DNA of 64,000 bases from an uncultured Bacilli bacterium (GTDB taxonomy: Bacteria > Bacillota_I > Bacilli_A > RF39 > UBA660). Positions 1 to 64,000 of the stretch are shown in pieces. Made by a program: the position numbers and the translations under genes. Position 1 is the stretch's first letter, and every line of letters starts with the position of its first letter. The notes under the pieces were generated by a model. It did no database searches. It worked only from the letters and a program-made list of their open reading frames with translations, and was not told where the DNA came from. The stretch spans positions 3,273-67,272 of the forward strand of contig CANQKX010000004.1 of NCBI GenBank assembly GCA_947624565.1, in the 5' to 3' direction.

Positions 1-231
1 TTTTCATCCTTAAATTTGTTACGCTTAATGCAACTAATCGTGTAACTTACTGCTATAATCATATCATTAAATTCATAATGCTGAAGTAGATTTTCGAATA
101 GAGCATCAAATAAGTATAAATCAAATTCATTATCACTTGAAATAAACTTTCTTCTAATAAGTTCTCTTGTAAAAAAGTGATGTGTTTGGGGTGTTTTATC
201 ATTTTTCATAAATTTTCTTGTATCTTGGTTC
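1..231 (-). CDS. Partial hypothetical CDS; the N-terminal part lies in the window and the 3' end runs off the left edge
   Basis: A minus-strand ATG at 231..229 opens a reading frame through position 1 (MNQDTRKFMKNDKTPQTHHFFTRELIRRKF...). It is absent from the ORF track because no stop lies in the window. No family was recognised. Confidence 0.25.
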
Positions 232-331
232 ATTTTTCCATTATCTAAACTCCTAATCTAATACATTTAAACTTAGTAAGATAATAAAAGTCAATAGAGT
301 TATAAGATTATCCTATTAAAAATTAGTTGTA

Positions 332-361
332 AAAAATAGAGCAACCCATGATTCGGTTGCT
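332..361 (-). terminator. Rho-independent terminator after the paralog pair
   Basis: A GC-containing hairpin, agcaacc-catgattc-ggttgct, sits immediately after the stop codon at 362-364. On the minus strand a T-run follows it (ctatttttt). Confidence 0.5.
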
Positions 362-802
362 TTACTCACACATACTTAATATTCTATTTGTCACCGCATC
401 CAGATCTTCTGCTTGAATCATGTTATCCAGCTCTCCAGTTGCACGCAACTCTTCAATCAAAGATATAACTGAATCAAGCATTTCAGGAGGATGCTTAATA
501 CTATCTCCCTGATAAACAATTTTGATGATCTTTTTATAGAATTCTCTATCAGTACTAACAAAACCTCCATCAGTATCACGATTGCATTTAACTAAACATT
601 TTGCATCAAAACTATCAGTTAAATGTGGGGGTTCGTACTCAATAACCAGTTTCCTCAACTTTTCCATAGTTGCTCTCTTCAAAACAAACAACTTCTTCTG
701 CTTGTTGTCAACAACATAACCATCTTGCTTAACAGTTACTGAATACAAACCATTATTTCTTTCTGTAACAAGCATAAGTAACCAATTAATATTGTTCTTC
801 AT
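362..802 (-). CDS. Hypothetical protein; downstream member of a tandem paralog pair of unknown family
   Basis: The 146-aa ORF has a GGGGAG SD 7 nt upstream. Its N-terminal half aligns by eye with the 808..1191 protein (MK..W...; YSVTVKQDGYVVDN vs YTLSVFPDGTIYGN; VLKRATMEKLRKLV vs LLTDDAIAKIQALV). G+C is visibly higher than in the rest of the window. Confidence 0.5.
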   Translation of the reverse strand: MKNNINWLLMLVTERNNGLYSVTVKQDGYVVDNKQKKLFVLKRATMEKLRKLVIEYEPPHLTDSFDAKCLVKCNRDTDGGFVSTDREFYKKIIKIVYQGDSIKHPPEMLDSVISLIEELRATGELDNMIQAEDLDAVTNRILSMCE

Positions 803-807
803 CAGAG

Positions 808-1191
808 TTACTCCCCATAAAAAGTTTCTAAAACTGAAATCAGGTCATCCCTTCCACCGAACGCCTTATCAATATTTGACTCATTAAATATAACACGCAT
901 AACATCTTCAGCATAACGCCAACCTTTAACCTTTAATTCACGCCTTTTGTTACTAATATCCCAAAATTTAACTATTAATCCAGTTGGATCCTGAACATCA
1001 TATCCATAATTCTTAATAATGGATAAATCCTCATGAACTAAGGCTTGAATCTTTGCAATTGCATCATCAGTTAACAGGCAAACCTTATGTCCACACTCAT
1101 TCCCATATATGGTTCCATCAGGAAACACACTAAGCGTGTACTTCGTTCTAGGATTTTGAATCTTAATAAGCCAATGTGTAACAGCTTTCAT
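808..1191 (-). CDS. Hypothetical protein; upstream member of the tandem paralog pair
   Basis: The 127-aa ORF lies 5 nt upstream of its paralog, so the two probably form an operon. No known motif was recognised. Nucleotide composition is atypical for this window. Confidence 0.5.
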   Translation of the reverse strand: MKAVTHWLIKIQNPRTKYTLSVFPDGTIYGNECGHKVCLLTDDAIAKIQALVHEDLSIIKNYGYDVQDPTGLIVKFWDISNKRRELKVKGWRYAEDVMRVIFNESNIDKAFGGRDDLISVLETFYGE

Positions 1192-1442
1192 AACACGTAC
1201 CTTTCTATAATTCTCAAACAGCCATTATTTGACCACTTTCAAGCCCTTTGAGAACCCTTAACCAAGTGGCTAGAACAAATACCCATATAACCAGCAATAT
1301 CGCTCAAATAAGGCATTATTTAGGCTTCTTCTTATTCCAACTACTTAAGTTGGAGACACTAAGGTCTTCCAAATCATCATAAACTATCTCTTCAAATATT
1401 TTTCTAGTTAAAATATCTTAAACTTTGTTTTGGTTCTGTATA

Positions 1443-1628
1443 TTAATTAGTTTCTGTATATAATCTTGCTTCCTCTAATTTCTTATTCTTCTTTAAATTA
1501 AATTGAATCTTTAAAAAATGAATTGAAATTATTAGTAGTATTGGTATTAGAATTGTGAGCATTAGTATTATTGATAATCGTGCGTTTATTGGGGTTGCAC
1601 TTCCTCGCCTCGCCATAAGACATCCCAT
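1443..1628 (-). CDS. Possible small hydrophobic membrane peptide (61 aa)
   Basis: It has a single strongly hydrophobic stretch (LSIILMLTILIPILLIISIHFLKI) with a charged C-terminus. No SD precedes it and the 5' codons are GC-rich. It may be spurious. Confidence 0.2.
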   Translation of the reverse strand: MGCLMARRGSATPINARLSIILMLTILIPILLIISIHFLKIQFNLKKNKKLEEARLYTETN

Positions 1629-2014
1629 ATCGAAGTTGTAATATTCTACGCTGTAAATGTAACAGCTTGCTAAGCTATCATATTAATATATAAAAAATAT
1701 CTAAATTACTAGGAAATTATATGAATTACGTATTTGTAACTTAAATACTTTCATTTCAACTATTGAGGTAGAGAATAAGTTGAAACTATTCATTACATTA
1801 ATTGATAGCTCACACAAGTTGTCATATTACTATACGAAATTAATTAGAGAAATTACAAAAAAGTATCAAAAAATTATTATTTTCATTAATTCTACTATAA
1901 AATCTTCACTAAAAAATACTCAAATCAAAATTTCAAAAACGTTTCTTGGCCCTACTTGGTTATACTTTTGAACAAGCATAAAATATGCTAAAAAGCATTT
2001 TATTAGTTCTGTGT

Positions 2015-2046
2015 GTATTCTCTTATTTAGATTTAAATGTTATAAT
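2015..2046 (+). promoter_or_regulatory. Putative sigma-A promoter with extended -10 for the methyltransferase gene
   Basis: The sequence tgtTATAAT (TG at 2038-2039, TATAAT at 2041-2046) sits ~30 nt upstream of the GGAGG SD at 2066-2070. Confidence 0.4.
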
Positions 2047-2077
2047 ATCCATTGAATTAGGAAATGGAGGAATGCTA

Positions 2078-4264
2078 ATGTCAAAAGACAAAAAAACTGT
2101 AATAAGAAACTTAAATAAAGCATTGAAAGAATTTGATAGTAAAAATAAAGAAAACACATATCAAAACTATATCTTCGTAATCTTATTCTATCGCTACCTA
2201 TCTATCGATATAGTGAAGTATGTAAAAAATAAATACAATAAAAATTACGAAAAATTATCTAACACTGAAGCTGAAGAATTAAAAAATGAAATTATAAGTG
2301 ACAAAGACTATTTCATTTTACCAAGTGAATTATTTCAAAATGTTATTAAAGAAAGACAAGATGATCCTTACTTAGATTCAGTTATAAATAGTATCTTCAA
2401 TAAAATAAGAAAATCGTCTAAATATGATATTTGTGATATATTTAAAAATATTGACGTTGAAGATGAAAAACTAGGGCATAGCAATGAAGAACGAAGTCAG
2501 GCTTTATCCGTAGCATTAAAATCTATTGGCAATATTAAGTACGACTTTGATGATTCTGAATTCGATCTATTTGGGCTTGTCTATGAATTATTACTTAATA
2601 AATATGATGATAATCTAAAAATCAGTTTAGGTAATGGTGTATATTATACTCAAAGTACATTAGTTAAACTACTAATAGAAATTAGCCAATTATATGTATC
2701 TAATCCCAAGAATGTATACGATCCAACATGTGGAAGCGGTTCTTTACTAGTTGAATACTCAAAGTTCAATAATAAAATTTCTTTTTATGGTCAAGAATTA
2801 TTAAGTGTTCCATATGGTTTATGCAAAATGAATATGATCTTACATGGTGTAAAAGACTATCATATTACCAATGCTGATACTTTACTTACCTATAGCAAAA
2901 GCGATAAAGAAAAGTATGAACTAATACTATCTAATCCACCTTTCTCTGTTAGTTGGAATACACCATCCATAAATGATGAACGTTTCAATAATATTCCTGT
3001 CCTTCCACCTAAGAATTACGCTGACTATGCTTTTATTTACCATATACTATATACATTAAACCAAAATGGTGTGGCATTAGTAATTAATGGACCAGCTATG
3101 CTAAGTAGAACATTAAAAGGTAATGATGAAACTTCAATACGTGAACATCTAGTAAAAGAAAATGTAATTGATACTATAATTCAGCTACCAAACAACTTTT
3201 TCCTAAGAACTAGTATTGGAGCATGCTTATTTGTATTAAGAAAGAATAAAGCTGATAAAAATATATTATTTATTGACGCAACATCTATATATACTACTTC
3301 TGGTCATACAAAAACATTCAATGATGCCAATGTAGAAAATATCATTGATATAATAAAACATAGAGAAAATATCGATGATTTATCTTATTTAGCAACACCT
3401 GAAGAAATAGCAGACAACAATTATACCTTCTCCATTGAATCATATATAAATTACAAAAAAAAGAAAACTTTCAAAAAAACAACTACTAATTTATTAACTC
3501 CCAAATTATTACAAGAATTAGAGTATCAAAATGCTAGAAGATATAAATACTTCTTTAATCAACTAAAAGATATGGATGCAAAGCTTCCAGAAATCATTAA
3601 GAAATTAACAAATGATCGTGATATACAAACAGTTAAATTGAGCGATATAGCTGTCTCAATAAAATCAGGAACAAAACTTACACAAATTGGGGCAATTAGT
3701 AATGATGATTTTCCATACTACTATATTACATCAAAGGAAATAGAAAATGGTTCAATTATCCCTATTAGCACTAGAAAAAGTGGTGATGGTAGAGATATAA
3801 AAGGCACCCAAAAGATCAATAAAGAAGCTTTAAAAGAACTATTAAGATTGTCTAACTTGGAAAAAGGCGACATACTCTTTACTCTATCCGAAACTGGTCC
3901 TAAAGTTGCTATAGTAAATAGAACTGACTTTGGTTTCAACCATTCAATCTATATTCTTAAACCAAAAAAAGATAAAATTAATCCTTTGTTCTTAAGATAT
4001 ATGTTGGAATCTGACTATATGAAAAATCAAATATCAAATAAATTATCTCATGCTAATGCAAAGTCTATAAAGATAGAAGAATTCAGAAATTTAACTATAC
4101 CAGATATACCATTAGAATCACAAGAACAAATAGCTTCATTATTAGAAAAATTACAAGGTGAGTATACAATGACTATGGATAGTTATATTTATGAAGAATA
4201 CTTATATAAAGAAATATATAATAATTATAAGAATCAATTTTTTAATGACATAACTAAAAAATAA
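2078..4264 (+). CDS. Type I-like DNA N6-adenine methyltransferase fused to a single HsdS target-recognition domain (M-S fusion, ~729 aa); no restriction subunit is present
   Basis: The tracked ORF begins at 1985, but GGAGG at 2066-2070 is correctly spaced only for the ATG at 2078 (MSKDKK). The N-terminus is HsdM_N-like. Motif I is VYDPTCGSGSLLV and motif IV is LSNPPFS. The methylase ends in an HsdM-like tail (NNYTFSIESYI). About 280 further residues follow with HsdS features (VKLSDIAVSIKSG..., conserved PLESQEQIASLLEKL). Confidence 0.8.
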   Translation: MSKDKKTVIRNLNKALKEFDSKNKENTYQNYIFVILFYRYLSIDIVKYVKNKYNKNYEKLSNTEAEELKNEIISDKDYFILPSELFQNVIKERQDDPYLDSVINSIFNKIRKSSKYDICDIFKNIDVEDEKLGHSNEERSQALSVALKSIGNIKYDFDDSEFDLFGLVYELLLNKYDDNLKISLGNGVYYTQSTLVKLLIEISQLYVSNPKNVYDPTCGSGSLLVEYSKFNNKISFYGQELLSVPYGLCKMNMILHGVKDYHITNADTLLTYSKSDKEKYELILSNPPFSVSWNTPSINDERFNNIPVLPPKNYADYAFIYHILYTLNQNGVALVINGPAMLSRTLKGNDETSIREHLVKENVIDTIIQLPNNFFLRTSIGACLFVLRKNKADKNILFIDATSIYTTSGHTKTFNDANVENIIDIIKHRENIDDLSYLATPEEIADNNYTFSIESYINYKKKKTFKKTTTNLLTPKLLQELEYQNARRYKYFFNQLKDMDAKLPEIIKKLTNDRDIQTVKLSDIAVSIKSGTKLTQIGAISNDDFPYYYITSKEIENGSIIPISTRKSGDGRDIKGTQKINKEALKELLRLSNLEKGDILFTLSETGPKVAIVNRTDFGFNHSIYILKPKKDKINPLFLRYMLESDYMKNQISNKLSHANAKSIKIEEFRNLTIPDIPLESQEQIASLLEKLQGEYTMTMDSYIYEEYLYKEIYNNYKNQFFNDITKK

Positions 4265-4300
4265 AGGAAAGAGAAATAAAAACTCTTTCCTTTGTTTATA
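4263..4300. terminator. Bidirectional rho-independent terminator between the convergent MTase and ParB-like genes
   Basis: The perfect inverted repeat aaaggaaagag-aaataaaaa-ctctttccttt is followed by a T-rich tract. Confidence 0.6.
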
Positions 4301-4330
4301 TTGTTTACAAGATCAATAGGCTTTATTATC

Positions 4331-5182
4331 TTACTTATCTCTATTTCTATATGATTTAATGGCATTGATAATATAATCTTCAATATAACGTTTGTCTCTC
4401 TTAGTTAATTCATATGGTAAAGCCTGCTCTATTCTATCCCTATTAAATGATATTTTATCGTGTTGATTACCTTTCTCCTCAGCTAATATATTCTCTACAA
4501 TATCCGCACTGAGTTGCTTTGACTCACTTAACTTCCTTATTCTTATTGTCTGAGCATGAGAAGGACTTAAATCATCATAAACCATTGTTGAATAGACTAG
4601 CATCTGTTCATCCTTATTTAGGTATGATAGCTCTACAGCAGGCTTTATACCCATAGTAATATTATGCTTATCATTAAATCTAGCTGTATTATCGACTATC
4701 TTTAATAATTCAGGTATTAAATAAGTTAATCTAATGAATCTATATATTTGTGTCTTAGTGTCATTAATACCATTTAAAAGCTTTGTTCCCTTAGGGAACG
4801 AAGTATCTAATTTCTTTCCCTGGTGTTTCATGGCGTCCATTTTCATCTTGTAAGCAAAGGCACGCTCACTAGGCAATAATTTCTCCCTTTGAAGATTAGA
4901 ATCAACCATAAATATAACTGCTTCATCATCCGTTAAATCCTTAACATAGGCATCAACATATTCTTCGCCATTAAGTTCTAAAGCCTTTAATCTTCTATGT
5001 CCAGAAAGCATCTCGTACTTGCTACCTTTTGCTCTAACTACAACAGGATTTAACAAACCATTATCTTTAATACTCTGAGCCAATTCATTTAATAATGCAT
5101 CTACTTCTACAATAAATGGATGATTCTTAAATGGTTCTATATCAACAATTTTAATCTTCTTTAACTCGCTCATCTCTATCAC
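4331..5182 (-). CDS. ParB/Spo0J/Noc-family DNA-binding protein (ParB N-terminal domain plus HTH)
   Basis: The N-terminal ParB/Srx arginine patch is LSGHRRLKALEL. The HTH region ends in LSPSHAQTIR, matching the ParB LSxGHARAL signature. No parA-like ATPase lies adjacent. Confidence 0.7.
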   Translation of the reverse strand: MIEMSELKKIKIVDIEPFKNHPFIVEVDALLNELAQSIKDNGLLNPVVVRAKGSKYEMLSGHRRLKALELNGEEYVDAYVKDLTDDEAVIFMVDSNLQREKLLPSERAFAYKMKMDAMKHQGKKLDTSFPKGTKLLNGINDTKTQIYRFIRLTYLIPELLKIVDNTARFNDKHNITMGIKPAVELSYLNKDEQMLVYSTMVYDDLSPSHAQTIRIRKLSESKQLSADIVENILAEEKGNQHDKISFNRDRIEQALPYELTKRDKRYIEDYIINAIKSYRNRDK

Positions 5183-5666
5183 CTAAAGAATAAGTTATCT
5201 TCCATTCAATGTAATCAGCATATTTTATCTCTCTTCTCTTTCTCTTCTTCCTCATCAAATCCCATTGATTGACAAATGCTCTAATAATATTTAAGAATGC
5301 TTCATCACCAGTAGAAACATCAGATAAATCAAAACGATAATTTGGAAGTAATTCCTCCAACCATAATAAAGTATATATGAGATCAATTGGTTCCTTATAG
5401 TTATATTGCTTAATTGCTTCATAACTAACATTTAACAATTCAGCTATCTTCTTTGTTCTTGATATATTGGGGTTCCTATCTCCCTTCTCATATCTTGTCA
5501 TTGTACGTCTCCTATTATCACCTTTAGCACCTAATAAACCAGCTATTTCATCCTGAGTCTTGGATCTAAACTGTCTAACAAAAGCTATACGAGAGCCTTG
5601 CGATAAATCTCTTAAAATTGGCCTAGAATACATTAATTTCATTAGTAAATACCTCCTATTATTCAT
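5151..5666 (-). CDS. XRE-family helix-turn-helix DNA-binding protein
   Basis: The HTH_XRE-like segment is TQDEIAGLLG...TMTRYEKGDRNPNISRTKKIAELLNVSYEAI. The gene overlaps the downstream ParB-like start by ~30 nt, implying an operon. Confidence 0.5.
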   Translation of the reverse strand: MNNRRYLLMKLMYSRPILRDLSQGSRIAFVRQFRSKTQDEIAGLLGAKGDNRRRTMTRYEKGDRNPNISRTKKIAELLNVSYEAIKQYNYKEPIDLIYTLLWLEELLPNYRFDLSDVSTGDEAFLNIIRAFVNQWDLMRKKRKRREIKYADYIEWKITYSLGDRDERVKED

Positions 5667-5797
5667 CGCAGAATATCATCAAAAAAGACTAAATCAGCGA
5701 ATATATGCGATTATATATTCAGACTTAGTCTACATTTTATTATTAAGCTCAACAAATAATTGGGTATTAACACGATAAACTTAAGTATTATCGGCTA

Positions 5798-8437
5798 TTA
5801 TAAGTTCCTCCCATTTTTGATAGCAGCTTGTGCTGCGGCTAATCTTGCAATTGGAACTCTAAATGGAGAACAAGATACATATGTTAATCCAATATTATGA
5901 CAGAATTCAATAGTTGATGGATCCCCCCCATGTTCACCACAAATTCCTAAATGAATATCAGGTCTTGTTTTTTTACCATTTTCAACTGCCATTTTAACTA
6001 ATTGACCAACACCATTTTGATCAAGTTTAGCAAATGGATCTGACTCATAGATTTTATTTGAATAATAACTATCTAAGAATTTACCTGCATCATCACGAGA
6101 AAAACCGAATGTCATTTGTGTTAAATCATTTGTACCAAATGAGAAGAATTCTGCTGATTTAGCTATATCACCAGCAAGTAATGCTGCCCTTGGTATTTCA
6201 ATCATAGTTCCTATATGATATTTAATATCTGAATTTTTCTCTTTTTTAACTTGCTCTGCAGTTTTTACTACTATATCTTTTACAAAATCTAACTCCTTTT
6301 TTTCACCAACAAGTGGAATCATTATTTCTGGTTCAATTGAAAAACCATCTTCCTCACTTACTTCAATTGCTGCTTCAATTAAAGCTCTTGTTTGCATTTT
6401 AGCAATTTCAGGATAAGTAACTGCTAAACGACATCCTCTATGACCCATCATTGGATTAAATTCATGTAAATAATTAATTTTATCTGTTAATTTTTCTACT
6501 GAAACACCCATATCTTTTGCAAGAGCTTTAATATCTTCTTCATTAGTTGGTAAAAATTCATGTAAAGGTGGATCTAAATAACGAACTGTCATTGGTAATC
6601 CTTTTAACTCTTTATACATTGCTTTAAAATCACCTTTTTGAAATGGAATTAATTCATTTAAAGCACTTTCTCTTTCTTCAACAGTATCAGATAAAATCAT
6701 TTTCCTTATTTTAGGTATTCTTTCTTCATCAAAGAACATGTGTTCTGTACGACATAAACCAATACCTTGTGCACCTAATCTAACTGCATTTGCAGTATCT
6801 CTTGGATTATCAGCATTTGTTCTAACTTGTAATTTTCTAAACTTATCAGCCCATGACATAATTCTACCAAAGTTACCAGATACTGTAGCTTCTTCAGTTT
6901 CAACTTCACCTTTATAAATTTTACCTGTTGAACCATCTAATGAAATATAATCACCTTTTTTGAATGTATATCCTCCAAGAGTAAATTCTTCTTTTTCTTC
7001 ATTTATTTTAATATCACCACATCCTGATACACAACAAGTTCCCATACCACGAGCAACAACTGCAGCATGTGAAGTCATTCCACCACGAACTGTTAATATA
7101 CCTTGTGCAGCAACCATTCCTTCAATATCTTCTGGTGTAGTTTCAAGTCTAACTAATATTACTTTTTCTCCTTTTCCACCAGTACCTAATTTTTTTGCTT
7201 CTTCTGCAGTAAATACTATTTTACCTGTTGCTGCACCTGGAGATGCTGGAAGTGCTGATCCAACTTCTTGTGCCTTACTTAAAATATCTTTATTAAATGT
7301 TGGATGTAATAATTGATCTAATGATTTAGCTTCTATTCTAAGTACTGCTTCTTCTTCAGTAATCATTTTTTCATCAACTAAATCACATGCAATATTAATA
7401 GCGGCTTGAGCTGTTCTTTTACCATTTCTTGTTTGTAAGAAATATAATTTACCTTCTTCAATAGTAAATTCCATATCTTGCATATCACGATAGTGATTTT
7501 CTAGTTTAGTAGCAAGTTTCATAAATTCTTCATAACATTCTGGTAAATCTTCCTTTAATTTAGTTATTGGTTGTGGTGTTCTAACACCTGCAACAACATC
7601 TTCACCTTGTGCATTAATTAAATATTCACCAAATATACCTTTTTCTCCAGTAGATGGATTACGAGTAAATGCAACTCCTGTACCTGATGTATCTCCTTTA
7701 TTACCAAATACCATTGTTTGAACATTAACTGCTGTTCCCCAATCACCTGGAATATCATTCATTCTTCTATAAACGATTGCTCTTGGATTATCCCAAGATC
7801 TAAATACAGCTTTTACTGCACCCATCAATTGTTCTTTAGGATCTTGTGGAAATTCTTCACCATTCATAGTTTCTTTATAAATTTTCTTAAATCTTTCTAC
7901 TAATTCTTTTAAGTCATCAACTGTAAGTTCTGTATCATATTTAATACCTTTATCATTTTTTATTTCATCAATAATTTTTTCAAAATAAGACTTTGGTACT
8001 TCCATAACAACATCTGAATACATTTGAATAAATCTTCTATAAGAATCATATGCAAATCTTTCATTATTTGTTTTTTTTGCAAATCCTACTACTGCTTCAT
8101 CATTTAAACCTAAATTTAATATTGTATCCATCATCCCTGGCATAGATGCCCTTGCTCCTGATCTAACTGAAACAAGTAAAGGATCATTATTATCCCCAAA
8201 TTTCTTACCATTAATTTTTTCTATTTCTTTTAATGCAGTAAATATTTGATCTTGTATTTCGTTAGATATATTCTCCCCATCATTATAATATTCTGTACAA
8301 GCCTCTGTTGTAATAGTAAATCCTTGTGGTATAGGTAAGCCTAAATTAGTCATTTCTGCCAAATTAGCTCCTTTACCTCCAAGTAAATTTCTCATTTCAG
8401 CGTTTCCTTCACTGAATAAATAAACATATTTTTTCAT
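5798..8437 (-). CDS. ppdK: Pyruvate, phosphate dikinase
   Basis: The PEP-utilising His motif is GGMTSHAAVVARGMG. The N-terminus is MKKYVYLFSEGNAEMRNLLGGKGANLAEM. The ORF is full length, so the start was moved to M7 of the tracked ORF. Confidence 0.9.
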   Translation of the reverse strand: MKKYVYLFSEGNAEMRNLLGGKGANLAEMTNLGLPIPQGFTITTEACTEYYNDGENISNEIQDQIFTALKEIEKINGKKFGDNNDPLLVSVRSGARASMPGMMDTILNLGLNDEAVVGFAKKTNNERFAYDSYRRFIQMYSDVVMEVPKSYFEKIIDEIKNDKGIKYDTELTVDDLKELVERFKKIYKETMNGEEFPQDPKEQLMGAVKAVFRSWDNPRAIVYRRMNDIPGDWGTAVNVQTMVFGNKGDTSGTGVAFTRNPSTGEKGIFGEYLINAQGEDVVAGVRTPQPITKLKEDLPECYEEFMKLATKLENHYRDMQDMEFTIEEGKLYFLQTRNGKRTAQAAINIACDLVDEKMITEEEAVLRIEAKSLDQLLHPTFNKDILSKAQEVGSALPASPGAATGKIVFTAEEAKKLGTGGKGEKVILVRLETTPEDIEGMVAAQGILTVRGGMTSHAAVVARGMGTCCVSGCGDIKINEEKEEFTLGGYTFKKGDYISLDGSTGKIYKGEVETEEATVSGNFGRIMSWADKFRKLQVRTNADNPRDTANAVRLGAQGIGLCRTEHMFFDEERIPKIRKMILSDTVEERESALNELIPFQKGDFKAMYKELKGLPMTVRYLDPPLHEFLPTNEEDIKALAKDMGVSVEKLTDKINYLHEFNPMMGHRGCRLAVTYPEIAKMQTRALIEAAIEVSEEDGFSIEPEIMIPLVGEKKELDFVKDIVVKTAEQVKKEKNSDIKYHIGTMIEIPRAALLAGDIAKSAEFFSFGTNDLTQMTFGFSRDDAGKFLDSYYSNKIYESDPFAKLDQNGVGQLVKMAVENGKKTRPDIHLGICGEHGGDPSTIEFCHNIGLTYVSCSPFRVPIARLAAAQAAIKNGRNL

Positions 8438-8461
8438 ACAATCACCCAATACCATTATACC

Positions 8462-8499
8462 AAAAAAAAATGTATTTTCTATAAAAATACACTTTTTTT
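8462..8499 (-). terminator. Rho-independent terminator downstream of the recombinase gene
   Basis: The hairpin tgtatttt-ctata-aaaataca is flanked by an A9 run on one side and a T7 run on the other. Confidence 0.5.
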
Positions 8500-8503
8500 A
8501 CAA

Positions 8504-9394
8504 TTATTTTCTATTTCTTGGATGACATTTATTAAATACATCTCTTAAATGTTCATTACTTACATGTGTATATATCTCTGTTGAAGATAATGATTCGTGA
8601 CCCAAAAGTTCTTGAACTGCCAATAAATCACAACCATTATCCAAAAGATGTGTAGCAAACGTATGTCTAAACATATGTGGAGTTATATTTAATTTTATAC
8701 TTGTTCTTTTTATAATATCATCTATTATTTGTTCAATTCTTCTTGTTGTTAATCTATCTTTTTTTTCTCCTACAATTAAATATTCACTTTCTGTTTGCAT
8801 AAGTAATTTTTTTCTGCCATCATTTATATACATATTCATTATATCATTAGCATAATCACCAAAAGATACAATTCTTTCTTTGCTACCTTTACCAAATATT
8901 AATATAGTTTTATTACTAAAATCTATATCTTTTAATTTTATATTAACAAGTTCAGATACCCTTATACCACATCCATATAATATCTCTAAAATAAGTTTTT
9001 CTCTTTGACCTTCTTTAGTATTAATATTAGGTACATTAAATATTTCTTCAATATTATTATAGTTAATAAACTTAGGTATTCTTTTTTCCTTTTTAGGAGA
9101 CGATATTAACAAAAACGGATTTGATTTAATTTTATTATTTATAACCAAATATTTATAAAATGTTCTAAGTGAACTTAATTTTCTAGATATTGATGATTTG
9201 GAATTATTCTTATCAGTTAAATAATTGAGATATTTAATACATTCATTATAATTCATATTTTTATAATCTAATTTTTCATTTTTTAAAAATATATTAAATT
9301 CCTGTATATCTCTAGTATAATTTTTACAAGTAAAATCAGAATAATTTTTCTGATATTTTAAATATTCTATAAAATTATTTATATTTTTTTCCAT
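8504..9394 (-). CDS. Tyrosine site-specific recombinase of the XerC/XerD family
   Basis: The C-terminal catalytic region is HMFRHTFATHLLDNGCDLLAVQELLGHESLSSTEIYTHV (R..HxxR..Y). The N-terminal core-binding region is MEKNINNFIEYL...SISRKLSSLRTFYKYL. The tracked ORF extends 28 codons further upstream, and the true start is uncertain. Confidence 0.8.
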   Translation of the reverse strand: MEKNINNFIEYLKYQKNYSDFTCKNYTRDIQEFNIFLKNEKLDYKNMNYNECIKYLNYLTDKNNSKSSISRKLSSLRTFYKYLVINNKIKSNPFLLISSPKKEKRIPKFINYNNIEEIFNVPNINTKEGQREKLILEILYGCGIRVSELVNIKLKDIDFSNKTILIFGKGSKERIVSFGDYANDIMNMYINDGRKKLLMQTESEYLIVGEKKDRLTTRRIEQIIDDIIKRTSIKLNITPHMFRHTFATHLLDNGCDLLAVQELLGHESLSSTEIYTHVSNEHLRDVFNKCHPRNRK

Positions 9395-10148
9395 ATGGAG
9401 TATTATCCATTTCATCTGGAATATACCAATCATCATATTCAATTTCTTCTTTTGGTTGTTGATAATCTTCATCTTCACGTGTTAGACAAATCTTTTTCTT
9501 TTTTTCTTTTTTACTATTTAATGCTTTTAAATATTCTTTTTCTAAATTTCTTCCTGCTATTTCACATTTATATAAATTTTTGTCTGATGGTCTATTATCC
9601 CTTTTATTTAATTCTTCTCTTTCTTCCGCATCAAGTGTATAAAATATAAAATCTCTTATTATGTTATAATATGGTTCTATTTTTTTAATAAAGAAATTAT
9701 AATAATTTGCATCATATTTAAAATTTTTATCAGTTATCATATTATATAAATCATAAATAACTGCATATTTGTATTTTTTTGTATAAATTTTTCTATTTGT
9801 ATCATCTAATAAAAATAAGAAATAAAAATTACCTTCAATATAACTAATTATTCTTTCTTTATCTTTTTTTGAAATAAATATACGAGCATTTCTTCTAAGT
9901 AAAGAATCAGTTATAAATTTATAGTCTTTAAACATAACAAATCTTCGACCTTCACTATCTTGAATATAAAAATTATATTTTTCTATATCATTAATATCGA
10001 TACTATTACTATAATTTAATATTTTTTCAAATAATTCTTTACTATCTTTAAATTCTGTTGTAAATTGATCAATTTCAATAAGATTACCTTCACTTACATT
10101 TATTTTTATATTATTATCTTTAGATTGTATATTAAGAACCAATTGCAT
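9375..10148 (-). CDS. Hypothetical protein (257 aa, Lys/Tyr-rich with an acidic C-terminus)
   Basis: The ORF has an AAGGTAGGT SD-like sequence upstream. No recognisable motifs were found. Confidence 0.4.
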   Translation of the reverse strand: MQLVLNIQSKDNNIKINVSEGNLIEIDQFTTEFKDSKELFEKILNYSNSIDINDIEKYNFYIQDSEGRRFVMFKDYKFITDSLLRRNARIFISKKDKERIISYIEGNFYFLFLLDDTNRKIYTKKYKYAVIYDLYNMITDKNFKYDANYYNFFIKKIEPYYNIIRDFIFYTLDAEEREELNKRDNRPSDKNLYKCEIAGRNLEKEYLKALNSKKEKKKKICLTREDEDYQQPKEEIEYDDWYIPDEMDNTPYGKKYK

Positions 10149-10156
10149 ATATTTAC

Positions 10157-11254
10157 CTACCTTATTGTATATGGGTTTTCTAAACTTCCATCTCCTGAAT
10201 TGTATATAGATAAATTATCAATGTATATAACAGGATACAATGAAAAACTAGCAGAGGCTCTTACTAAATCTGCAACACCATTATTTACAAGATATACTTG
10301 GTATGTATTATCCGCTGAAGCAGTTATTGTTCTCATAGAAGAACTAATATTTTTCATATAATTATAATTTATACATGCTTTATCATTAATAGTTTTACAA
10401 TTTGGATCAATACTAGCTCTACTATATTCACTTAATTGAATTATACTAATTTTTTGATTTGGATATTGTTGTTGACATTCTGATGCACCATCAATACTTA
10501 CATCTGTTTTTGTTCTTTTTCCAATACAAATATCATGTTCAACAATTTTATTTTTCTCTTCTTCTGTAAAAAATTCAACATCTTCAAAAACTTCTTTTAA
10601 ACTATCCTTTAGTCTACTTTTAGAAAAATCATTTATTCCATCATCTTTATCTCTTTCAACATTGTACCTATCATCCCATACTACTTGATCTATATATCTC
10701 TCAGTTGATATTAATTTTAATTCTCCTTTTTCATTTATTTCGATAATTCTATAAATTCTATTTCCTAATTTAATGTAATTATTTGGATCTTCTCCTTTAA
10801 ATACATACTTTTCACCCATTTTATATAATCCATCTTCATTTACAATTTCAACATAATTATCTAATATATAATCTGATATTTTCTTTGTTTCATAATATTT
10901 ACCACATTTTACATATGGAACATAATCATAATTTCCTTCTTTATTTATTATTTGTACATAACCACTACATTTAATATTACTATCTTCAATTGCAAATAAA
11001 TCTTTCATATACTTTTCATTAACTAATGTGTCAATATTTACTTTTGATATTTCTCCATTATTTTTTGGAATTAATTTCTTATTGTCATTAAGATATTTTT
11101 TTGTTGTCAATACCAAATTACTTTCCATATTAGAATAACTTGAACTACTTTTTACATTTTTACCTCCAAAAAAGACAACAATTACAACAATAGCAATTAT
11201 AAAAACTACAACTATTGTTAGTATTTTTAAAATATTTTCTCTAATAAATCCCAT
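10157..11254 (-). CDS. Hypothetical membrane-anchored extracellular protein
   Basis: The N-terminus is a single TM helix (ILKILTIVVVFIIAIVVIVVFFGG). Several Cys residues lie in the ectodomain. The protein ends GDGSLENPYTIR, a G-x-x-E-N-P-Y motif like the one preceding each GLUG-type module in the 29736..32699 protein. Confidence 0.45.
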   Translation of the reverse strand: MGFIRENILKILTIVVVFIIAIVVIVVFFGGKNVKSSSSYSNMESNLVLTTKKYLNDNKKLIPKNNGEISKVNIDTLVNEKYMKDLFAIEDSNIKCSGYVQIINKEGNYDYVPYVKCGKYYETKKISDYILDNYVEIVNEDGLYKMGEKYVFKGEDPNNYIKLGNRIYRIIEINEKGELKLISTERYIDQVVWDDRYNVERDKDDGINDFSKSRLKDSLKEVFEDVEFFTEEEKNKIVEHDICIGKRTKTDVSIDGASECQQQYPNQKISIIQLSEYSRASIDPNCKTINDKACINYNYMKNISSSMRTITASADNTYQVYLVNNGVADLVRASASFSLYPVIYIDNLSIYNSGDGSLENPYTIR

Positions 11255-11298
11255 TATAAATCCCTACCTTTTCTTAATTATAACACATTAAATAAATA

Positions 11299-11323
11299 AA
11301 AAAAAGCACTATTGCTTTTTTAT
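11299..11323 (-). terminator. Rho-independent terminator downstream of the SPFH gene
   Basis: The hairpin aaaaaagc-actatt-gctttttt is AT-rich. Confidence 0.35.
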
Positions 11324-11325
11324 CA

Positions 11326-12207
11326 TTAATCTTTTTTTAATAATTCACTAGCAGTTGTTAACATTCCTGCCATATTTTGCATATCAGATGGAATAATAAT
11401 CTTTGTTGATTGACCATTTGCTACTTTTTCAAATGTTTCAAATGATTTTAATGTAAGTACTGAACTATCAGCCTTTGCATCTTTCAATAATTTTATACCA
11501 GCAGCTGTTGCTTCTTGCACCTTAAGTATTGCTTCTGCTTCACCTTCTGCAAGTTTAATTTGTGATTCTTTTTGTGCTTCTGCTCGTAATATTGCACTTT
11601 CCTTTTCACCTTCTGCAATAAGTATACTTGATTTTTTCTCACCTTCTGCTTGAAGAATTTTTTCTCTTCTTTCTCTTTCTGCTCTCATTTGTTTTTCCAT
11701 TGCTTCTTGAATATCTCTAGGAGGAATTATATTTTTAACTTCTACACGATTTATTTTAATTCCCCATGGATCTGTTGCTTCATCAAGTATCATACACATC
11801 TTACTATTAATTAAATCCCTAGATGTTAATGTTTCATCAAGTTCAAGATCACCTATTATATTTCTAAGTGTTGTTGCAGTTAAATTTTCAATAGCGTTAA
11901 TTGGATTTTCAACACCATAAGTATATAATTTTGGATCTGTAATTTGAAAATAAACTACTGTATCAATTTGCATTGTAACATTATCTTTTGTAATAACTGG
12001 TTGTGGTGCAAAATCACGTACCTTTTCTTTTAATGATACATTATTTGCAATTCTTTCTATAAATGGAATTTTTATATGTAAACCTGTTTGCCAAGTTGCA
12101 TTATAACTTCCAAGTCTTTCTATAACATAAGTTTTTGATTGTGGAACAATCTTAATATTTAATATTATAATAACTATCAATAATATTAATAATATAATTA
12201 TAAGCAT
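11326..12207 (-). CDS. SPFH/band-7 (stomatin/HflC-like) membrane protein
   Basis: The N-terminus is a TM helix. A stomatin-like core is present (YVIERLGSYNATWQTGLHIKIPFIERI...), followed by an Ala/Glu-rich coiled coil. Confidence 0.8.
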   Translation of the reverse strand: MLIIILLILLIVIIILNIKIVPQSKTYVIERLGSYNATWQTGLHIKIPFIERIANNVSLKEKVRDFAPQPVITKDNVTMQIDTVVYFQITDPKLYTYGVENPINAIENLTATTLRNIIGDLELDETLTSRDLINSKMCMILDEATDPWGIKINRVEVKNIIPPRDIQEAMEKQMRAERERREKILQAEGEKKSSILIAEGEKESAILRAEAQKESQIKLAEGEAEAILKVQEATAAGIKLLKDAKADSSVLTLKSFETFEKVANGQSTKIIIPSDMQNMAGMLTTASELLKKD

Positions 12208-12210
12208 AAA

Positions 12211-12624
12211 TTATCTCTCCTTTTCCTTAACTATAACTTTGGCACCCTCTATTTTTATTATTTCAACAATAGTGCCTTCTTTAATTTCAGTTTTAGATGT
12301 TGCCATCCAATCTTTACCATCTACTTTAACTCTACCATTTTCATTTTTCTTTATGTCTTTTGTAACAATACCTTCTTTACCGATAATTACATCAAAATTT
12401 GTCTTTACAATATTTTTCTTAATATATTTATCAAATATTGGTTTTGTAATTATTAATGATAATATTGTTGTAATTGTAAATACAATTAACTGAATAACTA
12501 TATTATTAGTAAAATAAGTACTTATAAAAGCACATAAACTACCAAATGCGAACCATATAGTAACTAGATTAAGCGTAAGTGATTCAAATATTAAAAATGC
12601 AAATATTAGTATAAACCAAATCAT
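12211..12624 (-). CDS. NfeD-family membrane protein (short form, partner of the SPFH protein)
   Basis: Two N-terminal TM helices are followed by a C-terminal OB-fold-like beta domain (GKEGIVTKDIKKNENGRVKVDGKDWMATS). Its stop overlaps the SPFH start (ATGA). Confidence 0.7.
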   Translation of the reverse strand: MIWFILIFAFLIFESLTLNLVTIWFAFGSLCAFISTYFTNNIVIQLIVFTITTILSLIITKPIFDKYIKKNIVKTNFDVIIGKEGIVTKDIKKNENGRVKVDGKDWMATSKTEIKEGTIVEIIKIEGAKVIVKEKER

Positions 12625-12693
12625 AGTAGTACCTCCTTTAAATAATTATATGACCAAAACAATATAAAAAGCAAGAAAAAAATAGACAAAAGT

Positions 12694-13113
12694 CTATTTA
12701 TTTAATAAATCTAGTAAATTTATTTTAAACATGTCCTTATCAGCATTTTCTTTACTAATCATAACACCTTTATATGCACCTAATTCTGTAGCATGACCTT
12801 CTAAGAATAAATCTTCTGGATCAATAGTTTTAAGTAAAATTATATTTTTATTTGTATATACATCATAGTGAAGTACTATTTCTCCATGAACTTTAGTAAA
12901 TAATTCATCTGCAGGTAAAACTAATTCATATGAAACGGTATTTTTATCTGCATTTTCACTTATTTTTTCTCCTAAAAAAATTCCATCCTTCATTTTAGGA
13001 TAAAAATCAAAAATTAATTTTTTAAAGGCAAACATGTTATACTTCTTTACAGAACGTTCACACTTTTTAAATTTTTGTTCATCTAAATATTCAAATATGT
13101 AATTTTCTTTCAT
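12694..13113 (-). CDS. Hypothetical protein (139 aa)
   Basis: The ORF contains a weak RelE/ParE-like stretch (GEIVLHYDVYTNKNIILLKTID). No firm family assignment was made. Confidence 0.35.
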   Translation of the reverse strand: MKENYIFEYLDEQKFKKCERSVKKYNMFAFKKLIFDFYPKMKDGIFLGEKISENADKNTVSYELVLPADELFTKVHGEIVLHYDVYTNKNIILLKTIDPEDLFLEGHATELGAYKGVMISKENADKDMFKINLLDLLNK

Positions 13114-13282
13114 TTTTATCCTCCTTTCAAGATGTCATTATTCCATTTGGCTTTGAAATTGTAACATAAACAACTAAAAATGTCAAATAAAATAAAGATT
13201 TACACATACCTTACAATATTATTATACCATTAAAAAATGCGAGTAATACATCTAAAATGTGTAATTTACTTGCATTTTACAT

Positions 13283-15871
13283 CTATTTTGCATCATACCA
13301 ATTATTTCCTGTTGATACATCTACTTTTAAAGGTACATTTAATTTATATGCATTCTCCATATTATTTATTACTATATTCTTAACTATTTCTTCTTCATTT
13401 TTTAAAACATTAAAAATTAGTTCATCATGTACTTGAAGTATCATTTTACTTTTTAAATTCAATTTATTAAATTCATTATAAATATCAATCATTGCCTTTT
13501 TTAGTATATCTGCACTAGATCCTTGAACTGGAGTATTTAATGCCATTCTTTCTCCTTGGGATTTAATCATATAATTGGTATTATATAACTCATCTATTTT
13601 TCTTTTTCTATTCATTATAGTTTTTACATATCCATTTGCATATGCATCTTTTATTACTTTATCCATATAATTTCTTATTCCAGGGAATGTATCTAAATAA
13701 TTATCCATAAACTTTTTAGCAGATTTAATATCTAAATTTAAATCTTCTGCAAGACCAAAACTACTTATTCCATATATAATTCCAAAATTAACTGCCTTAG
13801 CATCTCTTCTCATATTACTAGTTACTTCTTCTTTAGAAACATGATATATATCCATTGCAGTTTTTGTATGAATATCTAAATCATTATTAAATGCATCTAT
13901 TAAATTTTTTTCGCCTGACATATGCGCGAACATCCTAAGTTCTATTTGAGAATAATCACTAGATAAAAATATAGAATTTTCTTCTGGAATAAAAGCTTTT
14001 CTTATTTCTTTACCTTCTTTATATCTTATTGGTATATTTTGTAAATTAGGTTCAATAGAAGAAAGTCTACCAGTTCTAGTTAATGTTTGTGTATATATTG
14101 TATGAAGTTTCCCATCTTCTTTTATCATATTTTCTATACCCAATACATATGTATTATATATTTTGCTTAAAGTTCTATGTTCAATTATCTTCTCTACTAT
14201 TGGATGATAATCTACTATTTTATCTAATATTTCTCTTGCTGTTGAATAAGATTCTTTTTTCTTTTTAGGATATGGTATTTCAAGTTTATTAAATAAAACA
14301 TCTCCTAATTGTTTTGGTGATTGAATATTAAATTCATATCCAGCATAACTATATATTTCTTCTGTTAATAACTTAATTTTTTTATTTATATTTTCTCCCA
14401 TTTTATTTAATACATCTTTATCTACTCTTACTCCTGTTATTTCCATATCAGCAAGTACATAAGAAAGTTTCATTTCAATATTATTAAATAAATCTAATTG
14501 ATCTTCCTCTTTCATTTTATCTATTAATTTATCTTTCATTTCATATATAAATACTGCTTTTTTACATATAAATTCTTCTATTTTTTCTAAAGTTAAATCT
14601 TTTTCTTTAATAAAATTATCATATAAAGGAATATCATAATCAAAATTATTTGATAAGTATGCAATATCGTCTTTAACATTATAATTTAATATATATGCTG
14701 CAATCATTAAATCAAAAGTACAATTATAAAACTTAATATTATATTTATTTAGCAATACTATATTTTTCTTTAAATCATATGTATATTTTTCTATATTATT
14801 AAATATGCTTGGATTATTAACTATTACATCTTTAGAAATATAATATAAATTATCTCCATCGTATATAGAAGCCCCTATTATATTTGAATCATGATAATTT
14901 AGTTTATCTGTTTCTATATATATTGCTGCTTTATCTTTTAATATTAAATCCTTAATATTATCTATTTTTTTATAACTTATACTGCTACTTGTTTTTGACT
15001 TATAATTATCATCTTTTAAAAAACTATAAAACTCAAGTTCATTATACATATTTTTAAGTTCATCATAATTTGGTCCTTCATATTTTAACTCTTCTAAAGT
15101 ATACTGTACATCTACATCTTTATATATAGTTGCAATTTTTTTACTCATAAATGCAGATTCTTTACCATCTACTAATTTTTGTTTTACAGAACCTTTTATA
15201 TTTTCTAAATTATCATATAAATTTTCTATAGATTCATATTCTTGTAATAATTTTAATGCTGTTTTTTCTCCTATACCTTTTACACCTGGTATATTATCAG
15301 AAGGATCTCCTTCAAGACCTTTTAAATCTATCATTCTAATAGGTTCTATACCATAAGTTTGTCTAAATACATTTTTATCCATTCGAATATAATCTTTTTG
15401 CTTAAGCAATTTTACATCAATTTGATCACTTATTAATTGCAATAAATCTTTATCACTACTAACTATAGTACCAATAAAATCATCATTTTCTTCAATAAGT
15501 TTAGCATATGTACCAATAATATCATCTGCTTCATAATTATCTATTTCAAACATTTTAATTCCTATTAAAGGTACTAATTTTTTAGCTATTACAAATTGTT
15601 TTTTTAAATCTTCTGGAGTTTCATCTCTTTTTCCTTTATAATCTTTAAACTGTTCATGTCTAAATGTTTTACCTTTATCAAATGCTACTACCATATATTC
15701 AGGTTTTTCTTCTTTAATTATTTTATTTAGCATATTTACAAGACCATAAAGACCATTTGTTGGAAAACCTTTACTATTTCTCATCATATTTCCAGTATAT
15801 GCGGTTGCAAAATAACTTCTAAATAATAAATTATTACCATCTACTAATATTACTTTCTTCATATAATTCAC
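13283..15871 (-). CDS. polA: DNA polymerase I
   Basis: The 5'-3' exonuclease N-terminus is present. Family-A polymerase motifs are DYSQIELRMFAH and NTPVQGSSADILK. The protein is 862 aa. Confidence 0.9.
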   Translation of the reverse strand: MNYMKKVILVDGNNLLFRSYFATAYTGNMMRNSKGFPTNGLYGLVNMLNKIIKEEKPEYMVVAFDKGKTFRHEQFKDYKGKRDETPEDLKKQFVIAKKLVPLIGIKMFEIDNYEADDIIGTYAKLIEENDDFIGTIVSSDKDLLQLISDQIDVKLLKQKDYIRMDKNVFRQTYGIEPIRMIDLKGLEGDPSDNIPGVKGIGEKTALKLLQEYESIENLYDNLENIKGSVKQKLVDGKESAFMSKKIATIYKDVDVQYTLEELKYEGPNYDELKNMYNELEFYSFLKDDNYKSKTSSSISYKKIDNIKDLILKDKAAIYIETDKLNYHDSNIIGASIYDGDNLYYISKDVIVNNPSIFNNIEKYTYDLKKNIVLLNKYNIKFYNCTFDLMIAAYILNYNVKDDIAYLSNNFDYDIPLYDNFIKEKDLTLEKIEEFICKKAVFIYEMKDKLIDKMKEEDQLDLFNNIEMKLSYVLADMEITGVRVDKDVLNKMGENINKKIKLLTEEIYSYAGYEFNIQSPKQLGDVLFNKLEIPYPKKKKESYSTAREILDKIVDYHPIVEKIIEHRTLSKIYNTYVLGIENMIKEDGKLHTIYTQTLTRTGRLSSIEPNLQNIPIRYKEGKEIRKAFIPEENSIFLSSDYSQIELRMFAHMSGEKNLIDAFNNDLDIHTKTAMDIYHVSKEEVTSNMRRDAKAVNFGIIYGISSFGLAEDLNLDIKSAKKFMDNYLDTFPGIRNYMDKVIKDAYANGYVKTIMNRKRKIDELYNTNYMIKSQGERMALNTPVQGSSADILKKAMIDIYNEFNKLNLKSKMILQVHDELIFNVLKNEEEIVKNIVINNMENAYKLNVPLKVDVSTGNNWYDAK

Positions 15872-15956
15872 CTACTTAAATATAATTATATCATGAAAAT
15901 TTGATTTATTTTTATTTTTAGTTATAATATTAATCAATTATTTTGGGGGTTATTAT

Positions 15957-16709
15957 ATGAAAAAAATAAATTTTGATAAAGGAAAAGTAATTAAAGTATT
16001 TAATAAAACCGGAGTAGAATCTACTATTTACTTATATGAACTAGATGGTAAAATTGTTTTATTAAAAAGATTTAAAGATGAAATAAAGTTTCATGATAGA
16101 GTTATAATAACATCTGAAAATATATTAGAAAATAAAGAAAAAAAGATAGAACTTATTGAAAATAAAATGTGTTTAAAAGATGAAGTTAAAATTTTAGCAA
16201 GTGCATATGAAGATGGAAAATTTATTGGATATTTTATGGAATTTGACGACTCATATTTAAAAACAGTTGATCAATTTTTAAAAAGAAAAAATAAAATTAA
16301 GATACTTAAGCAATTAAGAAAAAAAATAGAAGAGTTTAATAGTAACAATATTTTTATTGGAGATATGAAATTAGATAATATTCTTTTATCTAGTGACTAT
16401 GATATAAAATTATGTGACTTAGATAATTTTAAAATAGATAATCTTGATTTTGACATACAATCTGTAATTATGAAACATTTTAATAAAAGATGTTCTAAAA
16501 CAGAATATATTGATTCATATGTATTTAATTTATTTACAATATCATTAATAGAAAATATATACATGCCTTACATATTTGATTATTTAAGTAGCGAAAAACT
16601 TCCACATATAATAAATACTAAAGAAAACAAAGATGTTTTGGACAGTATTATTAATCTTGATAGTACATATGAAAGAAAATTTTTAATTGATAATATAAGA
16701 CATATGTAG
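15957..16709 (+). CDS. Small protein-kinase-like fold protein (atypical, 250 aa)
   Basis: A GGGGGT SD lies 6 nt upstream and TATAAT at 15924-15929. VLLKRF is a beta3-Lys-like element, IFIGDMKLDNILL is a catalytic-loop-like HRDLKPEN analogue, and KLCDLDNF is a DFG-like element. The Gly-loop is degenerate. Confidence 0.4.
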   Translation: MKKINFDKGKVIKVFNKTGVESTIYLYELDGKIVLLKRFKDEIKFHDRVIITSENILENKEKKIELIENKMCLKDEVKILASAYEDGKFIGYFMEFDDSYLKTVDQFLKRKNKIKILKQLRKKIEEFNSNNIFIGDMKLDNILLSSDYDIKLCDLDNFKIDNLDFDIQSVIMKHFNKRCSKTEYIDSYVFNLFTISLIENIYMPYIFDYLSSEKLPHIINTKENKDVLDSIINLDSTYERKFLIDNIRHM

Positions 16710-16757
16710 AATATAATTATTTTTTTTGGTAATAATATCAAAGAAAGGATTGATATT

Positions 16758-16958
16758 ATGAGTATAAAAGATTATATAGTACAAAATTTTAAAGATGATG
16801 ATGAAAATACTATTAAAAACGCTATTGATGAAAGTGTAAAAGAATATAATGAAGATGCTTTACCAGGTCTTGGAATATTTTTTATGCTTGTTTGGGAAAA
16901 TTCCAATGAGGAAGAAAAAAATACTATTTTAGAGAAGATTAAATCTAATCTAAAATAG
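16758..16958 (+). CDS. Hypothetical small protein (66 aa)
   Basis: The ORF lies 45 nt downstream of the kinase-like gene on the same strand. No motif was recognised. Confidence 0.3.
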   Translation: MSIKDYIVQNFKDDDENTIKNAIDESVKEYNEDALPGLGIFFMLVWENSNEEEKNTILEKIKSNLK

Positions 16959-16963
16959 TATTT

Positions 16964-17305
16964 TTATTCTTCGTATAAAAGTTCATTAGCATATCTAAGT
17001 GCTAATTTCTTTTCTGCTAAATCTTTTGTTGATGTAATATTAGTTTGTAATGCATTTTCAATATTATTTTGTCTTTTAGAAATAAGAATTTTTTCAGATT
17101 CATCTATTAAACTTTCATCAATGCAAGAATGTATATCACGAAGCATTAATTCTTTTATTTTAAATAAATCTGCATCAGTTTTTATCATTTCTTGAAGTTG
17201 TTCATAAGTTAATCCACTTTCTAATAATTCTTTGTATTTTTTAGTTAACTCAACAACCTTATTAATATCATAATAAATTATTTCATTTAAAATATCATCT
17301 GTCAT
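16964..17305 (-). CDS. Hypothetical coiled-coil protein (113 aa)
   Basis: The ORF sits between pheT and the kinase-like gene. It is predicted to be all-alpha. Confidence 0.35.
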   Translation of the reverse strand: MTDDILNEIIYYDINKVVELTKKYKELLESGLTYEQLQEMIKTDADLFKIKELMLRDIHSCIDESLIDESEKILISKRQNNIENALQTNITSTKDLAEKKLALRYANELLYEE

Positions 17306-17371
17306 TATAAATCTCCTCTACTTTCCTTTTTTTGCATTGTATATTATATGAAATAATTACTATAATGTCAA

Positions 17372-19747
17372 CTATATATTTCTAAGTTTTGCATTTATTT
17401 TCTTTTCAACATCACTTATTATCATATTAAATATTTCAGTTACCTCTTCATCTGTTAAAGTTTTTTTAGTATCATTAAATGTTAAAGAATACGCAATTGA
17501 TTTTTCATTTTTTCCTACATTATCTCCAGTATATACATCAAATACTTCTATATTTGTAAGTAATGATCCTCCTGATTTTTTAATTACCATTTCTATATCT
17601 TTTGACTCTATATTTTTATCAACTATAAAAGCTACATCTTTCTTTATATTTGGAAATTTAGAAATTTCTTTAAATTTCATTTTTCCTACTTTTTTACTTA
17701 ATAACTTATCTAAATTTATTTCCATTACAAAAACTGAATCTTTTACTTCTTTCGGATGCAATTTTCCAACAATTCCAACTATATCGCCATTTACATTTAT
17801 TTCTGATACTTGTCCAGGATGAAATTCATTTGGAATTTTATCTGGCACTACAAAACTATATCTGTTTTCATATCCTAAATAATCTAATAATTCTTCAACT
17901 ATTCCTTTAATTATATAAAAATCAACATTACATTCATTTTCTAATCCTATATAATACTTACCTGTCATAAGAGCTGCTATTTTTTGATCTTCACCATATT
18001 CTCCATTCTTTTTGAAAAATCCTTTTCCTATTTCAAAAATAGATATGTCTTTATTATAGTGAGATTTATTATATTGATAGATTTTAAATAATGAAGGTAT
18101 TACACTATATCTTAAAGTATTATGATCTTCAGTAATTGGATCTAATAATCTTATTTCTTCAAAATCATCCAAAGTATATTTATGAACTTCTTTATCATTA
18201 ATTAAAATATATGTTAATGTTTCATTTAATCCTAAATCCATCATCTTATGCCTTATACTTCTTATAGTATTATCATAATTTGGCATTTTTTCTCCCATTA
18301 CAGGAAGTGTTCCCTTAATATTATCAACGCCATACATTCTACTAACTTCTTCAATTAAATCTTCTTTTATTGATATATCACGTCTTCTACTTGGTACATT
18401 AACTATAGCCTCATCTTCATTTGCTTCATATGTAAATCCAAGTCTTCTAAATACATCTAAAATTTCTTCTTTAGAAATGTTTGAACCTAATACATCATTT
18501 ATATTTTTATATTTTATAGTAATTTTTTTGTCATCTTCTTTTATATTATCATATTTACATATACCTTTTAATATAGTTGCATTTGCATACTTTTCTAAAA
18601 GGTGACATGCTCTTTCAATTGCCATATATGTTCTGTTTGGATCTAAGCCTTTTTCAAATCTATTACTTGCTTCACTTCTAATTATTTTCTTTGATGTTTT
18701 TCTAACTTTAACTCCATCAAATATAGCAGATTCAATTATTATATCTTTTGTTGTTAATTCAACTTCTGTATCAAGTCCACCCATTACACCTGCTAAACCC
18801 ACTGACTTTTCTTTATTTGCAATAACAATATCATTTTCATCTAATATTCTTTCTATATTATCTAAAGTTGTTAGTTTTTCATTATTTTTAGCCATTCTAA
18901 CTACTAATAAATCTCCTAAATTATCTGCATCATAAAAATGAAGTGGTTGACCAAGTTCTAACATTACATAATTACTTATATCAACAACATTATTAATAGG
19001 TCTTATTCCGCATGCCATTAACCTATTTTTTATAAATTCAGGACTTTCTTTAATCTCAACATTCTTTACTTTTTTTGCTAAAAATAGTTTACAATTTTCT
19101 GTTTTTATATCAATTTTAAATTGATCATTTACATCTTCATTTGATTCTTTATGAGATAAATCTACATCTTTTACTTGTTTATCATAAATAGCTCCTAGTT
19201 CATATGCCATTCCTAGTATACTAAGTAAATCTCCTCTATTAGCAGTTAATTCAAAATCAATTATTTCATCATCTAAACCTAAATATTTAATAGGATCTTC
19301 TCCAATAGGTGCATCTTCATTTAATTCTGCAATTCCTTCTTTATCTTCTGGTTTTAAAAATTTGTTATCTAATCCAAGTTCTTCTATAGAACATAACATT
19401 CCATTTGATTCTTGACCACGAATAACTCCTTTTTTTATTTCTCCTTTTGGAAGTATAGCACCTGCAAGTGCTACTATTACTTTTATTCCAACTCTTGCAT
19501 TTGGCGCTCCACAAACTATTTGCAAAACATCACTTTTGATATTTACTTTACATATATGTAAATGATCTGAATCGGGATGATTTATACATTCAACTATTTC
19601 TCCAATAACAAGATTTGTACAATTTATAAATTTTTCAGCAAGATCATATTCATTTCCAACTCTTGTCATATCTTCAGCAATAGTTTTAATATCCAAATTA
19701 TCATCTAAATTGATATAATCTTTTACAAAATTTCTACTTAATATCAT
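17372..19747 (-). CDS. pheT: Phenylalanine--tRNA ligase beta subunit
   Basis: The protein is 791 aa with N-terminal tRNA-binding, B3/B4, B5 and C-terminal FDX-ACB-like domains. It lies immediately downstream of pheS. Confidence 0.9.
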   Translation of the reverse strand: MILSRNFVKDYINLDDNLDIKTIAEDMTRVGNEYDLAEKFINCTNLVIGEIVECINHPDSDHLHICKVNIKSDVLQIVCGAPNARVGIKVIVALAGAILPKGEIKKGVIRGQESNGMLCSIEELGLDNKFLKPEDKEGIAELNEDAPIGEDPIKYLGLDDEIIDFELTANRGDLLSILGMAYELGAIYDKQVKDVDLSHKESNEDVNDQFKIDIKTENCKLFLAKKVKNVEIKESPEFIKNRLMACGIRPINNVVDISNYVMLELGQPLHFYDADNLGDLLVVRMAKNNEKLTTLDNIERILDENDIVIANKEKSVGLAGVMGGLDTEVELTTKDIIIESAIFDGVKVRKTSKKIIRSEASNRFEKGLDPNRTYMAIERACHLLEKYANATILKGICKYDNIKEDDKKITIKYKNINDVLGSNISKEEILDVFRRLGFTYEANEDEAIVNVPSRRRDISIKEDLIEEVSRMYGVDNIKGTLPVMGEKMPNYDNTIRSIRHKMMDLGLNETLTYILINDKEVHKYTLDDFEEIRLLDPITEDHNTLRYSVIPSLFKIYQYNKSHYNKDISIFEIGKGFFKKNGEYGEDQKIAALMTGKYYIGLENECNVDFYIIKGIVEELLDYLGYENRYSFVVPDKIPNEFHPGQVSEINVNGDIVGIVGKLHPKEVKDSVFVMEINLDKLLSKKVGKMKFKEISKFPNIKKDVAFIVDKNIESKDIEMVIKKSGGSLLTNIEVFDVYTGDNVGKNEKSIAYSLTFNDTKKTLTDEEVTEIFNMIISDVEKKINAKLRNI

Positions 19748-19761
19748 ATTTTTACCTCCTT

Positions 19762-20817
19762 TTAATCTATATCTTTTCTATCAAATTGTTTTAAAAATCT
19801 TACATCATTAGTATATAAATATCTCATATCTGGTATTCCATACTTAAACATTGCTAATCTATCAATACCAGTACCAAATGCAAAACCTCCCCAAACTTCT
19901 GGATCATAACCATTCATTCTTAAAACATTTGGATGTACTATTCCAGATCCTAAAACTTCTATCCATCCTGTTTGTTTACATAAATTACATCCTTTACCAC
20001 CACATTTAAAACAAGTGCAGTCAACTTCATAAGAAGGTTCTGTAAAAGGAAAATAACTTGGTCTAAAACGTAATTGAGTATTTTCTCCAAGCATTTTTTT
20101 CATAAATACTTCTAATGTTCCTTTTAAGTCTGCAAGAGAAATTTTATTTTCTTTTTTATCAATTACTAGTCCTTCTACTTGATTAAATTGATGTGAATGA
20201 GTCGCATCATCTTCTCTTCTATATGTCTTACCAATACATATCATTTTAATAGGTTTTGTTCCGCCATATTTTAACATTGTTCTTGCTTGAACTGCAGAAG
20301 TTTGAGCACGCAAAACATATTCATCTGTTATATAGAAAGAATCTTGCATATCTCTTGCAGGATGTCCTTTTGGAAGATTTAATCTTTCAAAGCAAAATTC
20401 ATCTGTTTCAAGTTCAGGGCCTTCTACAACTTCATATCCCATAGAAACAAATAAATCTTCTATCTCCTCTATAGTTCTATTTAAAGGATGTTCACTACCT
20501 CTTACCGTCTTTTTACTTGGAAGTGTTATATCTATTTTTTCACTTTCTAATTTTTTATTTAATTCCTCATCTTCTAATTTTTTCTTTATAGTTTCAAATT
20601 TTTCATTAATATTATTTTTTAATTCATTTAAAAGTTTACCATATTCTTTTTTTTCTTCATTATCTAAATCTTTCATAAAAGATGATAACTGTGATACTGG
20701 ACCATTTTTACTTAAATATTCTATTTTTAATTCATTAAGCATTTTTAAATCATCAACTTTTTCTAATTTTATTGATATTTCTTCATTTAATTGTTTTATT
20801 TTTTCTTCTTTATTCAT
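19762..20817 (-). CDS. pheS: Phenylalanine--tRNA ligase alpha subunit
   Basis: The class II aaRS core shows motif 2/3-like GHPARDMQDSFY...FRPSYFPFTEPS. A T-box leader lies upstream. Confidence 0.9.
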   Translation of the reverse strand: MNKEEKIKQLNEEISIKLEKVDDLKMLNELKIEYLSKNGPVSQLSSFMKDLDNEEKKEYGKLLNELKNNINEKFETIKKKLEDEELNKKLESEKIDITLPSKKTVRGSEHPLNRTIEEIEDLFVSMGYEVVEGPELETDEFCFERLNLPKGHPARDMQDSFYITDEYVLRAQTSAVQARTMLKYGGTKPIKMICIGKTYRREDDATHSHQFNQVEGLVIDKKENKISLADLKGTLEVFMKKMLGENTQLRFRPSYFPFTEPSYEVDCTCFKCGGKGCNLCKQTGWIEVLGSGIVHPNVLRMNGYDPEVWGGFAFGTGIDRLAMFKYGIPDMRYLYTNDVRFLKQFDRKDID

Positions 20818-20833
20818 TTTTATCCTCCTAAAT

Positions 20834-21045
20834 AAAAAAATCCATGATGTAAGGACTAATTATAGCGGTACCACCTTACTTCATAGATTTCTATGCTCTT
20901 AAACTCTTAACGCGAGTATACGTTATAACTTTAATTATACTGCTAAAAGGTGAATTCATATAATAATATTATTAGCTTACACCAAATGCTAACTCTCTTT
21001 AAATATTTAATTATATTACTACTCCTTTATAATCGCTTTGACAAA
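20834..21045 (-). promoter_or_regulatory. T-box riboswitch leader of pheST with intrinsic terminator
   Basis: The minus strand carries the T-box core GGTGGTACCGC (plus-strand 20865-20875). The AGAGA box is the complement of tctctt near 20994. The terminator helix is atgaagtaagg/ccttacatcat followed by a U7 run, then the GGAGG SD and the pheS ATG. Confidence 0.7.
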
Positions 21046-21048
21046 TGT

Positions 21049-21077
21049 ATTATATCAATTAATTTAGTTTTTTGCAA
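21049..21077 (-). promoter_or_regulatory. Sigma-A promoter driving the pheST T-box leader
   Basis: On the minus strand, TTGCAA (-35) is separated by 17 nt from TATAAT (-10, complement of 21049-21054). Confidence 0.5.
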
Positions 21078-21142
21078 GATATATATAAATATTTAATTAA
21101 TTATTAAAATGTGATATAATCAGAGTGTTAGGAGAACATACG

Positions 21143-22051
21143 ATGAAAAAGAAGAAAGAAAAAAAAGTAAAAAAGATTAATAGAAAGAAATTTGATTTTA
21201 ATTCAATATTTGGTGGAATGTTTGTTGGTATTGCTAATATAATTCCTGGTGTATCAGGTGGAACCATGCTTGTTATATTTAACTTATTTGATAAATTAAT
21301 GTATGCGATTAGTGATATATTTAAAAAGAAAACTGATACCAGAAAACAAAGTATATTTTTACTATTAAAAGTATTAATAGGTGCATTTATTGGAGTTATA
21401 ATATTTGCAAAATTATTAGGTATCACATTAAAATATCTAGAAGCAGAAACTATATTTTGCTTTATGGGATTAATATTATTTAGTATACCTATTATTATAA
21501 AACAAGAAATGAAAGGTGAAAAATTTAATATTTTTGCTTTTATAATTGGATTTGCTTTTATTATTTTACTTGAGTATTTACAAAAAAAATATTCTAGCAA
21601 TAATTCAAATGAAACTATGAATATTGTTCACTTTATAAGTTTAATATTATATGGAATTATTGGTGGTGCGACTATGATATTCCCTGGTGTATCTGGTTCA
21701 ATGGTTTTATTAGTACTTGGTAAATATGAAATGATTAGAAGTTATATAGATAAACTTACTAGTTTAGATTTTCAAGCATTTATATCTTTATGTTTCTTTG
21801 GTATAGGTGTAATACTTGGAATTATATTAAGTGCTAAATTAACTAATTATTTACTAAAAAATTACAAAGGTCAAACTGTTAGTGTAATACTTGGATTTAT
21901 AATAGCAAGTGCATTAGTATTACCATTAAATATTGAAAATGCATTTGATATTACTACTTTAAAAACATGTTCAATATTAATAAGTTTTATATTTGGTGGA
22001 ATAATTATATATTATATAAACAGATTACAAGTAAAAAAAGAAAATGCCTAA
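21143..22051 (+). CDS. DUF368-family membrane protein (putative undecaprenyl-phosphate translocase, PopT-like)
   Basis: Two DUF368 half-repeats carry PGVSGG/PGVSGS motifs (IPGVSGGTML, FPGVSGSMVL). There are ~8 TM helices. An AGGAGA SD sits 7 nt before the ATG at 21143, and an extended -10 (tgaTATAAT) at 21112-21120. Confidence 0.7.
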   Translation: MKKKKEKKVKKINRKKFDFNSIFGGMFVGIANIIPGVSGGTMLVIFNLFDKLMYAISDIFKKKTDTRKQSIFLLLKVLIGAFIGVIIFAKLLGITLKYLEAETIFCFMGLILFSIPIIIKQEMKGEKFNIFAFIIGFAFIILLEYLQKKYSSNNSNETMNIVHFISLILYGIIGGATMIFPGVSGSMVLLVLGKYEMIRSYIDKLTSLDFQAFISLCFFGIGVILGIILSAKLTNYLLKNYKGQTVSVILGFIIASALVLPLNIENAFDITTLKTCSILISFIFGGIIIYYINRLQVKKENA

Positions 22052-22065
22052 GGCATTTTTTTATT
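22041..22065. terminator. Bidirectional terminator between the DUF368 gene and polC
   Basis: The hairpin aaaatgcc-taa-ggcatttt is followed by a T-run. Confidence 0.5.
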
Positions 22066-22067
22066 AT

Positions 22068-25000
22068 TTAAAATAAACTAAGTTGACTTGTTTCTGGCAT
22101 ACCATCAAATATACCCATTATACGCATTTTATCTATTAATGTAGCAGATACTTTACATCTTGTTTGAAATTCTTCTATTGATATAAATGGTGATTTATTT
22201 CTTTCTTCTACTATATTATGTGCAACTGTATCACCAAGTCCATCTATTGAATTAAATGGTGGAATTATATCGGTATCATTTATTGCATTATATGTTGTTG
22301 CTTCACTTTTATATAAATCAATATTTAAGAACTTAATACCCCTTGCAGTTGCTTCTAAACATAAATGAAGTGATTCTCTTATTCCTGCATCTTTATTAGT
22401 TGCATCTCTTCCTTTTTCATCAATTTCTATTATTTTTTCTTTAATAGAATCATAACCTTTCATCATTGATATAATATCAACATCAGTTGCTTTACAAGAA
22501 AGCCAAGACGCATAGTAATATACTGGCATATGTACTTTATACCAAGCTATTCTAAATGCACTAGTAACATATGCTGCTGCATGCGCTTTTGGGAACATGT
22601 ATTTTATTTTATAACATGAATCTATATACCAATCAGCAATCCCCGCTTCTTTTAAAATATTTTCATATTCTAACCATTGTTGTTTTTCTTTAGGTTTACT
22701 TGCTTTTCCTTTACGCACAAACTCCATTATTTTAAATGCTGTAATAGGTTTTAATCCATTATACATAAGATAAACCATTATATCATCTCTACATCCTATA
22801 ACTTCACTAAAAGGTACAATATTGTTTCTAATTAATTCTTGAGCATTACCAAGCCAAACATCAGTACCATGTGATAATCCTGATAATTTTATTAAATCAC
22901 CAAATGTAGTTGGTTTTGTATCTTCAACCATTTGAATTGTAAATTTAGTACCAAATTCTGGTATACCTAAAGTTCCTGTATTACACATAATTTGATCACA
23001 TGTTACACCAAGTGGTTCTGGTGATAAGAATATTCCCATAGTTTCTTTATCATCAAGAGGTACTTTAGTTACATCTGTTTTAGTCATATCTTGTATCATT
23101 CTAAGCTGTGTAGGATCTGAGTGACCTAAAATATCTAATTTTAATACATCATCTTCTATTTTATGATAATCAAAGTGAGTAGTTCTCCAAGCAGAATTTA
23201 TATCATCAGCAGGATATTGATATGGTGTAAAATCAAATACATCCATATAATCTGGAATAACTACAATTCCTCCAGGATGTTGTCCTGTTGTTCTTTTAAC
23301 ACCTGTACATTTTTTTGATAATCTTTCTATTTCTACAGATCTTTTACTTATTCCTTTATCTTCAAAATATCCCTTTGTATAACCATAGGCAGTTTTTTCA
23401 GCAACTGTACCAATAGTACCTGCCCTATAAACATTATCTACACCAAATAATACTTTAGTATATTCATGTATTGCTGCTTGATTTAAATCTGAAAAATTAA
23501 GATCTATATCTGGTACTTTATCTGCATTAAATCCAAGAAAAGTAGCAAATGGTATATCTTGTCCATCTTTTAACATATCAGCACTACATTTAGGACACTT
23601 TTTATTTGGTAAATCAAACCCACTTGAATAAATCGCACCAAGTGCTTTACCATCTTCTTCAAATATACTATTTTTACATTTAGGACATCTATAATGGGCA
23701 GGTAATGGATTTACTTCTGTTATTCCCATCATAGTTGCTACAAAAGATGAACCTACTGAACCACGAGATCCAACTAAAAATCCATCATCATTAGATTTCT
23801 TAACTAGTCTTTGAGCAATTAAATATATTGGGTCAAATCCTGCACCTATTACTCCACCTAAACTTTTCTTTAATTTTTTATCAAGTTCATCATCTGTTAA
23901 ATCTTCTTGAGTTGTATCCTTTAAATACTTTCTAACTAAATCTTTTACTTCATCAGAACCTTTTAATATTAGATCATGCAATTTTTTAAAAGAAACCTCT
24001 TTAACTTTTTCTTCACTTAAATTTTTATCTAAATAATATTTTACACTTGTTAAAACTATATCACCATATAACTCTGTCCCAAGTCTTTCTTCTATATTGT
24101 ATGGAAGAGGATTACCATACCAATCTTCTGCTTTTTTATATACTAAATCAGTTACTACTCGTGGACAATCTAAGTAACTTTTTCCATCATCTGCTTTTAC
24201 TCTTGGTGAAAAAGGAACTCCACCAGTTTGAACAATTACATCAAATATATCTACCATATCTAGTATTTTATTAGTATTATCAACTACTATTTCTTTGGCT
24301 AACTCTTTTCCTAAGAAAGAAAAATTTTCAAGCATTTCATTAGTTGTTCTAAAATGCTGTGTAGGAATTTGACCACCTTTACTATTTCTAATTAAAGGAT
24401 GTCTTCCTCTTCCAGGAACATTTTGATTTATAATTATTTCTCTATATATTTTATCTTCCTTTTTCAAATGATGTACATCACCTGTTGCTACTATTATTTT
24501 ACCTGCTTCTTTAGTTACCCTAATAATTTTTTCTATATTTTGTATTAATTGTGCCTCATTTTCAAATACTGCTGGAACTAAATGACAATATTCATCTACT
24601 GGTTGAACTTCTACATAATCATAAAATTTAATTATATTTGCAAGTTCTTCATCACTTTTTGTTGCTGCCTCTTTAAAAACTTCACTTTCATAACAACCAC
24701 TACCAATTAAAAGACCTTTTCTATATTTTTCTATTTCACTTCTAAGTATTCTTGGGGTTTTATATAAATATTTTGTATTTGCATATGAAATTATTTTAAA
24801 TATATTTTTAAGTCCTTCTTTATTTAAAGTTAATATATTAATATCATGTGTTTTACCATATTTATGTATTTCATCTTTTGGTACTAAATTGTTAAGTTCA
24901 CTTACTTTTCTAAAATTTTGATCATATAATTTTTTTAACATTTTAGAAAGTACATATGCAGTCCCTTCAGCATCATAGTTTGCTCTATGATGAGAATCTT

Positions 25001-26717
25001 CATCAAATACTACACCATATCTTTTAGTAATTGCAGAAAGTGAATGTCTTGCTTCACCAGAATCAAGTGCACGAGAAAGTTCAAGTGTATCTATTATTGG
25101 ATTTTTAAATATACCCAAATTATATTTTTGATATGCCATTTCAATAAAAGAAACATCAAACTTAGCATTATGCGCAACCATAGGAACATCATCTGATCCT
25201 ATCCATGAAATGAATTTTTTAACACCTTCTTCTTCATTTATCTTACCCTTAAGCATATCATCAGTTATGTTTGTTATATCTATTATTTTTTTGGAAAGTT
25301 TTCTTTTTGGATCAATAAGTTCATCAAACTCATCAATAATTTCTCCATTACATATTTTAACTGCTCCTATTTCAATTATAGAATCTTCCCCACCTGCATT
25401 AAAACCAGTTGTTTCAAGGTCAAATACTACATAAGTAGTATCTAAAATATTATCATCATTAGGTCTAATTACTATGTCTATATTATCATCAACCATTACA
25501 AGTTCGCAGCCATATATTACTTTAAAAGGTTCTTCACCATCTTTTAATTCTTTATTCATAGATCTAACTAAATTAAATGCATTAGGAAAACTTTGCGCAC
25601 CATCATGATCAGTAATTGCAATTCCTCTATGTCCCCATGATTTTGCCTGTTTTATTAAATCTTCAACTGATACTACACCATCCATTTGACTCATTAAAGT
25701 ATGAGCATGTAATTCTACTCTTTTTTCTTTTTCTGTATCTTCTTCTTTAGTAAATTTACTTTCAATTGGTACTATGTTTTTTGCACTTAATACTAAATCA
25801 CTTGCAAAACTATCATATGAAACTCTACCATTTATCTTATACCAAGAGTTTTCATTTATCTCACTATCTACTCTTTTAAAATCTTCTTCATTTCTGAAAA
25901 ATATTTTTACTAAAAGACTATCTGTTAAATCAGATACTTTTAATGTTATTATCTTAAATACACTTTTACTACTTTCAAATAATTCTTTTCCAAATACATA
26001 TCCTTCAATAGTAACATCATCTATTTCATTTTGTACTTCGCTTATTTTTGATACATCAGAAGTTATATCAAAACCAATAATAGCATTACTATCTGGATCT
26101 TTTTTAGTACTTACCATTTGAACTCTTTCTTTTGGTTTATCTATAATATTTTTATGATTTTCAAAATTTTTAATCGCATCTTGTGCTTCTGTTTTTATAC
26201 TATTTTCTAATTCTTTTTTAATATTATCTTCTTCTATAATTAATTCTACTGATAAAGAAAAATCTTCAAACCCAATTTGTTTAAATTTATTAATTATATC
26301 TTTTAATTTATTATTTATAACATTTTCTTCAGCTTTATTAAATGCCTCAAGTACAAGACCATTTGTTGTAAATTTGATAGTCTTATTTAAAAATATCATA
26401 GATATTGCTTTACCTAATTTTAAACTATCTATTACATATGGGTAATATTCATTTAACTTTGATTTATTTACATTTTTACATTTAATGGTATAAGTAACAG
26501 AATCTAAATTACTAAATGAACTTTCTAAATTATTATCAAAACAAGTAAGAATACTTATTGGTAGTAATTCATTTACTTCAATTATAAAATTCCAATTTAA
26601 TTTATCTTTAGACGAAATTATTTTAAGTATTTTTGCATTAGAAAAATTTTTATAATCTTCATTATTAATATTTATCTTATCTAAAAGTAATTCTAATTTA
26701 CTATCCATTACTACCAC
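22068..26717 (-). CDS. polC: DNA polymerase III PolC-type (Gram-positive replicative polymerase)
   Basis: The PHP domain shows ELHAHTLMSQMDG. The 3'-5' exonuclease DEDD domain shows VVFDLETTG. The polymerase core shows GSRGSVGSS. A zinc finger shows CPKCK...CPKC. The protein is 1549 aa. Confidence 0.9.
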   Translation of the reverse strand: MVVMDSKLELLLDKININNEDYKNFSNAKILKIISSKDKLNWNFIIEVNELLPISILTCFDNNLESSFSNLDSVTYTIKCKNVNKSKLNEYYPYVIDSLKLGKAISMIFLNKTIKFTTNGLVLEAFNKAEENVINNKLKDIINKFKQIGFEDFSLSVELIIEEDNIKKELENSIKTEAQDAIKNFENHKNIIDKPKERVQMVSTKKDPDSNAIIGFDITSDVSKISEVQNEIDDVTIEGYVFGKELFESSKSVFKIITLKVSDLTDSLLVKIFFRNEEDFKRVDSEINENSWYKINGRVSYDSFASDLVLSAKNIVPIESKFTKEEDTEKEKRVELHAHTLMSQMDGVVSVEDLIKQAKSWGHRGIAITDHDGAQSFPNAFNLVRSMNKELKDGEEPFKVIYGCELVMVDDNIDIVIRPNDDNILDTTYVVFDLETTGFNAGGEDSIIEIGAVKICNGEIIDEFDELIDPKRKLSKKIIDITNITDDMLKGKINEEEGVKKFISWIGSDDVPMVAHNAKFDVSFIEMAYQKYNLGIFKNPIIDTLELSRALDSGEARHSLSAITKRYGVVFDEDSHHRANYDAEGTAYVLSKMLKKLYDQNFRKVSELNNLVPKDEIHKYGKTHDINILTLNKEGLKNIFKIISYANTKYLYKTPRILRSEIEKYRKGLLIGSGCYESEVFKEAATKSDEELANIIKFYDYVEVQPVDEYCHLVPAVFENEAQLIQNIEKIIRVTKEAGKIIVATGDVHHLKKEDKIYREIIINQNVPGRGRHPLIRNSKGGQIPTQHFRTTNEMLENFSFLGKELAKEIVVDNTNKILDMVDIFDVIVQTGGVPFSPRVKADDGKSYLDCPRVVTDLVYKKAEDWYGNPLPYNIEERLGTELYGDIVLTSVKYYLDKNLSEEKVKEVSFKKLHDLILKGSDEVKDLVRKYLKDTTQEDLTDDELDKKLKKSLGGVIGAGFDPIYLIAQRLVKKSNDDGFLVGSRGSVGSSFVATMMGITEVNPLPAHYRCPKCKNSIFEEDGKALGAIYSSGFDLPNKKCPKCSADMLKDGQDIPFATFLGFNADKVPDIDLNFSDLNQAAIHEYTKVLFGVDNVYRAGTIGTVAEKTAYGYTKGYFEDKGISKRSVEIERLSKKCTGVKRTTGQHPGGIVVIPDYMDVFDFTPYQYPADDINSAWRTTHFDYHKIEDDVLKLDILGHSDPTQLRMIQDMTKTDVTKVPLDDKETMGIFLSPEPLGVTCDQIMCNTGTLGIPEFGTKFTIQMVEDTKPTTFGDLIKLSGLSHGTDVWLGNAQELIRNNIVPFSEVIGCRDDIMVYLMYNGLKPITAFKIMEFVRKGKASKPKEKQQWLEYENILKEAGIADWYIDSCYKIKYMFPKAHAAAYVTSAFRIAWYKVHMPVYYYASWLSCKATDVDIISMMKGYDSIKEKIIEIDEKGRDATNKDAGIRESLHLCLEATARGIKFLNIDLYKSEATTYNAINDTDIIPPFNSIDGLGDTVAHNIVEERNKSPFISIEEFQTRCKVSATLIDKMRIMGIFDGMPETSQLSLF

Positions 26718-26828
26718 CCTAACTTCAATATAATTATATCAATTTTTTAATTACTAATAAATAAGAAAAAAGAAAAAAATTAATTTTATTTCTTATAGTT
26801 TATGTTCTTTTAAAATAAATATCTTATT

Positions 26829-27734
26829 TTAATTATTATTTTTTACATACTTGTAAATATTTTTAATTAAAGAATTAAGAACAAATTTATCTTCTATAAT
26901 ATTTATAGAAAAAGTCTTACTACCTGCATAATTTATTGATGATCCTAAATGATATAATTTAGTATTATCAATTAGTATATATCTATCATGAAATGTATCA
27001 TTATACATTATTTCTAAATTATTATATTGTTTATTATATTTTTCTATATCTATATTTTTTAATAAACTATTTTTCTTTGTTATCAATATTACTTTTACAT
27101 ATATTTTAGATATCATATCAAGTACACTTTTATCTGCATAATTATCTATTATTATTACTTTTTCTTTACCTTGTTTCATTATTTCTATTATTTTAGAATA
27201 TGCATCATATATTTGACCATTAAAATATATTTCATTTACTTTTTCTTTCTTTTCTAATTTTGAAAAAGATTCTTCTAGTAAATTTATTCTTTCATTATCT
27301 TTTATAACTAAATTATTTATATATTTTTGTTCTATTAAATTACTTGATGTATATTTCCTAAGTTGCACAAATGCATTTATGATTAATATATTTACTTTTG
27401 ATGCTACATCACTTTTTAATAAACCTGATAACATCATAATACCATGTTCTGTAAATACATATGGTAAATATTTAATATTTTTCCCTCTTTGATTACCAGA
27501 TTTGTTCAAGGTAACAAAATGTGACCTTGAATATATTTTATTTAATTCTTCTGTTGTAAGTTGAAAACAAAAATCTAATGGGAATCTATTTATATTTCTT
27601 TTTACTACCTGGTTTATTACCTTAGTTTGTGAATCATACAATTTTGCAACATCACAATCAAGCATTACTTGTTTTCCTCTTATTTCATATATCATACTTT
27701 CTATATCTATTTTATTATCTAAAGTCTCAGTCAT
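26829..27734 (-). CDS. ORF6N-domain protein (antirepressor/KilA-N-like N-terminus fused to an uncharacterised C-terminal domain)
   Basis: The N-terminus, MIYEIRGKQVMLDCDVAKLYDSQTKVINQVVKRNINRFPLDFCFQLTTEE, matches the ORF6N fold by eye. The C-terminal ~200 aa are of unknown family. Confidence 0.5.
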   Translation of the reverse strand: MTETLDNKIDIESMIYEIRGKQVMLDCDVAKLYDSQTKVINQVVKRNINRFPLDFCFQLTTEELNKIYSRSHFVTLNKSGNQRGKNIKYLPYVFTEHGIMMLSGLLKSDVASKVNILIINAFVQLRKYTSSNLIEQKYINNLVIKDNERINLLEESFSKLEKKEKVNEIYFNGQIYDAYSKIIEIMKQGKEKVIIIDNYADKSVLDMISKIYVKVILITKKNSLLKNIDIEKYNKQYNNLEIMYNDTFHDRYILIDNTKLYHLGSSINYAGSKTFSINIIEDKFVLNSLIKNIYKYVKNNN

Positions 27735-27782
27735 AATAAAACCTCCTAAATAAATTATTATCTATTTAGAAGGTATTTTCCC

Positions 27783-28073
27783 CTATTTATAATTCTTTAA
27801 TCTTTGTTTTATTAATAATATTAATTCTATTGGAGCATCTATTTTATTTAATATAATTAAACTAGATTGTAATTTTGTCTTAATAGATACATTATCTTTA
27901 ATATACTCTGCTTGTTTTTTATAATCAAAATCTGATATTTTATATTCATTAACAAAATTTCTTATATTATCTTCTATTTCTTTCAATACATATATCTTTA
28001 AATCATACTCATCCATATCAAGTATTCCATAATAACATTCTACCAAACATTTAAATTGATTTTCTAAACTCAT
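27783..28073 (-). CDS. Hypothetical protein (96 aa), translationally coupled to the ABC-F gene
   Basis: Its ATG overlaps the ABC-F stop (TAATG at 28071-28075). Confidence 0.35.
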   Translation of the reverse strand: MSLENQFKCLVECYYGILDMDEYDLKIYVLKEIEDNIRNFVNEYKISDFDYKKQAEYIKDNVSIKTKLQSSLIILNKIDAPIELILLIKQRLKNYK

Positions 28074-29656
28074 TATTTCTTCTCCAAATACTCATCATAA
28101 GTCATCATTTTATCTATATATTTTCCATCTTCTTTAAATTCTATTATACGATTAGCCACTGTAGATAAAAGTTCATGATCATGTGATGAAAATAATATTG
28201 ATCCTTTATATTCTTTCATTCCTTTATTTAATGAAGTAATTGATTCAATATCTAAATGATTTGTAGGATCATCCATTATAAGTACATTTGCACCACTTAA
28301 CATTAACTTAGACATCATACATCTAACTTTTTCTCCACCTGATAATACTTTAACTTTTTTGAAAACTTCATCAGCAGAAAATAACATTCTTCCAAGGAAT
28401 CCTCTAATAAATGGTTCTTCTTGATTTTTAGAAAATTGTCTAAGAAATTCAATTAAATCTAAATCATTATTGAAATATTTATCATGATTTTTTTCAAAAT
28501 AAGAATATGTAACTGTAGTTCCCCATTTAATTTCCCCGCTATCAGGTTTCATTTCACCAGTAATAATATTAAATAATGTCGTAATAGCAAGTTCATTAGT
28601 ACCAACAAATGCTACTTTATCATTAGTATTTATAGTTAAATTCATATTTTTTAAGACAACATGTCCATCAATAGTCTTTGATATTCCTTTAAGTTCAAGT
28701 ACATCTTTTCCTAAAGGTCTATCTATTTCAAAATTAATATATGGATATTTTCTTGATGATGCTTTTAATTCTTCAAGTTCTATTTTTTCTAGTGACCTCT
28801 TTCTACTTGTTGCTTGTCTAGATTTAGACGCATTAGCAGAAAATCTTGCAATAAAATCTTTTAATTCTTTTATTTTTTCTTCTTTTTTCTTATTTTGATC
28901 TTTCATCTGTTTTAATATTAATTGACTAGATTCATACCAAAAATCATAATTTCCTATAAATAATGTTATCTTACCATAATCTATATCAAGCATATGTGTA
29001 CATACTTTATTTAAAAAATGTCTATCATGTGATACTACAATTATAGTATTATCAAAATTAATTAAAAATTCTTCAAGCCACATTTTAGCATCTATATCTA
29101 AATAGTTCGTTGGTTCATCAAGTATAAGTATATCAGGATTTCCAAAAAGCGCCCTCGCAAGTAAAACTTTTACTTTCTCTTTACCATCTAAGTCTCTCAT
29201 TAACTTATCATGATAACTAGTATCAATACCAAGTCCGCTTAAAAGTATTGCTGCATCACTTTCAGCATTCCATCCATTTAAATCAGCAAATTCAGATTCT
29301 AATTCACCTGCTTTTATACCATCTTCTTCAGTAAAATCTTCTTTTGAATACAATGCTTCTTTTTCTTTCATAATGTTATATAATTTTGAATTGCCCATTA
29401 TAACCGTCTGTATAACATTATATTCATCATATGCATTATGATCTTGTTTTAACACAGATAATCTTTCGCCTTTAGATATAATTATATCTCCTGTTGTTGA
29501 TTCTAATTCACCACTTAATAATTTTAAAAAAGTAGATTTACCTGCTCCATTGGCACCAATTACACCATAACAATTACCTTTTTCAAACTTCAAATTTACA
29601 TTTTCAAATAATACTCTAGTATTAAATCTTAAACTTAAATTATTTACCTGTAACAT
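28073..29656 (-). CDS. ABC-F family ATPase (tandem ABC domains, no TMD)
   Basis: There are two Walker A motifs (GANGAGKST; second NBD GTNELAITT). There are two signature motifs (LSGG-like) and Walker B motifs (ILILDEPTN, VLIMDDPTN). The interdomain linker is ~60 aa. Confidence 0.85.
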   Translation of the reverse strand: MLQVNNLSLRFNTRVLFENVNLKFEKGNCYGVIGANGAGKSTFLKLLSGELESTTGDIIISKGERLSVLKQDHNAYDEYNVIQTVIMGNSKLYNIMKEKEALYSKEDFTEEDGIKAGELESEFADLNGWNAESDAAILLSGLGIDTSYHDKLMRDLDGKEKVKVLLARALFGNPDILILDEPTNYLDIDAKMWLEEFLINFDNTIIVVSHDRHFLNKVCTHMLDIDYGKITLFIGNYDFWYESSQLILKQMKDQNKKKEEKIKELKDFIARFSANASKSRQATSRKRSLEKIELEELKASSRKYPYINFEIDRPLGKDVLELKGISKTIDGHVVLKNMNLTINTNDKVAFVGTNELAITTLFNIITGEMKPDSGEIKWGTTVTYSYFEKNHDKYFNNDLDLIEFLRQFSKNQEEPFIRGFLGRMLFSADEVFKKVKVLSGGEKVRCMMSKLMLSGANVLIMDDPTNHLDIESITSLNKGMKEYKGSILFSSHDHELLSTVANRIIEFKEDGKYIDKMMTYDEYLEKK

Positions 29657-29703
29657 AAAATCACTTCCAATCTAATTTTACTTTATAAAAATAATAAAGG
29701 CAA

Positions 29704-29735
29704 GAAAAAAAGTATAAATTAAACTATTTATACTA
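29704..29735 (-). terminator. Rho-independent terminator after the prepilin/GLUG-repeat gene
   Basis: The hairpin agtataaat-taaact-atttatact is followed on the minus strand by a T7 run. Confidence 0.4.
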
Positions 29736-32699
29736 TTATTTTTCTACTACATATATTCCTTTTTTACTATCTACATAATCAAAATAGTATCCTGTATTAT
29801 TAACATCTCCATTATTTTTTGTTTCTACTTTATCTGTATAAAATTCCAAATTTCCTATATTATCTGATGAGAATCCATCTGTTTGTGATGTACCATTTAT
29901 AACAACTTTATTGGAATAATACCCTCCAATTGGTTCTCCACCAGTAATTATGCCAAAATTACTACCTGCCGTTAACTTTCCTCCTTCTACTATTCTTGAT
30001 GTATTATAACTGTAAGTTAATCCATATATAATTCCTACATAATCTTGGCCTGTTACATTTGCTTCTATTATTATATTTGGAGTTTCAACATATGAATCAG
30101 TACTTCCTACTAATCCTCCTACACAGTTATTCCCTATTATATTGGAATTTCTTATTACTATTTCTCTTGCTGTCGACCATGCATATGGACTTGCTCTACC
30201 TAATACACCGGCTAATCCTCCTACATTATCTTTTCCTGTTACATTTATATTCTCTATGTTTAAGCCTACCAATTCTCCTGTAATCATATATCCTACTATT
30301 CCTATGTTATCTACTTTTGATGCATGTATTGTTACATTATTTATTGTCTTTGCTCCTCCATCTAATGTTCCAGTAAGTTGATTGTAATAACTTCCAAGCA
30401 TATAAAATTTATTATTACTAAAGTTTAAATCATTTTTTATTTTATATACTTTATTTAGTTGTAAAGTTGCTGTCTTCCAATCTTTCTCATTTTCTATTAA
30501 ATATGGTTCTTCTTTTGTTCCTTGTCCTTTTAAATTGATGTCCATTGGATTTTTTTCTACACTCTTTAAAATTATTTCTCCTTTATCATCATAATCAAAA
30601 TAATATCCTGTGGAGTTATTATCTCCTCCTATCCATGTATCTAATCCTGCTGCTTCATAAAAGTTTATATCATTTAAATCTGTTTCATAATTAAATCCAT
30701 CACCTTGGTGCACTTCATTTATAGTAACTTTATTGGAATAATACCCTCCAATTGGTTCTCCACCAGTAATTATGCCAAAATTACTACCTGCCGTTAACTT
30801 TCCTCCTTCTACTATTCTTGATGTATTATAACTGTAAGTTAATCCATATATAATTCCTACATAATCTTGGCCTGTTACATTTGCTTCTATTATTATATTT
30901 GGAGTTTCAACATATGAATCAGTACTTCCTACTAATCCTCCTACACAGTTATTCCCTATTATATTGGAATTTCTTATTACTATTTCTCTTGCTGTCGACC
31001 ATGCATATGGACTTGCTCTACCTAATACACCGGCTAATCCTCCTACATTATCTTTTCCTGTTACATTTATATTCTCTATGTTTAAGCCTACCAATTCTCC
31101 TGTAATCATATATCCTACTATTCCTATGTTATCTACTTTTGATGCATGTATTGTTACATTATTTATTGTCTTTGCTCCTCCATCTAATGTTCCAGTAAGT
31201 TGATTGTAATAACTTCCAAGCATATAAAATTTATTATTACTAAAGTTTAAATCATTTTTTATTTTATATACTTTATTTAGTTGTAAAGTTGCTGTCTTCC
31301 AATCTTTCTCATTTTCTATTAAATATGGTTCTTCTTTTGTTCCTTGTCCTTTTAAATTGATGTCCATTGGATTTTTTTCTACACTCTTTAAAATTATTTC
31401 TCCTTTATCATCATAATCAAAATAATATCCTGTGGAGTTATTATCTCCTCCTATCCATGTATCTAATCCTGCTGCTTCATAAAAGTTTATATCATTTAAA
31501 TCTGTTTCATAATTAAATCCATCACCTTGGTGCACTTCATTTATAGTAACTTTATTGGAATAATACCCTCCAATTGGTTCTCCACCAGTAATTATGCCAA
31601 AATTACTACCTGCCGTTAACTTTCCTCCTTCTACTATTCTTGATGTATTATTATTAACGGTTGAACCATATATAATTCCTACATAATCTTGGCCTGTTAC
31701 ATTTGCTTTCGCTATTATACTTGTAGTTTCAACATATGAATCAGTACTTCCTACTAATCCTCCTACGTAGTTATTCCCTGTTATATTGGAATTTCTTATT
31801 ATTATTTCTCTTGCTGTCGACCATGCATATGGACTTGCTCCTAATACACCTACTAATCCTCCTACATTATCTTTTCCTGTTACATTTATGTTCTCTAGGT
31901 TTAATCCTACTATCTCCCCTGCACTCATGTGTCCAAATAATCCTACATTATCATCATTTGGCAAATTTATTGTTAAATTACTTATTGTTTTTGCTCCTCC
32001 ATCAAATTTACCTTTAAATGGATTTTCTGCAGTTCCTATTGGTTTAAAACTTTCTTCTCCACATGTGTTTTTATTATCACTCATGTCTAAATCATTTCTT
32101 AGTTTTATTACTTTTCCTTCATATGATGTCCCATTATTTACATCTCTTGATAATTTATATAAATCACTTACTGAATCTATATATAATGTTACTTTATCTT
32201 CATCTTCTTCTAATTCACATGGTTTTTTATCTGTGATTGGTTTTTCTTCTTCTATTACACATTTAAATCCTTCATCTGTTGATCTTCCTACTTTTACACC
32301 TTTTTCATTTTCGTTTTTTATCGCACACCATTTCTTATTCTTACTTACTAATTTTTCTACTATTACATTTTTATTTTCTAATAGTGTTAAACTTCCACTA
32401 CTTGGTTTATCTCCCTTAAATTTTAATAATCCTACTTCATTTTCATTTATTTGTACTGTATCTTTCCCATTTTCTCCATATATATACTCTATTGGTAGAC
32501 TTCTTGCTTCTCCTTTTATATCATCTAATTCATACTGCATTTTTGCTGTATGTACCATTAATTCTACACTTTCTTTATATGCTTGCATTTCTGCTTTTTC
32601 TATAACATCTAATACTTTTGGTACTGCCAATACCATTATTATTGCTAGTATTACTATAACCGCTAGTAACTCTATTAATGTAAATCCTTTTTTCTTCAT
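29736..32699 (-). CDS. Large surface protein with a type IV prepilin-type N-terminal cleavage/methylation signal and three tandem GLUG-like beta-helix repeat modules
   Basis: The N-terminus is MKKKGFTLIELLAVIVILAIIMVLAVPKV, a class III signal of the G-F-T-L-I-E type. The ~274-aa modules contain GGLVG/GGLAG motifs, each preceded by a G-T-x-E-[NE]-P-[YF] motif. Upstream lie an extended -10 (tgaTATACT) and an AGGAGAA SD. Confidence 0.7.
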   Translation of the reverse strand: MKKKGFTLIELLAVIVILAIIMVLAVPKVLDVIEKAEMQAYKESVELMVHTAKMQYELDDIKGEARSLPIEYIYGENGKDTVQINENEVGLLKFKGDKPSSGSLTLLENKNVIVEKLVSKNKKWCAIKNENEKGVKVGRSTDEGFKCVIEEEKPITDKKPCELEEDEDKVTLYIDSVSDLYKLSRDVNNGTSYEGKVIKLRNDLDMSDNKNTCGEESFKPIGTAENPFKGKFDGGAKTISNLTINLPNDDNVGLFGHMSAGEIVGLNLENINVTGKDNVGGLVGVLGASPYAWSTAREIIIRNSNITGNNYVGGLVGSTDSYVETTSIIAKANVTGQDYVGIIYGSTVNNNTSRIVEGGKLTAGSNFGIITGGEPIGGYYSNKVTINEVHQGDGFNYETDLNDINFYEAAGLDTWIGGDNNSTGYYFDYDDKGEIILKSVEKNPMDINLKGQGTKEEPYLIENEKDWKTATLQLNKVYKIKNDLNFSNNKFYMLGSYYNQLTGTLDGGAKTINNVTIHASKVDNIGIVGYMITGELVGLNIENINVTGKDNVGGLAGVLGRASPYAWSTAREIVIRNSNIIGNNCVGGLVGSTDSYVETPNIIIEANVTGQDYVGIIYGLTYSYNTSRIVEGGKLTAGSNFGIITGGEPIGGYYSNKVTINEVHQGDGFNYETDLNDINFYEAAGLDTWIGGDNNSTGYYFDYDDKGEIILKSVEKNPMDINLKGQGTKEEPYLIENEKDWKTATLQLNKVYKIKNDLNFSNNKFYMLGSYYNQLTGTLDGGAKTINNVTIHASKVDNIGIVGYMITGELVGLNIENINVTGKDNVGGLAGVLGRASPYAWSTAREIVIRNSNIIGNNCVGGLVGSTDSYVETPNIIIEANVTGQDYVGIIYGLTYSYNTSRIVEGGKLTAGSNFGIITGGEPIGGYYSNKVVINGTSQTDGFSSDNIGNLEFYTDKVETKNNGDVNNTGYYFDYVDSKKGIYVVEK
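29895..31640. repeat. Perfect or near-perfect 822-bp tandem direct repeat (~2.1 copies) inside the prepilin/GLUG gene; a third, diverged copy extends to ~32030
   Basis: Antisense shadow ORFs 30059..30283 and 30881..31105 give identical translations (offset exactly 822). The same holds for 30142..30381 and 30964..31203. Direct reading shows identity from ~29895 to ~31640. Confidence 0.85.
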
Positions 32700-32737
32700 T
32701 TTATTCTCCTACTCTTATTTTAGTATATCATATTTTT

Positions 32738-32769
32738 ATACAAAAAAAAAGATATCAATATAATATCTT
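32738..32769 (-). terminator. Rho-independent terminator after the 32770..34605 gene
   Basis: The hairpin aaagatat-caatataat-atcttt is followed on the minus strand by T-runs. Confidence 0.4.
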
Positions 32770-34605
32770 TTACTCAACTACATAAACTCCATAATTATCT
32801 TTTTTATCAATATTTTTCTTTACTATTAAATAAATTTTTTTATCGTTTAAATTTATTTTAACTGATGATAATTCTAAATTATTTAGTTTTTTTATTTGAT
32901 CTGTTTTATAATTTAATATTTTTACATATTTATCTGCAGTATTGTTTATTATAATTCCTCTATATGGTTGAACTTCTTTTCCTGATTCATCATTTAATGT
33001 TTCATTTTCTTTAAGTTTATATTTATATGTTTTATCTTTATTTATATTATATATATTTATAATATTATTTTTTATATATATATAATTTTCTAAATTAGCA
33101 ACAAAGTAATCATTACTATTAACATTAATTATTTTTTTACCATTTTTATTTAATATTATTATACTATCATTTTTATCTTTATATCTATATAAAATATCAT
33201 TGTTAATTTTAATAATAGATACTTTATTATCACTTAACAATTTTTCTTTTTTCGCTGAATATATTGATAATGAACTAGTTGGTTCTTGCCCTATAACTAA
33301 TTTTTTATCACATATTGCAATATCATTATTTGATTGAAATAATATTTTATTTTTCTTATCATATAATATATATTTATTTGAATTATTATATTTTATTACT
33401 TTATACCCACCATCATAACCTGTATAACTATATATAGTTTGATTTTTCTTTGTTTCAAAAACTTTCTTATTTTCACCTAAATTATATATAATAGATTTTT
33501 TATTATTACATGAATTTTTTAAACATGTTAACTTAAAATAATATTCATTATTATTTGACTTTAATTTATCTATAGATAAACGAGCATAACCATTATCTTT
33601 TTTATAATTATATATTTTTTCATATTTATTATTTTTTGTATTAAGTACACCTGCTGAATTTTCTTTTTTATTATCTACTAAAATATATTTTTGATTTTTT
33701 TCATATACACTTTCTTCATATAAATCATATGTTTCTAAATCTAATTGTTTTGTTAACTCTTCAATATAAAGTTCACTTTCTAATCTTTTTTGTTTACCAT
33801 TTTCAAGTAATGTATATTTAATATTTTTATTATCAATTATAGTATAACTTAAATCTTCATTTATAATATAACTATTAAAACTATTTCCAATTATTTTCTC
33901 TTTATCTAAACTAAAATAATTATAATTATTCTCTTTTTCATTTTTTAAAATAAAGAAGTCATTATTTTCAGATACTTTAGATATACTATAATTATCTAAT
34001 ATTTTATTTGCTTTTTTATCTAATAAAATATAATTATCATCAATTTTAATTTGTATATATTTTTTATCTAAATATGATTTAATATCAGAAATATTTTCAT
34101 ATATTATTTTTCCTTTTTTATCTAGTAATGTATATAAATTTTTTTCTTTATTAAACATTGATATAACATTATCATTTATGATAGTTAGTTCATTTATTGT
34201 TTCATATATAATATCACCATTTTTATCTCTAACAGAATAATTTATAATATTTAATTTTGAATCAACTAATTTTGAAATATAATAATCATCACCTATTTGC
34301 ACAGGAATTTGTTTAGTTTCATTCTTATTTTCCTTATAATCTGCTACTTTCTTACCATCATTATTATATATTAATGATTCATTTTTTTCTTTAACTATAA
34401 AACCATTACAAAATTCATCTATACATTCAACATCATCATACTTTACACTTAAAATCTTTCTAACACCAGATATACTATCTTCATCTTTAAATTTAATAAA
34501 TGCAAGATGTCCCACTACAACTATAAAAAATATTATTACAATAGTAATTACTATTTTTAATATCAATGATTTATTTATATTATTAATTTTATTTTTTGTT
34601 GTCAT
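32770..34605 (-). CDS. Membrane-anchored repetitive extracellular protein (hypothetical)
   Basis: The N-terminal TM anchor is LILKIVITIVIIFFIVVVGHLAFI. Degenerate ~25-30 aa repeats rich in K/N/Y/I follow (LDKKGKIIYENISDIKSY, LDKKANKILDNYSISK...). They resemble WG-type beta-propeller repeats but lack the WG motif. Confidence 0.45.
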   Translation of the reverse strand: MTTKNKINNINKSLILKIVITIVIIFFIVVVGHLAFIKFKDEDSISGVRKILSVKYDDVECIDEFCNGFIVKEKNESLIYNNDGKKVADYKENKNETKQIPVQIGDDYYISKLVDSKLNIINYSVRDKNGDIIYETINELTIINDNVISMFNKEKNLYTLLDKKGKIIYENISDIKSYLDKKYIQIKIDDNYILLDKKANKILDNYSISKVSENNDFFILKNEKENNYNYFSLDKEKIIGNSFNSYIINEDLSYTIIDNKNIKYTLLENGKQKRLESELYIEELTKQLDLETYDLYEESVYEKNQKYILVDNKKENSAGVLNTKNNKYEKIYNYKKDNGYARLSIDKLKSNNNEYYFKLTCLKNSCNNKKSIIYNLGENKKVFETKKNQTIYSYTGYDGGYKVIKYNNSNKYILYDKKNKILFQSNNDIAICDKKLVIGQEPTSSLSIYSAKKEKLLSDNKVSIIKINNDILYRYKDKNDSIIILNKNGKKIINVNSNDYFVANLENYIYIKNNIINIYNINKDKTYKYKLKENETLNDESGKEVQPYRGIIINNTADKYVKILNYKTDQIKKLNNLELSSVKINLNDKKIYLIVKKNIDKKDNYGVYVVE

Positions 34606-34656
34606 ATTTAACTCTCCTAATCTAAAGTATAATACAAATATTCACATTTTACAATA

Positions 34657-36231
34657 TTACTTTATAACACCTATTATATTGCCATTTACTACATCTATAT
34701 TTAAGTAATTAGAATTTTTTGATAATCCAGGCATAGTAATAACATTTCCAATATATATAACTATAAACCCTGCTCCGTTTTTTATTTTTACATCTGTAAT
34801 TGTCATATCAAAATCTTTAGGATATCCTAAAAATTTAGGATTGCCTGTTATTGAAGTAGGATTTTTTGATATACATATAGGTAAATTTTTGAATTCACTA
34901 TTATTTATATAATCTAATTTTTCTTTTATATCATTATTTATAATAACATTTTTAGCATGAAGTAAATCTTTACATAAAATATTTATTTTCTTATATATAT
35001 CATCATTTAAATTATATAACTCTTTTGAAATTATATTATTTTCACACATTTTAATAATTGTATTTGCTAAATTAATAGATTTATCTAATGAATCACTATA
35101 AAGATAACTAATTTCAAAAGGTACATTAAGTTTTTTACAAAAATCTTGTATATATTTAATATCTTCATCAGCATCACTTTCAAATTTATTTAAAACAACT
35201 AAAATATTATTTGAAAAGTTTTTCATGTTTTCAATATGAAATTGTAAATTAGATATACCTTTTTGTAAATCATTATCTCCATTATATTTTAAAGATTGTA
35301 TTGTTGCATTAATAATTACTAAATTTGGATATACATTAAGTTTTCTTTCTTTTATATCAAAGAATTTAATCGCACCCATATCACTACCAAAACCAGATTC
35401 TACAATTGTATAATCACATAATTTTAATGCATAATTTGTTGATATCAATGAATTACATCCATGTGCTATATTAGCAAATGGACCACCGTGTATAATCGCA
35501 GGATTATTATATAAAGTTTGAACTATATTAGGTTTAAAGGCATGTTTTAAAAGGGCAAGGATAGAACCTGTACAATTTAAATCTTTAACATATATAATTT
35601 TATTATCTATTGTATAACCAACTATAATATTATCAATATTTTTTCTTAAATCTTCCATATCTTTTGAAAGACAAAAAACACTCATTATTTCAGATGCCGC
35701 TGTTATATCAAATTTTTCTTTTCTATCAATATTATTTAAATATATACTTCTAAGTGCTCTATCATTTATATCAATACATCTATTAAAAAATATCCTGTTT
35801 TTATCCAAATTAAGTTCATTTCCTTGATATATATGATTATCAATTATAGAACATATTAAATTATTAGCACTTGTTATCGCATGAATATCTGAAGTAAAAT
35901 GAAGATTTATATCTTCTTCAGGAACTACCTTTGATTTTCCCCCTCCAGTTGCTCCACCTTTAACTCCAAATACTGGTCCCAAAGATGGCTCTCTTAATAC
36001 AACTATACTTTTTTTATTTACATAATTTAGTAAATCGCATATTCCTATTGAAAGAGTTGTTTTACCCTCTCCATATTTAGTTGGACTTATTGATGTTACT
36101 AGTATAAGTTTACCATTTTTATTTTTTATATTAGATAAATCAGTATCTATTTTTGCAATATATTTTCCGTAATGATATAAATCATCACTATTTAGATTTA
36201 TTTTTTTAACAACTTCATCTATATTAATCAT
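34657..36231 (-). CDS. fhs: Formate--tetrahydrofolate ligase
   Basis: The P-loop is PTKYGEGKTTLSIGI. Length and overall architecture are Fhs-like. Confidence 0.85.
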   Translation of the reverse strand: MINIDEVVKKINLNSDDLYHYGKYIAKIDTDLSNIKNKNGKLILVTSISPTKYGEGKTTLSIGICDLLNYVNKKSIVVLREPSLGPVFGVKGGATGGGKSKVVPEEDINLHFTSDIHAITSANNLICSIIDNHIYQGNELNLDKNRIFFNRCIDINDRALRSIYLNNIDRKEKFDITAASEIMSVFCLSKDMEDLRKNIDNIIVGYTIDNKIIYVKDLNCTGSILALLKHAFKPNIVQTLYNNPAIIHGGPFANIAHGCNSLISTNYALKLCDYTIVESGFGSDMGAIKFFDIKERKLNVYPNLVIINATIQSLKYNGDNDLQKGISNLQFHIENMKNFSNNILVVLNKFESDADEDIKYIQDFCKKLNVPFEISYLYSDSLDKSINLANTIIKMCENNIISKELYNLNDDIYKKINILCKDLLHAKNVIINNDIKEKLDYINNSEFKNLPICISKNPTSITGNPKFLGYPKDFDMTITDVKIKNGAGFIVIYIGNVITMPGLSKNSNYLNIDVVNGNIIGVIK

Positions 36232-36239
36232 ATTATGAC

Positions 36240-37280
36240 CTACCTTTTCATTATTTCTTTTATATATTTGCCACTTTCAGATAAATATTTATCATCCAAA
36301 CTATCTATAGGAGATCCTTCTAATAATAAAGCAGAAGATTCATTTTTATCAGATAAAGACCAGTTAGCCCAAGAAATATTATTTTCATCCATAAAATCTA
36401 CCCATTTATTTGCTTCTTGTAAATAAACTCCACCATTACCTGATGCATCACTTACTCCCCATTCACTTACAAATATAGGTATTTTATTTATTGCTTCTTT
36501 TACTCTTTGCCTTAAATCATCTTTATGTGTACCTGCATAAAAATGAAATGCATACATTACATTTTTATCATTAATTGGATCTATCATAGGTTTATCTACT
36601 TCTTGACTCCATGTTGGTGTCCCAACTATTATAATGCTATTTTTACTATTTTTTCTTATTACATCAATAACTTCATTAGCATATGGTTTTATTGTTTCAC
36701 TCCATGTAACATTAGAATTTGGCTCATTACATATTTCATAAATAACATTTGGATAATCTTTATATTTACTACTCATTCTACTAAAAAAATCTTTTGCCTC
36801 CTTTATATATGTTAAAGGATTATTATCACTTAATATATGCCAATCAATTATTACATACATATCTAATTTTATTGCCGTATCTACAATTTTTATTACATCA
36901 TTTTCTAAATTTCTATTTTCAATATATCCACCCTCAGCAGTATACATTGCTATTCTAAATAAATTACTATTCCACTCATCTCGTAATTTTTTTATCATTT
37001 CTTCATTAGCAAATTTACCATACCACTGAATACCATGTGTACTCATTCCTTTTAATTGAATCTTATTACCTTTTTCATTTACAAGAGTATTATTCTTTAT
37101 TTCTAACCATCCATTAGAACTAACTAAATTATTATCAATAGTAGTACTTGATTGCACATCTTTTTTAACGTCTTGTTTATTACTTTTTTGATTATTATCC
37201 TTTTTTAAGTACAAAAATCCAATAACTACAATTAAAGAAATAATTATAAATAATAATATTTTTTTCATATTTATCACCAT
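36240..37280 (-). CDS. Secreted glycoside hydrolase family 5 endoglucanase (cellulase)
   Basis: A signal or TM helix sits at the N-terminus. The GH5 catalytic acid lies in the NEP context (YEICNEPN) and the nucleophile region is VSEWGVSDASGNGG. Confidence 0.8.
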   Translation of the reverse strand: MVINMKKILLFIIISLIVVIGFLYLKKDNNQKSNKQDVKKDVQSSTTIDNNLVSSNGWLEIKNNTLVNEKGNKIQLKGMSTHGIQWYGKFANEEMIKKLRDEWNSNLFRIAMYTAEGGYIENRNLENDVIKIVDTAIKLDMYVIIDWHILSDNNPLTYIKEAKDFFSRMSSKYKDYPNVIYEICNEPNSNVTWSETIKPYANEVIDVIRKNSKNSIIIVGTPTWSQEVDKPMIDPINDKNVMYAFHFYAGTHKDDLRQRVKEAINKIPIFVSEWGVSDASGNGGVYLQEANKWVDFMDENNISWANWSLSDKNESSALLLEGSPIDSLDDKYLSESGKYIKEIMKR

Positions 37281-37285
37281 ATTGA

Positions 37286-37324
37286 TTATAACAAAAAAGA
37301 TGATATATTTCTATATCATCATGG
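37286..37324 (-). terminator. Palindromic terminator-like repeat, copy 1, downstream of the TraG-like gene
   Basis: The sequence is ttataacaaaaaaGATGATATAtttcTATATCATCatgg. Its perfect 9-bp arms are followed on the minus strand by a T6 run. It is near-identical to the copy at 38953..38990. Confidence 0.5.
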
Positions 37325-37436
37325 AACTAATTTTAATACTTTCACATCTTTATTTTCATATTCATTCTTTAATTGATTATATAAATATAATTTTAAATAA
37401 TTTAAATCAATTTGTAATCTAATAATTTTTTGTAAC

Positions 37437-38489
37437 TTATTCATTATTTAGTTTATCCATAAAATTAAAGTAATGATTTTTTTTATTTTCTAATATTGGA
37501 TAATCATTATAATCTCCAACATTTATTAATGGATAATCTCCTTGTTTTATTTCTATTTGATATTCAAATTTATCTACAAAAAATTCACCATATATCTTAT
37601 TTATACTTTCTATATTTCTTGATATAACGTAAATTTTTTGATTATTAGATATTGCATTTTCAAGTAAATCATCTAAGTACTCTATTCTTGTAAAAATATC
37701 AAAATTATCAATAATATAATTAAATGAAATGTTATTTTTTCTTGACACTTTTGAAACTTGATTTAAAAGTATATTAGTAAATCTATTATACTGAGAATTA
37801 CTAATTATAAATATTGCTGTTTTATTATCTAACTTACTTAAATCTATTTCATTACTGCATAATAAATTTAATAAATTTTCACTTGTAACATATTTATTTA
37901 ATTCTGTTTTTAATACAGATATAATACCACTTCTAGTTTCTACTGGTGAAAGTGCAGTTGGTGATAAGAATGTATATTCTGGACTTGTTAAATCTAGGTT
38001 ATTAATATATTGCTTTAATTCTGCATAATTTTTATTTGATTGTTCTGTTTGAGAAATCATTACTTGAACACTAGCTAAATTTATTTCTTCTTCTTTTGCT
38101 TCTTTAAATAATAATAATATAATTCCTGTTAAATAATCTGATGCACAATTACCCCAGAAAGGATCTATTGCAAAATCATTTTTCATAAGTTCATATGAAA
38201 AGTTTTTAATTAAACTAATAGCCATATCTTTCTTATTATCTTTATATAATTTATATGGTAATAATAAAGGATTAAAACCATTTGATTTTGATGCATCTTT
38301 ATAATTTATTACATATACATTATATCCATTTTCTTTTAACTTTTTTCCAAAAGTTTTATAATATTCTTCTTTATTATCAACAATTAACATATTCTCATTT
38401 TTACTTATTATATTTTTTACTTCATTAAACATTAATCCTGTAGTTTTTCCTACAGATGTTTTTCCTAAAATTAAATTTGTATTTTTCAT
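37437..38489 (-). CDS. Soluble TraG/VirD4-like (type IV coupling protein family) P-loop ATPase, lacking the N-terminal TM domain
   Basis: Walker A is LILGKTSVGKTTGL. Conserved T4CP blocks are LIVDNKEEYYKTF...GYNVYVINYKDASKSNGFNPL and DPFWGNCASDYLTGIILLL. Walker B is like YIIDNFDIF. The downstream QKIYVISRNIESINKIYGE matches the T4CP QS..QL..YG motif. The protein is only 350 aa. Confidence 0.6.
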   Translation of the reverse strand: MKNTNLILGKTSVGKTTGLMFNEVKNIISKNENMLIVDNKEEYYKTFGKKLKENGYNVYVINYKDASKSNGFNPLLLPYKLYKDNKKDMAISLIKNFSYELMKNDFAIDPFWGNCASDYLTGIILLLFKEAKEEEINLASVQVMISQTEQSNKNYAELKQYINNLDLTSPEYTFLSPTALSPVETRSGIISVLKTELNKYVTSENLLNLLCSNEIDLSKLDNKTAIFIISNSQYNRFTNILLNQVSKVSRKNNISFNYIIDNFDIFTRIEYLDDLLENAISNNQKIYVISRNIESINKIYGEFFVDKFEYQIEIKQGDYPLINVGDYNDYPILENKKNHYFNFMDKLNNE

Positions 38490-38490
38490 T

Positions 38491-38883
38491 TTATATCTCC
38501 TTCTTTTTCATTTTTATTTGATTTTCTTTTATTATTTTATTTTCTAAAATAATTTTACCACCTACTATATTACTTCTTAAATAGTCAATTTCTCTTATTT
38601 TTTCTTCAAATAAATTTATATGTTTTAATAATTCTTCTTTTTTCTTAAGCATAGTATCATTAGTAAAATTATTCCAATTTTCCTTTATTTCTTCTAAAGA
38701 AAAACCTACCCTTTTTAAACTTAATATTAAATTTAAATCATTTATTTGATCATCACTATAATACCTATATCCTGTGAATAAATCAATTTCGACAGGTTTA
38801 AATAGATTTATTTCATCATAATATCTAAGTGTTTTAACTGGTACATTAGTTTTCTTAGAGAAATCACCTATTTTATATAACAT
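38491..38883 (-). CDS. MerR-family transcriptional regulator
   Basis: The N-terminal MerR HTH is YKIGDFSKKTNVPVKTLRYYDEINLFKP, followed by a coiled coil. Its stop lies 1 nt from the TraG-like start, implying an operon. Confidence 0.7.
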   Translation of the reverse strand: MLYKIGDFSKKTNVPVKTLRYYDEINLFKPVEIDLFTGYRYYSDDQINDLNLILSLKRVGFSLEEIKENWNNFTNDTMLKKKEELLKHINLFEEKIREIDYLRSNIVGGKIILENKIIKENQIKMKKKEI

Positions 38884-38952
38884 TTTCCCTCCTTCTTTTT
38901 GAGTATAACATTACAGTTAACTGGAAAGTCAAGATGTTAAAATCTTTAATAA

Positions 38953-38990
38953 TTATAACAAAAAATATGATATATTTCTATATCATATAT
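38953..38990 (-). terminator. Palindromic terminator-like repeat, copy 2, overlapping the 3' end of sod
   Basis: The sequence is ttataacaaaaaaTATGATATAtttcTATATCATATat. About 33 of 38 nt match copy 1. Confidence 0.5.
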
Positions 38991-39586
38991 ATACTATTAT
39001 ATCTATTATTTACAACATTAAAATCAAGTATAAAAAATAAATTTCTAATATATTCTTTCTTATCTGTTTTATATTGAAGATAATATGAATGTTCCCATAC
39101 ATCTATTACAAGTAATGGAATAAAATCTATTAAAGTAAGTTCCTGATGTTTTTCAATTTGAATTATTAATAATTTATCTAAATATTTATCATAACCAAAT
39201 ACTACCCAACCAGGTCCTTCTATATTTAACAAAGATGCATTTAATTCATCAATAAATGCATCATATGAACCAAAATCTTTTTTTATATGATTAACAAGTT
39301 CATTACTTAGTAAAGTCTTATTAGGCATTGGAGTTAAATTTTCAAAAAACAATCCATGAAGTATGTAAGCATTTGCGTTAAATGATAATCTTTTAGATAA
39401 ATTTTGTATGTTACTAAAATCACTATTTTTTCTATTATTATTAAATTCATCCATTATTTTATTTAAGTTATCAGTATAACCTTTATATAATGTATTATAA
39501 TGATAATTAAACATATTACTGTCATAATAAGGTTCTAAATCTTTATAATTATACTTTAATTTCTTCATTTCATACATAAATTTCAC
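38978..39586 (-). CDS. sodA: Fe/Mn superoxide dismutase
   Basis: The N-terminus is LPYAYDALEP-like (YNYKDLEPYYDSNMFNYHYNTLY). The C-terminal metal-binding motif is DVWEHSYYLQYKTDKKEY. Confidence 0.85.
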   Translation of the reverse strand: MKFMYEMKKLKYNYKDLEPYYDSNMFNYHYNTLYKGYTDNLNKIMDEFNNNRKNSDFSNIQNLSKRLSFNANAYILHGLFFENLTPMPNKTLLSNELVNHIKKDFGSYDAFIDELNASLLNIEGPGWVVFGYDKYLDKLLIIQIEKHQELTLIDFIPLLVIDVWEHSYYLQYKTDKKEYIRNLFFILDFNVVNNRYNSIYMI

Positions 39587-39628
39587 CTAATAAAATATAT
39601 GAAATATATTTATTAACTTGATAAAATA

Positions 39629-40744
39629 TTAATTTTTTAATTGATTATAAACAATATCAAAACATCTTAAAAATTCATCTAGTTCATCTTTTGTAGTTAA
39701 ATGTGATAGACTTATTCTAAGTGATGATGCTGATCTTTGTTCATCTTTAGTAAGAGCATATATAACTTTTGAAATATTTTTATCACTTGAACAAGCTGAT
39801 TTTGTACTAATATATATATCATAATCTTCTAATTTACTTGCAAATTCTTTAGAATTAATACCTTTAATAGATATATTTAATGTATTATATATTGATTTAT
39901 CAGTACTATTAAAATATACATCAGGATACTTTGATAATTTATCTTTTAAATATTTATTTAAATCTTTTATATATTCATTATTTTTATCCATATTATTAAG
40001 TGCTAATTCTAAAGTCTTTTTTATAGATAAAATTAAAGCTAATGCTGGAGTACCACTTCTATATTTACTTGTACTTTTTCCTCCATGAATAATAGGTAAT
40101 AATTTAACATTATCTCTTTTTATTAAAACACCTACTCCATTTATACCATATATTTTATGAGTTGCAAATGTAATCATATCTACATTTTCAAAATTAATAT
40201 TTACTTTACCTATTGCTTGTGTTGCATCTGTATGAAAAACAACATTATCATATTTTTTTAGTACTTTAGCTATTTCTTCAATATCTAAAACTATACCTGT
40301 TTCACTTTCAACACATGTTATACTTACTAGTGTTTTTTTGTCATCTATTAAACTTTCTAAATTATTAATATCAATTTGTCCATTTTCATTAACAGGTAAT
40401 ATATCAATATTATAGCCTTTTGATAATAGATAATTACATGGTGAAATTATAGATGAATGTTCTATTTCAGTAGTAATAATATGACAATCCTTATTAAGTT
40501 CTGCAAAACCTTTTATTACTAAATTATTTGATTCTGTTGAACCACTTGTATATATTACATCATCAATATTGCATTTAAAAATATCAGCAATATATTTTGT
40601 AGTTTCATCTATTTTCTCTTTTGCTTCTATACCTAATTTGTGTGAAGAATTAGGATTTGCGTAATATAAAATACTATTTAAGTTAAAATCTTCTAATACT
40701 TTTTTATCTACAGGACAATTAGCTGCATAATCTAAATATACCAT
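39629..40744 (-). CDS. Cysteine desulfurase (class V aminotransferase, NifS/IscS-like)
   Basis: The PLP-lysine region is FATHKIYGINGVGVL. The catalytic Cys loop is STKSACSS. Confidence 0.8.
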   Translation of the reverse strand: MVYLDYAANCPVDKKVLEDFNLNSILYYANPNSSHKLGIEAKEKIDETTKYIADIFKCNIDDVIYTSGSTESNNLVIKGFAELNKDCHIITTEIEHSSIISPCNYLLSKGYNIDILPVNENGQIDINNLESLIDDKKTLVSITCVESETGIVLDIEEIAKVLKKYDNVVFHTDATQAIGKVNINFENVDMITFATHKIYGINGVGVLIKRDNVKLLPIIHGGKSTSKYRSGTPALALILSIKKTLELALNNMDKNNEYIKDLNKYLKDKLSKYPDVYFNSTDKSIYNTLNISIKGINSKEFASKLEDYDIYISTKSACSSDKNISKVIYALTKDEQRSASSLRISLSHLTTKDELDEFLRCFDIVYNQLKN

Positions 40745-40756
40745 AATATCAACTCC

Positions 40757-42838
40757 TTACTCAAATACAAATGATAATTTGCCATCATCTTCTAATTTTA
40801 ATTTAGCAGAAAATTCTTTATTATTTTTAGATATAAAACCAGTTATATTACTTGATACTTTATTTTCAAGTATTTCTTTTGCAATATTTTTATTTATTAT
40901 TTTCTTACATATATTCATACTTATTTTAAAATTACATCCATCTTTATATCCTGTACATCCATAATTATATTTTCCTTTAATTACATCTTTTCCACATAAT
41001 GGACATTTACCTATATAATCTTTATAAAAACCTGTATCATATTGTAAATTATTATTAAATACTTCACTTATTTCATCTTCAGCTAATTTTACTACATCAC
41101 AGACTTTTTTGTTACCTTTATATACTTGTTTTAATCCTTTACCTAGTTCACTTGTTTTGTATTTATCCATACTAATATTCATATTTGATAAAGATTCAAT
41201 TAAATATTTCCCTTCAGGAAGTATATAATATACATCTTTTTTAAGTTCAATATATTTACTATTAATAGCATTATTTATAATACCTGTTCTAGTTGCTTCT
41301 GTACCAAGTTCAAGTCCATCAAATATTGCTTTATAATCTTCTGTATCATCGTCTTCTTCATCATTTAATTTAACTTTATCTTCTTTAAATGGATTTTTTA
41401 GATAATTATTAAGTGTTTCAATTGTATAGTGTTTTGGTGCAGATTTCTTTTTTTCTTTAGGTTTAAAATCAATATTTATTTCATCACCTACATTTAAATT
41501 TGGAAGAACTTTATCATTTTTATTATATTCATCATATCTAGTCCATCCTTTTTCTATTATAACATTTCCTTTTAATATAAACTCTTCTTTTTCACCTAAT
41601 TTTATCTTTATTTCTGTCTTTTCTATTTTACAATCATCAGCACAAAATACTGCGGCAAACCTTCTCATAACTGCAGTATAAACTTTTATTTCATCATCAC
41701 TCATATTTTCTTTTTTAGGTATTTTATATGTTGGAGTTAGTGCAGAGTGAGATTCTATTTTACTATCATCAAATATAGTTTTCTTATCTTTAAATTTTAT
41801 TTTATATCCTAAATTAGATACTATGTTAATTATTTCTTTTATTTTATCTTTTTCATTAGTTGCCAGATATTCTGAGTTAGTTCTTGGATATGTTAAATAT
41901 CCTTCTTCATATAATTTTTGTACTACAGCAAGTGATTTATTCATAGGCATTTTATATTTTTTACCTAAATAGTTTTGTAGTTTTGTAAGTGAATAAAGTT
42001 TACCAGGTGCAAGAGTATCTTTTTTAGTTGTTTTATTTATTACAATTGCTTTTTCTTTATTATATATATCACATAATTTTTTAGCATCTTCTATTTTTTC
42101 TTTTTCAAATTTTTCTTTTGAAGTAAGTTCTACATCTTCACCATTAGTTTTTTGATTACTTACTATACCATAGTATATATCTGGAACAAATTCTTCTATT
42201 TGTTTATCTCTATCATAAATTGCTTTTACAATAGGAACTATTACTCTTCCTACTCTAAGAAGTGTACCTGTTTTTAAAGTTGCATATCTAGTTAAATTAA
42301 CTCCATAAAGCCAGTCAACATATGTTCTTGCAAATCCCTCATTTGCTAAATTATCATATTCTTTTTCATCTTTCATATTATTTAATGCTTCATTTACAGT
42401 TTTAGATGTTTGATCTTTAAGCCAAAGCCTAACTTGTTTTTTATCACTTTCAAGAGAATTACTTATACACAATCTAACAATTATTTCTCCTTCTCTATCA
42501 GAATCTCCTGCATTAACAATAGTATCTACATCTTCTCTATTTACTAATTGTTTTATTATATTAAATTGTTTTACAACACCCTCATCTATTCTTTTATTTT
42601 GATCTTTTTTTAAGTTAAATTTAAACTCTTTTGGAAAGAAAGGTAAATTATCTATTTTCCATTTTCTATCTTCTAAATTATCATAATCTTCTATATCATA
42701 AAGGGTAAATAAATGACCAAATGCCCATGATACTAAATAATTATCATTTTCAAAATATCCATCTTTTCTTTTCATGTTTCCAATTGCTGATACTATATTA
42801 CGTGCTAAAGATGGTTTTTCTGCAATTATTAATTTCAT
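40757..42838 (-). CDS. topB: DNA topoisomerase III
   Basis: The Toprim N-terminus is MKLIIAEKPSLARNI. Topo IA domains are present, with C-terminal Cys4 zinc ribbons (CPLCGK...C..C). Confidence 0.85.
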   Translation of the reverse strand: MKLIIAEKPSLARNIVSAIGNMKRKDGYFENDNYLVSWAFGHLFTLYDIEDYDNLEDRKWKIDNLPFFPKEFKFNLKKDQNKRIDEGVVKQFNIIKQLVNREDVDTIVNAGDSDREGEIIVRLCISNSLESDKKQVRLWLKDQTSKTVNEALNNMKDEKEYDNLANEGFARTYVDWLYGVNLTRYATLKTGTLLRVGRVIVPIVKAIYDRDKQIEEFVPDIYYGIVSNQKTNGEDVELTSKEKFEKEKIEDAKKLCDIYNKEKAIVINKTTKKDTLAPGKLYSLTKLQNYLGKKYKMPMNKSLAVVQKLYEEGYLTYPRTNSEYLATNEKDKIKEIINIVSNLGYKIKFKDKKTIFDDSKIESHSALTPTYKIPKKENMSDDEIKVYTAVMRRFAAVFCADDCKIEKTEIKIKLGEKEEFILKGNVIIEKGWTRYDEYNKNDKVLPNLNVGDEINIDFKPKEKKKSAPKHYTIETLNNYLKNPFKEDKVKLNDEEDDDTEDYKAIFDGLELGTEATRTGIINNAINSKYIELKKDVYYILPEGKYLIESLSNMNISMDKYKTSELGKGLKQVYKGNKKVCDVVKLAEDEISEVFNNNLQYDTGFYKDYIGKCPLCGKDVIKGKYNYGCTGYKDGCNFKISMNICKKIINKNIAKEILENKVSSNITGFISKNNKEFSAKLKLEDDGKLSFVFE

Positions 42839-42965
42839 ATATTTACCTCCTTAATTTATTTTAATATATATTATTTAAAATCTCAAGACTTTATAAATAT
42901 ATAATTTGCATTATTAGAAGTTATATTTTTATATATTTTGTAAATAATAAAATTAGGAGGAAATT

Positions 42966-43403
42966 ATGAAAGAAAACTACGAATTAATTGAACATATTTA
43001 TGAAGATGCAAATATGGCATGTTATACTTTAGAAAAATTAACTGAAGATTTAATAGAAAAAGATAATAAAATAAAAAGATGTTTAGAAGATATTTTAAAA
43101 GAATATACATCTTATATGAATGAAGCAAGAAAATTACTTGAAGAAAATGGTATTAAAATTAAAGAGAAAAGTTCAATAAGTAAAATGATGGCGAATAAAG
43201 GAATCAAAAAAGAAGTAAAAAAAGATAATAGTGATTCCGCAATTGCAGAACTTTTAATTCAAGGCATTTCAATGGGCAGTTTAGATATGGATAAAAAAAT
43301 AAGTTCTTATGATAAAGATACTAAAAAGGAATGTATTAAATTTGCTAAAGACTTTCTAAAATTTCAAGAAAAAACTATTAATGAATTAAAAAAATATCTT
43401 TAA
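42966..43403 (+). CDS. Hypothetical protein (145 aa, predicted all-alpha)
   Basis: The ORF has a GGAGG SD. No motif was recognised. Confidence 0.35.
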   Translation: MKENYELIEHIYEDANMACYTLEKLTEDLIEKDNKIKRCLEDILKEYTSYMNEARKLLEENGIKIKEKSSISKMMANKGIKKEVKKDNSDSAIAELLIQGISMGSLDMDKKISSYDKDTKKECIKFAKDFLKFQEKTINELKKYL

Positions 43404-43972
43404 AAGATATTTTTATTTATGTTACTTTGCACTTGTTTTAACATTTTTATACCTTCAGTTTGCTGAATTATTATGTTATTAGCAAGCATTCTAAGTCTTA
43501 CATCTATTGGATATTTTAATACATTTTGACACATTTTAATTGCTCCTTCATGATGAGGAATCATTTCATTTATAAAATCTAAATTAATATTTATAGTTGT
43601 TTTACTATTTCTCATTTCATTTATCATATTTTGAACGATTTTAAAATATTTTTTAAAATAACTATCTACATCTTTTTGAAAATTCATATATGGTATAGTA
43701 GTTTTCGCTATTTCATTCATATATTCTACTTCATATTTTTGTACCTTTACTATATTGTCTGCTATATTTATTAAAGGATAATAATTTGTATAATTAAGCA
43801 AATTTTCACACATATATATTGCTGCCATATGATGAGGAATCATACACCTAATAAAATCTATAGTGATATTATTTGTTGTATCTTTTATCATCATTTCATT
43901 AGACATATTATATAATATTTCATTAAACCTTGCTAAATAATAATTAGTATTTATCTCATTTTGATAGTTCAT
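43400..43972 (-). CDS. DUF305-family protein (duplicated HH-motif four-helix domain)
   Basis: Two repeats carry MIPHHMAAIYMCENLL and MIPHHEGAIKMCQNVL, matching the DUF305 signature. Confidence 0.6.
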   Translation of the reverse strand: MNYQNEINTNYYLARFNEILYNMSNEMMIKDTTNNITIDFIRCMIPHHMAAIYMCENLLNYTNYYPLINIADNIVKVQKYEVEYMNEIAKTTIPYMNFQKDVDSYFKKYFKIVQNMINEMRNSKTTININLDFINEMIPHHEGAIKMCQNVLKYPIDVRLRMLANNIIIQQTEGIKMLKQVQSNINKNIF

Positions 43973-44098
43973 TTTCTCACCCTAATCTTGTAATCTTACT
44001 AATATATAATATTAAAATATTAGAAATTTAATACAAATTATTAAAATATTACTTTATTTTTAACAAAAAAATACCAAATTAAATTGGTATTTTTTATA

Positions 44099-45160
44099 TT
44101 ACATTAATATTTCTTTTGCTTTACTATATATTTTTCCCATTTCTCTAACTTCACTTGGACGACCATTAACTAAGTCATTTAAAATTTCTTTTGCACATGC
44201 TTCACTATAATTATATTTTTGTACTATATAATTTACAAAACCATTTACATATTCTCTTTCTTGTTGTTCATAAGATTCTATATCTTTTATAGCACCATCT
44301 AATCCCAAATTATTATATTTAAAATCATTTATATTCATATCTGATTGCTTTTTACCAAGAACTTCTAATAATTTTGAAGCAACTTTTTCAGCAATTATTT
44401 CATATCCCTTTGAAGTTGGATGAAAATCAATTATTTTAGACTTTAAACTATTTATATCAATATAATCTTGATTGTATTCTTTAGAAACTTGTTGTAATTT
44501 TGAATTAATTTCCTGAAATATAAAATCAAAATCTTTAGGCATTATATTTGGTCTATAGATTCCAAATAGACAAATACAAGCTTTATCATTAATTCCTAAA
44601 ATTTGTTCGATATTCGTTTTTATTCCATCAATAATTGACTGTCTTAATTTTATATCTTCTAATAATATTTTAGTTCTTTCTAAAGCAGTTTTATCCATAA
44701 AAGGTAATTTTGCAATCATATTACCAATTGGATTAGCATAAACTGAATTCATCATATCATTAGATACACAAGATAATAAAACTCCTACTTGTTTTGATTC
44801 TTTAATTGCATCTGATATATGTATATCATAATCTCTTTCATCTACATTATAATAATTCTTTATTTTTTCACTAATTCCTAATTTAGCAATACCATGTCTT
44901 GCGGCATCAATACCTAATTTTTGAATAGTTTTTATTTCTGCTAAAGATAAATTATTTTTCAAAAATTCTGTAATATTGTGTTGTTTATTAATAAATAAAT
45001 TTCCGCAATCAATTGGTAAAATATTACCCACATTTTTTTGACTTAACTTTTCTGCAACATTATATACAACAATATCAGTTTTCTTTTGTTTACTAGGATG
45101 TAAATTTTGTAATAACGAATCATTTAGCGATACTAAAGTTGTTTTATTTCCATATTCCAT
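44099..45160 (-). CDS. Hypothetical protein, possibly SGNH/GDSL-like hydrolase fold
   Basis: The block III-like motif is GINDKA and the block V-like motif is DFHPTSKGYEIIAEKV (DxxH). The N-terminal NDSLL replaces a canonical GDSL. The assignment is weak. Confidence 0.3.
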   Translation of the reverse strand: MEYGNKTTLVSLNDSLLQNLHPSKQKKTDIVVYNVAEKLSQKNVGNILPIDCGNLFINKQHNITEFLKNNLSLAEIKTIQKLGIDAARHGIAKLGISEKIKNYYNVDERDYDIHISDAIKESKQVGVLLSCVSNDMMNSVYANPIGNMIAKLPFMDKTALERTKILLEDIKLRQSIIDGIKTNIEQILGINDKACICLFGIYRPNIMPKDFDFIFQEINSKLQQVSKEYNQDYIDINSLKSKIIDFHPTSKGYEIIAEKVASKLLEVLGKKQSDMNINDFKYNNLGLDGAIKDIESYEQQEREYVNGFVNYIVQKYNYSEACAKEILNDLVNGRPSEVREMGKIYSKAKEILM

Positions 45161-45227
45161 AACAAATCTCCCTTTTTTTTCAAGATATTGTATCTTAATA
45201 TGTATAAAATGTCAAATTATATGCTTA

Positions 45228-46418
45228 TTATTTTATAATTATTATTAGTATTATTATAAGTATTATAACTATAAATGTTAAAATAATAATATTACCAAAA
45301 CCATAATTATTTGGTTCATTTTTATAAACCTTATTCATTCGATTTTTATTATTTTTTAATTCCATTTTTTCAGCTAACATACTAACAAATCTCTCATAAA
45401 ATTCTCTTTCTTCACTAGTTAAACTAATCATTAAATCAGGATTTTTATAGTATTTTATTACATTTTCTGCAATTTCTTTTGTATTTACTTCACTTAAATC
45501 TTTTTTTTCTTCTATTAATTGTGCTTCAATTAAATCAGGTATATCTTCTAAATCGTTATATGATATATCATTTTCTTGTTCATTTGATGATTGTTCACTA
45601 AATTGATTTGAATCTTGATCATTTGATAATATATCTTGATTTTCTGTTTTATCTTTATTACTCATTTCATTTATATTATAACTATATTCTTTAGGTTCTT
45701 CTATAACAGCATTCTGCTTTTTATCATCATATACTGCTTCATATATTTTTCCATCTTTATCAAGTGCTAATAAATTTTCTATATTTACATATACAATATT
45801 TAATTCATCTTTTCTTTCTATTAATTTTGTAAAACTAATTAAATCCTTTTCTTCTAATTTTGATATTAAATGTTCATATCTATTAATATCGCCTATATAT
45901 ATCATATCAAGTTCACAGTCAATTTTTTTTGATTGTTCATCTAACATTTTTATAGAATTTTCTTTATAATTATCTGTTTGAAAATTTTCATTTGCATTTT
46001 GAATTTTTTTTAATTGTTCAGTTAATGATTCACCATTTGATAAATTTTCTAAAATTCTATTTCTACCTATTTTAATATCATAAAAAATAAATACATCTTT
46101 ATCATTATTCAACATTCTATGTTGTATATCAGTAATATCAACACCAAAGGTTTTGCTTATAATTTCTTTTTCATTTTTAGCAGTTTTTATTTCCAAATTT
46201 GATATATAATTATCTATCATTGTGTTTCTTAAATTATAATTTGAAGTTTTCTTTAAATTGGTAACAAAATCACCTAGTTCCTTATTTGTTTTACATTCAT
46301 AAGTTATTTGCAAAATTGCATTTTTTGAATTTGAATCAATAGACAAATCAGAATTATTATAATTACTTAAAAATTTCGAATATTCATCTAAATATTCCTT
46401 TAATTCATCAATACTCAT
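45228..46418 (-). CDS. Hypothetical C-terminally membrane-anchored protein
   Basis: The ORF is 396 aa and ends in a hydrophobic tail (IIILTFIVIILIIILIIIIK). A central region is acidic and Ser/Asn/Gln-rich. Confidence 0.35.
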   Translation of the reverse strand: MSIDELKEYLDEYSKFLSNYNNSDLSIDSNSKNAILQITYECKTNKELGDFVTNLKKTSNYNLRNTMIDNYISNLEIKTAKNEKEIISKTFGVDITDIQHRMLNNDKDVFIFYDIKIGRNRILENLSNGESLTEQLKKIQNANENFQTDNYKENSIKMLDEQSKKIDCELDMIYIGDINRYEHLISKLEEKDLISFTKLIERKDELNIVYVNIENLLALDKDGKIYEAVYDDKKQNAVIEEPKEYSYNINEMSNKDKTENQDILSNDQDSNQFSEQSSNEQENDISYNDLEDIPDLIEAQLIEEKKDLSEVNTKEIAENVIKYYKNPDLMISLTSEEREFYERFVSMLAEKMELKNNKNRMNKVYKNEPNNYGFGNIIILTFIVIILIIILIIIIK

Positions 46419-46572
46419 ATATACTCTCCTATACTATAAACAAATTATATCATAATATAATATCTAACATATGATTAATTACATTAACTTTACATATATT
46501 TTTTTTAAATAATAAACATATAACCCTAACATTTTTTTATTTTTTCAATATTATATTATGAGGTAAAATATT

Positions 46573-47106
46573 ATGTTTATAGAGGCAATTATAACTGCAA
46601 TTATTGTAAGTATAGATGGATTTTTTTCAGGATTTGCAGTAGGTATAAAGAAAACTAAAATAAATATCAAAAAATTATTTATAATAGCAACAATACCTGT
46701 AATTATGGCTATGCCTATTATGTTAATAGGAAATTATGTTAGTGAGTTTATAAATAATAAAGTTGCTAATTGGATTGGTTTTTCATTATTCATATTTTTA
46801 GCAATATCATCTTATATAAATATAAGAAAAAACAAAGAAAATATAGATTATGAAAATAATATTAATTTATCTAATAGCATTATTATAGGTTTTACAATAG
46901 GTATTGATTCATCAATAAGTGCATTTTCTCTTGCACTTATGCATCATAATCCTTTTATTACACCATTTTATTTTGGTATTACACATGGCATTTTAATATG
47001 GTTAGGAAATAAATTAGCTTTAAGTAAAAAAATATCTAAAATTAATTTAATAGAATATTTAAGTCCAATATTATTTATAATAATTGCGATTAGTAAAGTA
47101 ATTTAA
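46573..47106 (+). CDS. mntP: MntP-family (DUF204) putative manganese efflux pump
   Basis: The protein is 177 aa with 6 TM helices and internal repeat motifs SIDGFFSGFAVG and GIDSSISAFSLAL. Confidence 0.6.
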   Translation: MFIEAIITAIIVSIDGFFSGFAVGIKKTKINIKKLFIIATIPVIMAMPIMLIGNYVSEFINNKVANWIGFSLFIFLAISSYINIRKNKENIDYENNINLSNSIIIGFTIGIDSSISAFSLALMHHNPFITPFYFGITHGILIWLGNKLALSKKISKINLIEYLSPILFIIIAISKVI

Positions 47107-47130
47107 AAAAGAACATTAAATGTTCCTTTT

Positions 47131-47883
47131 TTAATCTAATCTTGGAGTTAATATTTCATATCCATCTTTTGTAACTAGTACAGTATGTTCAAAATGTGCA
47201 GAACTTTTTCCGTCATCTGTTTTTATTGTCCATCCATCATCTAATTGATATATATCTGCAGTTCCTAAATTAAGCATTGGCTCTATAGCAATTACCATAC
47301 CTTCTTTTAATCTTGGTCCTGTTGCTTTTTTACCATAATTTGGAACATTAGGATCTTCGTGCATATCAGTTCCAATACCATGACCACATAGTTCTTTTAC
47401 AATTCCAAGATTATGTTTAGTAGCATATTCTTCAATAGCAGCAGATATATCACCTATCCTATTACCAGGTTTTACTTGTTTTATTCCTTCATATAAGGCT
47501 TTTTCAGTATGTTCCATTAAATATTTTTTATCATCTGAAACTTCTCCAACAACATATGTCCATGCTGCATCACCTTGATATCCTTTATAACCTATTACCA
47601 TATCTATTGTAATAATATCACCATTTTTTAATTTTCTATCACTAGGTATACCATGAACTACTTCATCATTAACGCTTGTACATAAAGTTGAAGGAAAACC
47701 TTCATATCCAAGACATGTAGGTACACCATCATTTTTAATAATAAAATCATATGCTAATTTATCTAATTCTTTTGTAGTTATACCTTCTTTTATAAATGGT
47801 TTTAAATATTTATGAGTTAATGATACTAAATATCCAGCATGTCTCATAAGTTCTATTTCTCTTTCATTTTTTATTGTTATCAT
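47131..47883 (-). CDS. map: Methionine aminopeptidase type I
   Basis: The metal-ligand pita-bread fold motifs are HGIP, DISAAIEEY, CGHGIG and HFEHTVLVT. Confidence 0.9.
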   Translation of the reverse strand: MITIKNEREIELMRHAGYLVSLTHKYLKPFIKEGITTKELDKLAYDFIIKNDGVPTCLGYEGFPSTLCTSVNDEVVHGIPSDRKLKNGDIITIDMVIGYKGYQGDAAWTYVVGEVSDDKKYLMEHTEKALYEGIKQVKPGNRIGDISAAIEEYATKHNLGIVKELCGHGIGTDMHEDPNVPNYGKKATGPRLKEGMVIAIEPMLNLGTADIYQLDDGWTIKTDDGKSSAHFEHTVLVTKDGYEILTPRLD

Positions 47884-47894
47884 ACAATCACCCT

Positions 47895-48632
47895 CTAATC
47901 AATTATACTACTATTTCCATTAGAATAATCTATTTTTATTTTGTCTTGAACATTATATACAAAAACATTAAATTTGATTCCTTTACCATTATCTTCTATA
48001 GATTGTGCTTCTATTTGAACACCATCTACTAATAAATTTTTACCCTTAAATATAGGTGTTACTCTATAAATAACATGATTAGATGTTTTTCGTACATATT
48101 CAGCTACCTCATTTTCAAATTTTAACATACCAACAGTATTCATATATCTTGTACAAGTTATTAAATTTTTTTCATTAGCATTTTCACCTGTCAATTGATA
48201 TCCAATTAAATGACATCTATTATATAAATATTTTCCATCAATAAAATCATATTTTACTGTATGCCATCCTGTTGGTTTAACTTGACCTATTGATCCTCTT
48301 TCTTCTGTTGGCATAGTATCTTTACTTACAATTGCAGTTGCTACTCCACATCTACCTAATATATCAAAATCACTATATTCTTCATATTCTTTCTTACTTA
48401 ATTGTTCTTGAGTAAATTTAGGTTCATTATTATTTATATATACATAGGGTTTATTAGTATACTCTGGTACATCTTCAATATTATATGATCTAATATATTT
48501 TTGAGGAATTAAATTAACTATAAAATTCTCTATATCTTCTATATTAAAGGTACAAAAAGATAGTACAATAATTATAATTAATGAAATTATAGATTTTTTC
48601 ATTTTTTTATTTATTTTCATATATACTCCCAA
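47895..48632 (-). CDS. Secreted DNA/RNA non-specific endonuclease (Endonuclea_NS_2-like)
   Basis: A signal peptide sits at the N-terminus. The catalytic region NRCHLIGYQLTGENANEKNLITCTRYMN resembles streptococcal EndA-type nucleases. Confidence 0.55.
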   Translation of the reverse strand: MGVYMKINKKMKKSIISLIIIIVLSFCTFNIEDIENFIVNLIPQKYIRSYNIEDVPEYTNKPYVYINNNEPKFTQEQLSKKEYEEYSDFDILGRCGVATAIVSKDTMPTEERGSIGQVKPTGWHTVKYDFIDGKYLYNRCHLIGYQLTGENANEKNLITCTRYMNTVGMLKFENEVAEYVRKTSNHVIYRVTPIFKGKNLLVDGVQIEAQSIEDNGKGIKFNVFVYNVQDKIKIDYSNGNSSIID

Positions 48633-48666
48633 TATAATTATACTAAATAAACAAGTATTAATAAAG

Positions 48667-49542
48667 TTATTTTACATTTAAATCAACTGGATTTACATGT
48701 ATTATTGTTAAATATATTTCATCTATTTTTTTAGTAATTTCTTTTTCTAAATCATCTGCTATTTTATGACTATCAAATGTAGATAAATTACCATCTACAT
48801 ATATAGTAAATGATATTTGATACTTATACCCTACAGGTGTTGAATTAAAATGTATTACTTTTTTTATCTCACTATGTGTATTAATTATTTCAAGTACCAT
48901 GTTTTTAGTATCTTCACTAATAGATTTATCCATAAGTACATCATAACTTTCTATAAATATTTTTATTGATGTAATAAGTATCCAAATAGATATGATTGAT
49001 CCTACTATTGCATCTAAAAAATATATGTTATAAATAGTAAATAAACAGGACATTAAGTTTAATGATGTTAAAAAACAATCATTTCTATGATCTTTTGAAT
49101 TTGCTTTTATAAGTAAATTATTATATTTTTTTGATAATTTATCCGTATATATAAATAATATAAATTTAATTACAATTGTTATTATACATACAATAATTAA
49201 CCATATAGAAAATTCATATTTATTATTATTAAATAAAGATAAAATTGAATCTTTAAATACTACAATAGATGTTAAAATCATTGCGATACTTATAAGCATA
49301 GAATAAATATATTCTGCTTTACCATGTCCTAAATTATGATCATCATCTGATGGTTTACTTGCTATTTTATTACCTATAAAAGTCATTATTGAAGAAAAAA
49401 TATCACCTGCGCTATTAAATGCATCTGCAATCATAGCCTGACTATTAAAAACAAATCCTACTATACTCTTTATAAATAACAAAAATAAATTACCTATTAT
49501 TCCAATAATACTTGCTAACTTTACACTTTTAAATCTATCCAT
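48667..49542 (-). CDS. Cation diffusion facilitator family transporter
   Basis: It has 6 TM helices, the CDF signature region (NSQAMIADAFNSAGDIFSSIM) and a C-terminal cytoplasmic domain. Confidence 0.8.
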   Translation of the reverse strand: MDRFKSVKLASIIGIIGNLFLLFIKSIVGFVFNSQAMIADAFNSAGDIFSSIMTFIGNKIASKPSDDDHNLGHGKAEYIYSMLISIAMILTSIVVFKDSILSLFNNNKYEFSIWLIIVCIITIVIKFILFIYTDKLSKKYNNLLIKANSKDHRNDCFLTSLNLMSCLFTIYNIYFLDAIVGSIISIWILITSIKIFIESYDVLMDKSISEDTKNMVLEIINTHSEIKKVIHFNSTPVGYKYQISFTIYVDGNLSTFDSHKIADDLEKEITKKIDEIYLTIIHVNPVDLNVK

Positions 49543-49660
49543 ACTACCATCCTCAACTACTTAATTATATTAATTTATACAAAGTGTTAGTATAATAATA
49601 CCATTATAACATAAAAAAAGTACTTTAATACTTTTTTATTTTTTAAGAAATATATATAAA

Positions 49661-50728
49661 TTAATTTTTATTATTTATCAAGTGATTAAAATTAAACTTT
49701 ATAAAATCTTCTACTAATTTTTTTGTTTCTTCATCAATACTTTTTAAATTTTTAATAACTTTTATTGCATTTCTTAAATCTAATATATCATTTATTTCAT
49801 AGATATTAGAATCTTCTAATGCTTTAAATACAGTCATAATCATTTTTTCTCTTTTGATATCATCATGTTTATCAAGCCACATAATTACACTTTCTTCTAA
49901 GTTCTTACTAATATTACTTAAAGTTGTTTCTTTTAATTTATTATCTTGTATTTCCCATGTAGATAAACTATGGGCAAGTATATCCTTTCTATATGATTTT
50001 ATAACTTTATATTTATCATTTCTAAGTAATATACCTACAAAACTATAATCTGGTACTATATGTATATATCTATCTTTTATTTTTTTGTAATTAGATGATT
50101 CAATTTGACTTTTTCTAAGTCCTGGACCATCATTACTATATATTAATTTTATTTTTCTTTTTATTAAATTCTTACAATACATACTTGATACTAAAGCTAA
50201 ATTACCACCTTTAGAATGTCCACCTACTATAATATTTTTATCAAATATTTTTATATTTTTATTTAAATATTTAATGGCATATTCTTGTGATGGAATAGGA
50301 AACTTATATGACATTTGAAAATCTTCTTTCCATCCACTTAATAAATTATCCGTACCTTCAAATGCAACATAAATAAAATGTTTTTTTACTTTTATACACA
50401 TCGCACCAAATTGTTTATTAACATCACCAATATAAAGAAAATTATATAAAAGAACATCTTTATATCTAATAGTATTTACAATTGATTTTAATATATTATA
50501 ACTAACTTGCTGAGCAATTCCATACCAACTTACTTCAAAGTAATTATTATTTTTTAAAAATATATTACCTGCTTCTTGTAGTGTAATATATTTTTTATTA
50601 CTTGGTACAATATCAATAAAATTTAAATATATTAATGATGAAAAAACTAAATTATCTACTTCATTAAATGGTTCTTCATCAAAAGTTTTATTTTTATTTT
50701 TTCTTATATAAGTATATATACTTGACAT
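49661..50728 (-). CDS. DUF2974/Mbeg1-like alpha/beta-hydrolase (lipase-like)
   Basis: The nucleophile elbow is GGHSKGGNLALVSS. Confidence 0.55.
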   Translation of the reverse strand: MSSIYTYIRKNKNKTFDEEPFNEVDNLVFSSLIYLNFIDIVPSNKKYITLQEAGNIFLKNNNYFEVSWYGIAQQVSYNILKSIVNTIRYKDVLLYNFLYIGDVNKQFGAMCIKVKKHFIYVAFEGTDNLLSGWKEDFQMSYKFPIPSQEYAIKYLNKNIKIFDKNIIVGGHSKGGNLALVSSMYCKNLIKRKIKLIYSNDGPGLRKSQIESSNYKKIKDRYIHIVPDYSFVGILLRNDKYKVIKSYRKDILAHSLSTWEIQDNKLKETTLSNISKNLEESVIMWLDKHDDIKREKMIMTVFKALEDSNIYEINDILDLRNAIKVIKNLKSIDEETKKLVEDFIKFNFNHLINNKN

Positions 50729-50780
50729 AATACCACCTTTTAATAATTATAATTTTTTTTAAACTAACTTTCAAGAATAT

Positions 50781-51584
50781 TTATTCTTTAAAAAAATCTC
50801 TTTTTCTAAATGATGATGTAATAAATCTAAAAGCTGCTCGTGAATTAGTAAGCCATGTAAACTTAACATTATTTTTTTTATTATTTATAATTTTATCTAC
50901 CATATATTTAGCAATTGTTTCTGGATAATCACCAAGTATATTATAAACCTTTTTAGTTTTATCATCTAGTATTATTTTTTCCTTATCTCCTAATGAAGTA
51001 TTAATAAAATTTGTTATCATGATCCCTGGTGTAATTTTACCAATTAATACATTAGTATTTAACTTTTCTGATTCATATGCTAAACTTTCTGTAAAATAAG
51101 TAATTGCTCTTTTAGCAGTTCCATATATAGAAAGACCTAATATTTTTGCATCATTACTACCATGACCTTCTACGTTATATATTTGCCCATGACCTTGATT
51201 AATCATAACAGGCATGATTAATTTACTACATAATATACTACCCTTTAAATCAATATCAATTAAAGTATCAATTACATTTTTTTCTAATTCCCATATAGGT
51301 TTATTTGGTTGATTTACTCCTGCATTATTTATCCATATATCAATAGTTTTAAATTCTTTTATAGTATTATCTATTAAATTTCTTATTGTATCTTCTTTAG
51401 TTATATCTACTTCAAAAGACAATATTTTACCCTTTGAAGTTATACTTTGTAATTTATTTTTTGCAATATCTAAATTTTCCTTTGATACATCACATAAAAC
51501 AACATTATAATTTTTTTCTCTAAATAATTTAAGTAACTCAAAACCAAATCCTCTTGCACTACCCGTTATTACAACTGTATTCAT
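50781..51584 (-). CDS. Short-chain dehydrogenase/reductase family oxidoreductase
   Basis: The Rossmann motif is VVITGSARGFGFEL. The catalytic motif is YGTAKRA (YxxxK). Confidence 0.75.
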   Translation of the reverse strand: MNTVVITGSARGFGFELLKLFREKNYNVVLCDVSKENLDIAKNKLQSITSKGKILSFEVDITKEDTIRNLIDNTIKEFKTIDIWINNAGVNQPNKPIWELEKNVIDTLIDIDLKGSILCSKLIMPVMINQGHGQIYNVEGHGSNDAKILGLSIYGTAKRAITYFTESLAYESEKLNTNVLIGKITPGIMITNFINTSLGDKEKIILDDKTKKVYNILGDYPETIAKYMVDKIINNKKNNVKFTWLTNSRAAFRFITSSFRKRDFFKE

Positions 51585-52242
51585 TATTTTTCACATCCTT
51601 TATATTTTTTAAATAATCTATTATATATAAAACACATAAATCTAATACTTTATCTAATTGTTCTTTATTCATAAAAATATAATTATCTATTTTTATTCTA
51701 CTTGGATCATCAACATCCATATTAGCATTTATAATATATTGCTGTAAAAATTCTTTATCATATTTTACATCACCTAAATCAGGAATATCATTAATTACAT
51801 TTATATTTTTAAACTTACTTATATATCCATTATTAATTAAATATTCATCATATTTCCAAAAATCATTTTTTTTATATTTCCATATTAATCTATGCTCTGG
51901 ATATATTATCTCATTATCTTTTTTTATACCAATTGCATAATTATTATCAAATATTATATAATTATCAAATACATATTTATTATAAAATCTATCAGTTAAT
52001 ATATGAATTAAATATCCAATCATTATTTCATTATCTAATTTATCTTTATATTTTAATAAAAATTTATCTGGATTTGCTAAATTATCATAACCATGTCCAT
52101 CCGCTTGAAAATGACTTAATTTATGATTCCTATCAATTGTCAAATCAGGTAATACACTGCCGAGCATTAAATTATCTAAATTCATATTTAATGTTTCATT
52201 TACCCTTTTTGCAATATACATATGTATTTTATGACTAGGCAT
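51559..52242 (-). CDS. Hypothetical protein with His-rich motifs (possible metal-dependent hydrolase)
   Basis: The motifs are HKIHMYIA...GSVLPDLTID...HFQADGHGYD...HILTD. Its stop overlaps the SDR start by 26 nt, implying an operon. Confidence 0.3.
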   Translation of the reverse strand: MPSHKIHMYIAKRVNETLNMNLDNLMLGSVLPDLTIDRNHKLSHFQADGHGYDNLANPDKFLLKYKDKLDNEIMIGYLIHILTDRFYNKYVFDNYIIFDNNYAIGIKKDNEIIYPEHRLIWKYKKNDFWKYDEYLINNGYISKFKNINVINDIPDLGDVKYDKEFLQQYIINANMDVDDPSRIKIDNYIFMNKEQLDKVLDLCVLYIIDYLKNIKDVKNNEYSCNNG

Positions 52243-52301
52243 ATTATCACTACTTTCTAAATAAATTATATCATAAAAAAAATAAACTTTTTAGTTTATT
52301 T

Positions 52302-52502
52302 TTAATCTATTGAAATTAATTCATATTCTCTTGTTCCAATACCTAATTTTTCTGCTTCTTCTACTGTACGAATTGCATGTTTTTCATTCATTCTATTTAC
52401 TAGTGGTGCCTTACCTTCATCCGTAGAATTAATAATTTGGTCATAACAACATTGATCAATAGCAACTGGATCAACTGATGCAAATATTCCAATATCTTTC
52501 AT
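52302..52502 (-). pseudogene. Truncated 3' fragment (C-terminal ~66-89 codons) of a DUF362 gene, duplicated from 54481..55365
   Basis: The 66-aa ORF is ~90% identical to the C-terminus of the 54481..55365 protein. Nucleotide identity extends over ~52301..52571 versus ~54487..54751. There is no upstream start or N-terminal domain. Confidence 0.6.
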
Positions 52503-52662
52503 TTCTGGATCATGAGGATTTGAATCACAATCACAATCAATAGAAATATTATTTGCAATATTTATATATACGATATTTTACTTTTTTGCTAAAAAAAGTA
52601 AATCTTTTTCCAAATTTACCATTTTTAACTAATTTATTACTGAAAATTTGATCAAATATGCA

Positions 52663-54279
52663 TTAATCAATTATTTGTGAACTATAAAAATAATAATTAC
52701 CCTTATGTTTTTTAAATGTATATTTAACCATAGATAATTTATCATAATATTCTGTTATATCAATATCATCTTTACTATAAGTAGCATGTAATTCTTTTAT
52801 TGGTCTTGTTTCTTGAATGTCTTTATATATTCCAGATGGTTCAAAATTTGTATCACTACCATCACTATAAATTAATCGCGCTACATCTATAAAAGCAAAT
52901 TTTTCATAAATTATAATTTTATCACCATTTATAACATAATCATAATATTTATTTTCTATCCAATTTTCAAGAAGCCCACCACACCCGCCTTCTACAGCTA
53001 TGTATTTTTTTTCTTTTTTATCATATTTATACATATCACATTGAGTAGGCATAAAGTCTTTTTTACTATATTTTATACTATCTCCAAATACCTTTTTCAT
53101 AGCTTTATCTAAACTATTGATATCAATTATTTTAATATTTTCTATGTAACTGCCGTCATCTGATTTTTTTACATCATCAATTATTTCATTTTCTGGTATT
53201 TGATTGAAAGCTAATAACAATTTTTGATTATCACTAATATCATTAATAGTAACCTTTTGATTTTCATAAAAGTACCTTTCTTTTAATAAATCATCGTGAA
53301 CTGCTACCATTTTATATAAATCTTTTATAGTTTCATCACTTTCTTGATAGAAAAAAGTATCAGAATTTAAAGAATAGAGATAATTACCATTATTATATAA
53401 ATCTAATGCTGTTGTTTTTTGAAGTATACTTTTACTTCCATTTTCATCAAGTATTTCATTTAACGTTATTAATACTTTTTGTTTTTCAAGTTTGTAAATT
53501 CCATAAAAAGTTTCATCACTTTCAAAGTTATGTAATGTAATACTCCCATCTTTATAAAATTTCATTTCCGATTCTATACCTTCAAATATTTTATCTTTAT
53601 TTACTTTTAAATAACGACCTGTTGTCTTAATATTATTGTTGACATTTGGTATAAAATATGCAAATATACTAAAATAACTATCATCATCTTCATAAATAAT
53701 CACATCAATAATTTTATCTTTATAGAATACAAATTTCATTTTTTTAGATTGATCTTTTACTCTGTTATTCAAGTCATAATTAACATTTACTAAAGCACTA
53801 TATAAATTATTTTTTATCTTAATCACATCAAATGTATTTTGAACAAGTTCTATCTTTTCAATTTTATTATTTGTAGCAAGACTTTGAATATAAAATTTTA
53901 TTCTATATTCCATTTCTAATTCTGCTTTAGTTTTTTGGTCTTTATCATTATTATGCCAAGTTCCATCTGGCGTTTTATAATTTTCATATATTTTTTCATA
54001 CTCTTTTTCAAAATTGTTAAAATCATTTTCAATTTTTTTTAATGTATATATTCCTTTACTATCTATATTTTTAAAAATTTCATTAGAATTTTGTGAGGCT
54101 GCAAATAAACTAATAAAATTTGTAATTATATTTTTATACGATTCTTTTTTATCTTTCTCTACTTCAAAATTTTCCATTACATTATTAGTATTATTCTTAA
54201 TTTCACTTTTACTTTTAGTACAACCCGATAATATAATTAATAAACAAAGTACACTTATTAATATTACTTTTTTAAACAT
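52663..54279 (-). CDS. Lipoprotein (hypothetical, 538 aa)
   Basis: The signal peptide has the lipobox LSGC (MFKKVILISVLCLLIILSGCTKS). An A/T hairpin terminator follows at ~52585..52612. Confidence 0.6.
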   Translation of the reverse strand: MFKKVILISVLCLLIILSGCTKSKSEIKNNTNNVMENFEVEKDKKESYKNIITNFISLFAASQNSNEIFKNIDSKGIYTLKKIENDFNNFEKEYEKIYENYKTPDGTWHNNDKDQKTKAELEMEYRIKFYIQSLATNNKIEKIELVQNTFDVIKIKNNLYSALVNVNYDLNNRVKDQSKKMKFVFYKDKIIDVIIYEDDDSYFSIFAYFIPNVNNNIKTTGRYLKVNKDKIFEGIESEMKFYKDGSITLHNFESDETFYGIYKLEKQKVLITLNEILDENGSKSILQKTTALDLYNNGNYLYSLNSDTFFYQESDETIKDLYKMVAVHDDLLKERYFYENQKVTINDISDNQKLLLAFNQIPENEIIDDVKKSDDGSYIENIKIIDINSLDKAMKKVFGDSIKYSKKDFMPTQCDMYKYDKKEKKYIAVEGGCGGLLENWIENKYYDYVINGDKIIIYEKFAFIDVARLIYSDGSDTNFEPSGIYKDIQETRPIKELHATYSKDDIDITEYYDKLSMVKYTFKKHKGNYYFYSSQIID

Positions 54280-54439
54280 CTTACCACCTCAATACCTTTT
54301 CTTCATTTATTATAACATTTTTACAAAAATAAAAATAGTAAATTTTTACTATTTTTAAAGATTAAAACCCCTTTTGTGAGTTTTTACAGTAGTAAGGAGT
54401 GTTCAGCGATTTCTTCTTCATAAACTCTCATATTTTATT

Positions 54440-54468
54440 GCAAAAAAAGACTGAATAATCAGTCTTAA
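54440..54468 (-). terminator. Rho-independent terminator after the DUF362 gene
   Basis: The hairpin aagactg-aataat-cagtctt is flanked by A7/T-runs. Confidence 0.55.
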
Positions 54469-54480
54469 AAATAAATTTTA

Positions 54481-55365
54481 TTATATTTCAATTAATTCAT
54501 AGTCAGTAGAACCTAAACCTAATTTTTCTGCTTCTTCTACTGTATGAATTGCATGTTTTTCATTCATTCTATTTACTAGTGATGCCTTACCTTCATCCGT
54601 AGAATTAATAATTTGGTCATAACAACATTGATCAATAGCAACTGGATCAACCGATGCAAATATTCCAATATCTTTCATTTCTGGATCATGAGGATTTGAA
54701 TCACAATCACAATCAATAGAAATATTATTTGCAATATTTATATATACCATATTTTCCTTCTTAAAATAATCTACAACTGATTTATCTGCTTCTGCCATAC
54801 TTTCTAAGAAACCATCTTGATCATCTGTATAGGACCACATTTCATCTGGATCAGTAGTAATACCAACAGAATGAATCCATGCCTTACCATTTCTTGATGC
54901 AACTCCAATACTCATATTTTTAAGTGCTCCTCCAAATCCACCCATCGCATGACCTTTAAAATGAGACAACATAAGCATTGAATCATAATTTTTTATATGT
55001 GATCCTACATAATTTATACCATTTAAATGTTTACCACCATTAATAGGTATTGTAATTTCACCTTCACAGTCCATAATATCACATGGTGCGATTTTGGTAA
55101 ATCCATGTTCTTCAATTGCTTTTAAATGATCTTCTACATCAAATCTTCTACCTCTATATGCAGTACAACACTCTACAATTGTACCATTTAGTTTATTTAC
55201 AAGACCTTTTATTAAATCAGGATTCAAAAAATTATGACCTCCTGGTTCACCTGTTGATATTTTTACAGCAACTTTACCTTTTAAATCTACATTTAATACT
55301 TCATAAATTTTAATTAAACTCTCACTTGTTATTTCTTTTGTAAAATATACTTTTGATTTTTCCAT
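54481..55365 (-). CDS. DUF362-domain protein
   Basis: The N-terminus is KVYFTKEITSESL. The conserved block is LSHFKGHAMGGFGGALKNMSIG. The protein is 294 aa. Confidence 0.65.
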   Translation of the reverse strand: MEKSKVYFTKEITSESLIKIYEVLNVDLKGKVAVKISTGEPGGHNFLNPDLIKGLVNKLNGTIVECCTAYRGRRFDVEDHLKAIEEHGFTKIAPCDIMDCEGEITIPINGGKHLNGINYVGSHIKNYDSMLMLSHFKGHAMGGFGGALKNMSIGVASRNGKAWIHSVGITTDPDEMWSYTDDQDGFLESMAEADKSVVDYFKKENMVYINIANNISIDCDCDSNPHDPEMKDIGIFASVDPVAIDQCCYDQIINSTDEGKASLVNRMNEKHAIHTVEEAEKLGLGSTDYELIEI

Positions 55366-55460
55366 ACAAATTTCTCCTTTATATACAATTAAATTATACT
55401 ATATTTTTTTACTTTTTGAATAAATTTACATAAAAAACTACCAATATGGTAGTTTTAGAT

Positions 55461-57602
55461 TTATTCAATACCTTCTGGTCTTTCTACTTTAGTATTATTT
55501 ACATCACTAATAACTAAATCTAAATTATATTCTTCACTATTTATATGTATTTCTTTTATATACCCATCTTTACCTATAGTTACAGTAAATGTAATGTTTG
55601 AACTAAATACATCATTAGATTCATCATATGAATAACTATAAGCCTGATTTGCATATTGTTTAAGAACTTCAATAGTATATGTTACACCATCTGATTGTTC
55701 TTCTACACTTGCTACATCAAATATTAAACGTAAGAAATATAATTCTCTTGGAATAAAACAATTATGTTTTTTTACATTTTTAACCCAAATATCTGAATCC
55801 TTTGCTTTAGTCCAACTATCTTGATGAAATTCTGGTGTTACATAATTATGATCTACATATTTATTATCTTCACCATCATAGTATGTAATAGTTCCATCTT
55901 CTTTTTCTCTTATAGCAGAGTTACTTTGTAAATCATACTTAACTTTATCACCATTTAATTCATAAGTTGCACTATTTGCTTTATATGTTTTTTCATATGC
56001 TTCATAAATACTACTTTTTATATTTTCCTTTTTATTTGGAGTTAATTCATTTCTTACATCAGGATAATCAATTGGACTATCATTTAAATCCTTAGGTCTA
56101 TCAATTGTAGTTGAGTTAAAATCACCCATATGAACAGTTATAACTACTGGTCCAAGAGCTGGATTATTTAATACATCTTTTCCCCAGTTACAATCAATAC
56201 TTCTAATATAACCATCAAAATCAATCATAACAGTTATTGTTACATCTTTATTAAACATATTAGGAGTATTAAGTAAATTTTCTCCTGCTTTATTAGCATA
56301 AGTTTGATCAAGAGTTACAGTATAAACACCATATGGACAATGTATATCTAATTTTTCAACTGATTTTATTTTAGCTAAAAATCCTAATTCACTAATACCA
56401 AATACTGAATGTAAAGGAGTTCTTCTTTCCCATAAATTTGTTTCTTTATTTCTTGACCACCAAGTTTGATAAAAATATCTGACAGGATTAAATTCTGTTG
56501 TATATCTTCCTGGGAAACCTTCTAAATACTCTTCAATATCTTCATTTATATACCAATTTCTGTTTTGACTTTTGTTATATCTTATTTTTGAATTTTCTGG
56601 ATATAATCCAGTTCTACGTCTTGTAAAATAAACACTATCAGCATTTAAAGTTTTTTTAACAGCATTTTGAACTATTTCAATATATTCACTACTTTTATCA
56701 GTGTTTTCCTCAACATTTGGTGTTTGTGGAGCAACTGGTGATTGTTCAGGTTCTTGAGGTTCTGTTGGTGTTTGTGGTTGTTCTTCTGGCTTTGTTTCAC
56801 TTTCCTCAGGTTCATTTTGATCTTTTTCAGTTGATGTAGATTGATCTTGTTCTGAAACACTTGGTTCTGTAACACTTGGTGTTTGTTGCTCTTCTGGTTT
56901 TGTTTCACTCTCTTCAGATTCATTTTGATCTGATTCAGTTGATGGTGATTGATTTTGCTCTGTAACACTTGGTTCTGTAACACTTGGTGTTTGTTGTTCT
57001 TCTTTTGATTTTTCAATTTCTTCAGGTTCTTGTTGTTCTTCTTTTTGTGTTGATTGATTTTGCTGTGTAACACTAGGTGTTTGTTGCTCTATTGGTGTTT
57101 TTTCACTTTCTACTTGTTTATTTTGTTCTTCTTTAGATGGTGATTGATTTTGCTCTGTAACACTTGGTGTTTGTGAAGATTCAAAATTTTCATTATCTTG
57201 ACTTACTTGATTATTAGATTCTACAGTACTTTGTGTTTCCCCACTTTTTTCATCTTCATCATTGCTAGTACTTTCTGAAGTAGTTACATTAGAATTTTGA
57301 TATAAATATGCAACTTTACTTGAATCTACTATCACACCAGATGGTTTTTTACTTTCTAAAGATGATGTTTCTTCTGTATTAGATTTTTCATCTTCATTAG
57401 GTAAATCTTCGACTTTTTCTTGATTATCTATTTTATCTTGTATTTGACTTACATTCTTCTTTGCAACACTATTACTTTGATTTTCATCATTCTTAGATAC
57501 ACTTGGTATAATAACTGCTGTTGTAACGGCTGCAGATGCACATACAGTAGCAATTACTACTACTGATTTTTTGTAAAATAGACTCATTAAGAATTTTTTC
57601 AT
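55461..57602 (-). CDS. Secreted or membrane-anchored protein with a long low-complexity Ser/Thr/Glu/Gln/Pro-rich repeat region and a C-terminal globular domain
   Basis: A GGAGG SD sits 7 nt before the internal ATG (MKKFLMSLF..., signal anchor). Repeats of the type EQQTPSVTEPSVTEQNQSPSTE...ESETKPEEQ are present. Confidence 0.5.
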   Translation of the reverse strand: MKKFLMSLFYKKSVVVIATVCASAAVTTAVIIPSVSKNDENQSNSVAKKNVSQIQDKIDNQEKVEDLPNEDEKSNTEETSSLESKKPSGVIVDSSKVAYLYQNSNVTTSESTSNDEDEKSGETQSTVESNNQVSQDNENFESSQTPSVTEQNQSPSKEEQNKQVESEKTPIEQQTPSVTQQNQSTQKEEQQEPEEIEKSKEEQQTPSVTEPSVTEQNQSPSTESDQNESEESETKPEEQQTPSVTEPSVSEQDQSTSTEKDQNEPEESETKPEEQPQTPTEPQEPEQSPVAPQTPNVEENTDKSSEYIEIVQNAVKKTLNADSVYFTRRRTGLYPENSKIRYNKSQNRNWYINEDIEEYLEGFPGRYTTEFNPVRYFYQTWWSRNKETNLWERRTPLHSVFGISELGFLAKIKSVEKLDIHCPYGVYTVTLDQTYANKAGENLLNTPNMFNKDVTITVMIDFDGYIRSIDCNWGKDVLNNPALGPVVITVHMGDFNSTTIDRPKDLNDSPIDYPDVRNELTPNKKENIKSSIYEAYEKTYKANSATYELNGDKVKYDLQSNSAIREKEDGTITYYDGEDNKYVDHNYVTPEFHQDSWTKAKDSDIWVKNVKKHNCFIPRELYFLRLIFDVASVEEQSDGVTYTIEVLKQYANQAYSYSYDESNDVFSSNITFTVTIGKDGYIKEIHINSEEYNLDLVISDVNNTKVERPEGIE

Positions 57603-57726
57603 ATTTTTTCCTCCTTTGTTATTTGTATTATAACATTTTAAAACAAAATAAGTCAATATTTATATATAAAATGCTATATCATCATTTATATAATATTCAA
57701 AATAATTTAAATGATAATAATTTATA

Positions 57727-58806
57727 TTACTTAATATTATCTTTAACAAATTTAACTAAATCCTCAGCAGCATTTTTATTTATTATTTTACTTTGATTTT
57801 TTATCATTTCCTTTTGTAATTTTTTATCTTCCAATAATCTTTTTGTATTTTCTATTATTTCATCTATTGTATTTGAAACTAAACTTAAATTATTATCATT
57901 GAAAAATTTTGCATTATAATTTTCAACCCCAGGTATTGGCATAATATGTACCATTGGCTTATTTAAAACTGCAACTTCAGTACTTGTAAGTCCTCCAGGT
58001 TTAGTTAAAACAACATCACATTCTTTAATATAATCATTCATATTATGAACAAAACCCTTAACTATTAAATTGGAATTTTTAATCTTTGATAACTTTTTTA
58101 ATAAATTTTTATTATTACCACAAATTACAATAACATATGCATCTATGTTATCTAAAATTTTCCTAACTAATTTATTCAAATTTCCAAATCCCATACTTCC
58201 TGAAGTAACTAATATATTTGGTTTATCTTTTTTTAATAATAAATTTTTCTTTTTTTCTTTAAAATCAGTTGAAACTGGGATACCAATTGGGACCAAAATT
58301 TTTTCATCTATCCTTTTTTTTATAAATTCATTTTTCAAAGATTCATGTGGTATTACAAAATAATCTGGTTTTGTTTCATTCCAAAATGGAATATTAGTAT
58401 AATCTGTCGCTACATTTATAAGATTTATTTTAAATCCATTTTTCTTTAACGAAGTTATTGCCATTGATGGAAATAAATGTGGACAAATTACTAAATCATA
58501 ATTATTTTTTTTAATATAATCCAATACTTTATTTTTGCCAAGTTTATTTAATTCATATACGGGACTTATTAAACCAACCTTACTATAAGTTTCACCAAGT
58601 TTATAAACACCTTTAAATACATTTCCTTTTCCTTTAGTTGTTTTCAAATATATTTTTTCTATTCTTCTAGATAATTTATCACCAAGTATACTAAAATAAT
58701 CTACAAAATCACATTCTATTTTATTTAAATCAAATTCATTTTTGATATATTTAGCACAAGAATTATGTCCACCACCTGTACTACAAGATAATACTAATAC
58801 TTTCAT
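57727..58806 (-). CDS. GT28-family glycosyltransferase (MGDG synthase/UgtP-like diacylglycerol glycosyltransferase)
   Basis: The N-terminal MGDG_synth-like motif is KVLVLSCSTGGGHNSCAKYI. The C-terminal GT-B domain is present. Confidence 0.7.
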   Translation of the reverse strand: MKVLVLSCSTGGGHNSCAKYIKNEFDLNKIECDFVDYFSILGDKLSRRIEKIYLKTTKGKGNVFKGVYKLGETYSKVGLISPVYELNKLGKNKVLDYIKKNNYDLVICPHLFPSMAITSLKKNGFKINLINVATDYTNIPFWNETKPDYFVIPHESLKNEFIKKRIDEKILVPIGIPVSTDFKEKKKNLLLKKDKPNILVTSGSMGFGNLNKLVRKILDNIDAYVIVICGNNKNLLKKLSKIKNSNLIVKGFVHNMNDYIKECDVVLTKPGGLTSTEVAVLNKPMVHIMPIPGVENYNAKFFNDNNLSLVSNTIDEIIENTKRLLEDKKLQKEMIKNQSKIINKNAAEDLVKFVKDNIK

Positions 58807-59463
58807 CTACTCACTCCAATTATTATTAAACATATTATATAAATAATCTTTATTAAATGTTTTATCTAAAAACTTTTCATATGAATTACTTGGTTTTATT
58901 CCTTTTTCATATTCTTTTGCTCTTATACATGCACTGATTGTTAATGCTAAATCAAATACTAAAAAAACTAATAAAATAATAACAAGTTTCTTCCCCTTAT
59001 TTGTACATAATTTACTAATAATCTTTTCAATATATGGATAAATATATTTAATCCAAACTATTCCAAGTATTCCCCAAAGGCATGACATTAACAAACATAC
59101 TCTGCCATTTATATTTAAAACCATATCACTATAATCCCATGCAGTAAATCCAAGTATTAATTCCATTCCTAAACTCATAATATATTCCAAAATTGAACCT
59201 AAAAAGAAACTTATAAAAAATAGCTTAATATTTCCTTTGTCTTTAAATTTATATAATAAAAATGTTAAAGCACAGGCACAAATTCCATAACAAATATTAA
59301 ATGGACCAATTACAAGTGCAGAATGATTAATAAATACTCCATGAACTAACAAACTAAATACTACTTCATATATCCATCCAAAAATACTACCAAATATAAA
59401 TAACCAAAACATATCATAAAATCCTACTTTTTTATTTGTACTAATATCGTTCACTACTTTCAC
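58807..59463 (-). CDS. Polytopic membrane protein (hypothetical; possibly CmpB-like putative ABC-transporter type IV family)
   Basis: The protein is 218 aa with ~6 TM helices and the motif FGWIYEVVFSL. It is contiguous with the GT28 gene (stop 58807, start 58806). Confidence 0.4.
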   Translation of the reverse strand: MKVVNDISTNKKVGFYDMFWLFIFGSIFGWIYEVVFSLLVHGVFINHSALVIGPFNICYGICACALTFLLYKFKDKGNIKLFFISFFLGSILEYIMSLGMELILGFTAWDYSDMVLNINGRVCLLMSCLWGILGIVWIKYIYPYIEKIISKLCTNKGKKLVIILLVFLVFDLALTISACIRAKEYEKGIKPSNSYEKFLDKTFNKDYLYNMFNNNWSE

Positions 59464-59647
59464 CTACTACCTACTACTAATATATTATTACTAAAATTTA
59501 TTTAATTCAATAGGTATTATTAAAATCTGTGTATTAATTTATGTAAACTATAACATTTATTTACATCTTTTTGATTTTTATAATGAAATATAATATACAA
59601 ATTAAATAATTAAAAATATATAAAAAACTGATAATTAAAATTATCAG

Positions 59648-60178
59648 TTACAACATGTTATTTTGTTTTATCCAATTTTCAATTATACTTTTTGAATTAT
59701 TTACATCACTTCCAAAAATTGCAAGTCCTTCTTTAACATCTGCACCTAATGCAATCTTTTTAATTTCAGATACACTATTTGCAAGTCCACTACCTTCATG
59801 AGTTGTAAATGGCATTACAATCTTACCATCCCAATTTAATTTTTCAAGTTGTGTATATATTACCATTGGAGGATATCCCCACCAAACAGGATTTCCTACA
59901 TATATTACATCATAATTATCTATGTTATCTAAATAATTAACAAGTTCAGGTCTTCTATTATTATTCAATTCTTCTTTAGCAACATTGCAACATTCACTAT
60001 AATTATACGGATAACTTTTTAAAGGTTCTATCTTAAATAAATCACAATTTGTAATTTTTCTAATAAATTCTGCAACTACTTCAGTATTACCTTTATTAAT
60101 ATTCCTTATACCATCTTTCATATAATTTTCACCAGTATGTGAAAAATATATAACTAAACTTTTTTTATCACTATTCAT
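59648..60178 (-). CDS. Flavodoxin-family protein
   Basis: The N-terminus, SLVIYFSHTGENY, is of the Flavodoxin_4 type. The protein is 176 aa. Confidence 0.55.
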   Translation of the reverse strand: MNSDKKSLVIYFSHTGENYMKDGIRNINKGNTEVVAEFIRKITNCDLFKIEPLKSYPYNYSECCNVAKEELNNNRRPELVNYLDNIDNYDVIYVGNPVWWGYPPMVIYTQLEKLNWDGKIVMPFTTHEGSGLANSVSEIKKIALGADVKEGLAIFGSDVNNSKSIIENWIKQNNML

Positions 60179-60243
60179 ATACTTTTCCTTTCTTTAAATT
60201 TATCTGTTTTTAATTATTAATTTGAAATATTTATACATTTTTA

Positions 60244-61944
60244 CTATATAAAATTAAATTTTAAATATAAATTATATTCTTTATTATAATCTCTAATTAA
60301 AATTGTAGTCCTATCTTGAATATTTGGATTATCAGGTGAGCTACAAATATATAATTCTTTTTTATCTAATTCTATAATGGTTTCTACTAAAAAATTTTTA
60401 AACCTAAAATATAATTCTATAATATTATCACATTTTACTTTTTTAATATTTTTCAAATATGGATAATTATCGATTTTTATTTCTTTATCGAATATTAAAC
60501 TTGATATTAATTTTCCATCAATATGAAAAAAATAATCAATATATTTATTTTCTTTGCATTTAACATAAAATTTATCTTCAACACTATTTTGATTTACTTT
60601 TACTCTTCTTCTTAAAATACAATTTTCATATGCATTTTTTACTGTGACATCAATAAAATCATCTGAATAATCATTAACTTTACTTATACAATTTAAAAAT
60701 TGATCTTGACTATTAATTACAACAGTATTATGTGAATAAGTCCTTTTGTAAAAGTCTTTTGAAATATTACTTCCATATCCTGATGTTGATAAATCATGAG
60801 TAAAAAATTCATTTTTATATTTAACTTCTATATTTAATTTGTCAGGATGAGCATGAGATAAATCATTATCGCAATATTTTATAAATACATTTAAATCCCT
60901 TTTCTTTAAGTTTGAAAAACCAGTTTTTATTAAATGAACACTTTTAGATGAATTAGTATTATTTTTAATATTATTAATAATATCAGTAAAATAACCATCA
61001 AAAATAATATCAGCCTTCTTATATAAGTCTATATATTTAATTAGAAATAAATTAGGCCATCCATCATTTGGACTAGGTAAAGAACAATCATTAAAACTAA
61101 CATTATATATTTTCAATAACATATTTTTGGTTATATAATAATATCTCTTTTTTATTTTATAATTATACTTTTTTGCGATATAAAGAAAATCAATTATTGG
61201 TTTTAACACATATAAATGATAATGAAAAGAACCTTCATTCCAAAAATAATCTTTTGTTACACCTTTATCTAGTTGTTCATAAAATGAATATTTTGAATTA
61301 AGTGCAAAATCTATCATTTTTTTATTATTAGAAATTATACCCATCATACCTATTGAACATATTTCATAACACCGTATATTTTGTATCCTGTCAACCTGAG
61401 GTTTTAATAATTCATAAACTTTCAAAAATAAATTATTAAAAATATTATTTTTTAAATTCTCGGGAATATATTGTCCTACATTATCAATACAATAAACAAC
61501 TTGAATAAAAATACTTGCCTCATTTAAACCTTGTGCAGTTATTTTCCCACAATGATTTGATTTATTAATGTATGAATCAAAAATATTTCCATCCTTATCA
61601 TGAATACTAAATAAATCATAGTTATCACAATAAAAATTTAGTGCATCTACAATAAATTTCAAATATAATTTGTTTTTATTTTGTAGATAAAGTTCTGAAT
61701 ATCTTTGAATTCGATCAAATATTGAGTATCTATATTTTGTTATCCATGCACTTTTTCTTTTTTCATCTTTATACCTTTTATGACACATAGGACACTCAAA
61801 ATATTTACTATTATTAGAATCAAAAATAAGTTCTGAACCATCCATATCACAAAAATAATTATGATACCACCCACTCAACAAATTATAATCGTCAAAAAAT
61901 ATTAATTCATTATCAACTTTATCATTTTTGTCTAACTCGTTCAT
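60244..61944 (-). CDS. Heparinase II/III-like domain protein with an N-terminal zinc-ribbon
   Basis: The Hepar_II_III signature is HAHPDKLNIEV...YSHNTVVINSQDQ. The N-terminus has CDMDG...CPMCHKRY. Confidence 0.5.
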   Translation of the reverse strand: MNELDKNDKVDNELIFFDDYNLLSGWYHNYFCDMDGSELIFDSNNSKYFECPMCHKRYKDEKRKSAWITKYRYSIFDRIQRYSELYLQNKNKLYLKFIVDALNFYCDNYDLFSIHDKDGNIFDSYINKSNHCGKITAQGLNEASIFIQVVYCIDNVGQYIPENLKNNIFNNLFLKVYELLKPQVDRIQNIRCYEICSIGMMGIISNNKKMIDFALNSKYSFYEQLDKGVTKDYFWNEGSFHYHLYVLKPIIDFLYIAKKYNYKIKKRYYYITKNMLLKIYNVSFNDCSLPSPNDGWPNLFLIKYIDLYKKADIIFDGYFTDIINNIKNNTNSSKSVHLIKTGFSNLKKRDLNVFIKYCDNDLSHAHPDKLNIEVKYKNEFFTHDLSTSGYGSNISKDFYKRTYSHNTVVINSQDQFLNCISKVNDYSDDFIDVTVKNAYENCILRRRVKVNQNSVEDKFYVKCKENKYIDYFFHIDGKLISSLIFDKEIKIDNYPYLKNIKKVKCDNIIELYFRFKNFLVETIIELDKKELYICSSPDNPNIQDRTTILIRDYNKEYNLYLKFNFI

Positions 61945-63176
61945 ATTTCCTCCTCAGATAATTTGTTAGTTCTTATAAAATAAACAAATAAAATTATATA
62001 GAATATTATTGATATTGCAAATGTGATTTTTATAATATTAGTATTTTCTGACAAAATTGTATGTGATAAAATTGGTAAAAATATAGTAACTATACCTTCA
62101 ATAAATCGCTCAAATGTTACATATGATGTTTGCATTCGATCTTTTGAATTTTCATATATAGCAATATTATCAAATATTTCATATGATGAATTACCAAATC
62201 CTAGTAAAATATACACGATTGGTAAAAAATATATTAAATACGAATTGTCAATTGAAAATAATATTGTAAAAGCAGCAATAAATAGTATAGACATTGGTAA
62301 AATTAATTTTTCCCATTTTCTTTCTTTAGACTTAGCACTCCAAAATTTACTAGAAAATGCATCTGTGAGATTTAATATAACATTTAAGATGCTATAATAT
62401 ATATAATTAATTTTCAAATATCTTAGCAAAAAAACATTCAAATACATAGTTCCCATACCATATGCAAATCTATTTAATCCACAAGTTACCAAAACCCTTC
62501 TGAATTTTTTATCTTTTGCAGGAATTATTATATTATCTTTTATTTTTATTTTTTCTTGTATAATTTCAGGTTTATACGTAAAAACTTTAAGACAAATATC
62601 TATAAGTGAAATAATAAAAACTATAAAAAATAATATTATAAATCCATATAATTCATGATTATTTAAAGTAAACTGATTAAGAACTACACCCATAATTAAA
62701 CTGAACGCTAATACAATTGTATTTTTAATTGCATTTCTTGTTGAAGCAAATTTTGCCCTATCTTCTTTCTTAAGTAATGTCATGCGCCAATTAACAAATG
62801 TTATATATCCCATTTCACCTGTAATTGCATATATTGAAGCAAATATAAAAAAATATATTGTCCTAATAGATAAATTATCTGATATAAAAGGTATAATTGC
62901 AAAACACACAGATGAAATTCTATATATTGAATAATTAATCAATACTACTTTTTTTGATTGACCTATCTTTGAAAATAAAGGTGCAGCAAAAATCTGAATT
63001 ACATTAGTCATTGTATCTAACAAAACATATATTCCTATTGCAAAATCCCTAAGTCCTAAATATATAGCGAATGCAGATATAAATGAACTACTTACTATTT
63101 TATTATTTGCAGTATCTAATACTGATGATGCTAAATATTTTTTATATTCCTTTTTATAATTCATTAATATCACCAC
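61941..63176 (-). CDS. Polytopic membrane transporter (MFS-like, ~12 TM)
   Basis: The protein is 411 aa, hydrophobic throughout, with a central loop. Its stop overlaps the heparinase-like start. Confidence 0.45.
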   Translation of the reverse strand: MVILMNYKKEYKKYLASSVLDTANNKIVSSSFISAFAIYLGLRDFAIGIYVLLDTMTNVIQIFAAPLFSKIGQSKKVVLINYSIYRISSVCFAIIPFISDNLSIRTIYFFIFASIYAITGEMGYITFVNWRMTLLKKEDRAKFASTRNAIKNTIVLAFSLIMGVVLNQFTLNNHELYGFIILFFIVFIISLIDICLKVFTYKPEIIQEKIKIKDNIIIPAKDKKFRRVLVTCGLNRFAYGMGTMYLNVFLLRYLKINYIYYSILNVILNLTDAFSSKFWSAKSKERKWEKLILPMSILFIAAFTILFSIDNSYLIYFLPIVYILLGFGNSSYEIFDNIAIYENSKDRMQTSYVTFERFIEGIVTIFLPILSHTILSENTNIIKITFAISIIFYIILFVYFIRTNKLSEEEI

Positions 63177-63409
63177 ACAACAGATAATTATACTTTTATT
63201 AAAATAAAATATAACAGTAATTTTAAATACTCATTTAACTTCTTTTTATTTTCATATACATTTTTAAATAATTATAATTAATATTTTACTAATTTATAAT
63301 ATGATTATTTTATCATAATTTTTTATATTTTAAAACTCAAACTATAAAATTCACGGTTTTCATGACAATATTACACCTAAAGGAAAAAGTTCAACAATCC
63401 TTTTTGTAA

Positions 63410-63934
63410 TTATAATTCATAAATTTTTATTTCACAATTTTTAAGACCCCTATTTAAAAATTTGCCATCTTTAATTCCTTTAAAATAAGCACTAAATGCT
63501 TTGGATACTCCACTATGAGTAACTATAAGTACATTTTTATATTCTTTTTCTTTTAATTCATCTAAAAAATCCCATACCCTTTTAAAGAAAAGTTTTATAT
63601 TTTCTGATGTTCCGTATTGTATAGTTGTATTGTAGTTCCAATATTCTTCTCTATTAGTAACTTCAAGAGGTTTTCCGCTTAAATCCCCACAATTTCTTTC
63701 TTTAATTCTATCATCAAACATTATTTCTATATTATTAGAATTTATTATATTTGCAGTATGTTTAGCTCTAATTAATGGAGATACTATTATGATATCAAAT
63801 TTTATATTTTTTATTTTTTCTCGTAATTCTTCCGACTGTTTAATCCCTAAGTCGTTTAAATCTTCATCAATTATATTATATTGTCTTAAAGCATTATGTG
63901 GAACTTCTCCGTGCCTTGTAATATATACTTTCAT
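63410..63934 (-). CDS. Histidine phosphatase family protein (phosphoglycerate mutase-like)
   Basis: The N-terminus, MKVYITRHGEVPHN, carries the RHG catalytic motif. A second His lies in VTHSGV. Confidence 0.75.
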   Translation of the reverse strand: MKVYITRHGEVPHNALRQYNIIDEDLNDLGIKQSEELREKIKNIKFDIIIVSPLIRAKHTANIINSNNIEIMFDDRIKERNCGDLSGKPLEVTNREEYWNYNTTIQYGTSENIKLFFKRVWDFLDELKEKEYKNVLIVTHSGVSKAFSAYFKGIKDGKFLNRGLKNCEIKIYEL

Positions 63935-64000
63935 ATTAATTAGACTCCTTTTATTTTATTAATTTACATTAAAAACATAATAACATAAATTGAAACATTT

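Follow-up and report, generated by a model that had tools for sequence, protein, structure and literature searches.

Type IV coupling proteins (T4CPs) are seen as substrate receptors and motors devoted to conjugation and type IV secretion and are members of the FtsK/HerA superfamily; an N-terminal membrane anchor is usual, not universal, among them. For MerR-family regulators, there are precedents for operon-encoded partners, GlnR with glutamine synthetase and HspR with DnaK. The two kinds of protein meet on plasmid pIP501, whose T4CP TraJ has no transmembrane (TM) segment (PMC4981023, PMC12857230) and binds, in a two-hybrid assay, TraN, a small DNA binder of MerR fold (PMC4981023). The title of PDB entry 8dol describes how CagZ, a small partner protein, regulates the ATPase of the T4CP Cag-beta.

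We analyzed a locus within a 64-kb stretch of DNA (64,000 nt, hereafter the window) of an uncultured Bacilli bacterium, in which a merR gene (130 aa), the gene of a 350-aa TM-less T4CP-like protein (hereafter the ATPase), and an open reading frame (ORF) of 41 aa are bracketed by two elements of ~38–40 nt. Loci of relatives are denoted by L and a number.

Locus Layout

The features, listed in the direction of transcription, are the following:

38978..39586, minus strand: sodA, Fe/Mn superoxide dismutase (Pfam Sod_Fe_C 97.6 bits, Sod_Fe_N 61.8 bits)
38947..38989, minus strand: repeat copy 2, with hairpin 38966-38987, T-run 38960-38965, and extended -10 box TGTTATAAT 38952-38960
38902..38932, minus strand: predicted MerR-type promoter P2, with -35 TTGACT 38927-38932, 19-nt spacer, and -10 TATACT 38902-38907
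38908-38929, minus strand: dyad of P2, with arms ACTTTCCAGTT and AACTGTAATGT, centred, 9/11 positions complementary
38491..38883, minus strand: merR (Pfam and NCBIfam matches)
37437..38489, minus strand: T4CP-like TM-less 350-aa P-loop protein (Pfam, NCBIfam, alignment, fold)
37319..37444, minus strand: 41-aa ORF (called in relatives; conserved motifs)
37280..37322, minus strand: repeat copy 1, with hairpin 37299-37320, T-run 37293-37298, and extended -10 box TGTTATAAT 37285-37293
36240..37280, minus strand: GH5 cellulase gene (Pfam Cellulase 223.6 bits)

The upstream neighbor of the merR operon is sodA, an adjacency found also in L011 and L042. The downstream neighbor, the GH5 gene, has its probable start ATG at 37268 with the SD sequence GGTGA; it is missing from the corresponding site in L006 and L011 and is a variable flank outside the operon unit. 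Within the operon, the ATPase gene begins 1 nt past the merR stop, its SD sequence (GGAG) lying in the final merR codons, and the 41-aa ORF overlaps the ATPase stop by 8 nt. The initial annotation had described a two-gene operon: its merR and ATPase genes are real, and the third gene had been overlooked. The GC content of the operon is like that of its flanks (0.17–0.22), and the ten largest ORFs of the window encode HsdM, PPDK, PolA, PheT, PolC, and similar proteins. An Rfam scan of positions 36000–40000 gave no match.

A TM-less Relative of T4CPs

The ATPase matched the Pfam model T4SS-DNA_transf (PF02534) over residues 7–252 with 65.3 bits, above the cutoff of 20.1, and its best NCBIfam match was NF045973, the equivalog of the VirD4-like CD1115 family (103.4 bits, E 1.2e-29), which missed the cutoff of 250. 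TraG-D_C (PF12696), a domain present in the sequences P0079–P0082, gave no match in the ATPase at E <= 1; profile searches had been proposed initially as a check of the T4CP assignment. The Walker A motif, GKTSVGKT, lies at 38442–38465 (residues 9–16), with G14 and K15 invariant in 35 sequences, and is retained together with the NPL motif and DPFW, the latter at 38154–38165. The Walker B motif at 37698–37718 is degenerate, YIIDNFD, with D261 and N262 conserved in at least 90% of sequences; as it reads IIDNFD, Asn stands in place of the catalytic Glu. A mostly conserved acidic residue at +3 (DNFD) could, judging from the sequence, serve as a substitute catalytic base for hydrolysis. The sensor Gln is not conserved, and the site at which a QS..QL block had been reported reads ISRNIESINKIYGE. 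The maximum KD19 of the protein is 1.11, in comparison with 2.6–3.5 in relatives with D–E in Walker B. The earlier description of T4CP blocks in a protein without TM domain is thus accurate for Walker A, DPFW, and the missing TM segment but not for the degenerate Walker B or the absent QS..QL block.

With the AF2 model of the ATPase (pLDDT 92.3, pTM 0.90), the best Foldseek matches were Cag-beta (8dol) and TrwB (1e9r), at probability 1.0 and TMq 0.56–0.67; VirB4 and HerA were also returned. A profile search of PDB sequences found no match at E <= 1, and the link to Cag-beta and TrwB comes from the fold search only. The model indicates that the ATPase retains the T4CP fold, consisting of a nucleotide-binding and an all-alpha domain, and the P-loop; many of the family's invariant residues are in the all-alpha domain. 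The ATPase descends from T4CPs. It resembles the VirD4/TraG/TrwB/Cag-beta proteins (PF02534) in the above-threshold match, the predicted two-domain fold with a RecA-like nucleotide-binding part, Walker A, NPL, and DPFW, but departs from them in having no TM anchor, an Asn for the catalytic Glu, no conserved sensor Gln, and no TraG-D_C domain. It differs also in being chromosomal, in a housekeeping setting, with no T4SS or relaxase context seen and with a MerR partner in most loci.

We identified 229 relatives of the ATPase. Among these, 155 had D–N in Walker B and started at residue 1–15, and none of the nine checked had a TM segment; D–E was found in 39, mostly 570–940 aa long and with an N-terminal extension of ~145 aa, and nine of the ten checked had an N-terminal TM segment. 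As 151 of 153 D–N sequences formed one clade in the NJ tree, the sequences place the ATPase in a large, near-monophyletic TM-less clade with Walker B D–N instead of D–E. Long-form relatives carry variable C-terminal domains (NUDIX, SUKH-1, DUF4272), and the ATPase evolves faster than MerR; such variable domains and fast evolution characterize conflict systems more than housekeeping genes. No natural MerR–ATPase fusions were found among the 229 relatives.

Like the ATPase, pIP501 TraJ and the CD1115 family are soluble VirD4-like proteins of Firmicutes, and the CD1115 family provides both the best NCBIfam match and the best plasmid relative. In contrast, they show at most 27% identity to the ATPase, have DE or DD in Walker B, and are encoded in tra operons on conjugative plasmids.

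The MerR Protein and Its Promoter

The initial assignment of the first gene to the MerR family was upheld by Pfam matches to MerR_1 (64.4 bits), MerR (43.3 bits), and MerR-DNA-bind (29.6 bits, cutoff 25.4). The protein has an HTH, a wing, a coiled-coil, and a basic C-terminal tail, with no Cys and no effector domain, and all NCBIfam metal-sensor equivalogs scored far below cutoff. Its HTH is nearest to those of BmrR and Mta, residues 3–69 matching the BmrR DNA-binding domain at E 1.8e-17, and the structures of BmrR, MtaN, and CueR were matched. The likeness to the BmrR/Mta/CueR activators covers the HTH, wing, and coiled-coil as well as a 19-nt-spacer promoter with a centred dyad; unlike them, the MerR protein here has no C-terminal ligand-binding domain or metal-binding Cys, and its gene opens the operon under control, with a T4CP-like NTPase as constant partner. 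TraN of pIP501 is of another type, an internal dimer with two HTHs that acts as a repressor at oriT; it is no coiled-coil MerR dimer working at a promoter with a 19-nt spacer.

The pattern TTGACn–19 nt–TAnnnT was found in 58 of 82 merR-linked loci, comprising 31 distinct sequences, in comparison with a background of 0.012 per 200 nt. The arms of the P2-type dyads vary among lineages yet remain palindromic, L030 having the perfect CTCTAGTTAACTAGAG. In an operator search, no further MerR operators besides P2 were found in the window. By its sequence, the operon has a textbook MerR-type promoter with a 19-nt spacer and a centred dyad.

The Small ORF

The 41-aa ORF (MNKLQKII...YLYNQL...DVKVLKLVP) is kept in the clade with an ATPase identity of at least 52% and additionally in L023, L034, and L049; it was called in relatives, which share its motifs YLYN and VKxLxL. 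An analogy may be drawn with Cag-beta and CagZ, as Cag-beta is the top structural match and an ORF of 38–57 aa follows the ATPase gene, but CagZ has no detectable similarity to the small ORF, which is moreover limited to some clades. The MerR tail (K.K[ST][LI][FY]) and the C-terminus of the small ORF (VKVLxL, KVLTLY) are complementary in distribution. We considered the two as an interchangeable ATPase-docking motif and rejected this: the pattern is confounded by clade, Coprosoma-type loci lack the tail uncompensated, and the long-form clade has a small ORF unrelated to this one, leaving a weak lead only.

The Border Repeats Are Terminator–Promoter Modules

The same ~38-bp element had been reported at both ends of the genes, with an inverted repeat acting as a terminator on the minus strand and with one copy overlapping the end of sodA, and we could confirm each of these observations. 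The repeat copies are at 37286–37322 and 38953–38989, the whole border elements at 37280–37322 and 38947–38989. In extended form, 37280–37319 and 38947–38986 share 93% identity over 40 nt, for which shuffles predict 0.00 matches, and the 19-nt core TGATATATTTCTATATCAT is identical in both copies; a search with a 16-nt core, allowing at most two mismatches, found no third good copy in the window. On the minus strand, each copy folds into an AU-rich hairpin of 9–10 bp (-9.6 and -8.4 kcal/mol) with UUUUUU after it. The sodA stop codon (38978–38980) lies inside the hairpin of copy 2, and the hairpin of copy 1 overlaps the stop of the small ORF.

What the initial annotation overlooked is the extended -10 promoter box TGTTATAAT in each repeat. 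TTTTTTGnTATAAT is found once more in the window, and TGnTATAAT, present there upstream of many genes, is the organism's standard extended -10 box. The repeats are operon border modules composed of an intrinsic terminator hairpin, a T-run, and an extended -10 box. In copy 1, the hairpin is the operon terminator and the box is the promoter of the GH5 gene; in copy 2, the hairpin is the sodA terminator and the box a candidate constitutive upstream promoter, P1, of the merR operon.

Copy 2 has a diverged counterpart at the same place in the 88% relative, and the hairpin of copy 1 is found 3' of the small ORF also in the 88% and 71% relatives, the latter (L005) having the downstream hairpin copy only, with the upstream copy missing. 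L006 and L011 are without the repeat; the hairpins of L011 differ, yet CTTTTTTTGATATAAT is identical at both its borders. The hairpin part gained its second copy locally, in the ancestor shared by the source species and its 88% relative, and the duplication is confined to that species group. In the 88% relative, hairpin-like repeats flank a 1061-bp segment with a 286-aa ORF that lies exactly at the edge of the hairpin, and the hairpin looks recombinogenic.

Conservation and Inheritance of the Operon

We found merR directly upstream of the ATPase gene in 40 of 43 loci (33 of 36 species representatives), with gaps of -20 to +21 nt in all loci but one. The pair was present also at ~40 further metagenome loci. 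Among the 56 loci with long-form relatives (414–563 aa), merR was upstream in ~40; relatives without merR are L038/39/41, L080–82, and L123. All carriers of the pair are metagenome-assembled genomes (MAGs) of uncultured gut Bacilli/"Tenericutes," labeled as Bacilli, Tenericutes, Mycoplasmatota, Clostridium sp. CAG:433, or Ca. Coprosoma. The operon is syntenic in 52–88% relatives and at the same place in the 52–59% relatives that lack the repeat: in L011 and L042 (Clostridium sp. CAG:433), whose ATPase is 52% identical, the order topoIII...cysteine desulfurase–sodA–merR–ATPase is kept without the shared hairpin. Flank genes change among the relatives while the operon stays constant, its neighbors being housekeeping genes, depending on the locus those of topoIII/ABC-F/PolC, ArgRS, SecG/RNase R, or rpoBC with rpsL-fusA-tuf.

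In comparison with L001, the closest relative and, at ~20% GC, the limit of reliable dS, dN/dS was 0.11 for merR, 0.38 for the ATPase gene, and 0.10 for the small ORF. Nucleotide identity to L001 was 87.8% in the operon block and 87.4% in the sodA block, and this equal divergence gives no sign of a repeat-bounded recombination tract. Among the called genes of annotated loci (5–7 kb flanks) and the ten largest ORFs of the window, there were no T4SS, relaxase, integrase, or tRNA genes; the window contains no tRNA or tmRNA and thus no tRNA-type att site. No ATPase relatives were found on IMG/VR viral contigs, and those on plasmids, the best being CD1115-family T4CPs, and in phages have at most 27% identity. 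By these comparisons, the locus is an old chromosomal operon, inherited vertically and typical of uncultured gut Bacilli with low GC.

The operon is not a cassette inserted between repeats. The initial annotation had offered two such histories, a small insertion in which the sodA terminator was doubled to give a target-site or att repeat and the relic of a conjugative element; read as a recent insertion or a decaying relic, they seem extremely improbable to us. A direct repeat of 38–40 nt at both ends, T4CP ancestry of the ATPase, and the recombinogenic look of the hairpin in the 88% relative are what one could cite for them, but an empty site, with sodA and GH5 adjoining without the operon, was seen in none of the relatives compared. 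The retained gene order in the 52% relatives without the hairpin and the single copy of L005 contradict an insertion, as do the GC content shared with the flanks and the absence of a recombinase or tRNA gene. As for the relic, descent from a T4CP stands, but decay does not: protein length is conserved, dN/dS of 0.1–0.4 indicates purifying selection, and the TM-less clade is large.

Possible Working of the Operon

We think it fairly probable that the operon is autoregulated and that its ATPase is an exapted, probably non-motor, nucleotide-binding T4CP derivative working with MerR. A MerR dimer would bind the dyad and, by distorting the spacer, repress or activate its own three-gene transcript, with basal read-in from the upstream extended -10 box underlying this control. 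Translational coupling would produce the T4CP derivative and MerR in a fixed ratio; the derivative would be a nucleotide-bound, possibly DNA-bound, switch instead of a DNA pump and would supply in trans the sensing or effector function that the domain-less MerR is missing, and the small protein may modulate it as CagZ does Cag-beta. It is co-occurrence and translational coupling, both indirect, that suggest the MerR–ATPase partnership. We propose a likeness to GlnR/TnrA with glutamine synthetase and HspR with DnaK, in which a short MerR-family regulator without a small-molecule domain has a co-transcribed partner feeding back, but here the partner would be a T4CP derivative. The variable C-terminal domains of the long forms, the faster evolution of the ATPase, and the relatives without merR count against this explanation, as do the single operator of the window and the acidic +3 residue of Walker B. 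A broader version, which we offer as tentative and rather doubtful, is that the whole TM-less VirD4/T4CP branch without the catalytic Glu was exapted to act in trans as the sensor or effector subunit of a MerR-type activator that has no such domain, and persists as a stable chromosomal gene, which in one lineage lies within the rpoBC / rpsL-fusA region. If true, a conjugation motor would here have given rise to a new kind of transcription switch, made of two proteins or, in some clades, three.

Another explanation would be a defence, abortive-infection, or toxin–antitoxin-like module, with MerR as an antitoxin-like autoregulator and the NTPase sensing invading DNA (phage, plasmid, or relaxosome) or acting as a dominant-negative decoy coupling protein. 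A compact operon of overlapping genes that starts with the DNA binder and is probably autoregulated would fit the architecture of a type II toxin–antitoxin-like pair, one subclade adjoins ADP-ribosylglycohydrolase, radical SAM/SPASM, HTH_36, and XRE-like genes, and MerR matched PADLOC mad1 at E 1e-11; the rapid change of the ATPase relative to MerR and the NUDIX, SUKH-1, and DUF4272 domains fit as well. We nevertheless judge such a module unlikely. Defence islands are usually patchy in distribution, whereas this operon is syntenic and vertically inherited at core-genome positions (rpoBC/rpsL, topoIII/PolC); no PADLOC model matched the ATPase significantly (mad8 E 0.01, 13 bits) and mad2–7 genes are absent, relatives are missing from viral contigs, and those on plasmids are only remote. 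The MADS system in particular was rejected, as only the HTH of the generic regulator mad1 matched beyond the insignificant mad8 hit and the other mad genes are absent; MADS needs MAD6, MAD7, and MAD8 in one operon and has been reported mainly from Proteobacteria and Actinobacteria (bioRxiv 10.1101/2023.03.30.534895).

A role in chromosome DNA handling (segregation, decatenation, or repair), with a MerR-fold site-specific adaptor like RacA and an FtsK/T4CP-like protein as its partner, seems quite unlikely; the loss of the catalytic Glu across the clade argues against a translocase. Such a role would suit the FtsK/HerA membership of T4CPs, the VirB4 and HerA matches of the fold search, and the many invariant residues of the all-alpha domain, the DNA- and substrate-binding part of T4CPs. 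TopoIII and PolC are nearby, but in the close clade only, and the MerR site has the canonical form of an operator within a promoter and does not resemble a centromere-like array. We see very little chance for a working coupling protein that serves a T4SS elsewhere in the genome and reaches the membrane through a partner, in the way that TraI recruits pIP501 TraJ. TM-less T4CPs do exist, TraJ for one and, on conjugative plasmids of Bacillus, Listeria, and Clostridium, the CD1115 family, pIP501 likewise pairs its TraJ with a MerR-fold DNA binder, and the Pfam T4CP model was matched above threshold; yet the Walker B motif has DN against the DE or DD of true T4CPs, TraG-D_C is absent and the CD1115 equivalog reached 103 bits against a cutoff of 250, no T4SS or relaxase was called within 5–7 kb at annotated loci or in the ten largest window ORFs, and the constant partner is MerR, not a relaxase.

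Relation to Described Systems

No description of a TM-less T4CP paired with MerR was found in the literature searched. PHROGs gave no match to the ATPase or the small ORF, PADLOC has no model for the ATPase, and database names for it are generic ([quoted passage not shown]); the earlier view of the unit as undescribed holds as far as these sources go. New, as far as checked, is the pairing of MerR with a TM-less T4CP relative without the catalytic Glu; TM-less T4CPs themselves were already known.

The ATPase thus represents a large uncharacterized T4CP clade without membrane anchor or catalytic glutamate, coupled to MerR in most loci examined, and if the MerR partnership is real, it would offer a testable case in which transcription control or DNA sensing has co-opted a conjugation ATPase. 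A conjugative-transfer label on this clade would falsely flag conjugative elements in MAG-based mobilome surveys. The locus also illustrates that flanking direct repeats can be duplicated terminator–promoter modules instead of att sites.

Gene order and inheritance of the operon

Every gene between 34 and 43 kb of the window lies on the minus strand, in the following order (repeats and promoter included):

42838-40757, minus: topoisomerase III (topoIII)
40744-39629, minus: cysteine desulfurase
39586-38978, minus: sodA
38953-38989: repeat, copy 2 (upstream border of the operon)
38902-38932, minus: MerR-type promoter TTGACT-TTCCAGTTAACTGTAATGT-TATACT, ~20 nt 5' of the merR start codon
38883-38491, minus: MerR-family gene, 130 aa
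38489-37437, minus: T4CP-like ATPase gene, 350 aa
37444-37319, minus: small ORF, 41 aa
37286-37322: repeat, copy 1 (downstream border)
37280-36240, minus: GH5 cellulase gene
last in order, minus: formate-tetrahydrofolate ligase gene

merR and the ATPase gene form an operon, and the ATPase is translationally coupled to merR, as its SD sequence lies within the last merR codons. Housekeeping genes, among them HsdM, PPDK, PolA, PheT and PolC, account for the ten largest ORFs of the window, a further point against an insertion.

We found 78 full-length relatives of the ATPase (331-363 aa, 37-88% identity), every one of metagenome or MAG origin. The set of merR, ATPase and a 38-50-aa ORF is constant in the 88%, 71% and 59% relatives, and the flanking genes vary. 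A species-level scan with one genome per GTDB species gave 36 loci, all from uncultured gut 'Bacilli', 'Tenericutes', 'Mycoplasmatota', Clostridium sp. CAG:433 or Ca. Coprosoma; merR was immediately 5' of the ATPase gene in 33 of them, and the gap between the two genes was -20 to +21 nt except at one locus. Two relatives' loci, L011 and L042 (the latter from Clostridium sp. CAG:433), have the window order topoIII...cysteine desulfurase-sodA-merR-ATPase with an ATPase identity of just 52%, and because the order is kept at this distance, the sodA-merR junction is ancestral.

The initial annotation had suggested that the operon might be a mobile cassette bracketed by repeats, an idea refuted by the conserved order in relatives and the confinement of the paired border hairpins to the window species and its 88% relative. 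Insertion between the repeats is ruled out by the synteny at 52% identity together with a GC content equal to that of the flanks, the absence of a tRNA gene from the window and the equal divergence of adjacent blocks from the 88% relative L001 (nucleotide identity 87.4% for the sodA block and 87.8% for the operon block), a comparison that gave no recombination tract bounded by the repeats. The inheritance of the operon is chromosomal and syntenic.

Elsewhere in the window, an HsdM-like N6-DNA methylase of a type I restriction-modification system lies at the start (1985-4264, plus strand). A 987-aa protein (29736-32699, minus) carries a pilin-type methylation motif (N_methyl) at its N-terminus as its sole Pfam match, its gene falling in a stretch of GC 0.29-0.33 vs 0.15-0.25 around it. 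A protein of 611-673 aa (window 32770-34605, minus; L006:7237-9258; L011:~10942-12819), with a hydrophobic segment at its N-terminus and without Pfam match, is kept downstream of the operon throughout the close clade (40-45% identity); L006 has it as the immediately next gene.

Repeats at the operon borders

The two near-identical ~38-bp repeats first noticed at both ends of the operon were borne out: they can be extended to 40 nt with 93% identity, and shuffles give an expectation of 0.00 such matches. A search with the 16-nt core (at most two mismatches) gave no third good copy in the 64 kb of the window. Read along the coding (minus) strand, each repeat consists of a hairpin (folding energies -9.6 and -8.4 kcal/mol), UUUUUU and GUUAUAAU, with an extended -10 box, TGTTATAAT, inside the repeat. 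Copy 2 contains the sodA stop codon, and copy 1 is overlapped by the stop of the small ORF. Since TGnTATAAT boxes are found 10-25 nt 5' of many start codons in the window and a T-run with such a box has a third occurrence at 8454-8467, the right half of the repeat represents a combination of terminator tail and promoter that is ordinary for the organism. A copying event is required solely for the 19-nt identical hairpin core.

The common hairpin is present at both borders only in the window species and the 88% relative, and only at the downstream border in the 71% relative; from L006 to L011 the hairpins differ from that of the window. The identical 16-mer CTTTTTTTGATATAAT at both L011 borders, despite other hairpins, again points to the repeats as functional border modules.

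Further TGnTATAAT boxes on the minus strand include 26733-26741, 15885-15893, 46444-46452, 52265-52273 and 54309-54317; their distance of only 10-25 nt from the starts implies that mRNA leaders in this ~20% GC genome are normally very short. A 1061-bp segment of the 88% relative (L001:4440-5540, also in L002 and L040) directly adjoins the upstream hairpin on its 5' side, a point corresponding to about window position 38985. It carries a 286-aa ORF without Pfam match, with its own TTGACA promoter and terminator, and is flanked by hairpin-like direct repeats, TATAAATATATCATC past the sodA stop and TATAGAAATATATTATC ahead of the merR promoter. The segment is either an insertion in the 88% relative or was lost from the window lineage by deletion between hairpin copies, and on either origin the hairpin looks recombinogenic.

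A T4CP homologue with a degenerate Walker B motif

The initial assignment of the ATPase to the T4CPs held for Pfam T4SS-DNA_transf (65 bits) and failed for TraG-D_C, which gave no match; the NCBIfam CD1115 VirD4-like equivalog scored 103 bits, below its cutoff of 250. The AF2 model was confident (pLDDT 92.3, pTM 0.90), and Foldseek grouped it with Cag-beta (8dol) and TrwB (probability 1.0, TMq 0.56-0.67), with VirB4 and HerA next. An alignment of the family shows an invariant P-loop, a variable sensor position and a Walker B of the form hhhhD-N (D261 and N262 conserved at ≥90%), where CD1115-type relatives carry DD or DE. The ATPase thus combines a T4CP fold and an intact P-loop with a degenerate Walker B and no TM segment: sequence and fold make it a T4CP homologue, yet its catalytic motif, C-terminus and genomic context are not those of a working coupling protein. 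The dN/dS ratios against the closest relative (L001) were 0.38 (ATPase), 0.11 (MerR) and 0.10 (small ORF).

When 1.84 billion representatives were searched with a profile, 6048 matched, 622 of them below 1e-30, and we analysed 229 sequences. DN was found in 155, which start at residue 1-15 and are 330-640 aa long, with no TM segment in the nine checked. DE was found in 39, mostly 570-940 aa long and extended at the N-terminus by ~145 aa, and nine of ten checked had an N-terminal TM segment. In an NJ tree, 151 of 153 DN sequences fell within one clade of 169, the other members being mostly DG, DS or DD and only two DE; it follows from this distribution that the catalytic glutamate was lost a single time, without selection for its return. 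Other P-loop ATPases with a Walker B E-to-Q mutation provide an analogy for the DN proteins, by which the ATPase would bind nucleotide with little or no hydrolysis and act as a switch, not a pump.

The MerR regulator and a possible mechanism

MerR has the HTH, wing and coiled-coil, its residues 3-69 being nearest to the BmrR DNA-binding domain (E 1.8e-17) and then to MtaN, EcmrR and CueR; it contains no cysteine and ends in a basic tail. The promoter upstream of merR, the single occurrence of this type in the window, has a 19-nt spacer with the centred dyad ACTTTCCAGTT|AACTGTAATGT (9/11 complementary). An over-long spacer with a centred dyad is the hallmark of MerR-family promoters such as bmr, zntA and copA. 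The regulator is a genuine member of the MerR family, its promoter being canonical, but has no effector domain. The frame TTGACn-19 nt-TAnnnT was found 5' of merR in 58 of 82 loci (background 0.012 per 200 nt), in 31 distinct sequences whose arms vary by lineage yet stay palindromic (e.g., CTCTAGTTAACTAGAG, GCAGTCAACTGC, ACGTTAACGT). Because this promoter and its dyad recur so widely, we infer MerR-type autoregulation of the operon, with control by MerR dimers on the dyad. A TGnTATAAT box 20-26 nt 5' of the -35 element in five of eight close-clade sublineages suggests basal read-in.

GlnR with GS and HspR with DnaK, MerR-family regulators with operon-encoded partners, are precedents for the partnership that we propose. 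MerR dimers on the dyad would control the operon, the T4CP derivative would be a nucleotide- or DNA-bound switch providing the sensing or output function missing from the domain-less MerR, and the small protein would modulate the T4CP derivative. A MerR-ATPase contact would resemble pIP501, where the MerR-fold TraN binds the soluble T4CP TraJ (PMC4981023), and the proposed role of the small protein that of CagZ, which regulates Cag-beta (PDB 8dol, entry title).

Where the small ORF is missing, MerR usually ends in K.K[ST][LI][FY] (C-termini of L001-L049); in lineages that have the small ORF, MerR lacks this ending and the small protein ends in VKVLxL or KVLTLY. The two ends may be a common docking motif, but clade membership confounds the pattern, and Coprosoma-type loci contradict it.

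Breadth of the pairing

The initial annotation called the unit undescribed, and this holds: we found no description of the pairing in the literature and no paper joining MerR and T4SS-DNA_transf, and database names are generic only. The unit proves widespread. The MAGs that encode long-form DN proteins (414-563 aa) are labelled 'Tenericutes bacterium' or 'Bacilli bacterium', and merR is immediately 5' of the ATPase gene, with a ~32-nt overlap, in about 40 of 56 loci. At L121:5625-7673, a long-form module (135-aa MerR, 479-aa ATPase, acidic 71-aa ORF) lies between rpoB-rpoC and rpsL-rpsG-fusA-tuf; in another lineage the module is beside rpsP, a KH-domain gene and PPDK. Loci without merR are L038/39/41 (beside dacB-spmAB-like genes), L080-82 and L123. 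IMG/VR contained no ATPase relatives, and plasmid and phage collections contained them at ≤27% identity only, the plasmid matches being CD1115-family T4CPs of conjugative Bacillus, Listeria and Clostridium plasmids.

A reading of the module as a conflict system is kept alive by the C-terminal NUDIX, SUKH-1 (SMI1/KNR4) or DUF4272 domains fused to the DN core in some long forms (P0113, P0085, P0166), and by the ADP-ribosylglycohydrolase and radical SAM/SPASM genes that, with a gene for a large Zn-ribbon protein, lie downstream of the ATPase in one long-form subclade (L050-L068, L077, L100). HTH_36 and XRE-like genes are often upstream in this subclade, and its neighbours may be a linked accessory or conflict gene set.
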